A stretch of DNA of 64,000 nt from Macrostomum lignano (Eukaryota), in contig NIVC01002560.1 of NCBI GenBank assembly GCA_002269645.1, positions 1 through 64,000 on the forward strand, written 5' to 3'. Below, piece after piece: positions 1 to 64,000 of the stretch. A program made the translations under genes and the position numbers. The notes below the pieces were generated by a model that was not told where the DNA came from, searched no databases, and worked only from the letters and a program-made list of their open reading frames with translations. Position 1 is the first letter of the stretch, and each line of letters begins with the position of its first letter.

Positions 1-135
1 AAGTGGAATGACATTAGGCACCAGTGGAATGACATTAGGCATCAGTAAAATGAACATTGCATTCAAGTGGAATGACATTAGAAATTAGTGAAATGAATTA
101 GACATCAATGAAATGATATAAGACATGACATGACA
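1..135. repeat. Degenerate ~22-bp tandem repeat (AGTGGAATGACATTAGGCACC-like), truncated by window edge
   Basis: Several decaying copies of gtggaatgacattag at 3-80; lies in an intron of the minus-strand Sno-like gene. Confidence 0.6.
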
Positions 136-166
136 CTGAGTCGGGCCCCGTCCCACCAGTGCTCAC

Positions 167-2439
167 TCGTCGCCACAGAGCAGCCGCGGAGTCATACAGC
201 GCAATGTCGCCGGTCGTGAGCGGCGGCGTCCACAATGGCGAACTCGGCGTCCCGGAAGGACAGGCCGCGGGCCACGTACACGCCAGTGGCCTTCAGCTCG
301 GCGGCCAGCATCTCCGCTGCAGCCAGGCGCGGGCCGCTCCAACAGGCCGCGGAAATCCTGGAAGCTGGCGAAGGGGCGGCTGGGGCCCCACAGGCCAAGC
401 CGGGTCATGTAGGCCAGGTTTTTCAGCTCCGATACACCTGTGGCGCTGCAGTACACCTGGGGTGTCGGCGAAGTTTGTGGGATTCCAGTGCCAGTTTAGG
501 GAGATTTTCAGTGCCAGTTTAGGGAGATTTTCAGTGGCAGTTCAGGGAGATTTTCAGTGCTAGTTTAGGGAGATTTTCAGTGCCAGTTTAGGGAGATTTT
601 CAGTGCCAGTTCAGGGAGATTTTCAGTGCTAGTTTAGGGAGATTTTCAGTGCGTTTAGGGAGATTTTCAGTGCCAGTTTAGGGAGATTTTCAGTGCCAGT
701 TCAGGCAGATTTTCAGTGCCAGTTCAGGTATATTCTCAGTGCCAGTTCAGGGAGATTCTCAGTGCCAGTTCAGGTATATTCTCAGTGCCAGTTCAGGTAT
801 ATTCTCAGTGCCAGTTCAGTATTTTCATGCCAGTTCAGGTATATTCTCAGTGCCAGTTCAGGTATATTCTCAGTGCCAGTTCAGGTATATTCTCAGTGCC
901 AGTTCAGTATATTCTCAGTGCCAGTTCAGGGAGATTCTCAGTGCCAGTTCAGGTATATTCTCAGTGCCAGTTCAGGGAGATTCTCAGTGCCAGTTCAGGG
1001 AGATTCTCAGTGCCAGTTCAGGGAGATTCTCAGTGCCAGTTTAGGGATTTTAGTGCCAGTTCAGGTATATTCTCAGTGCCAGTTCAGGGAGATTCTCAGT
1101 GCCAGTTCAGGTATATTCAGTGCCAGTTCAGGTATTTTCTCAGTGCCAGTTCAGTATATTCTCAGTGCCAGTTCAGGGAGATTTTCAATGCCAGTTCAGG
1201 GAGATTCTCAGTGCCAGTTCAGGGATTCCAGAAGCTCACTAACCACTCGTGCCAGCGGCAGCCGCTGCTGCAGTTCAATGACAGCCGCAGCTACCTTGGA
1301 GTTGGCGGCCTCCTTGGCGTCCGGCAGGAAGTGCTTGGCGCGGTGGCACTCGTCCAGCACGAGACAGCCGTCGAATTTGGCTGGCGCCGAGTCGCCGGAG
1401 CACCAGTCGATAAGCTGCTCAAGGCGGGTCTTGCGGCTGGCGCCGGAGCCGCCCGACACCAGACAGGCGTAGGTGTTGAACAGGACGCCCTCGCGCAGTC
1501 CTTGCCAGGCCGAACGCCGTGGCCGACCGGTCCACTGCCGGCAGCCGTCGATGACGCGGGCATGGCAGCCGATGGCCAACAGGTCCCGCCTGGCGTCCTG
1601 GGCGAGGTCTGGCGACACACTCAGCCACAGGTGGCGCGGCCGGCCCCGGGCCAGACTGTCCAGGATTATCGCCGCAATCTGGCGGCCCTGCGGAGGCGGA
1701 TCAGCCCGACTGACTGCTTTGATTGGCTTCAGAACTAATACTGGCTTCCCCTCCGATCATCCTATCCCAACTAGTCCATCCCATCTAGAGTCCCGTCATG
1801 CAAACTAGAGTCCCGTCATGCAAACTAGAGTCCCGTCATGCAAACTAGAGTCCCGTCATGCAAACTAGTCTCGTCATCCCAACTGCAATACAACAACAAA
1901 ATCACCTCGCATCGGCCAAGAGTGGCCACAGAGTGGGGAGGGGTGGCAGAACGCACGCCTTTGGGCCACACTCGTACGAGTCAGCTCCCCAACCGGAGTC
2001 CACTGCCTTAATCTAAATCCCATTATTCCAACTCGAAAAATCATCAACAAAACAAATCCTAGACTCCGACTCAGGCACGCCTCATTGAGCTCAGCTCGAC
2101 AATTTCTCCCACAGTTACCTTGCCGACTCCCGCGGCATCCCCGATGAAGAAGCCGGCCCGCTCGCCGCCAGCAGCAGAGTCCGGTGGCGCTGGCAGGCGT
2201 ACAGCACGCCCTGCAGCTGCAGGGAGCTCAGCCGGCCCTCGGTGACGGCCTCACTGGGCAGCGAGTCGGCCAGGGGAACACAGCGGGCGGCAGGTCGACG
2301 GTTGCTAGGCAGTCAGACTCAACCACGTTGCCAGGATGAGGCTTGGCGCCTGGCAACAGCTCGATGTGGCGGAAACAGGAGTACACCTCTGCGGCACTGT
2401 TGAGCTCCTCATCATCATCTCCAGCCATGACAAGCAGAT
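167..2439 (-). CDS. SBNO: Strawberry notch family (SBNO/FORGETTER1-like) SF2 helicase-like protein, partial, with several 1-nt frameshifts (pseudogene or consensus errors)
   Basis: Exons 2439-2119, 1687-1244 and 456-167 with AG/GT ends. Translated motifs: HPGNVVES, GERAGFFIGDAAGVGK|GRQIAAIILD, HLWLSVSPDL, FDGCLVLDECHRAKH, ARV|VYCSATGVSELKNLAYMTRLGLWG, EMLAAELKATGVYVARGLSF. Gene continues beyond base 1; 5' exons not located. Confidence 0.85.
486..1228. repeat. Intronic minisatellite, ~23-bp unit (CAGTGCCAGTTCAGGGAGATTCT variants)
   Basis: About 30 near-identical copies fill almost the whole Sno-like intron 457-1243. Confidence 0.95.
1785..1870. repeat. 20-bp tandem repeat (CTAGAGTCCCGTCATGCAAA) x~4
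   Basis: Direct copies visible at 1785-1868. Confidence 0.9.
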
Positions 2440-3771
2440 CTGCAATTGCATTTGGCACAGCGGAGAGAAAATTACAAATTAGCTCAACGTCAGGCAGTAG
2501 ACTAAGACCTAAAAGTCTTGAATTCTAAGAGCAAAAACAAATAATCTTCCTGCTCCTACAGCTCACGCATTTGTCTCGTGTCCCAAACCCTTTTGCCCAT
2601 ACACTGGAGGCTCTTTGGCCTCGTGAATCCCAGCCATTAACAGTAGAAAGACCACGAAAGACAATAGCACATACACTATCTGGGTTCCAAAACATTTTGT
2701 GCATGCTTTGCTTCCTACAGCTCTAACCTTAATCATTGTTACTAAATGCATTGCTTTACCATACTTTTGCTATTCCTTATTTTGTTTTTATATTTTGCTT
2801 GATGTACTTCATATTTGTACAAACAATGTTAATGATAAATTCAACACTTCAACTTGCTTTCTAGTTTGAATTAAAGTAAGAAAATCCAAGGAATAGTTAG
2901 AAGAGATTTACTAAGAAAGGAAGTTAGGAGTCTATGCAAAGAAATATGAAGAGTAATGTGGTGACCTTCTAATCTAGGACTAGGTCATGCCAAGGACTGG
3001 AAATAGTACATGTACCAGTAAAACTACTTAGGGCAGAATACATTTATAATGCTACTAAAATGTATTACAACTAAAAACTAGGAAGTTAAACTATATTCTA
3101 GAAATAATTCTTAGAAATTAGAATATAATTCTACTATTGAATTCTATAACAACTTTGGTGATAGCAGTGAAATCATTATAAGAGTAAATCACTTTATCCT
3201 GGAACTTGGTGAGATCAATAGAATTTAGAAAGAAGAAAAGCTTCCTTCTATTACATGAGTTACCAAACCTCCTACCAAGGAAAGGAAAGAAAAAACAAGC
3301 ATATTGGACATGGGGTTTGAGAGACCCAAAGATGGGATATGAGCGTAGTAGGCCCAGAAAGTCTAATGCATCAGATTTACAGTTTGGGGTATGAAAATAG
3401 GTAGGGCCTTTACAAGTACACCATTTTATCTCCTATTTTAACAATGTCTTGTTCAAAATAAACAAGCAAAACTTCAATTCAAACAAACTCCCTTTCTATT
3501 GAAACAGATAAAATTCAATTCAAACCCTTTGGCCAAAATTGTCCTTGGCTGAAGTGATGCATACATGCAGCTTTGAAATTCAAAAGAAACAAGGTTATAT
3601 TCTATTTGGATAAAGAGATAAAACACAACATATCAATATCATGTTATAAGAGATTTATAAAAAAACAACGTACAAGTGCATGGCAGGAACAGTTGGTCAA
3701 CTTGAGGCCTTGATCCACCTACCTAACCCTCAATTGCTTGTCAACCAAGGCAGCAAAGGATGTATATAAAC

Positions 3772-4446
3772 CAGCAGTCTTCAAACTTTAGCCCACAGGC
3801 CAAATCTGGCCTGCAACACCTTCAAGTCTGGCCTGCAACATTCTTACTATCTAACAATGTAAAAGTAGTTTATAAAATCAATTTCATGTTGAAACATTCA
3901 ATTTTACCCCTGCTCCTAAATCTTATATATATGCTAGAAATTTTTAATATACAAATATAAAAATGGTTAGGGTAAAGTATCCAGTGTATAGAACAATCTG
4001 CTAGAAAATTGTGCCACAGAGCCAGCATATGACATAGCTATTGGCATATGAAAGATCAAAATGTTGTAATGAAAGAAAGGGTTCTATAGTCCTATATTGT
4101 TGCAATACAAAAAGGTCCTTTATTGTTACAATGAATTTTTTATAATATCTGATATATATATATATATATATATCGTGAGTAATTTTTTTCTAGTATAAAC
4201 TTAAATTTATGGTGTAAGGGACCAGTTTTTTCAGCAAACCCTAGAATAGATTTGAGAATGTGGAACTTACAAGAAAGTTAGCTTTTATCCTATAATTACT
4301 TTATCAGTTTTAACTATACGGTTGTTGGTTATATTTGGTCTAAAATTGTCATTTATAGCCAACATTTGTTGTACATTTTTTCTGGCCTATTGCTTTAGCC
4401 TAGTCTTCCAATTTAGCCTACACTGAAAAAAGTTTGCTAACCCTTG
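3772..4446. mobile_element. Old non-autonomous hAT (Charlie-type) element, CpG-decayed
   Basis: Left end cagcagtcttcaaactttagcccacaggccaaatctggcctgc and right end tttagcctacactgaaaaaagtttgctaacccttg resemble hAT/Charlie termini (CAGGGGTC..CAAACT..GGCCCGCGGGCC..ATCCGGCCCGC) with CpGs converted to TG/CA/TA. Flanking 8-mers atataaac and atgtaaaa match 6/8 (decayed TSD). Confidence 0.6.
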
Positions 4447-6518
4447 ATGTAAAAGCATAGTTGAACCACTTGGTGCTCTTGTCTGCAAAGATGCAGCCAA
4501 TAACTCTATTATTTACCATACTATACAGGATGTATTGCCAAATGCTCTATATTTTTTTGCTATCCCTAACCTAAAAAATGTGTACACTATTGATCCCTTG
4601 ACTCCAAGTTGGTATACCAATTCTATAAAGTTATCTCTACAATTAGCAGCTTTGATAAAATAGTTTATATTTGCTACAACTTTATCAATTCTATTCTTTT
4701 CTACTTCTAGCAATTCATTATCTTCTTTAACCTGATGTTTTCAACATTCATACATGTCAATTTTAGTGTACAACAATTATATAATTATGCAGTACAGTGA
4801 AAACAAAAGAATATATTAACTTATAAAAATAAATTTATTTGTGAAAATCCTAGAAGAAAAAAAAATTTGTTTTTTATGAATTTCCAAACTGCATGTACAT
4901 GCAGTACTCAAGAGCAATTTTGGCTAGGCCTAGACAGTCTAAATTGAATTTCTAAAAGTGCTAGGTTTTCTTTAGGTGTTTTAAATTTAAGTTCTGCTTG
5001 TTTATTTTGAACAAGACTTTGTTCAAAATCGGAGGTAAAATGGTATATAGGCCTAGTAACACTTATTAATATCAATATCAATGTTTTCATTTTTTGTTAT
5101 AAATAGACCTAAATATAGAATCAATAATTGACCTTAGACTAAGGCTTAGTTAAAAATATTCTAAATTTATATACTCTATATCACACATTCAAAATCAAAC
5201 CACTTTCCATTTTTTATTTTGTTATCTATTTGTCAAATCAATCAAAGACAAAGATTTTTATAGTATACCCTTTAGGTTTGCTTCTTTATCTTTTTACTAG
5301 GGGCCTACTACTAATTTGATTTTTTCACTAATATTTTTGGGCAATATTTAATGCTTTATGCTATCTAGGCAATTAATTCAATATTTGTTACTGAAATTAG
5401 CAACTAAATTTTTTAAACTGTTTGATCAACATTTATTTATGTAATTTATTATATAGGGCTCCTAATGCCTAAACTAAGTAAAATGAAATCTCAGGCTCAA
5501 TAAAACTAAACGCTTAGACTAAAAAGAATGAAATAAAATAACCACTACAATAGTGGGAAGAAAGTAAGTATTGGTCCGACGTCGAGGAAGAGATTATTGG
5601 GTCATCCTTCAGGAGTATCAGAAGAGTTACATTACTTAAATAATTAGCACGTCGATTGTTATTTAAACTTGTGAGCCATCTGGTTATAGCATATAACAAA
5701 TTTTCTGCTACTAAACCAAGTTCATTTGGGTACCTTTGTACTGCACGATACCTTTCAAACATATCTAGAAATTCTTAAAAAGAGTAGCTTTATAATAATT
5801 TTAACTGTGGCCTAGTTGTCACAGGTAAATAATCGCTCTGAGCTGCCGTCTTCCGCTGGGCGCAGCTGTTGCCGCTCTCTGTTCCCCCTGTCTCTCTGCG
5901 CTCTTGCATTGTTTGCAGCGGCTGGGCAGCTTGACCTAGCCTGCTCTTGGTTAGCTCTCTGTGTAGCGGTCACTATAGTGGGTTCACTGATGGGCCGCTT
6001 TCCCCTTGTCATATGAGCACATGACGAGCTGTTTACTCGAAGTCCGAAGTGCAGTGAATAACTCACTGTGCAAGTCGTGTTTATCGCGGAAATCACGTGC
6101 GCCAAGACCCTTGCCTGCTCTGAGGCAAACCCAAGCGTCAGAAATTGCTAATTTTAGCAACAGCGTCATATGCAATCTGACGAAATCGGGTCTCCGCGTA
6201 CATGTACATGTACATATAATGATGCAATATAGTTTCCTGCCTATAAATACGAACCATCTCAAGCATTGTTTCCGTCAAGGATTTCTTTAATAGCTCTGTT
6301 CATTCTTCAGTAAACACAGTTTCTCCAGTTCTGCGTCGCCCAATTTCTCCCATTGTCGATCCTGACTCTCAGTGCTCAACTTAAACCCAGACCTCTGCTG
6401 GTGTCTGCTCTGAGCGACAACACCGTTCTCCTAGCCGACCCACTGAGCCCGATAGGATCTGCTGATTATTAGTCTAAAATCGCAAATCTGCTTGAAGTGC
6501 TGTGTTCGCTCATCCCTT

Positions 6519-7360
6519 TGTTATTTCGTTCCGTCGGGATCCTCACCTCACCGAAGGCTGAGACTAGGGATTGCAATCCCGAATCCCGGGATCCCGGACA
6601 CTTTTTGGCCTGACGGAATCCCGGGAAACTTTTTTGATAAAGTGGGTGATATCCAGGAAATCATGAGTCGTGATCGTGACGTGACTCTTGATTCTCGAAT
6701 CGTGATACAATACAAATTATACACAATACATACAATACATGCGAGTCTCAAACTTGTGTTGTGTTTGTGTATTTGACTACTTGTGTTACTTGTGTAACTT
6801 GTGAGGTTGTGTAACTTTGTGTTATGTACATAAAAGCATTGAAAAATGACTGGGAGATAGTTTTGCATGCATGTATTACGATTACGAGCTCGTAAGTTAC
6901 AAGTGTAGAAAATAACAAAACAAGAAAAGAAACCATTATATATTAGATAATAGATACTCGGTAATGCTGTCAAGTCGAGAAATATAAAATATATTACACA
7001 CTATTACTGCATTACACACTCGTGTTCTCGTTTTTTAGTAAAATCAAATAGAAAAGTTATTACTTTTAAAAAAACGTTTAAAAAAGCGGGTTTTCTGGCA
7101 TTCTATCGGCCAAAATATTTAAAATGCCAATCCCGGGATTGGGTCCGGGATCCCGGGATTGAGTCATTGCTTCGTCCGGGATCCCAGGATCGTAGAACAG
7201 CCGGGATTTGCAATCCCTAGCTGAGACCCGGGCCGAAGGGACTGGTGGCAGCACTACCTACGCAACCAAGAAGGCTTCCACTTAAAGCAGACGGAGAGCC
7301 CAGAACACTGCTAGCGCAGCCTGAGAAGCACGGGCACAACATTGGTGGCAGCTGTGGGAT
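6519..7360 (+). mobile_element. LTR-retrotransposon 5' LTR remnant with tRNA-Leu primer-binding site, interrupted by a MITE
   Basis: ...cacaaca (7341), 1 nt, then TGGTGGCAGCTGTGGGAT (7343-7360), complementary to a tRNA-Leu 3' end including CCA with one mismatch. LTR start uncertain (TGTG 6501 or TGTT 6519). No intact gag/pol follows. Confidence 0.5.
6565..7219. mobile_element. Young hAT-type MITE (655 bp)
   Basis: TIRs TAGGGATTGCAATCCCG ... CGGGATTTGCAATCCCTA; perfect 8-bp TSD GCTGAGAC at 6557-6564 and 7220-7227; subterminal ATCCCGGGAT palindromes at both ends; no transposase ORF. Confidence 0.9.
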
Positions 7361-8702
7361 TTGAATACTTACCAGGCCTCCCGGGACAACGCTGACCCCA
7401 AAGAAGAAGACCAACAGTACAACACTTGCTCAAAGGACACAAATCGTTCCGAGGAAGACATAGACAAGTTATATTAGAACGGTAGAGAGAAGCATATAAA
7501 AAATTATTATAGCGGCAGTGAGAAAGCTTCTAACGAAGGTTTCAGGGGTGCGTTGCCGTCATATCGAAGTAACTCACCAATATTATCTCAGCTAAGTCTG
7601 GGTTGAGCTATATGTAGATTGGAAGTTCTAGTGCAGACTGACCGCAGACTGTAAATGTACAAGAAAATCACTCCTACAGTGATCTTCCTTTTGATCGTGC
7701 AGAAATGCTTCGTTATGATCATGAAGTGTGCAAGAAATGGAGATAGATCACGCTAGATTAATAAAATACATGTAAGAATGCACTGCATAGCACACTATAA
7801 ACACTTTCTCGCTCACAGTGTATGTATGTGTATTGGAATTCAAGCATACCTGAGTCCCATAATTCATAGTACCCATTTCAATAGAATGGTTTTTGCACCT
7901 GCTGAAAATTTTATACAAAAAGAATAATAGCAAAGAAGCAAGCAAACTTCTGCAGAGTTTCTAGCTCGTAGCAAACAGTGCTAGGTAATCGTAGACTGTA
8001 GAGCTACCGTTTCAACTGCTGCATTTAATGAATTGATTTGAACCCTTGTAAGAATTCAGACAAGCTTGCATTTGAGCTTTGGACCTCAAGAAAGCATGAC
8101 TTGGCATATAAGCAATATGCGATTACAGTGAGGTCTTAGTCTAACTATTTCCGAGGTAGCGCTGTTGTGAGTGCATGTCGCAATCAACAGCTATCAGGGA
8201 ATTCGTCTTGACTGAAGCTCTACTGCTATGAGGGCGGCATCTTTAAGCTCATTGAAGGAACAAACGCAAACGCTGTCTGAGATAAGCGCCTGGTCTATAA
8301 TCAGCACTTTGCTCGCTCTAATCGAGTATACAAGAGTATAGCTAGTCAGAAGGGGCAGAACGGAATAGGGCTCTTGAGGTCGGACCTTCACAGTTTCTCC
8401 TTTCGGGACAGTCGAGTGCAGTGAGCGCGAGTGAGTTCCCTTCCTTCTAGCTCTCTTCTCGCTTTACTCCCTCAACTGTGCGCAACTTGAGTACAGCTTG
8501 AGACGAAAGTACGCCCTCACTGGATTTCTCTCCTCGCTTCCCTCGTGTCCAACAGCTTTCCAACAGCCCCAACTCCAAGGCCCCCTAGAGGCAAAGCATA
8601 AAATCAGAATCTCTATCCACTTTATCCACTTTTCCAAGTATCAGGTCAGCTCAAAGCTTTCTTTTCCCGGAGACACCAAAACTATCTCGTGTCCCAAGAA
8701 CC

Positions 8703-11700
8703 ATGCCGTCGCCAGTAGCAGCAGCCGAGTCCTACCAAACTGCGGGGAGCCTGCACGAGCAGTTCTACAGGCAAGCTCAACTGACTCCAGACCGAGTCGC
8801 CGTTTCGGACGGAGCTGGACGGCAACTCACCTACGCGGAGCTGGATCAACTGTCCAGCAAACTGGCCGCCGAGCTCCGGCTGAAGGGTCTGGATGTGGAG
8901 CTCTGCGGCATCATTTACATGGAGAGATGCATCGAGTATGTGGTGGCTTACATTGCCATACTCAAAGCCGGTCAGTTACTCGACTAAATATCGTCTTTCA
9001 TTCTCCATACGGATTTGATGACTGCGCATTATCAGTTGAAGCTGACGAAAGATTTAAGACCAGGGTGGGATGGTCTAGGCAGGCCCAAATTTGGAAAGCG
9101 TCCTTTTCAGTGTAACTGACAGACTACATGAAGTAACTGGGGTCAAGCAGCTCAAGCTTACAAAGCCTGCTGTGTCGTCGTGAGCAGGAATATGGCGTAC
9201 GTGTTACCCTGTAGGTGTAGAAGACGTACGTGTAAAATCAGACACAACGAACGGTCTGTTTTGAAATTTTGCTACGAGTATCTGAAAGAAGTTACTATTG
9301 TTAAATGCCCATATCGCATTCGCAGGTGGAGCCTACCTCCCCATGGACTTGTCCTACCCCGACTCGCTAATCGAGAGCGTCCTGTCCGATGCTGAGCCTC
9401 GTGCTGTGCTGACAAAACCCGACCTGCTACAGCGCTTGCCTGAATCAGCGCGCAGCCTTGCGTGGGTCTTCTCTGACAACTGGCAACAGGAACTCAATGA
9501 GCTGCGATGCGACACCAGCTGCGTCCCCGTCTCCATCGATCTGGACGCCCTCGCCTTCATCGTATACTCCAGCGGCACCACCGGCAAGCCGAAAGGCATC
9601 GGCATGCCGCACCGCGGTGCTGTCTTTTCTTACCACTGGCGTCACGTGACTTACCCTTATGACGAGTCCAACGGACCGGAGCGCGAAGCCTGTAACGTTT
9701 TCTTTGTATGGGAGATGCTGCGTCCGCTGATGAAGGGTCAATGTCTTTATGTTGTGCCCGACGATGTCATCTACGATCCACCAAAGCTGCTGGAGTATAT
9801 GCGGAAAAACTGCATCACCCGGATGCTGTTCACGCCGTCACTGCTGGAGACGGTGCTTGATTCGGAGGCGGAAAGAGTTCAAAAGGCTTGCGCGAGCCTC
9901 AAGTTCGTACTAAAAATTTCTGTCTTAAATTTTCTATGTTTCTACACCTCCGTAATAAATAGACGTTACACCGTTCCATGATCCCAGATTGTATGACAGC
10001 GACTTTGAAACACCACCAAAACATTTACAGGCAAATCTGGCTCTGCGGCGAGGTGGTTACCACAAGCCTCTTGGAGCGCTGTCAATCACTGCTGCCCAGC
10101 ACCCGCGTCATCAACCTGTACAGTATCTCCGAGTGTCACGACGTGGCCGCCAGAGATCTTACGGATTACCTGAAGCGGATTCAGCGCAGACCGGAGGAAC
10201 GACGCAAGTTCTGCCCCGTGGGCTGGCTGCTACCAGGAGTCCAGGTGGTCATCTTAGACGAAGCGCTCAATCCGCAGCCGGTGGGGGCGGCTGGAGAGGT
10301 AAGAGTTCCGTTCAAACGTTGGGGACCGGTAGAGGTAATTCAACATTACTATAGAGTTTCGACCAAAAATTACAAAAACCCTGAGCCGAGACTGACTACT
10401 TGCATTCGTATATCTGTCAAACCCATTTCCGCTCGATCGCAGATCTACGTGGCCGGGCCAACCCTGGCCAAGGGCTACGTGAAGCGCCCAGACCTGAATC
10501 GCAGCAAGTTCATTCAGGCGCCGAAAGCCCTCGGCAGCCAGGCGGGTGAGCGGCTGTACCGCACAGGCGACTGGGGCTACCTGCTCTCGGACAGCAGCCT
10601 GGAGATCTGCGGTCGCTGCGACAGTATGGTCAAAATCCGGGGCTACTCCGTGGAGGTTCAGGCGATCGAGGTGGCCCTGCTGGACAGCGGGCTCGTCAAC
10701 GCCTGTGTGGTGCTGGTGAAGGGCGGCGAAGGCGAGGACAAGTTCCTTGTGGCGTACGTTGTTCCATCGAACGGCGACCTCACAAAAAGGCAGCTGCGAT
10801 CCGCTCTGAAACGAAAGCTGCCGTTCTACATGATCCCAAGCTACTTCGTCTTCCTGGCCGAGTGAGCCCCTGTCTGAGTGCGATTCTGTGTAGAATACTT
10901 AGGAAGCCTGCTCACATGAGCGTGCTAACCATGAGCAGCCACAGAGTTGCAGCGCAGTACCTATGTCATTAAATTTTACTACCCACCCATCGTAGCCTGC
11001 CCGTAAGCGCGATCGGCAAGCTGGACAAGGCCTCGCTGCCTCCCTTCGACAAGGCCCAAGAGAGCCTGGACTGCTCGTTTCTGCCGCAGACCGCCACAGA
11101 GAAAAGCCTGGCGGCCATCTGGATGGCTACACTGGACATCAAGGAGATCGACATACAGGAGAGCTTCTTCGACTACGGCGGGTAAGATAGGCTGACTTCG
11201 TATAGCAACTGTAGGTCATTTTTTCGAAGATTTGTATTTTGAACAGATCAGGGCAAAATGATCTCAGTTTGCTTTAATTTTCCAAAGCAGAAAGACCCAA
11301 GTTCGCAGGCAAATCCCAGTCCACAGCAGCCAAACCATCGCCGTTTTCCAGCCACTCCCTGCTAGCGACAAAGCTGCTCTCAAAGGTGAACGAGCAGCTG
11401 GGCTGCCAGCTGTCCGTGAAGGAGCTGTTCCAATACCCCACGGTGCAGGAGATGGCCCGCCTGATCGACTCTGCGGCGGCGCGGGGCACTGGGACCGCCG
11501 ACGAAACGCCGGAGGCCGAGGCGAGAACCTTCGATTTGAAAACCGAGGTGGCCAATCATGACCAGCCGCAGGCTTCAGAGTGAGCCGTTGGAATCTGCCT
11601 ACCTGCCTGTTTTATGCCTGTAGAGAAAATAAGACTAAAAACACTAGAACTAAATTAGATGATAAATTGAATACTAAAGGAGCCAGTAAGTGGGCGCAGG

Positions 11701-14700
11701 GCCCAAACCGATATATTTATTGAACATTTAACTTTGGGGGGTTGAGCCCAGAATAATAAGGAGAGGGAGTGGAGTGCGCGACTGAAGAGAGAGGCGAGAA
11801 TGGAGAGCCAATCAGAAGGCAGTAAGGGAAAGAGAGATAAGAATAACAAGATTGAGCTAGACAGAGAGAGAGAGAGAAAACAGAGTAAACAGAGACAAGT
11901 GAAGGTGAACTAAGAAATGAATAGGAAAGTCGCGACAATGTCAGTATTGTGCCTAACCCAATCTCACATGCCAAATCATTCGGCAGCCTGGATATCCAGC
12001 TGCGCGCATTCTGGCGCAACCCGCACTTCAACAAGTCGCGCTGGTCCCGCGGCCGCGTCCTTCTAACCGGCGCTACTGGCTTCCTTGGCGCCTTCCTGTT
12101 GCGCGACCTGCTGCGCCTCACCGAAACGCAAGTCTTCTGTTTGGTTCGCGAGACCGGAAGCGGCGACCCTGGGGGCCTGCAGCGGAGGCTGAGATCTACC
12201 CTAGAGCAGTTCCTCATCTTGCGGCCCAAAGGACAGGAGGATGATCAAACAAAGGACCTTGCGGCTGCTTTTGAAGCCCGGGTGACCGTTATTAGGGGTG
12301 AGTGCGCTGCTGGTTGCAAAGTTCGCATTGGAGTTTTGGGCAACCCGACCTACCTGTAGGGAATTTCAGACATATAAGAAGCCTCAGAGTTTCTCCTATC
12401 CTGGTGTCGGCAAATCAGGGCGAAGCTGGCGAAGTCAAGACCTGTTTTCTAAGAAAACTGCAATTCTCATTGTTAAAAACTGACGCCATTCGCAGGAGAC
12501 CTCAGCCTGGTGAAGTTCGGCCTCTCAGAGGATGACTACGCCTTCCTGAGCAGCGAGATCGACGTAGTGATTCACGCTGGTGCCTACGTAAACCTTATTT
12601 ACCCGTACACGGTGAGGGACTCTCCTTATTTGCTGTTTTAGCGCATGCTAGTTGCTCTGCTAGCCCTCTGCAGTCACTCACAGACCGACAAAACCAGAAA
12701 AAGTGCACTGAATTCCGACCATTCACAGGCTCTGTACGGACCGAACGTGCTGGGCACGCAGAACGTGATCCTGTTTGCGTCAGCGGTCCGCGTCAAGCCA
12801 GTGCACTATGTCAGCACCGACGCTGTGTTTCCGAACGGTCTGGCCGACTGCCGCGAGGACGCCGACACCAGCGTCCACGCTCAAGAACTCGCCGACGGAT
12901 ACAGCCAGACCAAATGGGTGGCCGAGCAGCTGCTCATGAAGGCTCGGGCCCGAGGCATGCCGGTGATCGTGTACCGGCTGGGCAACCAAGCCGGGGACCG
13001 GGCCAACGCCGCCTGGAACCCGCAGGACCTGACGCTGCTCATGCTGCAGGTTGGTTGCTGCTGTGGACCCACGGGGTATCAATGGACATAGTTATCTTGC
13101 CGAGTGGCTGTGCGTACTGGTGCAGTTCCTGAAAGAACACTTACTAAGCACTTTTTGCTACTCACCGACTTTCAGGGTGTGCTACGCAGTGGGCAGGCGC
13201 CCCGTCTCAACTGGCGCTTGGAGTTCACTCCGGTAGACTTTACCAGCGAGGTCATCGTGCGCGCCATGGCCCAGCTCAGCCTGCACGCTGGCAAGATTTT
13301 TCACCTGGTTAATCCGCAGCCAATCAGCTTTGACCTGCTCTGCGATTGGTTGTCGGTTAGCGGCTATACCTTGCGCCGCGTGGACTACGCTGATTGGCTG
13401 GTGGAGCTGCGGCAACTAGCTGAGGCCTGCCAGCCAATCGCATCGCTGCTGCGCCTGTTGGAGGAGCTGGCCCCGTCTGGCGGATCCCAGTACTTTGGGC
13501 AGCTCAGCACCTTTGACTCGAGGCAGCTGCGTGCTGCTCTGCCCAGCCTGGGCTTGGAGAGCGGATATCCGGCCATCGAGTCCAGCCTGCTGGCCGTGTA
13601 CGTGGCCCGCCTGGCCGAGCGGGGCCTCCTGCCGCGGGCCAGGAGAAACACCTCCGGCGGAGCGTTGCTAGGCAAGGTTGCCATGGTTACCGGGGCCAGC
13701 AGCGGAATCGGACAGGTGCGAACAGCACCTCACTGTATTGCAAGTGAATGAGAGGTCAATAGAGAATTGTACAATTAAAAGCGTCGAAGTATAGTAGAAT
13801 GTATTTTGGATGTCCGCCATTAGCGAATTAAAATCTATCCATAATTTCTCTTCCGTAAAAAAGCTTCCACCTGGTCCCAAAGCGCATTCAGAATTAAATG
13901 GGAAAAGCTCAATAATTGTTCAACAATTTCCGTCCGCCATGTGAATCCCGAGGTTTCAATTGTTGCATTAAGAAGACAACATCCTGCATCTAGTGAGCTT
14001 GCTGTCCGAAGTCATGCACAAAAGTCCCTGTTTCCCAACAACCACAGGCGGTAGCGCAGGCCCTGGCTAGAGACGGCTGCCAGGTGGCGCTGGTTGCCAG
14101 GCGCGCTGACCAGCTGGAGCAGGTGCGCCAAGGCATTCTGGCTGCGCAGGGCGTGGCGGTCGCCTGCCCAGCCGACGTGACCTCCCGCGCCGAGGTCGAG
14201 GCCGCCGTGGCGCGCTGCCGGTCGCTGCTCGGCCAGCCGGACATCCTGGTGAACAGCGCCGGGGTGATGTACTATACCAGGGCGTTCAGCGGCCTGACGC
14301 ACCTCACCGACCGCACCATCGACGTCAACTGCCGAGGCCTGGTGCACACGGTGGAGGCCGTGCTGCCCATCATGCTGGACAGGGGTGGCGGCCACATCGT
14401 CAACTTGAGCAGCGACGCTGGTCGGGCTCCGTTTCCGGGCTTGGCCGTGTACACGGGCTCCAAATTCTTCGTGGAAGGCTACTCCAGGGCCCTGCGCCTC
14501 GAGGTGGCGAGTCGAGGCCTTCGCGTCACCTGCGTGCAGCCCGGGGACGTGAGAACTCCGCTGCAGGTGAGCAGGTTTTGAGAACAAGAGGCACTGGATT
14601 TCTAATGCTTCTCATTCTGGCTGGCAGGTTTTCCCTCGCAAGCTGAGTCAGAGTGCCTACTGTGATGACTGTAGAGGGACGGTAGAGAGCGTTTCACAAG

Positions 14701-15502
14701 CTCGAAAAAGACTTTCCGGCCCTTTCATTTGCTCGAGACTTCAAAAGCACGAAATGGCAAATAAACGTTACTGTTAAGCTATAGAGAGTTCTTCGGTAGA
14801 TTGTTCGTTGATATGAAATTTCCTATTTTGTGAAGCTTCTATCTTCCGAAAGGGACAATGGGAGCTAGGAAGTGCTGAACAAGCGTATTTTGATTAGCGT
14901 TCATCGGTCGCAATTTCCCAGTCGCTCTGATGTGCCAGCGGCCCGGGCTCGATTCCAAGTGCAGTCGCATTAATTAGGGGCTAAACTGGAATCTCGGCTT
15001 GGCTACTCGTGGAATTCACACCCTTGAGGGCCAACCCCCAAGGCACAGTGAAGTGCACATGCCTAGCGATTAGAAACTCAGGGCCGCTGTACACTCCTGT
15101 GTGAGTGTGTGCCTGCACGTATGACTGCGTACGTATCCGCGCGCTGGTGTGCCTGCTCAGGGGAGTCGGCGGACTGGGCAGCAATGCCTCTCGCCGGTTG
15201 TGTGACAATTTCGCTGCTGTATTTTCGCCACAGACAAAAGAATGGCTTTAATGCTAAAATTCAACTCCATCCACTTATCTCAATTCTCCGCTCCGACCCC
15301 GATGACCCGCATCTCCTTTGCTCAACTGCAGGCCTGCCGGGACGACGCGGATTCGGAAGCGCACAAGGAGTTCAGCGGGCAGGGCAAGTACACCATGCTT
15401 GAGCCGGAGGACGTCGCCAGGGCGATTCTGTACGCTCTGCAGCAGCCGCCGCACGTGGGCGTCAACGAGATCCTGGTGGAGCCTCGGGAGGCACCGATTT
15501 GA
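8703..15502 (+). CDS. ATRR: NRPS-like A-T-R-SDR enzyme, homolog of fungal ATRR glycine betaine reductase (12 exons, ~1307 aa)
   Basis: Exons 8703-8970, 9326-9902, 10031-10298, 10443-10861, 10996-11181, 11352-11579, 11987-12297, 12496-12611, 12729-13049, 13176-13715, 14048-14566, 15332-15502; all GT-AG, phases compatible, total 3924 nt. A domain: YSSGTTGKPKG, CNVFFVWEMLRPL, YRTGDWG, GRCDSMVKIRG, GKLDK. PCP: FFDYGG|HSLLA. Thioester reductase: LTGATGFLG, GYSQTKWVAE. SDR: VTGASSGIG, YTGSK, C-terminus VNEILVEPREAPI. Confidence 0.9.
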
Positions 15503-15603
15503 GCTGCTGCACTTTTTTACTGTTTGCAGGCGATATGGGGACTGAAAGTACCTCGATGGAATTTGAAGGCGTATTTAATAGATTGAGGAAGCATCAGGTG
15601 CGT

Positions 15604-15797
15604 CAGGAGCCACTCTGGGTGTCAGGGGAGCCACTCTGGGTGTCAGGGGGAGCCACTCTGGGTGTCAGGGGGAGCCACTCTGGGTGTCAGGGGGAGCCAC
15701 TCTGGGTGTCAGGGGGAGCCACTCTGGGTGTCAGGGGGAGCCACTCTGGGTGTCAGGGGGAGCCACTCTGGGTGTCAGGGGGAGCCACTCTGGGTGA
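15604..15797. repeat. 21-bp tandem repeat (GGGAGCCACTCTGGGTGTCAG) x~9
   Basis: Near-perfect copies ~100 bp downstream of the ATRR-like stop codon. Confidence 0.95.
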
Positions 15798-17040
15798 GCA
15801 AGGAATTTTATCAATGATAAATTCTGCAATCAGATTTCCAGAGCCTACGAGTCTATGAGGCAGCCAGAACACGGATTCATTTTAGTTTTGTCATCTTTCA
15901 TTCTGTACTTCGCCACCTAGAGCTGGCAGATTTTCGCTATCATTTTTTGCACTTTTTAGAAAGTTTAGCCAGACCTTTAGCTAGTCTCATTTACGCAATC
16001 AGTGTTAGTAACTTGCTTTAACCCTATTTATAATTATTAACATTTTACAAGCGGTGAAGTGTAACAAATAGTTATTCACAGTCAATTCAAGAGCCACTGT
16101 GGCTGACTGCACTGCACCCAGGACGCTGCACTCGCAAATTTTTGGGAATTTGCTGAATTATAGGCGTTGATTCGGAAAGAAACCCGCGTTTACGAGAAAA
16201 ATGAATAAATTAAATAATACCAACTTCTCCCGCTGGCATGCCGAGTGCAGCGTCCTTCTAGCCTAGAAGTCCTTGCCCTCATTCTGGTTGTTCACAAATC
16301 ATAACGAATGATTTACTCCCAGCTTTTATGATTCCGCATTCGCTCCAGCTTTATACAACAATAGTTCGCAATGGTTGTATCTCTTTATGGTTATTATTAC
16401 AATATTATCTTTTTAACTACTAATAGTACGCTCGTAGTTTTTATTTAGCATCTAGCAGTTAGAATTCTTCTGATCAAGTTTATCATATTGCTTAGATCTA
16501 CTACTACTACTACTAGATTATCGACCTAGATGTAGCTCTTTCCGTTCAGTAAATAAACCAGGCACCGGCAACCGGCATTCAAATGTTGAGCGGCAGTTTC
16601 GTATTGGTTAATTTGAAGCTTGACCGGCACAGCGCAAAACAGTGCAAAGGCGTAAAGGCTCTTTCACACCGCTAAAAAGCTAGATGATGTAGAAGTTGAT
16701 GCTGGAGTTGGAGCTGATGGCTCTCATCAATGAGTGCGAAATGATAATGACCTGAAGCAAATACAAAGTTTGGTGCTATGTACTAGTTAGTTATGCATTA
16801 TGCATCAATAATAATATACAGTATTGGTAATAAGGTTTTTTACTGAGATAAGCTCTGCGATAAACAAGGTTTCTTAGAAAATAAAAACTGGACTGTACTT
16901 TTCAAATGACGCTGAGAGCTGAAGCATACTATTGGAAAGTCCAACTGAGGTCTCTGTGGAGTATGGGCCCATAAAGAGGATCTGAAGGTGGCGATGGGCC
17001 TGAAATTTAGGATCTGAAAAGATGGAGGTGGCCCAGTCTG

Positions 17041-17407
17041 TGAGAGTCACACTAGTCAGTGAGAGTCACACTAGCCAGTGAGAATCACGCTAGTCAGTGA
17101 GAATCACACTAGTCAGTGAGAGTCACACTAGTCAGTGAGAGTCACACTAGTCAGTGAGAGTCACACTAGTCAGTGAGAGTCACACTAGTCAGTGAGAGTC
17201 ACACTAGTCAGTGAGAGTCACACTAGTCAGTGAGAGTCACACTAGCCAGTGAGAATCACGCTAGTCAGTGAGAGTCACACTAGTCAGTGAGAATCACGCT
17301 AGTCAGTGAGAATCACACTAGTCAGTGAGAGTCACACTAGCCAGTGAGAGTCACACTAGTCAGTGAGAGTCACACTAGTCAGTGAGAATCACACTAGTCA
17401 GTGAGAA
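17041..17407. repeat. 19-bp tandem repeat (TGAGAGTCACACTAGTCAG) x~19
   Basis: Direct tandem copies with minor variants. Confidence 0.95.
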
Positions 17408-17625
17408 TTGTCACGAGTTCTATAATTAAAACCATGTGCATATTTATTGCGGAAAAAAGCTTTTAATATGCTTCCAAAATAGCAGCTTGAGTTAATCTCT
17501 GTGGCACTGGTTCGCTTCTGCAGAAGACCCTGGCCCATAGAGAAGCTGATGAGGCTGCCAGCCGCAGGCCCTGATTTTCGCACCAAGTGAGTTCAGCGGG
17601 AGGAACCGCGGCCGCTCACGACAGA

Positions 17626-20600
17626 ATGGACTGCGAAGTGGTCACTCAAGTCGACGTCCACAAAAGCAGGGATAACTTCAACGAATCTGAGTCCGGCTCC
17701 AGCGCGTCATCGGTGTCCCGCGATGACTGGCTTCAGCTCGAGATGATGCTGGATTTGTCGCCACCGAGACCAGCCAACGGGCAGATGAGGACCAAAACTA
17801 TGACTAGGGCTACAAAGAGTCTGATGACCAGCACAAAGACTGCAACGGCGGCCCCAGTTTGCGCGGACCGCAGCCAGGGACAGAGCAGCTTGGAGCAGCT
17901 GGACATCTCCGAGTACATGCGGCTGCTTCATAGACTTCGCCGGCGAAGGCGTCTTCTCGGCCTGGGTCGCGGCGCCCGGCAGCAGCTCCAGCGGCTGGAG
18001 GCGGCCCAGCGTCGTCTCCGGCAGCTGCTGGCCAGTCGCGAAGCTGACGAAGGCGAAGAAGGCTGGGAGATCCTGGAGGAGACGGAGGGCGCCGACGATC
18101 GCGACAACTCCTCGTCTGTGACGCTGCTGGACTGCAGCCTGCGGAACTCCAGCAGCCTGGCAGCCGCCAGGGATTCTCAGCGCCAGTCAGCGATGCGGTG
18201 AGCTGCTGTTTGTGTTTGCACCAATTTAGAACCTAAATTGCTGCATATAGTACTGATGAGGGAGCATCAGCGCGAATTTCAAATAAACAAGCGTTCGATA
18301 ACTGTGTTGATTATCTTTGATTCGCCCCCAACTAAAGGGATCCTGGTCACAAAGAAGCTGGTCTCGATGCGGTGGCATTGCGACTGCACCTTCCGATCGA
18401 TAAGCGGGAGCAGAAATCTGACGAGCAAGAGCAGCAAACTGGTGAGCAGCAAGCTGGTGAGCAGCAAGCTGGTGAGCAGCAAGCTGGTGAGCAGCAAGCT
18501 GGTGAGCAGCAAACTGGTGAGCAGCAAGCTGGTGAGCAGCAAGCTGGTGAGCAGCAAACTGGTGAGCAGCAAGCTGGTGAGCAGCAAGCTGGTGAGCAGC
18601 AAGCTGGTGAGCAGCAAGCTGGTGAGCAGCAAACTGGTGAGCAGCAGGCTGATGAGCAGCAAGCTGGTGAGCAGCAAACTGGTGAGCAGCAGGCTGATGA
18701 GCAGCAAGAGCTATCAACCTTGGAAATTCGCCCGTCTGACGAGCCGCTGTCCGCAGGCAGCAATTTGGAGTCCACGAGGCGCCTGCCGCAACTGGCCCTG
18801 CACCTGCCGGATCCGCTGGACGATTCAGCGAAGGCAAAACAGCAGAGAGCTCGCCTGAAGCAGCAGGAGCATCAGCTCACGATGCAGCACCACCAGCAGC
18901 TTCCGCCTCCCAAAGCGGCTCGGCCGTTGCCGCTGCTGCCGAACCCTCCACCGCCAGGTCCAAAGTCAATTTTGGCGCTGACGCAGCTGATGGCCTGCCG
19001 CCTGCCCGAGCCGGTGATCTCTCTCTCCTTTGACCCCGTAGGCCGGCGGCTCATTTGCGCGGAGCCGAGCAGAGGCATCTGCTTCCGCTCTGTCACCTTC
19101 TCCGGGGACGACTTGGCGGCTAGCAAGCGCCTCGACTGGCGCATCTGGGCCCGTTCCGCCTGCGTGCTGCCCTCCGGACATCTGCTGGTAGCGACCACGT
19201 GCAATTTGCAGGTTTGTAGACAGCCAAAAAGTACAGGACACGGAGCATTGAGTACAGGACACAGAGCATTGAGTACAGGACACAGAGCATTGAGTACAGG
19301 ACACAGAGCATTGAGTACAGGACACGGAGCACAGAGTACAGGACACGGAGCATTGAGTACAGGACACGGAGCACAGAGTACAGGACACGGAGCACAGAGT
19401 ACAGGACACAGAGCATTGAGTACAGGACACGGAGCACAGAGTACAGGACACGGAGCACAGAGTACAGGACACAGAGCATTGAGTACAGGACACAGAGCAT
19501 TGAGTACAGGACACGAAGCACAGAGTACAGGACACGGAGCATAGAGTAGTGGACACGGAGCATAGAGTAGTGGACACGGAGCATAGAGTAGTGGACACGG
19601 AGCATAGAGTAGTGGACACGGAGCATAGAGTAGTGGACACGGAGCACAGAGTAGTGGACACGGAACACAGAGTAGTGGACACGGAGCATAGAGTAGTGGA
19701 CACGGAGCATAGAGTAGTGGACACGGAGCACAGAGTAGTGGACACGGAGCACAGAGTAGTGGACACGGAGCACAGAGTAGTGGACACGGAGCACAGAGTA
19801 CAGGACCCGGAGCACAGAGTAGTGGACACGGAACACAGAGTAGTGGACACGGAGCACAGAGTACAGGACCCGGAGCACAGAGTACAGGACACGTAGCACA
19901 GAGTAGTGGACACGGAGCACAGAGTACAGGACCCGGAGCACAGAGTACAGGACACGGAGCACAGAGTAGTGGACACGGAGCACAGAGTACAGGACTCGGA
20001 GCACAGAGTAGTGGACACGGAACACAGAGTAGTGGACACGGAGCACAGAGTACAGGACACGGAGCACAGAGTACAGGACATAAAGCATTGAGTACAGGAC
20101 ACGGAGAACAGAGAGCACAGGACACGGAGCACAGAGTAGTGGACACGGAGCACAGAGTACTGGACACAAATTAAACATACGCATTGACTTATCTAAAGTT
20201 AACTAGCTCAATAGTTTGTTTGGCTAAACTGGTCGCATAAAATCCTCCGCTAGGTGATTCGGCCGGACGGAGTTCGCTTGTCCACGAGCGAGCGCCGCTT
20301 CCCCATCCTGGCCATGGCAGTGTACGAGCGGATCGCCTACATCGCTACCTGCAAGCCGGGCAACGACCAGAAGGGCAACTACTTCATCCAGGTGTTCGAG
20401 CTGCCCCGCCTTACACCGTGGAGTCGGCACCCGTTCAGCGGCTACCATCTGCTGTCCTCGCCAACGGAGATGTGCACCCTGAGCAACCTGGCAGTGATTG
20501 CCCAGACAGACGATGCCGTTCAGGTGATCGAGATCGACTCCGGCCGGCTGCGCCAGAACCTGCAAATGACCTACCGTCGGGGACCGAAGCACGTGGCGGC

Positions 20601-20874
20601 CTGCAACAAGCTGGGCCTGCTGTTCCTGTCCCTGCTGGCCGAGCGCTGCATCCAGATCTACCAGCTGCGCCGGGACGTGCTGGAAAAAGTCGGCAACTTC
20701 CGCGACCCGGCGTTGCTGCCCGGCCCGCTGGCCTGGCTGCCCGTCAACGGCATCCTGTTCTGCGCCTGCAGCTTCGTGGACGATGCGCGGCGCAGCGAGA
20801 TTCGAACTCTGGGCCTGCACGAGGCAGACAGGACCAACTGGACGCCCAGATGCATCCGCCTGATGCCGCTGTGA
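17626..20874 (+). CDS. Uncharacterised protein (~688 aa): low-complexity/coiled N-terminus, (EQQAG)n repeat, C-terminal beta-propeller-like region
   Basis: Exons 17626-18197, 18338-19211, 20254-20874 join in frame through GT-AG introns (2067 nt). GC3-rich coding-like codons. C-terminal part has short beta-strand-like segments with a spacing suggestive of a propeller; no family recognised. Confidence 0.65.
18436..18708 (+). repeat. 15-bp coding tandem repeat (GAGCAGCAAGCTGGT) x~18 encoding EQQ(A/T)G
   Basis: In-frame within exon 2 of the 17626-20874 gene. Confidence 0.9.
19231..20165. repeat. Intronic 21-bp minisatellite (GAGTACAGGACACGGAGCACA / GAGTAGTGGACACGGAGCACA)
   Basis: About 44 copies fill intron 19212-20253; variant types are clustered along the array. 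Confidence 0.95.
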
Positions 20875-21143
20875 CCTGCGTGAAATTCTTGCTTGAAATA
20901 AATTCTTGGTAAATTATTTTTTCACTAACGGATAGCAAAGCAGCCAAACAAAAGCAACTTATCTTGTTTTTTTGCTAAACCGCATAACGCATAACAAGAA
21001 AATAAATTGAAGGAAAACGCATGGGTTTATTGCGCTATGAAGTGTAGTGCGAAGTCTTCGGCACTCTAAAAACATTAATTAACATTGCTAACGGTAAGAG
21101 TTAAATAAAACGATTCAAGGTAGGCCCTTTGACCTGTTAATCA

Positions 21144-21210
21144 ATTGATTGATTGATTGATTGATTGATTTGTGGATTGATTGATTGATTTGTGGATGGA
21201 TTGATTGATG

Positions 21211-21298
<88 letters not shown>

Positions 21299-21327
21299 TG
21301 TTGATTGATTGATTGATTGATTGATTT

Positions 21328-21381
<54 letters not shown>

Positions 21382-21504
21382 TGATTGATTGATTTATTGA
21401 TTGATTAATTGATTGATCGATTTGTTGATGATTGATTTGTTGTTGATTGATTGATTTGTTGTTGATTGATTGATTTGTTGTTGATTGATTGATTTATTGA
21501 TTGA
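21144..21504. repeat. (GATT)n microsatellite, degenerate at the ends
   Basis: Direct reading. Confidence 0.95.
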
Positions 21505-22237
21505 CTCTATTACTTTCCATGAAATTAATACAGGTTATATACGAGCTAGACTATTCGTGAGAAGGCACACACTGATGATGAATTTGAGGCTAATGCAAAC
21601 CAACTGAAGGCGGGAGATTTGAAAGCGGCTGTCTGCGGGTCTTCCAACTCGAAGGCTGGGATCGGCTGCGCTGCTCGCTTTCCAAGACAGCCCGACTACG
21701 GGAAGGCGTCGGTGGTCCAAGCGGACTGGCGTTGGAGTTGGTTCGCTTTGACAACTTTTAGTTGAGATGCAGCTCCTCATTTTTCATTATTATTTTTGCA
21801 ACAGCTCAGAAACATTGCCAACTTTTCTACATCCGAATGATGAATTGATTCAGAACGGATTAGGGACCACACTGACAAAGGACATCCCAGATGTTCTTCA
21901 AATGTCCCGCAGTGCCCCCCTCGTGCCAGGCAGGCGAGCCGCGGCGTGACGAACGGCGTGCGGTAGGCGGATGTCGCTCCTGCTTTCATGCCAAACTGGA
22001 GTCTCTTCGCAGTTCGCTGCGTCCCTGATTTATGCGGTGCGCTGGCGGGGATGTTGGTTGCTGGGGCGCTGGCTACTGCGGATCAGCGGCCACCGAGCTG
22101 GTTGAACGGAAGAGCGATTTCCAGGGCAGGCAACTGGCTGCTTTGGATGGATGGAGGCAGCGAATAGCATTTCTGTGCTGTGTAGCATTTGTGGGGGACG
22201 AGTCCGTGGGAACTTAGGAAAAAGCCGACTGACTGCC

Positions 22238-22592
<355 letters not shown>

Positions 22593-23826
22593 TTGATCTG
22601 AGCAAAGCACTGGGGTCATTCCTTACTTCTTTTTTAGTTTCTTAAGTTACCAGAATTTACAGAAATCTTATACTGGATGACACCGGCAATCCGAATAGGC
22701 TAAAAGTGCATCGGGAGCCTTCGCTAACCAGCGAGTCCCGAGAGCATGACTAAAACTTCCCCTGCGGCGTCCTATCTGAAATTGCTGGCTTGTCGAAAAT
22801 AAGCCATTTTGCAGTAGAGGATCTGCGAAACATACCCCTGGAAGTTTTGTTGGACTTCAACTTCCAGACACGACAGCATTATTTTTTGGCTGGGGAATTT
22901 CGAGATCGGGAATCTGGATTTCACTGGATAGTTCATTAGCTGCGTTTGAGCCTAGTTTAATATCAGCTGGGCCGTATCACCTGTCGCTTGTTATCATCAT
23001 CCATCTTGACAAAGGGCCTCTTGGAGCGCAGCCTGCATTGTGGCATTGTGGTGCAGTCGGGCCTCCACTGCGGGTTGCCCAACCATGCGAGGCGCATCGA
23101 ATGCCAGATATTTGCAAAAGGTACGCGCAGAGCCGTCTGTTGGCCAAACTCGCGTGTCTGCAGCTCGGCAGTTCGGCTTTCAGTGCTGACGTAAAATGTT
23201 TTACGAACGCTCATGAAGGCTGCAACTACTTTGCAGCGCATGGCTTCGGCAGATCTTGGAGCCGGAGTTTCAGCTGTAAATTAAGTTTGGCCTTCCCCTC
23301 AAGGACCACTAGGAACACTTCGTTTTAGTCTAGTAAGTCCTTGCTTCCCCTAAGCTGACACTTACACTTTTATGTTCGTAAGTTTCGGGCTTTAGATCTT
23401 CGATGGGCTTGAATAGAACGCCGTGGTAACTAGATAGAGTGCTGGATAAGTTTTGGTCCTACATTTCACATTATAAATGCATGATCGAGTTGACCAAGTT
23501 AGAGAATCTATAGATAGCTGCGCAGTCTAAGACTATATGCGAATTTGATTCAGCTCAGATCTCGGGTTGCTGCAAGACACCAAAACAAGAGTGCAGAGTA
23601 AAAATGCGCCATAGTGATTCAATTTGATAAGAGTTCTGATTTAATTTCAAACCAAATCAAGCTGAAGGAGTTAAAAATATACAAGTCACAAGGACTACTC
23701 GCTCTGATAAACATGATTTGGTTTGTTTGTGACTCCCCTGATCGAGGCCGAAGGGTTTTCAAACCCAGAAACAGTAATATTGTCGTATTATATGATATGC
23801 CAGCGACATATAAAGCGTATCAGCAG

Positions 23827-26598
23827 TCACACAAGCGCTTCTACTTGTGCAGCCGCCAGTGGGTCGCTGGGTAGCGGACCAGATCTTCGCCGCAGGTTCA
23901 TCTGCTTCTGACCTCTCGTCTCTCGCGACCGCATCGCCGTCAAGCAGACCAGCTCGATGAGTTCAAAGGCCACCGCCAAGGTGCAGCCGATGGTCAGCGA
24001 GCCGAGGCCGCCGATTCGAGCCAGCAGTGCCGGCAGCGTGATCTGCAGAACCTCCGTGCGCAGGAGAGTGTCGTATGAGCTACGGCTCACAGTCACCAGG
24101 GTCAGCTTCTTCAGCTTCAGCCGCTGCTTGCGCTCCGCCTCATCACTGCTGCTCTGTTGAGAGGCTCTGATCGCAGCATAGCAATCGTAGAGTAAAAGCA
24201 ATGCAATGCTTATTGTTTTCAAATTATTCAGGTAAACAATATAAAAGCATCTCTCACCTCATCGCAGATTTTCGATTCGTGCTAAGGTAGCTCTCCAGAG
24301 TCCGATCTGCCGCCTCGCGGTGGCTGTAACTGACGTTTTGACGCGCCAGCACCTCCTAGGAATGCGTGACATTCAATGCCAGACGCAGTTGTGAAGCCGA
24401 AGGTAGCCAGCGGGCTGAGCTCGCCTGCAGCTCGTAGCGGTTGAAGTTGCACCTCTGTGGGCAGTGCTGCGAGCGAAGCTTCGCTGTCCGGGTGGGCAGC
24501 CGGATGTCCCGGACGCAGTTCAGCCGCCGCCCCAGCAACTGGTCGTGCAAGTGACAGAACGGATGCGTAGCATTCGGCGGGCTGGCGACCAGGTGGAAGG
24601 CCGACACGCAGCCACATTCGGCAAGAATGAGGCGGCCGATGGCCTCGCTCATGCAGCCAGTAAAAGTGTACCGGTACACCTGATCGAAGTCACGCAGTCG
24701 CCTCTCCGGAGTTTCCGGACTGCAGCCTCCGGACAGTTCGACTGACTCCGCATCGTCCGAGCTGCGACCGCCAACGCTGAGCCGTCGCCGTTGAACAAGA
24801 CGATAACGCAGCTCCGAGTTCTGCTGAAGACCAACGCTGACGCCGTGCCTGTCGATGTCCGGATGCGTTCCGGGCTCGTGCAGCGTCACCCGCATGCCCA
24901 GCGCCTGGGTGAACACGTCGTGCACGTGGGCCCGGAAGTGCTCTGCTTCTTGCTGGCCATTGCTGTCTGCGCTGCTGCTTCCTGAGTCGCTATCTGCATC
25001 CTCATCGCCCTGCGGCTTGAGAAGGTCACCGGACTGTAGCACCAGAGAGACGGAGCTCACCTGAGACGAATCATAACGATAATTTATAGCACGAGACGTT
25101 CGCAATGATAATCGATCGATAGGGTCGTAGGATCGTAAATCTAACAGAATTTTTTCGCATAACTGAACTAGAGCCCAGTAATACCTCTGTTAATTTGTTC
25201 ACACGAATCGCTTCCGTGTGATGTCCAAGTCAAGTGCTACGCCTCGATTCCCGATAGTCTGTTTAACACTAAACAATGTCTGCTGCGCGCGCGCTTCCAT
25301 GAAGTACGAGCCAGCACTAATTAATGGCGTGTTAGCACCACTTGTTTGTGAAATCCTAGTTAAGTTCATAAAGGTCAAAATTCTTCAGCCCACAATACGC
25401 GCACCTGGATCGAGTAAACCCATGGCTACGAAGTTACTTTCAACCCACCTAGGTAGGACGTTAGCGAGTTTTTCCATAATTGTTTTAGCTAAAATAAGGT
25501 TTGACATTTGGGCTTGGAACAGGAGCCACACGTCCGCATAGTGCCTTCACAGCTTCACCGCACCGCCGACAATAATAATGAAGCGATACCCACAGAAATT
25601 TGTTTCCCACCTGAGGCGAGTCGGACTCATCAATGGTAATGTCGTAGCAGTTCAGGTACAGCGGGTGCCGCGCCAGCTGAATGGTCATCCGGCAGGTCTC
25701 GTCGTGGCTCACGGATGGATTGTTGTTCTTGGAGTGGCGCATCAAACACAGCAGCACCATCTCCTCCGGTCGCAACCCGACTGAACGGGCCTCGTCCACG
25801 CCCAGGTTCTGGAAGTAGGTGGACAGCTTGTCCGTGAAGAACAGCTCCTTGGCGGCGGGCCGGTAAGCGTTCAGCATGCTGGCGCGCAACTCCTATTGAA
25901 ATGAGCACCAGCGAAGCATGTTTGTTGTAACCATGAACTTTCCCTGAGTGTACGAAACAAACTCAGACTAGCTAGAGCTTCAAGTTTTATCGGCATCGGA
26001 AATTTTTCGCCGTTGTGATGAGGAATCGGGATTCACTGGTGTAGGGTTCTTGTTTTATTATGACCCAGTCCCATAAACATCGACTGGTTTTATTGCACAT
26101 GGTGAACAGCAACTCTAAACTTTGGATCTTTTTGGATACATGTCGAACGAAAAGTCTAAATTTTATGTCCTTTTGGCTGCTTCTAAGCGAGAGTTCGATG
26201 CTTATGATTTCTAAAAAATGATACCAAGGGTTTCTCGTGTAGCTATTGTTTCCCTCCTGACCCATAGCTTGCGTCACCTGGTTGAGCTGACCCGGCGATT
26301 TCACTCGGCCGGACTGCCAGAGTCCCGCCGCGGCGAACCCGATGGGACCCTGGCTGCACAAGCAGATGGCGGGCAACGGCGTTACGTGCTGTACTCGATC
26401 ACTCTCTTACACGGTCACGTGATAGTCCAGGTATAACACCAAGTAGTAGACGCTGCTGAGCAGCAGCGTTGCCATGGAGATGAAGTAGACCAGCCAGAGC
26501 ACCCGGAGGCCGGTCACGGGTGCGCGGTAGAAGCCCCGGAAGCCTCGCATGGAGTTGCGCTCGATAAACGTCTCCAGACAGAGTCGCAGAAGGCCCAT
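23827..26598 (-). pseudogene. DEG/ENaC (amiloride-sensitive channel family) gene with two in-frame stop codons
   Basis: Exons 26598-26278, 25892-25611, 25060-24258, 24166-23827 join in frame (1746 nt). TM1 (LRVLWLVYFISMATLLLSSVYYLV), PLPAICLC, HPLYLNCY, Cys-rich CGC...C...C..RC, TM2 IGGLGSLTIGCTLAVAFELIE. Internal TAA at 26409-26407 and TAG at 24358-24356. Confidence 0.8.
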
Positions 26599-27673
26599 GA
26601 CGCTGGGGATGAGGACATTCTTCACAGATGTACAATGACCACAGTGTACAAGCTAAAAACAAGAAAGTTTTAAGCATCCAAGGCTGTTCTGAGCCTCCAT
26701 CCCGAGCTGAGTTCCTATTGGTTGCACAAACTGCAGAAGAAGGCACGCAGAGATTCGGTAGAAATGTTTTTCTACTGGCGCGTGACTGGCTGATTTGCGG
26801 TAAGATTTGATCAGGGCCCGGGAACAGCAGTTGGCATGATCGCTTTATCAGTAGTGGCTACTCGAAGTAGCATGTAAGATATATTCCCGATTCGTAACTT
26901 TCAATACGGTTCAGGTCCGGATCTGTCTCGCTTCCTGTTTCTTTGAGATGGCGTTAAAATATATACCGAAAGCAAAAAACAGACGTGTGTACCGACGTCA
27001 GGACTCTCGTTGAGAAGCATCCGACAGTAAAGACAACGAAGTTCACATTTTTACTAAGTTTGAAAGTATCAACTTCTGGGTTAACACCCGGCTCAGTACA
27101 GCCTACGTCCAGGTTTCGCCACACCACCGTCCAGTTGCAGCAACAGGGCAGACAGAATCAAACGGTCGGAACCAGTTTAAAACTATAGTAAGCCCTACCG
27201 TGGCTGCTCGAGCTATTACTGAGGCGCTCGCGACTGCCGTTTTCGAGTCGGCTAAAGTGTTTATTTTGGGCACAGACTGCTGTAATAGTTGAAAAAAATA
27301 AGAGCAAAATGTACTAAAAAACAGTGCGAACATGTATTTGGCAATAATTAGTGCAAAATAAGTAGGACGAAAATGGAGAATGCGTGGTCTGCAGTGTTGA
27401 GGAGTGCAGTAAAGTTGCGTATTTAACCAAAGCGTACGCACCATAAACTAATGCTGCTAAGATGAGCTGAGGTAGACTACTGACGCTTGGGGGAATCTAC
27501 TTATCTATTTTGGAGTCAGCTCGCCCGAAAGCAATTAATCCAGTGAAGCCAGCGGCAGACCGCTATCTCTGGATTGAGTTGCCACGTCATACTTTTCCAG
27601 TGGAACGGCTTCAATATAATAATTGTATCACGTTCCTTCTCCCAAATCCCAAATCTCTGCCTCAGTGCCGAGA

Positions 27674-30600
27674 CTACTCGCCCACCGCCCTGGCGTAGAG
27701 CGGCTCGCTCTCCAGGCGCCTCGACTGCAGCATCTGGGAGCGGGCCAGGTCCCGCGCCTTGCTCATCTCCACCGCCTGTACGGCCGCGTCCGCCCACTTG
27801 ATGTTCTGGTCCATGGCTTGCGATGTGGAGCCGCCCCGCTCCGGATACACGTGGTTGAGCAGGCGCTGCAATATTCATTGCATATAATTACTACATTTAC
27901 TCCAAGTATGGCTTTACTATTTACAACTAAATAATCTTGTACGTGCGTACGTACGCTAAACTAAAAGTGGTTTGTCGGTATGTCTGTCTGTCGGTATGTG
28001 TGATCTATTTTGCAGGATGACGGTATGTGTGATCTATTTTGATCTATTTTGCAGCTTGCTGCCTGCAGGATGCTTGCTATCTGGGGGATGCTTGCTGTCT
28101 GCAGGATGCTTGCTATCTGGGTGGGTACTTGCTATCTGCGGTTGCTTACTCTTGGAGGGTGAGGGTGCTTGCTATCTGGGGGATCGATACTTGCTATCGA
28201 TACTTACTAAGGGGAATGTCTGTTATCTTTGTGAAAGTTTTATTTGTCGTCTTTTTTAATTTTAGATAAAAAGAATCATAGCAAACAAATTTGTCCGTGA
28301 CAATTTTAGTTGAATAAGGTGATTTCTAAAACTGAAGAAGGAATCGGTTCTTAAGAAAATGTGCTTTTTTTAATTGTTTTCCATAAATAATTTTTTCTCT
28401 TTGCTTATTGGGCGCCCCGAATGGGGGCACTAGATTGCTAGTCTTGTTAGTACGCTAAAAGCTCAACGTAAAACGCGGCTTAAAAGCTTTTCAAAACTAA
28501 CCAATCAGTGGGGAATGCCTTAAATACTCAGAAGATGAACTAAAATTAGTGGATACGCTGTAAGAAAACTGACCTCCATTCTGTCGTTCTTTGGCTCCAA
28601 GACTCCCCACTGCTGGCGCTTCTGCACCATCTTCCAAGGCGTCTGCTCCACCGGCCTGGACTTGGTCTTGCGGAACGGAGCCCGAAGGGAGATCTCGCCG
28701 AACATTCGCTGGCAGGGGCCGGTGCGCTGGTAGTTGAAGTACAGATCCGTGTTGTCGGGCGTGTTCTCCTTCAGGAACATGGACACCGCGGCCGGGGCTC
28801 CGTAGGGCTTGCGCCATTTGTAGGGCGGGAACAGAAGGCTCATCATCTTGTCGCACTGGTCGATGGAGGAGTAGCTCGGACCGCGGATGATCACCACCAG
28901 GTACTTCAGCCAGCGGTATTTGCCCATGCGCCGGTTCAAGATGCGCCGAGTCACCTGATTGAGCGAACCAGTGCGCAGTAATGAGGACAAGTTAAGTGGC
29001 ATCTGGTTGTAAGCAGTGCTCAATATAACCTATATTTACTGTTCTATTGCGAATATCAGAAAACACCGTATTTCATATATTGTCATTACTGAATCAATGT
29101 CAAGGTCTTAATTTATTTGCAGTCTTAATTTATTTGCAGTCTTAATTTATTTGCAGTCTTAATTTATTTGCAGTCTTAATTTATTTGCAGTCTTAATTTA
29201 TTTGCAGTCTTAATTTATTTGCAGTCTTAATTTATTTGCACCACGGTGCAGATAAATGCCGCTACCTCCTCGTGGTCAGAGCGGAGAGCCGCGCTTAACT
29301 GCTGCGGCGGCCAAATGCGGCAGGACCAAGCGAGGGCAGCGGAGCGCCCGTCGGCGTGTTGAGCGCCGGCGTGAGCGGAACCGACGAGGCCGGCTGCGTG
29401 GCGCCGCCCGTCGAGCTGCCGCGCGGGTCCACTCGGATCCTCCGGGTGGCGCCGGGGACCGTGAGGCTCAACTGCATCGAGCCCCAGCCGTACCACAGGG
29501 CATGCTTCGGGTCGGGACGCTGAACTGCCGCACTCTCAAGGCTGCTTGGCGTAGAGGGGTGCTAGCGAAGCTGGCGTACGACCTGAGCTGCGACATCATC
29601 TCGCTGCAGGAGGTGTCTATCAAGGCCGACCCGGGACTTCATTGTGAGGACTTGGGCGCCGGGTGGACCCTCTACTATACTTCTGCGGACCAGCGAGGCC
29701 GTGGAGGAGTTGGAGCGCTGATCGGGCCGAGGCTGCAGCAGAGCTGTCGCTGCGTCTCCCTGTCCCCCCGGTTGCTTCGGATCGACGTCCGGCTACGCGG
29801 TCGGAATGCTCGCCTGTTCTGCGCGTACGCGCCCCCTGCCACACGCCCTGACGAGGCTCAAGAGTTTTTCGAGCAGCTCTCAGTGCAGGTAGAGGCGACG
29901 GCGCAGCGTGACACAGCGGTCGCCCTCGGAGACCTGAACGCAGTCCTGCGTAGGTCCGAGAGGTCGCTGTTCGTGACGCCACGCGGGAACAACAACACCG
30001 AGGCACTGGAGGACTTCCTGGAGAGGCAGGACATGGTGTCGGCCAACACCCGCTTCCGCAAGCCACTGAGCGGTCTCGCAACCTTCGTGGGCTGCAAGCG
30101 GAGGCGACGGAACGCGCGTGGCAGGAACGCAACCCGGAGACAAGCACAGCTCGACCACGTGCTCGTGCGTTTCCGTGAGCGTCGTCGCGCCGTCAACTGC
30201 CGCACCATCACGCCGCTGGCTCTGCGGTCCGATCACCGGCTCCTCATCTGCGACCTCAACCTTCGCGATCCGCTCTACCGTCCGCCGAAGCGGCCACCGC
30301 GGCGCTACTACCGCGCGCTCAGAGCCACCGATACGCAGCGTCGCTTTGCTAGCGCCTTTAACACCGCGCTGGGCGACAAGCGTGGAAGTGCCGAGTATGC
30401 GGAAGTGTGCGCTGCAGTCAGAACCGCCGCGGAGCAAGCAGTCCCGATGATGCAGCCGGCTCAACGTGGGCAGCCGGTCTGGCAGGACGACCCCGCGATT
30501 CAGGCAGCGAGGGAAGATCTGGAGAAGCTCCGCTTGAGCAGGCAACCAACCCGCGAGGCAGAGGCAGCTCTGGCAGCTGTCTACCTGCAGCGCCAACAAG

Positions 30601-33600
30601 CGGCTGTCGATGACGCCATTCAGGCTGTCTCTGCCGCTGGGCCCGATGCCAGAGGGCGCGTGGCCTGGTCCGCCATCAACGCTCTGACGGGACGAAAGCG
30701 GCGCAATCCGCTGAACCTGGCTGGTGACACGCCGGACGAGCGTAGGAACGAGCTGCGCGAGTTCTTCGCCGCCATCGTCAACGCGCCGCCACCCCCGCTG
30801 CCAGACAGTCTGACGCTGCCGCCGGAGACGCCGCTGCCGGCAGAGGAGAGTTTCAGCGTAGCCCCAGTCAACGCAGCCGACGTTGTCAAGCTCGCCCAGC
30901 AGTCACCGGGCGGGAAAGCGCTGGGTCCGGACGAGGTGCCCATCGAGGCGCTGCGCATCCCCTGTGTGGCCGCTGAGGTCGCCAGAGTGATGAACCGCGT
31001 GCTCTTCGGTGAGGCGGCGCCCAACGAATGGACCACGGCGCACATCGTCGCTGTTCCAAAGAAGCCGGGCACCACTAGGCTTGAAGACCATCGAGGCATC
31101 TGCCTTCAGTCCTGTGCAGCGAAGCTGTTCAACCGGATGCTGCTTTCGCGGTTGCAGCCCGTGCTGGATCCGTACCTGCGCCCAGAGCAGAACGGGTTCC
31201 GGCCCCATCGCGGCACAGTGGCACAGATCCTGGCTCTTCGCCGAGTCATCGAGGAGGCGCGGATTCGTCAGTCGATACTGATTTTAATCTTTATTGATTT
31301 CAAGAAGGCATTCGACTCGGTTGTCAGAGCCGTGCTTCCAATGGTGCTCCGCGCGTACAACGTGCCTGAGCAGCTGATCTCCGCCGTCATGGCGATGTAC
31401 CGTGATACGACAGCTGCTGTGACAACACCGGACGGCCTATCGGACTCCTTTGAGACATCCTCCGGAGTGCTTCAGGGAGATACGCTGGCGCCGTTTCTGT
31501 TCGTCCTGGTGCTTGACTGGGTGCTGCGGACTGCTCTTCCTACCGACGACGACGGTTTTCTGCTGCAGCGACGCGTGGGTCGACGTCAACCGGAGAAGCG
31601 GCTCAGCGTGCTTGGCTACGCCGACGACCTCGCCCTGCTGTCCTCGACCGTCGAGGGCGCCCAACGGCAGCTGGACAGGCTGGTTGCCGTTGCGGCGAGT
31701 GTCGGCCTGGTGGTCAACACGCAGAAGACCGTTGTGCTCTGCGTGCTGGACGACATCGAGGCTGCAATATTTTGCCGAGGCGCTGACGGGCAGGCGACCG
31801 AACTCCCGCGATGTCAGCAGTTCGTCTACCTCGGCGGTCTGGTTCCAGACGCTCGCGAGGACCTGCGACGCCGCCGCGGGCTTGCCTGGGCTGCCTTTCG
31901 TTCTGTGAGGGCAGTCCTGCAGTCCGAGGCCCTACCGGACCGCCAGAGGGCGGCGCTGTTCCAGGCGGTAATCGAGACCGTCCTGCTGTACAACGCCGAG
32001 ACCTGGACGCTGACGGACTCACTCGAACAGCAAGTCGATGCGGCGCACGCTGGTCTGCTGCGCGCCGCCTTCAACATCGGCGTCGAGCGAGTCACCAACG
32101 CGGCACTCTATCGCCGCGCTGGCCTGCCACGTCCAAGTGATCTACTGCGCCGTCGGCGACTCCAGCTCGCAGGCCATCTCATCCGCGCCGAGTCGTACTG
32201 CCCACAGCCGGTGCAGGAGGTGCTGCTGCTCACGCTGCAGGCACCCTACCGGCGAGGTCAAGCGCGAACTCGGCGTTATGTCGACTGTCTGCTGGCTGAC
32301 GCCGGCGCCCCGGACACTGCCGGTGGCGCGGCCTTTGTTCGCGCCCAAGCCATGAAGCGCGCCCTGTGACGCTGACTTTTACCATCATGACAGCGTATTT
32401 TGTTGTTGTTGTTGTTGAATCAAAAAGAGCGATTTAGCGAGCCTTTCCAGAGGGCTAAATTGGCACCGACACAAATCTGGTAGTTTTCGCTACTACTGGA
32501 AACTCGAAGAAAAAGAAGTAGTTTAAGATTCAGTTTCGAAAGGAAAATATTAGCTTATTTAAGTTTTAGTGCAACAGCTATCCAAGTACTCGTGTAGTCT
32601 CTTACCTCAATTTCGCATTTGGTTCGATTTGCCACAGAACGAAATCGTTCCGGGTCGACCAGAAACGCCTGGATCATATCGTCGGACAGCATGACTATGA
32701 ACTCCTTGATGTGCACGTCGGCAAACACGCTCATGCATCCGATTACCACGCCCTCCTTCTCCAGGTGCCCTGTGGGCAGCTTCTTCAGTGTGTCCTTGGC
32801 GTCGTCATCCTTGCTAGGCCCGCGCAGAGCGTCAATCTTCTCGCCGTCCAGGTACCGCTGGAAGTGCCTCATGGCGTCGTCCATTTCGCCCTCGCCCTCC
32901 TCCTCATCGCCGCCGTCATCAACATCGTCATCGCTCTCCATGGGCTGGCCGGAGGGTTCGGCGCCAGCCGCTTCAATGACTTCGCCATGCTCGCTGCTGG
33001 ACTCGCTGAGCTGCTCGCCGCCGAGGTTCGGAACCGCGGCCCACTCGCTGGTCAGGCCGCCGCCGCCCTCAGCTCCTCCCCCTTCGTCGCCGGGTTTCGC
33101 ACCGCCTGCACTACCGCCTCCGTCGGCACCGCCGCCTTCCTCACTCACGGGCGTTGGAGTCTCGTCCGAGGGCCGCTGCTGGTCCAGCGATTCGTACTCC
33201 AGCGAGTTGCCAACCCTTGAGAGGACAAGTGCAATAAAAACGAAAGATAAGAATAGCTGTTGTTGTTATGTAAGTGTGGTCTTTGTTGCAACAATCCTAT
33301 CACGAGTTTTTTGTAATAATTTTCTTTAACAAATGTTGCGTAAGTGAAGAATCATTTACTTGTATTTATATTATTGATATACATGCAACAGCAACAGTGA
33401 TCGAAAGTTTTAAATTTGCCACATCTGATGGACAAATATTACTTGCATTCACTCGAATTCCAGAAGCGCCCCTCTTTGTCTTAGTGTTCTTTCAGTATTT
33501 CTGTAAAGTATCATAGGGCTAAAAAGTTGGAACTCACACATTGGACATATTCGAGTCGCTGTCCATGATTATGTTGATGTTGAGGTCAGTGGCCATTCCG

Positions 33601-33953
33601 CTGCTCTGCAGTTCAGTCTCGACGCGCGTCTCCTTGCCTGACTTAGACTTGTGAACCTGCACATCCCGGATGCCGCCTCCAGAGACCGTGTTGCTGTTGT
33701 TCCTGCTTGTACCCGCACGCTTCGCTTCGTATTGAAAAATTTCTGGTCGTGACTATAAGAAATAAGAGATTGCCTTGTTGCAATGGAAACGAATAGCTTT
33801 AAATGTAATTAGCATAGAGTCACTTTTGACAGTTCTTTCACTGTAAGTCCCAAGTTTTCAGGACTTTTCGCTTACCCAGTCATATATCGACTCATTGTCA
33901 CGCTCGCTACGGGAGAGAAGCCACCTCCAGGAGTCATTGTTGAAATCGTCCAT
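27674..33953 (-). CDS. Uncharacterised 5-exon protein (~491 aa), acidic/Gly-rich middle, possible degenerate KH-like fold
   Basis: Exons 33953-33876, 33752-33538, 33215-32606, 28954-28574, 27865-27674; canonical GT-AG, phases 0/2/0/0 compatible (1476 nt). Junction reads ...RSVANRTKCEIE|VTRRILNRR...LVVIIRGPSYSSIDQC. Intron 3 contains a LINE. Confidence 0.7.
28052..28200. repeat. Degenerate ~18-bp repeat (GATGCTTGCTATCTGGG-like)
   Basis: Repeated tgcttgctatct / tgcttgctgtct cores. Confidence 0.55.
29105..29240. repeat. 17-bp tandem repeat (GTCTTAATTTATTTGCA) x8 at the LINE 5' end
   Basis: Eight perfect copies directly upstream of the LINE ORF. Confidence 0.95.
29256..32369 (+). CDS. LINE endonuclease-reverse transcriptase polyprotein (1037 aa)
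   Basis: APE motifs VGTLNCRTL, IISLQEV, ALGDLNA, QLDHVLV, RSDHRL; RT motifs EQNGFRP, IDFKKAFDSV, GVLQGDTLAPFLF, YADD, YLG. Confidence 0.93.
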   Translation: MPLPPRGQSGEPRLTAAAAKCGRTKRGQRSARRRVERRRERNRRGRLRGAARRAAARVHSDPPGGAGDREAQLHRAPAVPQGMLRVGTLNCRTLKAAWRRGVLAKLAYDLSCDIISLQEVSIKADPGLHCEDLGAGWTLYYTSADQRGRGGVGALIGPRLQQSCRCVSLSPRLLRIDVRLRGRNARLFCAYAPPATRPDEAQEFFEQLSVQVEATAQRDTAVALGDLNAVLRRSERSLFVTPRGNNNTEALEDFLERQDMVSANTRFRKPLSGLATFVGCKRRRRNARGRNATRRQAQLDHVLVRFRERRRAVNCRTITPLALRSDHRLLICDLNLRDPLYRPPKRPPRRYYRALRATDTQRRFASAFNTALGDKRGSAEYAEVCAAVRTAAEQAVPMMQPAQRGQPVWQDDPAIQAAREDLEKLRLSRQPTREAEAALAAVYLQRQQAAVDDAIQAVSAAGPDARGRVAWSAINALTGRKRRNPLNLAGDTPDERRNELREFFAAIVNAPPPPLPDSLTLPPETPLPAEESFSVAPVNAADVVKLAQQSPGGKALGPDEVPIEALRIPCVAAEVARVMNRVLFGEAAPNEWTTAHIVAVPKKPGTTRLEDHRGICLQSCAAKLFNRMLLSRLQPVLDPYLRPEQNGFRPHRGTVAQILALRRVIEEARIRQSILILIFIDFKKAFDSVVRAVLPMVLRAYNVPEQLISAVMAMYRDTTAAVTTPDGLSDSFETSSGVLQGDTLAPFLFVLVLDWVLRTALPTDDDGFLLQRRVGRRQPEKRLSVLGYADDLALLSSTVEGAQRQLDRLVAVAASVGLVVNTQKTVVLCVLDDIEAAIFCRGADGQATELPRCQQFVYLGGLVPDAREDLRRRRGLAWAAFRSVRAVLQSEALPDRQRAALFQAVIETVLLYNAETWTLTDSLEQQVDAAHAGLLRAAFNIGVERVTNAALYRRAGLPRPSDLLRRRRLQLAGHLIRAESYCPQPVQEVLLLTLQAPYRRGQARTRRYVDCLLADAGAPDTAGGAAFVRAQAMKRAL

Positions 33954-34310
33954 AGTGCTGGAGATTTTCGAACGTATTTCGTTGATAGATTCAGCACATC
34001 AACACAGAACTGCTATGCAGCTTCAGTAGTTGTTTACCCATAATTTCTAACTGCATTTGCATTTGCATGGAATGTGGTCTGTTAAGAGCCATAGACGGCT
34101 GAGTACAGAGTCAGGATGCCGAAAATAAACTGGATCCGCGTGCCCCCGGAAGAGAGAAGCCAGCTGCAGCCATAGACACCTGGGGATTTTATCAACCTGT
34201 ATTATTTGATAATGGAATCGCATTAAACATGCACTTGTGCCCAAGACCGGCTCAGGAATTTACTGATATAGGCTATACTGCTAATTTTAGTTTATCGAAT
34301 CAAAAGCAAA

Positions 34311-35678
34311 ATGCGCGAGTGCATCTCCATACACGTTGGCCAAGCGGGAGTGCAGATTGGCAACGCGTGCTGGGAGCTTTATTGCTTAGAGCATGGTATC
34401 CAACCAGACGGCCTGATGGCTTCCGCTGGTAGAGAGAAGTGCGACGACTCTTACAACGCATTTTTCTCGGAGACCAGCTCCGGTCACTACGTGCCTCGGA
34501 CTGTCTTTGTTGACCTGGAGCCGACCGTCATTGACGAGGTGCGCTCCGGCACCTACCGGCAGCTGTTTCACCCGGAGCAGCTCATCACTGGCAAGGAGGA
34601 TGCAGCGAACAACTACGCACGCGGCCACTACACCATCGGCAAAGAAGTCGTGAGCAGCGTTCGCGAGGTCATCAACCGAGTAGCGGAGAACTGCGCCGGC
34701 CTGCAGGGCTTTCTGGTGTTTCACTCGTTCGGCGGTGGCACTGGAGCCGGCTTCACCTCGCTGCTCATGGACAAGCTCTCTTCTGAGTACGGAAAGCGAG
34801 CGAGGCTGCAGTTTGCCGTCTATCCGGCGCCCCAAGTGTCCACAGCCGTGGTGGAACCGTTCAACGCAATTCTATGCACTCACGGCACCCTGCGACACTC
34901 GGACTGCGCTTTCATGGTTGACAACGAGGCCATATACGACATCTGCCGGCGCAACCTTGACGTTGAACGGCCAACCTACACAAACTTGAACCGCATTATC
35001 AGTCAGATTGTCTCCTCTATCACGGTGTCGCTTCGCTTCGATGGCTCTCTCAATGTTGACATCACCGAGTTCCAAACCAACCTTGTGCCTTACCCGAAAA
35101 TTCATTTCCCACTAGCAACGTACGCCCCAATTATCTCAACCGAGAAGGCTCACCATGAGCAACTGAAAGTGAAGGAGATTACCAACGCCTGCTTCGAGGC
35201 CTCCAATCAGATGGTGAAGTGCGATCCGCGGCACGGAAAGTACATGGCCTGCTGTCTGCTTTACCGCGGTGACGTTTCATCGAAAGACGTGAACGAAGCC
35301 ATTCAGAAGATCAAGAGCAAGCGTGAGATCCAGTTTGTTGACTGGTGTCCCACCGGCTTCAAGGTGGGCATCAACTATCAGCCGCCGACCACGGTGCCAG
35401 GCGGGGACCTGGCAAAGGTGCCGCGCGCTGTCTGTATGCTGAGCAACACCACCGCCATTGCAGAGGCCTGGGACCGACTGGCGTACAAGTTCGATCTGCT
35501 TTATTCGAAGCGCGCCTTCGTCCACTGGTACGTTGGCGAGGGCATGGAAGAGGGCGAGTTCGCCGAGGCCCGGGAGGACCTGGGGTCCATGCAAAAGGAT
35601 TACGAAGAAGTTGGCGTTGACAGCGTCGAGGGTGAGGAGGAAGAAGTCGACGAGCTCGAAAAGGACAAAGATGAATAG
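34311..35678 (+). CDS. TUBA: Divergent alpha-tubulin, intronless (455 aa)
   Basis: [30 protein letters not shown] start, GGGTG(A)[30 protein letters not shown]; single uninterrupted ORF. Confidence 0.97.
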
Positions 35679-37018
35679 CCGCGATTCGACCCGTCCTAAA
35701 ATTCCGCATCTTCAGGTTGGAAATTCTGCTTTAATTGTATCTTTGCATGAGGTGACGACCTGATGTGGCGGCTACCTGATGTGGCTATCTACGTATTTTA
35801 TCTCTGGTGCGATTTTCAGCGTAATTTACATTTATCTCCCAGGTGCATTTGATGATAGTCAAAGAATGCTTTTTCGCACAGCTAAAGTAAACTATAATGA
35901 AAATATCTTTAGTTTAGCGCGAATGTTCTCATACATAGTGTATATTACCTTGAGCATCGAATAATTCAGTAGGAACTTTTCGTTTAAATTATTAAACAGA
36001 GAATTTACAAGCTAAAAATTGTCTTTTGGTCTTATTGTTTTACCTGCTTTGTCGAAATATGAGTGCTTCAAAAATTCAAAGGCAGCATTCAATCTTTTTC
36101 AAAGATTGACGAGCGTCAATTTAACTAACACAATTATTCATAAGATAGGAAGTATTTTATATAGGTTAATTTACTATTCATAATTTTATTGAAAAATCCA
36201 ACTCTTTATTCTCTACGAATTTTCTGATATTCATCAGAATTCGAAATATTTTATCAGGAAAACATCGGCTTCCAAAGGTACAATTAATGCATGTACATAT
36301 TAAAATAATTTAATTTAGTTAAGTTTTAGGTTTCATAATATTTTTAAAGATAGCTACTTTATAAAGCACCAGCTTCATTTCATGACAATATTATTTTTAG
36401 CTATTTTGCCTTGCGTTTTATTGCTACAGATATGAAATTAGGTAATTTAGGTAAATAATGCTTCTTCAAGCACAAAAAACGTCATTCAGTTAAAGTTATT
36501 CAACGTCTTTGAATAACTCTGCATAAAAGGATGTAAGTTATTTTTTATTTAGTTATTTTATTTAGTGGCTATTAATTCTTGAAAATTAGCTAGCGTCTAA
36601 AAAAAGAAGCACAATACTTGCTTTCGTGAGTTTACGCTCGTATCAGGGCAGTGTTTTCCACTTATTTTCGTTAAAAACGATCTTTCTCGAAAATATGTTT
36701 TCGCGCGAATTTAAAAGCTTTAAGTTTGTACGAAATCTTAAACTTGACTCGTGCTGCCTAGAAAATATAGCTGTTTCATTAGCTGGTTGTTTTTTTTCGA
36801 ATTTATGAAACGATATACGTATATACCAGAGCAATTGTATTCTATAGAAACTCTACTCAGATATATCTACTATTTAGCTAGAAACACGCAGAGTATCAAA
36901 AAAGAAAAACAGAACAAGAAATTAAGACATTTTTGTTAACTCCTGAAACTACTTTTGAAAACCTATTTAAGATTATTTATCAGCTCGAGAAGAGTCAAAA
37001 ACATTTCACTTTCAAGTC

Positions 37019-51576
<14,558 letters not shown>

Positions 51577-51653
51577 CACCGGGCGCTGTGAGCCCCCGAG
51601 CTCATTGTGGATGTCTGACATGCTACACTGGATGAGGGGCTCGCGGCGGTGGG

Positions 51654-51944
51654 TGTTTAAAGCAGTGTATAAAGCAGTGTTTAGGGCAGTGCTTAAGGCA
51701 GTGTTTAAAGCAGTGTATAAAGCAGTGTTTAGGGCAGTGCTTAAGGCAGTGTTTAAGGCAGTGTTTAAGGCAGTGTCTAAAGCAGTGTTTAGGGCAGTGT
51801 CTAAAGCAGTGTTTAGGGCAGTGTTTAAGGCAGTGTTTAAGGCAGTGTCTAAAGCAGTGTTTAGGGCAGTGTTTAAGGCAGTGTTTAAGGCAGTGTTTAA
51901 GGCAGTGTCTAAAGCAGTGTTTAGGGCTGTGTTTAAGGCAGTGT
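51654..51944. repeat. 12-bp tandem repeat (AAGGCAGTGTTT variants)
   Basis: About 24 copies just 3' of the PKC stop. Confidence 0.93.
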
Positions 51945-52465
51945 AGGTCTCGAGAAAAAACGACCGCTACTGGGTTGAAGTTCTTGCAGTTCCATATTTT
52001 CTATGAAAACTTGTCACAAATAGAGGATATTATATTATTGTACTTGTATAGATTTTGGTAAATTATAATTGTGAGGCACCTCTGACTCTGTGTGTGAATG
52101 TAAACTGCGTAAATTGCATTATTGTTTATTGCTGTCAGCGAATGTCGTCGGTAACCATAGCAGCCAGACTTGATGAGTCGGATTGCCCAAACCTACTCGA
52201 ATATGATTCCTCTCCAGTGTCTACACCTGCATTTTGACCGCACATAAATGTTATCAGAATTGCTTGGCTGCGCTGCTGCTGGGCGTAAAAACCCTGAGTC
52301 CCCGCACACCTTGACAAGGCCTCAGTTCCTGCTTGCTTAATACGCCTGAAGTGTTAAATAATAACCTTGTCAGCATGTTGAATGCTTGAAGTTCAATGCG
52401 CACTTTTCCGAGTTCTCTGGATTTCTTCTTGTTGAATTGAGCAAATTTTAAATTTGCGCATGCAT

Positions 52466-52638
52466 CTACCGCTCCATCTACAGTACTGCTCTATCTGCCG
52501 CTCTATCTACCGCTCTATCTACCACTCTATCTACAGTACTGCTCTATCTGCCGCTCTATCTACCGCTCTATCTACAGTACTGCTCTATCTGCCGCTCTAT
52601 CTACCGCTCTATCTACCGCACTATCTGCTGCTCCATCT
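52466..52638. repeat. 12-bp-based repeat (CTACCGCTCTAT variants)
   Basis: Direct reading. Confidence 0.85.
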
Positions 52639-52713
52639 ACCGCTCTATCTACCGCTCCAAGTATGAAATCTATACATCTAGACTGCAGTATTAAAGAGGG
52701 TCGCTGAGATAAG

Positions 52714-52781
52714 GGGTGCTGCAGGGTGTTGGGGGGTGCTGCAGGGTGTTGGGGGTGCTGCAGGGTGTTGGGGGGGTGCTG
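52714..52781. repeat. ~19-bp repeat (GGGGTGCTGCAGGGTGTTG) x~3
   Basis: Direct reading. Confidence 0.8.
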
Positions 52782-52956
52782 AGTGTACACTCACCCGCAC
52801 AGCCAGCACAATGCGAGCCTGACAATGAAGCGCGCACAATGGCTGGGCAGAGTGGATTTTGTAGTGGGTTGGGCTGCAATAGAATGTTACAAAGTTGTGC
52901 AAATGAACAGCGAATCTATACATGCGTTGCTGAGGCCAAACTTACCTTTAGCACCT

Positions 52957-53511
52957 CCGACATCAGCTTACCTGAGCAGCTCCGACATCAGCTTACCTGA
53001 GCAGCTCCGACATCAGCTTACCTGAGCAGCTCCGACATCAGTTTACCTGAGCAGCTCCGACATCAGCTTACCTTTGAGCAGCTCCGACATCAGCTTACCT
53101 GAGCAGCTCCGACATCAGCTTACCTTTGAGCAGCTCTGACATCAGCTTACCTTTGAGCAGCTCTGACATCAGCTTACCTTTGAGCAGCTCCGACATCAGC
53201 TTACCTTTGAGCAGCTCCGACATCAGCTTACCTTTGAGCAGCTCCGACATCAGCTTAACTTTGAGCAGCTCCGACATCAGCTTACCTTTGAGCAGCTCTG
53301 ACATCAGCTTACCTTTGAGCAGCTCCGACATCAGCTTACCTGAGCAGCTCCGACATCAGCTTAACTTTGAGCAGCTCCGACATCAGTTTACCTGAGCAGC
53401 TCCGACATCAGCTTAACTTTGAGCAGCTCCGACATCAGCTTACCTTTGAGCAGCTCCGACATCAGCTTACCTGAGCAGCTCCGACATCAGCTTACCTGAG
53501 TAGCTCCGACC
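52957..53511. repeat. 25/27-bp tandem repeat (GAGCAGCTCCGACATCAGCTTACCT[TT])
   Basis: About 21 copies. Confidence 0.94.
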
Positions 53512-53630
53512 TGAGTCGCAATTCGCTACATTGCGTCTATCGCTTCAGATTTGTCTTTGGCATCACAGCGCTGACGGTAAGAGGAGCAAAAATTGTCAGC
53601 GACAATCGACTGCTGACTATTTAAGTTCGG

Positions 53631-54333
53631 CTTAGGGTTAGGGTTTAGGTTTAGGGTTAGTAAGGTTAGGGTTTAGGTTTAGGGTTAGTAAGGTTAGGGT
53701 TTAGGTTTAGGGTTAGTAAGGTTAGGGTTTAGGTTTAGGGTTAGTAAGATTAGGGTTTAGGTTTAGGGTTAGTAATGTTAGGGTTTAGGTTTAGGGTTAG
53801 TAAGGTTAGGGTTTAGGTTTAGGGTTAGTAAGGTTAGGGTTTAGGTTTAGGGTTAGTAAGGTTAGGGTTTAGGTTTAGGGTTAGTAAGGTTAGGGTTTAG
53901 GTTTAGGGTTAGTAAGGTTAGGGTTTAGGTTTAGGGTTAGTAAGGTTAGGGTTTAGGTTTAGGGTTAGTAAGGTTAGGGTTTAGGTTTAGGGTTAGTAAG
54001 GTTAGGGTTTAGGTTTAGGGTTAGTAAGGTTAGGGTTTAGGTTTAGGGTTAGTAAGGTTAGGGTTTAGATTTAGGGTTAGTAAGGTTAGGGTTTAGGTTT
54101 AGGGTTAGTAAGGTTAGGGTTTAGGTTTAGGGTTAGTAAGGTTAGGGTTTAGGTTTAGGGTTAGTAAGGTTAGGGTTTAGATTTAGGGTTAGTAAGGTTA
54201 GGGTTTAGGTTTAGGGTTAGTAAGGTTAGGGTTTAGGTTTAGGGTTAGTAAGGTTAGGGTTTAGGTTTAGGGTTAGTAAGGTTAGGGTTTAGATTTAGGC
54301 TAGGTTAGGGTTAGGGTTAAAGTTAGGGTTAGG
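53631..54333. repeat. Telomere-derived 28-bp satellite (GTTAGGGTTTAGGTTTAGGGTTAGTAAG) x~24 with plain TTAGGG at both ends
   Basis: Direct reading; lies in GT32 intron 53577-54698. Confidence 0.95.
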
Positions 54334-55637
54334 CGGTCGATTTGCGGCAGTCAATTGTTGGAGATTCAGTGGTAAGCAGCTGGGGCTCTTCCTCCGCCTG
54401 AAGGCTAAGTATTTTACTTAGTTTGCTCACAGAAAACTCATTGAATGCTGACTATACTCATTGAGCTGGGCTCAGTAATGAGTAGCGGGTTCCTGTAAAG
54501 AATTTCAATAAACGCCCTACATTCTGAGCACTGTAGCAGGACTTAAACTACTGTTCACCAGTAGGCCAGTAGGGTCTGCAATATTATGCAAATGGCACTA
54601 GGGGCGTGCAGTGGTGTTCAACCAACACCAGGGGAAGAATACTAACTACTGCGAGTAGCCAGTCTGGGTTGGTTTAAACGCCGCTTATCCTGCGTCAGGC
54701 CGTGCTGCTGGTTGCATCCGAGCTGCTCTGGCAGCCAAGCAAGCCACGACTTCAGAGTGGCAGCGCGAAGGTCGATCAGGAGCCTCGGTATGGAGCGATA
54801 CCGAAGATCCTTCACCAGACCTTCGAGACTCGGAAGGTGTTCAACGAGTACAGGAAGTACATTGAGCACTGAACCCCGACTGGGAGTACTACCTGTGGAC
54901 GGAGGAGGACATTGTGGCTTTCATCAGCGAATATTACCCGTTCTTCATGCGGAAGTACCTCTCATTCCGGATGCACGTGCAGCGAGGAGACAGCATCCGC
55001 TATATGGTTCTGCATCACTTCGGAGGTGGGTAAAGCATCCTGCTTTCGAATGCTTCGAACCTCCAATCACTATGAAAAAGTTAAATTTAGTCCATCGAAA
55101 TGACATTGAATACATATAAAGGTCATTGTTTCAGGTATTGAGATCAGTATGGGTTGGTGCGAGCTAGAGCCACTGCTCTACTACAGTAAGAATCTGGGAG
55201 GAGTTCGTTTCGCACTAATGTACAGAAGTGTCCATTCCAGGCATCTACATCGACATGGACGTCGAGTGCGCGAAGCCGTTCTTCCCGAGCCTCGAAAACC
55301 TCACGGCCTTCGTGGACCAGGAGGCCAAGGAGCACGCTGTGATTCTCTACGGCAAGGACTTCAGCGCCATGAACAGCGCCATGGGATCCGTGCCCGGACA
55401 CCCGTTCTTCCTGCGTCTCGTGTTCGCCATGATGGAAGTGGACGACAAGACGGGAGGCGCCGGCCCGACCACGGGTCCCGACCTGCTCACCAGCCAGCTG
55501 CAGAGCTGGTGGACAGACAACGCCACCAGGAGGCACGAGGTGACGCTGCTGCTGATTGACGACGCGCTTCATGACTACAGAAAATTGTGCAAACAAGTTC
55601 ATGAAAGTAAGGGCTTCTGAACGGCCTGTTCAGGTGT

Positions 55638-55931
55638 CCTGATATCCCAGTGCTCAGACACACTAACTGATATCCCAGTACTCAGACACACTAACTGATA
55701 TCCCAGTGCTCAGACACACTAACTGATATCCCAGTTCTCAGACACACTAACTGATATCCCAGTGCTCAGACACACTAATTGATATCCCAGTGCTCAGACA
55801 CACTAATTGATATCCCAGTGCTCAGACACACTAATTGATATCCCAGTGCTCAGACACACTAACTGATATCCCAGTGCTCAGACACACTAATTGATATCCC
55901 AGTGCTCAGACACTAACTGATATCCCAGTGT
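55638..55931. repeat. 28-bp intronic repeat (GATATCCCAGTGCTCAGACACACTAACT) x~10
   Basis: Direct reading. Confidence 0.93.
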
Positions 55932-56017
55932 TCATATTAAACTCCAATTGATGACCCTTCTGTAGCCTGCAGTGATTTGCGAAGATCCTCTAAGGGATGT
56001 CAGCTGGAGCTGCAACG

Positions 56018-56204
56018 ACCTGGTGTTAGCGAGTGCATGACTCAGCCTGGTGTCAGCGAGTGCATGACTCAGCCTGGTGTCAGCGAGTGCATGACTCAGC
56101 CTGGTGTCAGCGAGTGCATGACTCAGCCTGGTGTCAGCGAGTGCATGACTCAGCCTGGTGTCAGCGAGTGCATGACTCAGCCTGGTGTCAGCGAGTGCAT
56201 GACT
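56018..56204. repeat. 27-bp repeat (CCTGGTGTCAGCGAGTGCATGACTCAG) x~7
   Basis: Direct reading. Confidence 0.93.
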
Positions 56205-57137
56205 CTGCTGGACAATTCTCTTAATAAATTTTAATAAAAAATAAAAAAAAAAATTTTCAGGCCGGAAAATCCCCAGCGTGAAAAACTGGTCGGGAAAATT
56301 TTCGTACTCCAGTTTCGGGAATTTTTCCGTGAATCATCTGGGAAATTCCTCAGTGTGTGCTTGTTGTAAATGGTTGCGTCACTCGCGATATCAGTTTTAC
56401 ACTGATTTAATCTGGTAAACCAACGCAGTTACCATGGAGCTCAATCATTTCAGCTGCCTCCATCCCAGCACCAGGCGCAGCGGCTCAGCGGCTGCACGAC
56501 AGGCGGCTGCAGCTGTGCAGGCGGTACGCGGAGCGCAACTGGAAGCACGACCTGACGGGCCCGGAAACCGTGGGCCGCCACCTCGTCCTGCACCTCGGCT
56601 GCAGGTGGAGCGGTTGGAAAGAATTGAAGCGAAAGTTCCTTCACGACTACTTCAACTACTTCGACATCAGAGAGGTGGTCAAAATGTGAAATTCTATTCC
56701 CAGAAAAGGAGCTCTCGGGAACGGCACATGAGGGCAGATGGCAGCATAAATAAATGCCTGAGAATTCCCATCTCATGCCCTGAGCCGATCCAATGCTTTG
56801 AAGAATATTCTATCATATAAACTGAGCTTTTAGGGGCTTGTGGTCATCGAAATTTTGTTTCAATGACGATTTTTGCCTCCGAGCCTTTTGCTTTCTGTTG
56901 CTGATTTCTAAGTAATTATAAGAACGCTACACTCGATTTTCTTAGAAACCAACTGGCGCCGGTAAAAATATTTGTTATATCACTACAACTTTTTGCGTTC
57001 AGTTTTGAACTTGGAGCAATCAAAATTGACATATCGCCTTTCAATTATTAATATTTCAGAATGATTACTTATAGCTCAATACCGAAATATATTGAAAATT
57101 GTCTTTATTGTTCGGTCCTTGTCAAATTTGCTTGCGA

Positions 57138-60100
57138 GCTTGTCAACTTGAATGCCAACTGTCACTATTGAAATGAAGCTTGTCAAATTGAATGCCAATT
57201 GTCACTATTGAAATGAAGCTTGTCAAATTGGATGCCAATTGTCACTATTGAAATGAAGGTTGTCAACTTGAATGCCAACTGTCACTATTGAAATGAAGGT
57301 TGTCAACTTGAATGCCAACTGTCACTATTGAAATGAAGATTGTCAACTTGAATGCCAACTGTCACTATTGAAATGAAGCTTGTCAACTTGAATGCCAACT
57401 GTCATTATTGAAATGAAGGTTGTCAAATTGAATGCCAATTGTCATTATTGAAATGAAGCTTGTCAAATTGAATGCCAACTGTCACAATTGAAATGAAGCT
57501 TGTCAACTTGAATGCCAACTGTCATTATTGAAATGAAGCTTGTCAAATTGAATGCCAACTGTCATTATTGAAATGAAGGTTGTCAAATTGAATGCCAATT
57601 GTCATTATTGAAATGAAGATTGTCAACTTGAATGCCAATTGTCATTATTGAAATGAAGGTTGTCAAATTGAATGCCAACTGTCATTATTGAAATGAAGCT
57701 TGTCAAATTGAATGCCAATTGTCATTATTGAAATGAAGGTTGTCAAATTGAATGCCAATCGTCACTATTGAAATGAAGCTTGTCAAATTGAATGCCAACT
57801 GTCATTATTGAAATGAAGGTTGTCAAATTGAATGCCAACTGTCATTATTGAAATGAAGGTTGTCAAATTGAATGCCAACTGTCATTATTGAAATGAAGCT
57901 TGTCAAATTGAATGCCAATTGTCATTATTGAAATGAAGGTTGTCAAATTGAATGCCAACTGTCACTAGCTATTGAAATGAAGGTTGTCAAATTGAATGCC
58001 AATCGTCACTATTGAAATGAAGCTTGTCAAATTGAATGCCAACTGTCATTATTGAAATGAAGGTTGTCAAATTGAATGCCAACTGTCACTAGCTATTGAA
58101 ATGAAGGTTGTCAAATTGAATGCCAATCGTCACTATTGAAATGAAGCTTGTCAAATTGAATGCCAACTGTCATTATTGAAATGAAGGTTGTCAAATTGAA
58201 TGCCAACTGTCACTAGCTATTGAAATGAAGGTTGTCAACTTGAATGCCAACTGTCACTATTGAAATGAAGCTTGTCAAATTGAATGCCAATTGTCACTAT
58301 TGAAATGAAGCTTGTCAAATTGGATGCCAATTGTCACTATTGAAATGAAGGTTGTCAACTTGAATGCCAACTGTCACTATTGAAATGAAGGTTGTCAACT
58401 TGAATGCCAACTGTCACTATTGAAATGAAGATTGTCAACTTGAATGCCAACTGTCACTATTGAAATGAAGCTTGTCAACTTGAATGCCAACTGTCATTAT
58501 TGAAATGAAGGTTGTCAAATTGAATGCCAATTGTCATTATTGAAATGAAGCTTGTCAAATTGAATGCCAACTGTCACAATTGAAATGAAGCTTGTCAACT
58601 TGAATGCCAACTGTCATTATTGAAATGAAGCTTGTCAAATTGAATGCCAACTGTCATTATTGAAATGAAGGTTGTCAAATTGAATGCCAATTGTCATTAT
58701 TGAAATGAAGATTGTCAACTTGAATGCCAATTGTCATTATTGAAATGAAGGTTGTCAAATTGAATGCCAACTGTCATTATTGAAATGAAGCTTGTCAAAT
58801 TGAATGCCAATTGTCATTATTGAAATGAAGGTTGTCAAATTGAATGCCAATCGTCACTATTGAAATGAAGCTTGTCAAATTGAATGCCAACTGTCATTAT
58901 TGAAATGAAGGTTGTCAAATTGAATGCCAACTGTCATTATTGAAATGAAGGTTGTCAAATTGAATGCCAACTGTCATTATTGAAATGAAGCTTGTCAAAT
59001 TGAATGCCAATTGTCATTATTGAAATGAAGGTTGTCAAATTGAATGCCAACTGTCACTAGCTATTGAAATGAAGGTTGTCAAATTGAATGCCAATCGTCA
59101 CTATTGAAATGAAGCTTGTCAAATTGAATGCCAACTGTCATTATTGAAATGAAGGTTGTCAAATTGAATGCCAACTGTCACTAGCTATTGAAATGAAGGT
59201 TGTCAAATTGAATGCCAATCGTCACTATTGAAATGAAGCTTGTCAAATTGAATGCCAACTGTCATTATTGAAATGAAGGTTGTCAAATTGAATGCCAACT
59301 GTCACTAGCTATTGAAATGAAGGTTGTCAAATTGAATGACAATCGTCACTATTGAAATGAAGGTTGTCAAATTGAATGCCAATTGTCATTATTGAAATGA
59401 AGATTGTCAACTTGAATGCCAACTGTCATTATTGAAATGAAGGTTGTCAAATTGAATGCCAATTGTCATTATTGAAATGAAAATTGTCAACTTGAATGCC
59501 AATTGTCAATTTTGAAATGAAGGTTGTCAAATTGAATGCCAACTGTCATTATTGAAATGAAGCTTGTCAACTTGAATGCCAATCGTCACAATTGAAATGA
59601 AGCTTGTCAACTTGAATGCCAACTGTCATTATTGAAATGAAGGTTGTCAAATTGAATGCCAATTGTCATTATTGAAATGAAGATTGTCAACTTGAATGCC
59701 AATCGTCATTATTGAAATGAAGGTTGTCAAATTGAATGCCAATTGTCATTATTGAAATGAAGGTTGTCAAATTGAATGCCAATTGTCATTATTGAAATGA
59801 AGGTTGTCAAATTGAATGCCAACTGTCATTATTGAAATGAAGGTTGTCAAATTGAATGCCAACTGTCATTATTGAAATGAAGCTTGTCAAATTGAATGCC
59901 AATCGTCACAATTGAAATGAAGCTTGTCAACTTGAATGCCAACTGTCACAATTGAAATGAAGCTTGTCAACTTGAATGCCAATTGTCACAATTGAAATGA
60001 AGCTTGTCAACTTGAATGCCAATCGTCACAATTGAAATGAAGCTTGTCAAATTGAATGCCAATCGTCACAATTGAAATGAAGCTTGTCAACTTGAATGCC

Positions 60101-62000
60101 AATTGTCATTATTGAAATGAAGGTTGTCAACTTGAATGCCAACTGTCACAATTGAAATGAAGCTTGTCAACTTGAATGCCAATTGTCACAATTGAAATGA
60201 AGCTTGTCAACTTGAATGCCAACTGTCACAATTGAAATGAAGCTTGTCAACTTGAATGCCAATTGTCACAATTGAAATGAAGCCTGTCAACTTGAATGCC
60301 AATTGTCATTATTGAAATGAAGGTTGTCAAATTGAATGCCAACTGTCACTAGCTATTGAAATGAAGGTTGTCAACTTGAATGCCAATCGTCACTATTGAA
60401 ATGAAGGTTGTCAAATTGAATGCCAACTGTCACTAGCTATTGAAATGAAGCTTGTCAACTTGAATGACAATCGTCACTATTGAAATGAAGCTTGTCAAAT
60501 TGAATGCCAATCGTCACAATTGAAATGAAGCTTGTCAAATTGAATGCCAATTGTCATTATTGAAATGAAGGTTGTCAACTTGAATGCCAACTGTCACAAT
60601 TGAAATGAAGCTTGTCAACTTGAATGCCAATTGTCACAATTGAAATGAAGCTTGTCAAATTGAATGCCAATTGTCACAATTGAAATGAAGGTTGTCAAAT
60701 TGAATGCCAATTGTCATTATTGAAATGAAGGTTGTCAACTTGAATGCCAACTGTCACAATTGAAATGAAGCTTGTCAACTTGAATGCCAATTGTCACAAT
60801 TGAAATGAAGCTTGTCAACTTGAATGCCAACTGTCACAATTGAAATGAAGCTTGTCAACTTGAATGCCAATTGTCACAATTGAAATGAAGCCTGTCAACT
60901 TGAATGCCAATTGTCATTATTGAAATGAAGGTTGTCAAATTGAATGCCAACTGTCACTAGCTATTGAAATGAAGGTTGTCAACTTGAATGCCAATCGTCA
61001 CTATTGAAATGAAGGTTGTCAAATTGAATGCCAACTGTCACTAGCTATTGAAATGAAGCTTGTCAACTTGAATGACAATCGTCACTATTGAAATGAAGCT
61101 TGTCAAATTGAATGCCAATCGTCACAATTGAAATGAAGCTTGTCAAATTGAATGCCAATTGTCATTATTGAAATGAAGGTTGTCAACTTGAATGCCAACT
61201 GTCACAATTGAAATGAAGCTTGTCAACTTGAATGCCAATTGTCACAATTGAAATGAAGCTTGTCAAATTGAATGCCAATTGTCACAATTGAAATGAAGGT
61301 TGTCAAATTGAATGCCAATTGTCATTATTGAAATGAAGGTTGTCAACTTGAATGCCAACTGTCACAATTGAAATGAAGCTTGTCAACTTGAATGCCAATT
61401 GTCACAATTGAAATGAAGCTTGTCAACTTGAATGCCAACTGTCACAATTGAAATGAAGCTTGTCAACTTGAATGCCAATTGTCACAATTGAAATGAAGCT
61501 TGTCAACTTGAATGCCAATTGTCATTATTGAAATGAAGGTTGTCAAATTGAATGCCAACTGTCACTAGCTATTGAAATGAAGGTTGTCAAATTGAATGCC
61601 AACTGTCACTAGCTATTGAAATGAAGGTTGTCAAATTGAATGCCAACTGTCACTAGCTATTGAAATGAAGCTTGTCAAATTGAATGCCAATCGTCACAAT
61701 TGAAATGAAGCTTGTCAACTTGAATGCCAATCGTCACAATTGAAATGAAGCTTGTCAACTTGAATGCCAATCGTCACAATTGAAATGAAGCTTGTCAAAT
61801 TGAATGCCAATCGTCACAATTGAAATGAAGCTTGTCAACTTGAATGCCAATCGTCACAATTGAAATGAAGCTTGTCAACTTGAATGCCAATCGTCACTAT
61901 TGAAATGAAGCTTGTCAAATTGAATGCCAATTGTCACAATTGAAATGAAGCTTGTCAACTTGAATGCCAATCGTCACTATTGAAATGAAGCTTGTCAAAT
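57138..62000. repeat. 4.9-kb satellite, 40-bp unit (TTGTCAAATTGAATGCCAACTGTCACTATTGAAATGAAGC) with 44-bp +AGCT variants and higher-order duplications
   Basis: About 120 contiguous monomers; no unique spacers. Confidence 0.97.
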
Positions 62001-62181
62001 CTGATTCAGTGCTACTAAAACTGTCGAAATTGAATGTTGATTTATCAATTTTAATTACCCTTAGTTCAAGGCTAAACGCAAAAAGGTGTAGTGAATTGAC
62101 AGCCAAGCCATCACCCGGAGAACTCGTAAGAGTCAACCACTCCATTCCTAACGCTCTGGACGAGTAAAGGTGACAGGTGCT

Positions 62182-62354
62182 TGTAGTAACTGAGTCAGAG
62201 GCCGTGTTTGCTGTGTAGCCAAACTCTTACAAATCTCGCCGCGCTGGGCACGCGTCTATATATTATGGAGTTAGAATTGGGGTGGCGGCACCCACCCCAC
62301 TCCGCAGCCAATCAGACTGCCCGGGCGTACCATACTGTGCGTACGCACACTACA
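62182..62354 (-). mobile_element. Candidate 3' LTR of the Gypsy element
   Basis: Minus strand: polypurine tract GAAAGGGGAGAGA (62367-62355) immediately followed by TGTAGT...; matching ...ACTACA at 62187-62182 (alternative end ...GGCTACA at 62214). Confidence 0.55.
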
Positions 62355-62578
62355 TCTCTCCCCTTTCGAATAGAGACTGAGAGAGAAGAAAATCGATCTA
62401 CGCGTAACTCGAAAATACAAAGTTCAAAAGATTCACCGATGATGCGCATTGAAAATGGAGATTAAAATATTGAGGAAATAAAATATTTGAATTGAATTTA
62501 GCAAAAACGTAAAAAACTTCAGTCCGCATATTACGGAAAAGAAAGTCAGTTAATTTCAGTCATTGCAGGATTTCAAAT

Positions 62579-64000
62579 TCAGTCCTTGTAGATTTTCACG
62601 CCCGCCCGAGCAGCGCGGGGGTGCGGGCGCAGCGCCACGGGGGAGGCGGGTGGATCTCGGGCCGCCTCGCCCGAAGCTCTCGGTGCAGCGGTCTGCGTCT
62701 GGGCGCCGGCGTCGGCCAAGTCGGGGCTGACGACTTTGACCGCCGTGCAGTGCCGCCAGCAGGTCGTGCCGTCCCGGCGTAGCAGCAGCGAGTTGCCGGC
62801 CACCCGCTGGACTGTCCAGGCACCGCTCTCGAATGGCGTCTGCGTCTTGCTGGCACCGACCCGCCGTCGTAGCACCGAGTCGCCGACCTGGACGTCGTGC
62901 CGCCGTGGTCGCCTTTTTGCGTCCGCGTGCTGCTTCATCGCCGCCTTGGCGCCAGCGTCGGTTTCTCTCAGCCGCTGCTCGTTGATGCGGACTCGCTGGG
63001 ACGGCCGGGCGGTGGGGATGATGTCGTTTGGCCGCCGGCCCATCAGCAGCTCGGCTGGTGCGCGCCCGGTGGCCGTGTGCGGCGTGTTCCTGTAGGCCAG
63101 CAGCCACTCGTCCAGAGCGGTCCTCCAGTCCTTCCGCTCCTCGATGGCTGCTCGCACGACTTTGTTGATGGAGCGGTTCAGTCGCTCTGTCATGCCGTTG
63201 GCCGCTGGGTAGTAGGGCGTGATGAGGCGGTGCTTGATCCCGTAGCTCGCCAGGAACCGGCCGAACTCCTTGGACGAGAAAGGTGGTCCATTATCTGTCA
63301 CGAGCTCCTGTGGGATCCCGAAGCGGGCGAACATCTCTCGCAGGCAGGGAATCAATGCCTCGGCCGTCGTCGTCTGCATGAGCTGCACCTCCGGAAACCT
63401 TGAGTAGCGGTCCACGCACACCAGCAGCATGTTGTTGTTGATGGGTCCCACGAAATCGGCGCCGATCGACAGCCAGGCGCCCGCGGGGATCGGCGTCGGC
63501 TGCAGAGGCGTGGCCCGGACGGCTGGCGTGTGCGACGTGATGGCGCAGCTGCGGCATCGACTGACGAATTCCTCCGCTTGAGTTGCCATCCTCGGCCATC
63601 AGACCTTCGTGCAGAGTCTGGCGATCGTCTTCTGCGAGCACTGGTGCCCTTGATGCGCTAATTCGAGCATCTGCTGCCGCAGATCAGCTGGCACGACGAT
63701 TCGGTGGTGTCGAAGGAGGACCCCGTCAACCACAGACAGCTCCTCTCGCAGCGCGTGGAGCGAGCGCATCTCGGGGTTGGAGCGATCCCACCGACCGCCT
63801 TGCGTCGCCGCTATCGCCGCCCGGATAACTGGGTCGCTGGCAGAGCTCTTGCGGATGTCTTGGAGTGTCAGCGCCATCGGCACAGCCGCCTGCGCTACCT
63901 CGTTGATGTAGGCCTCCCTCCGCTGCTCGCCAAAACTTCCGTCGTGCTCGCTTAGGGGCTGCCTGCTGAGTACATCTGCAGCATTGGAGGCTCCCGGCTG
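62579..64000 (-). pseudogene. Gypsy pol (integrase) reading frame with one premature TGA
   Basis: ORFs 63883-63599 and 63589-62579 are in the same frame, separated by AAG GTC TGA TGG CCG AGG ATG; TGA falls where KV-W-WP is usual. Confidence 0.8.

What the first reader, a model, noticed from the sequence alone, without database searches (positions are those of the whole stretch)
8703..15502. Intron-bearing animal gene for an NRPS-like A-T-R-SDR enzyme resembling fungal glycine-betaine reductase (ATRR)
Seen: 12 exons splice cleanly into ~1307 aa with adenylation, PCP (GGHSL serine), thioester-reductase (TGATGFLG, YSQTK) and SDR (TGASSGIG, YTGSK) domains; no frameshifts or stops; 11 GT-AG introns and exon composition like the neighbouring PKC gene, so it is a resident gene. 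Established: A-T-R-R is the architecture of fungal ATRR, which activates glycine betaine and reduces it in two steps to choline (Hai, Huang and Tang, PNAS 2019; recalled from memory). The NVFF(V)WE.LRPL segment and the EPR..PI C-terminus match my recollection of that family. Animals are known to oxidise choline to betaine; the reverse route is not part of textbook animal metabolism. Inference: this animal may salvage choline from dietary or osmolyte betaine using a phosphopantetheinylated NRPS-like enzyme.
Basis: partly seen in the sequence, partly recalled or inferred. Interest (0 to 1): 0.88.

Follow-up and report, generated by a model that had tools for sequence, protein, structure and literature searches.

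The report
Flatworm betaine-to-choline reductase gene (ATRR)
This is an intact, already annotated gene of the flatworm Macrostomum lignano for a four-domain enzyme that probably turns glycine betaine back into choline; the family is known in fungi, has been reported in invertebrates since 2019, and so the gene is a sound but ordinary new member.

Summary
Twelve exons (8703-15502, + strand) splice through 11 GT-AG introns into a 1307-aa protein with adenylation, carrier, thioester-reductase and SDR domains.

The window is GenBank contig NIVC01002560.1 of Macrostomum lignano. My exon model is identical to the RNA-seq-derived annotated protein PAA56890.1 ("hypothetical protein").

It is a resident animal gene:
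- Eight of the 11 introns sit at the same position and phase as in an abalone, and six of these also in Trichoplax.
- Orthologues about 50% identical occur across invertebrate phyla.
- With a bacterial outgroup, animals form one clade (173/200 bootstraps).

The substrate pocket lacks Asp235. It carries the published ATRR aromatic cage (Phe215/Phe216/Trp218/Trp285) plus an acidic residue, Asp319 where Aspergillus has Glu304. All catalytic residues are intact.

Glycine betaine to choline is therefore the best-supported function, but it is inferred. I could not retrieve a fungal ATRR sequence for direct alignment.

Novelty is low. Hai et al. (2019) already noted invertebrate orthologues, a nematode ATRR was studied in 2024, and RefSeq names abalone and sea-anemone orthologues "glycine betaine reductase ATRR".

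In passing: Dehalococcoidia bacteria carry a 992-aa A-T-R relative with the same pocket.

The parts
8703..15502 (+). Whole gene (ATG to TGA), 12 exons and 11 GT-AG introns. It is GenBank BOX15_Mlig012098g1 / PAA56890.1 on NIVC01002560.1.
8703..8970 (+). Exon 1 (aa 1-89 plus 1 nt): N-terminal part of the adenylation domain, ending in AILKAG|G. The phase-1 intron is shared with Haliotis.
9326..9902 (+). Exon 2: A3 motif YSSGTTGKPKG and the pocket residues Val214 (PheA 235), Phe215 (236), Phe216 (237), Trp218 (239) at 9697-9711, and Leu257 (278).
10031..10298 (+). Exon 3: pocket residues Trp285 (PheA 299; 10038-10040), Cys287 (301), Leu311 (322), Asp319 (330; 10140-10142) and Val320 (331), plus the A5-like NLYSISE motif.
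10443..10861 (+). Exon 4: A7 YRTGD and A8 GRCDSMVKIRGYSVE motifs, and the C-terminal subdomain of the A domain.
10996..11181 (+). Exon 5: A10 motif with Lys519 (PheA 517) and the start of the carrier domain. It ends inside FFDYG|GHSL; this phase-2 intron is shared with Haliotis and Trichoplax.
11352..11579 (+). Exon 6: carrier (PCP) domain. The phosphopantetheine attachment residue Ser575 lies at 11356-11358.
11987..12297 (+). Exon 7: start of the thioester reductase R1, with the Rossmann motif TGATGFLG (aa 676-683).
12496..12611 (+). Exon 8: R1, continued.
12729..13049 (+). Exon 9: R1 catalytic Tyr849-x3-Lys853 (YSQTK; Tyr codon at 12900-12902).
13176..13715 (+). Exon 10: C-terminal part of R1, the linker, and the start of the SDR domain R2 (TGASSGIG, aa 1070-1077).
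14048..14566 (+). Exon 11: R2 core with Ser1200 and Tyr1213-x3-Lys1217 (YTGSK; Tyr codon at 14450-14452).
15332..15502 (+). Exon 12: C-terminal end of R2 (…EPREAPI) and the TGA stop.

Best explanation
The gene encodes the Macrostomum lignano orthologue of the eukaryotic NRPS-like enzyme ATRR. The proposed mechanism has four steps. (1) The adenylation domain binds a small carboxylate carrying a quaternary ammonium head group, most likely glycine betaine. Binding occurs in an aromatic cage (Phe215, Phe216, Trp218, Trp285) backed by Asp319, and the domain activates the substrate with ATP. (2) The acyl group is passed to the phosphopantetheine arm on Ser575 of the carrier domain. (3) The thioester reductase R1 (Tyr849/Lys853, NADPH) releases betaine aldehyde. 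(4) The fused YdfG-like SDR R2 (Ser1200/Tyr1213/Lys1217, NADPH) reduces the aldehyde to choline. The net reaction is betaine + ATP + 2 NADPH -> choline. What is shown here: the gene structure, the domains, the intact catalytic and pocket residues, and vertical inheritance within animals. What is inferred: the substrate, the product and the physiological role (choline salvage or control of the betaine osmolyte pool in this intertidal flatworm).
For: Architecture and motifs: all four domains are present and intact.

Pocket: it was mapped on PheA/1AMU numbering as V-F-W-L-W-C-L-D-V-K. Asp235 is lost. Phe236, Phe237, Trp239 and Trp299 are present, with an acid at position 330. These correspond to the A. 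nidulans determinants F201/F202/W204/W270/E304. Residue spacings match the published numbers: FFxW; Trp-to-Trp 67 against 66; Trp-to-acid 34 against 34; and the first Gly of the R2 Rossmann motif to the catalytic Tyr 142 against 142 (G1036/Y1178 against G1071/Y1213).

Family conservation: in 101 family members Phe236, Trp239, Asp330, Lys517, the carrier Ser and the R2 Tyr/Lys are invariant. The R1 Tyr/Lys are present in 99, with the other two gapped.

Functional precedent: the protein is 44-45% identical to plant-parasitic nematode orthologues. The M. incognita member of that group relieved betaine toxicity in yeast.

Naming: RefSeq names the Haliotis and Nematostella orthologues 'glycine betaine reductase ATRR'.

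The gene is functional and resident: the annotation is built from RNA-seq transcripts and is identical to my model. The second genomic copy differs at 8 aa, with dN/dS 0.22. Eight of 11 introns are shared in position and phase with Haliotis and six of these with Trichoplax. Metazoa are monophyletic in 173/200 bootstraps against a bacterial outgroup, and the flatworm grouped with protists in 0/200.
Against: No direct alignment or tree with a fungal ATRR could be made; three retrieval attempts failed. Position 330 is Asp in all 101 animal and protist sequences I aligned, whereas A. nidulans and the diatom enzyme are reported with Glu. No fungal sequence scored among the best 120 hits, which bottom out at about 40% identity; the nematode paper reports 32.6% between the nematode and Aspergillus proteins. 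A diatom A-T-R1-R2 enzyme was reported to make tryptophanol from tryptophan, so the architecture alone does not fix the substrate. No animal ATRR has been assayed in vitro; the nematode evidence is a yeast growth phenotype plus RNAi. The dN/dS estimate rests on only 20 substitutions.
Confidence: 0.7

Rival explanations
1. The chemistry is the same (adenylation, thioester, then two NADPH reductions of a carboxylate to an alcohol) but the physiological substrate is different. Candidates are another small cationic osmolyte acid such as dimethylglycine, sulfobetaine, beta-alanine betaine or proline betaine, or an aromatic amino acid as reported for the diatom PtNRPS1.
For: Position 330 is Asp, not the Glu304 of A. 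nidulans, in every animal and protist sequence examined. Positions 301 and 322 (Cys, Leu) could not be compared with the fungal code. PtNRPS1 has the same architecture but was reported to bind tryptophan and salicylates. Position 299 varies across the family (W, H, I, V, L, T), which hints at pocket plasticity.
Against: The flatworm keeps the full Phe/Phe/Trp/Trp cage, including Trp at 299 as in the betaine-specific fungal enzyme. PtNRPS1 has Phe there, and its authors argue this enlarges the pocket. Asp235, which binds the alpha-amino group of amino-acid substrates, is absent (Val214). Nematode orthologues with an even less conserved pocket (His299) gave a betaine-specific phenotype.
Confidence: 0.22
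2. The gene is not a true resident functional gene. It could be a recent horizontal acquisition from a fungus, protist or bacterium, a contaminant contig, or a decaying pseudogene.
For: NRPS-like genes in animals are often suspected of HGT. The flatworm sequence sits on a long branch. The closest relatives outside eukaryotes are bacterial A-T-R proteins at 37% identity.
Against: There are eleven spliceosomal introns, eight at positions and phases shared with a mollusc and six of those with a placozoan. The contig also carries PKC, alpha-tubulin and DEG/ENaC genes and flatworm-type repeats. GC3 (0.78) resembles that of the neighbouring tubulin gene (0.72). Metazoan monophyly has 86% bootstrap support, and phylum-level clades are recovered. 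The ORF is intact in two genomic copies with dN/dS 0.22. The annotation is transcript-derived.
Confidence: 0.03
3. It is a fatty acid synthase or a linear-gramicidin-type peptide synthetase, as the automatic database names suggest (UniProt 'Fatty acid synthase'; older RefSeq 'linear gramicidin synthase subunit D-like').
For: These are the names attached to P0001 and to many orthologues. The best PDB sequence matches are LgrA modules.
Against: There is no ketosynthase, acyltransferase, dehydratase, enoyl reductase or condensation domain. There is a single A-T module followed by two reductases. The names are artefacts of the shared carrier, KR/SDR and A domains.
Confidence: 0.01

Closest known systems
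[quoted passage not shown]
   Same: It has the A-T-R1-R2 architecture and has lost Asp235. It has the Phe-Phe-x-Trp motif, the second cage Trp, an acidic residue 34 positions after that Trp, catalytic Tyr residues in both reductases, and the same Rossmann-Gly-to-Tyr spacing in R2 (142 residues).
   Different: The acidic pocket residue is Asp here and Glu304 in Aspergillus. Overall identity is probably below about 40%, since no fungal protein scored among the best 120 hits. The flatworm gene has 11 introns.
Meloidogyne incognita MiATRR and other nematode ATRRs (Zhang et al. 2024, PMC11050029)
   Same: It belongs to the same animal clade: 44-45% identity to the Heterodera, Globodera and Bursaphelenchus orthologues. 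Length (1306 against 1307 aa) and architecture match, and Asp is at position 330.
   Different: Plant-parasitic nematodes have His at pocket position 299 (the paper reports His/Ile for that group), where the flatworm keeps Trp as in the fungal enzyme. The nematode role was framed as plant parasitism, whereas the flatworm is free-living.
Phaeodactylum tricornutum PtNRPS1 (tryptophanol synthase; PMC13194791)
   Same: A-T-R1-R2 architecture and the Phe-Phe-x-Trp motif.
   Different: PtNRPS1 has Phe285 at the second cage position and Glu319. It was reported to bind tryptophan and salicylates rather than betaine. The stramenopile sequences in my alignment have I, V or T at position 299.
Dehalococcoidia (Chloroflexota) 992-aa A-T-R proteins (P0430-P0549; loci L007-L089)
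   Same: They are 37% identical over A-T-R1. The pocket code I-F-W-L-W-N-T-D-V-K (with Phe also at 237) shares the aromatic cage and Asp330.
   Different: They are bacterial and intron-less, with no fused R2 SDR and no betaine-related neighbours in the one neighbourhood inspected. Their function is unknown.
Carboxylic acid reductases, Lys2, and the animal NRPS-like enzymes Ebony and AASDH/ACSF4-U26
   Same: All use adenylation-thiolation logic and depend on a phosphopantetheinyl transferase.
   Different: CARs and Lys2 stop at the aldehyde because they lack R2. Ebony and AASDH lack thioester reductase domains and have other C-terminal domains.

Membership tests
ATRR (NRPS-like glycine betaine reductase) | A single polypeptide with A - T - thioester reductase (R1) - YdfG-like SDR (R2) | tested here: met
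   Pfam: AMP-binding 21-383 and AMP-binding_C 446-519, PP-binding 549-611, NAD_binding_4 675-925, adh_short 1065-1253
ATRR (NRPS-like glycine betaine reductase) | Loss of the alpha-amino-binding Asp235 (PheA numbering) in the A domain | tested here: met
   Val214 aligns with Asp235 of 1AMU. Position 235 is V or I in all 101 relatives.
ATRR (NRPS-like glycine betaine reductase) | Aromatic cage equivalent to A. nidulans F201, W204 and W270 (plus F202) | tested here: met
   Phe215, Phe216, Trp218 and Trp285 lie at PheA positions 236, 237, 239 and 299. The spacing matches the published residue numbers. The mapping goes through PheA and residue numbers, not through a direct alignment to the fungal protein.
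ATRR (NRPS-like glycine betaine reductase) | Anionic residue stabilising the quaternary ammonium group (A. nidulans Glu304) | tested here: inconclusive
   Asp319 lies at PheA position 330, 34 residues after the cage Trp, the same spacing as W270 to E304. It is acidic but one carbon shorter, and it is invariant Asp in 101 animal and protist members.
ATRR (NRPS-like glycine betaine reductase) | Phosphopantetheine attachment Ser in the carrier domain | tested here: met
   GGHSL with Ser575; invariant in the family
ATRR (NRPS-like glycine betaine reductase) | Catalytic Tyr in R1 (Y811) and in R2 (Y1178), and an NADPH-binding Gly in R2 (G1036) | tested here: met
   Tyr849-x3-Lys853; Tyr1213-x3-Lys1217; TGASSGIG with Gly1071 exactly 142 residues before Tyr1213, as G1036 is before Y1178
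ATRR (NRPS-like glycine betaine reductase) | Orthology to the characterised fungal enzyme, shown by direct alignment or a tree | not testable with these tools
   No fungal ATRR sequence could be retrieved. Indirect support comes from the RefSeq names of orthologues and from literature statements on invertebrate and nematode orthologues.
ATRR (NRPS-like glycine betaine reductase) | [quoted passage not shown] | not testable with these tools
   This needs a biochemical assay.
PtNRPS1-type tryptophanol synthase (diatom) | Enlarged pocket with Phe at the second cage position and Glu at position 330 | tested here: not met
   The flatworm has Trp285 and Asp319.
Carboxylic acid reductase / Lys2 (A-T-R) | Ends after a single thioester reductase and releases the aldehyde | tested here: not met
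   A complete extra SDR domain follows R1.
Fatty acid synthase (UniProt automatic name) | KS, AT, DH and ER domains | tested here: not met
   Pfam finds none of them.
Vertically inherited metazoan gene | Intron positions shared with distant animals, and a gene tree that follows the animal phylogeny | tested here: met
   8 of 11 introns are shared with Haliotis and 6 of those with Trichoplax. Metazoa 173/200; nematodes, insects and tunicates 200/200; molluscs 192/200; Ambulacraria 196/200.

The most novel reading that the evidence does not exclude
ATRR may be an ancestral metazoan enzyme. It would have been present, already rich in introns, before placozoans, cnidarians and bilaterians split, and was apparently lost in vertebrates. 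Its A-T-R1 core with the same aromatic-cage pocket also exists in Dehalococcoidia bacteria, contrary to the published view that the family is exclusive to eukaryotes. The invariant Asp330 clade (animals, some protists and the bacteria) may have a substrate preference of its own that differs from that of the Glu-bearing fungal enzyme. No member of this clade has been assayed in vitro.
Probability: 0.2. Interest if true: 0.55.

Novelty: new member of a known kind. Interest (0 to 1): 0.28.

Why it matters
Betaine-to-choline reduction is absent from textbook animal metabolism. If the function holds, this flatworm, and by homology most invertebrate phyla, can regenerate choline from the abundant osmolyte glycine betaine at the cost of one ATP and two NADPH. 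That idea is already in the literature for fungi, nematodes and molluscs, so this locus adds a member rather than a concept. Its practical value is that M. lignano has RNAi and transgenesis, which makes it a convenient animal in which to test the pathway in vivo. The database names of this gene ('hypothetical protein', 'Fatty acid synthase') should also be corrected.

Tried and rejected
1. Fetching a fungal ATRR for direct comparison failed three ways.
- The search of protein representatives would not take the 1307-aa protein or a truncation of it. Run with the Nematostella orthologue, it returned only giant multi-module NRPSs.
- A profile of the 62-aa pocket motif returned only exon-sized ORF fragments.
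- A divergent fragment I guessed to be fungal (P0286, locus L005) turned out to be a frameshifted bacterial gene. The last protein search therefore returned the Dehalococcoidia A-T-R family.
- The supplements of the three key papers hold no sequences, and PMC6535007 is not held.

2. The look-up of encoding contigs found nothing for P0001, P0007 or P0021. The intron comparison therefore rests on Trichoplax and Haliotis only.

3. The first version of my splice mapper produced zero-length exons and failed on the window. It was fixed; for the window I used the hand-checked coordinates.

4. A literature search for the gene IDs Mlig012098 and Mlig028061 found nothing.

5. I considered HGT or contamination, a pseudogene, and the FAS and gramicidin-synthase names, and rejected them (see the rival explanations).

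6. I did not predict a structure.
Full report
**Observation**

There are 12 exons on the + strand from the ATG at 8703 to the TGA at 15500-15502. The coding sequence is 3924 nt, with no internal stop, and encodes 1307 aa. All 11 introns (117-765 nt) have GT...AG ends and pyrimidine-rich acceptors. Exons are GC-rich (0.62; GC3 0.78) and introns are not (0.455). All the quoted motifs are present.

Pfam finds AMP-binding (21-383, 2e-68), AMP-binding_C (446-519), PP-binding (549-611), NAD_binding_4 (675-925, 2e-54) and adh_short (1065-1253, 4e-52). The protein has one adenylation-thiolation module followed by two different reductases. It has no condensation, KS or AT domain.

**Source of the sequence**

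The protein search and the cluster look-up identify Macrostomum lignano, a free-living marine flatworm. Locus L003 is GenBank contig NIVC01002560.1 (assembly Mlig_3_7). It is identical to the first 25,502 bases of the window and carries an annotated gene at exactly 8703-15502. The product of that gene, PAA56890.1 (BOX15_Mlig012098g1, "hypothetical protein"), is identical residue for residue to my spliced model.

The genome paper states that the GenBank annotation is a filtered genome-guided transcriptome assembly built from RNA-seq (PMC5730564). The exon junctions therefore have transcript support, although I did not see the reads myself.

A second copy lies on NIVC01002239.1 (L004, PAA59715.1). 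It has the same 12 exons and differs at 8 residues plus a 2-residue indel. Its dS is 0.012 and dN/dS is 0.22. This fits the duplicated chromosomes of the sequenced DV1 line and fits purifying selection, weakly, since only 20 substitutions are involved.

UniProt's automatic name for these proteins, "Fatty acid synthase", is a misnomer.

**A resident animal gene**

Full-length orthologues 42-51% identical are found across many animal groups:
- molluscs, cnidarians, nemerteans and annelids (a shorter brachiopod model also matches);
- echinoderms, hemichordates and tunicates;
- hemimetabolous insects and nematodes;
- an acoel and Trichoplax.

Stramenopile protists follow at about 44%. No vertebrate appears among the best 120 hits.

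I mapped the exon structures of the Trichoplax (L001, 28 exons) and Haliotis (L002, 24 exons) genes and projected the intron positions onto a protein alignment. Of the 11 flatworm introns, 8 lie at the same alignment column and in the same phase as a Haliotis intron. Six of these also match Trichoplax. One example is the phase-2 intron that splits the GG|HSL carrier motif. Three flatworm introns are lineage-specific, after aa 898, 1078 and 1251. Trichoplax and Haliotis share most of their many introns, so the flatworm gene looks like an intron-reduced version of an old, intron-rich metazoan gene.

A neighbour-joining tree was built on 954 columns of A-T-R1 and rooted with bacterial relatives:

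| Clade | Bootstrap support (of 200) |
|---|---|
| Metazoa | 173 |
| Nematodes | 200 |
| Insects | 200 |
| Tunicates | 200 |
| Molluscs | 192 |
| Ambulacraria | 196 |
| Flatworm grouped with protists | 0 |

The window also carries other genes and repeats:
- a PKC gene (about 38-48 kb);
- an alpha-tubulin ORF;
- a DEG/ENaC exon;
- a LINE;
- many minisatellites.

Recent transfer, contamination and a pseudogene are therefore effectively excluded.

**Mechanism**

The adenylation core motifs are present:
- A3: YSSGTTGKPKG
- A5-like: NLYSISE
- A7: YRTGD
- A8: GRCDSMVKIRGYSVE
- A10 lysine: in IGKLDK

The carrier serine is Ser575 (GGHSL). R1 has TGATGFLG and Tyr849-x3-Lys853. R2 has TGASSGIG, Ser1200 and Tyr1213-x3-Lys1217. 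Across 101 full-length relatives the carrier Ser and the R2 Tyr/Lys are invariant. The R1 Tyr/Lys are present in 99 and gapped in the other two.

For the substrate pocket I first confirmed that a recalled PheA fragment is 100% identical to 1AMU residues 229-335. I then aligned it with the flatworm protein. Positions 330 and 331 follow by ungapped extension just past the end of that alignment. Position 517 was assigned from the conserved A10 motif and the family alignment.

| PheA position | 235 | 236 | 239 | 278 | 299 | 301 | 322 | 330 | 331 | 517 |
|---|---|---|---|---|---|---|---|---|---|---|
| Flatworm residue | Val214 | Phe215 | Trp218 | Leu257 | Trp285 | Cys287 | Leu311 | Asp319 | Val320 | Lys519 |

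Phe216 lies at position 237.

Hai et al. attribute betaine recognition in A. nidulans ATRR to three things: loss of Asp235, an aromatic cage of F201, W204 and W270, and the anionic E304. The diatom paper adds F202. The flatworm has the same residues with the same spacing:
- the FFxW motif;
- Trp-to-Trp 67 residues, against 66 in Aspergillus;
- Trp-to-acid 34, against 34;
- Rossmann Gly to catalytic Tyr in R2 142, against 142.

The one difference is that the acid is Asp rather than Glu. Asp at this position is invariant in all 101 animal and protist sequences.

Position 299 is Trp in most animals. It is His in plant-parasitic nematodes, in line with the variable His/Ile site reported for that group, and I, V or T in the stramenopile clade. 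The flatworm pocket is therefore closer to the characterised fungal pocket than the nematode pocket is. The nematode enzyme nevertheless rescued yeast from betaine toxicity, and its knock-down impaired parasitism in a betaine- and choline-dependent way.

I conclude that the enzyme most likely adenylates glycine betaine, tethers it as a thioester, reduces it to betaine aldehyde in R1, and reduces that to choline in R2. The chemistry class (carboxylate to alcohol via a thioester) is close to certain. The identity of the substrate is an inference, which I put at about 0.7.

**Main caveats**

- I could not obtain a fungal ATRR sequence. Comparison with the characterised enzyme therefore rests on published residue numbers, PheA mapping, the nematode link and the RefSeq names of orthologues. 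It does not rest on a direct alignment or tree (failed attempts).
- A diatom enzyme with the same four domains was reported in 2026 to make tryptophanol, so the architecture alone does not determine the substrate. That enzyme has Phe at the second cage position and Glu at 330, unlike the flatworm.
- The Asp-for-Glu substitution might shift specificity among small cationic acids.

**Novelty**

The finding was scored 0.88 on the premise that an animal betaine reductase is unexpected. The literature says otherwise:
- Zhang et al. 2024 described ATRR across nematode clades III and IV and tested the M. incognita gene.
- RefSeq names the Haliotis and Nematostella proteins "glycine betaine reductase ATRR(-like)".

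The M. lignano gene itself is annotated but carries no functional name. It is a new member of a known kind.

Some interest remains. No animal ATRR has been assayed in vitro. The intron evidence for a pre-bilaterian origin may not have been published. M. lignano is a tractable animal for an in vivo test.

**Noticed in passing**

A fragment that I chased as a possible fungal sequence led instead to a family of 992-aa A-T-R proteins. They occur in at least 155 species-level genomes among the bacterial and archaeal species representatives. All 80 hits listed are Dehalococcoidia or Chloroflexota MAGs, and some come from sponge metagenomes.

These proteins are 37% identical to the flatworm protein over A-T-R1. 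Their pocket code, I-F-W-L-W-N-T-D-V-K with Phe at 237, has the same aromatic cage and Asp330. They lack R2. In the one neighbourhood inspected they sit among housekeeping genes.

This qualifies the statement that the family is exclusive to eukaryotes, and it provides a natural outgroup. Their substrate is unknown.

Noticed in passing
loci L005, L007-L089; proteins P0430-P0549: Dehalococcoidia/Chloroflexota MAGs (at least 155 species-level genomes, some from sponge metagenomes) encode a 992-aa A-T-R protein. It is 37% identical to the flatworm ATRR over A-T-R1 and has the same pocket cage (Phe236, Phe237, Trp239, Trp299, Asp330). It has no fused R2. In the one neighbourhood inspected the neighbours are housekeeping genes (pyrimidine synthesis). 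This qualifies the published statement that the family is exclusive to eukaryotes.
   Followed up: partly
locus L004 (NIVC01002239.1), gene at 10001-16818: A second M. lignano copy of the gene (PAA59715.1, 1309 aa) has the same 12 exons and nearly identical intron lengths. It differs at 8 aa, with dS 0.012. It probably reflects the duplicated chromosomes of the DV1 line. Further partial models exist (PAA86218.1, A0A1I8HJD3, A0A1I8I6Z4).
   Followed up: partly
window 15606-15796: A perfect 22-nt minisatellite (GGAGCCACTCTGGGTGTCAGGG, 8.7 copies) starts about 100 nt after the ATRR stop codon. No AATAAA or ATTAAA signal occurs in the 700 nt after the stop.
   Followed up: no
window 17626-20874: GenBank annotates a 688-aa gene with no Pfam hit here. 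The region consists largely of tandem repeats: a 15-nt unit x18.7 at 18429-18708 and a 21-nt unit x44.6 at 19230-20167. It is either a repeat-built protein or a doubtful gene model.
   Followed up: no
window 29256-32369: An intact 1037-aa ORF with an endonuclease/exonuclease/phosphatase domain and a reverse transcriptase domain. It looks like a potentially active LINE-type retrotransposon. A perfect 17-nt x8 repeat lies just upstream (29105-29240).
   Followed up: no
window 34311-35678: An intron-less 455-aa alpha-tubulin ORF ([13 protein letters not shown]...; Tubulin and Tubulin_C domains) lies about 2 kb downstream of the LINE. It could be an ordinary single-exon gene or a retrocopy.
   Followed up: no
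window 37997-48438: PKC gene on the + strand, with a C1 motif at 37997, GxGxxG at 43083 and DFG/APE at 48424. Right after the GxGxxG exon comes a (CAGA)107 microsatellite (43110-43536), open in frame as (RQTD)n and presumably intronic. On the opposite strand, ending just upstream of the DFG exon and so probably inside a PKC intron, is a 471-aa ORF with a faint GIY-YIG match (46890-48305), possibly a Penelope-like element.
   Followed up: no
window 39437-39503 and 53636-54332: Interstitial telomere-like repeats: (TAACCC)11.7, and a 28-nt unit GGTTAGGGTTTAGGTTTAGGGTTAGTAA in 24.9 copies.
   Followed up: no
window 57137-62000: A 40-nt AT-rich satellite in about 120 copies (4.9 kb) is followed by an integrase-core ORF on the minus strand (62579-63589). 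More than 20 distinct tandem-repeat arrays occur in the 64 kb, in line with the repeat-rich genome described in PMC5730564.
   Followed up: no
window 24356-25105 (minus strand): An exon-sized ORF matches the amiloride-sensitive sodium channel family (ASC/DEG-ENaC, 7e-20). Another host gene therefore lies between ATRR and the LINE.
   Followed up: no
family alignment (proteins P0001-P0120): Pocket position 299 is Trp in most animals. It has changed repeatedly: His in plant-parasitic nematodes, Leu in filariae, I or V in starfish, octopus, an acoel and some Hemiptera, Met in Trichoplax, and I, V, T or C in the stramenopile clade. Phe236, Trp239 and Asp330 never vary. This may indicate tuning of pocket size.
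   Followed up: partly
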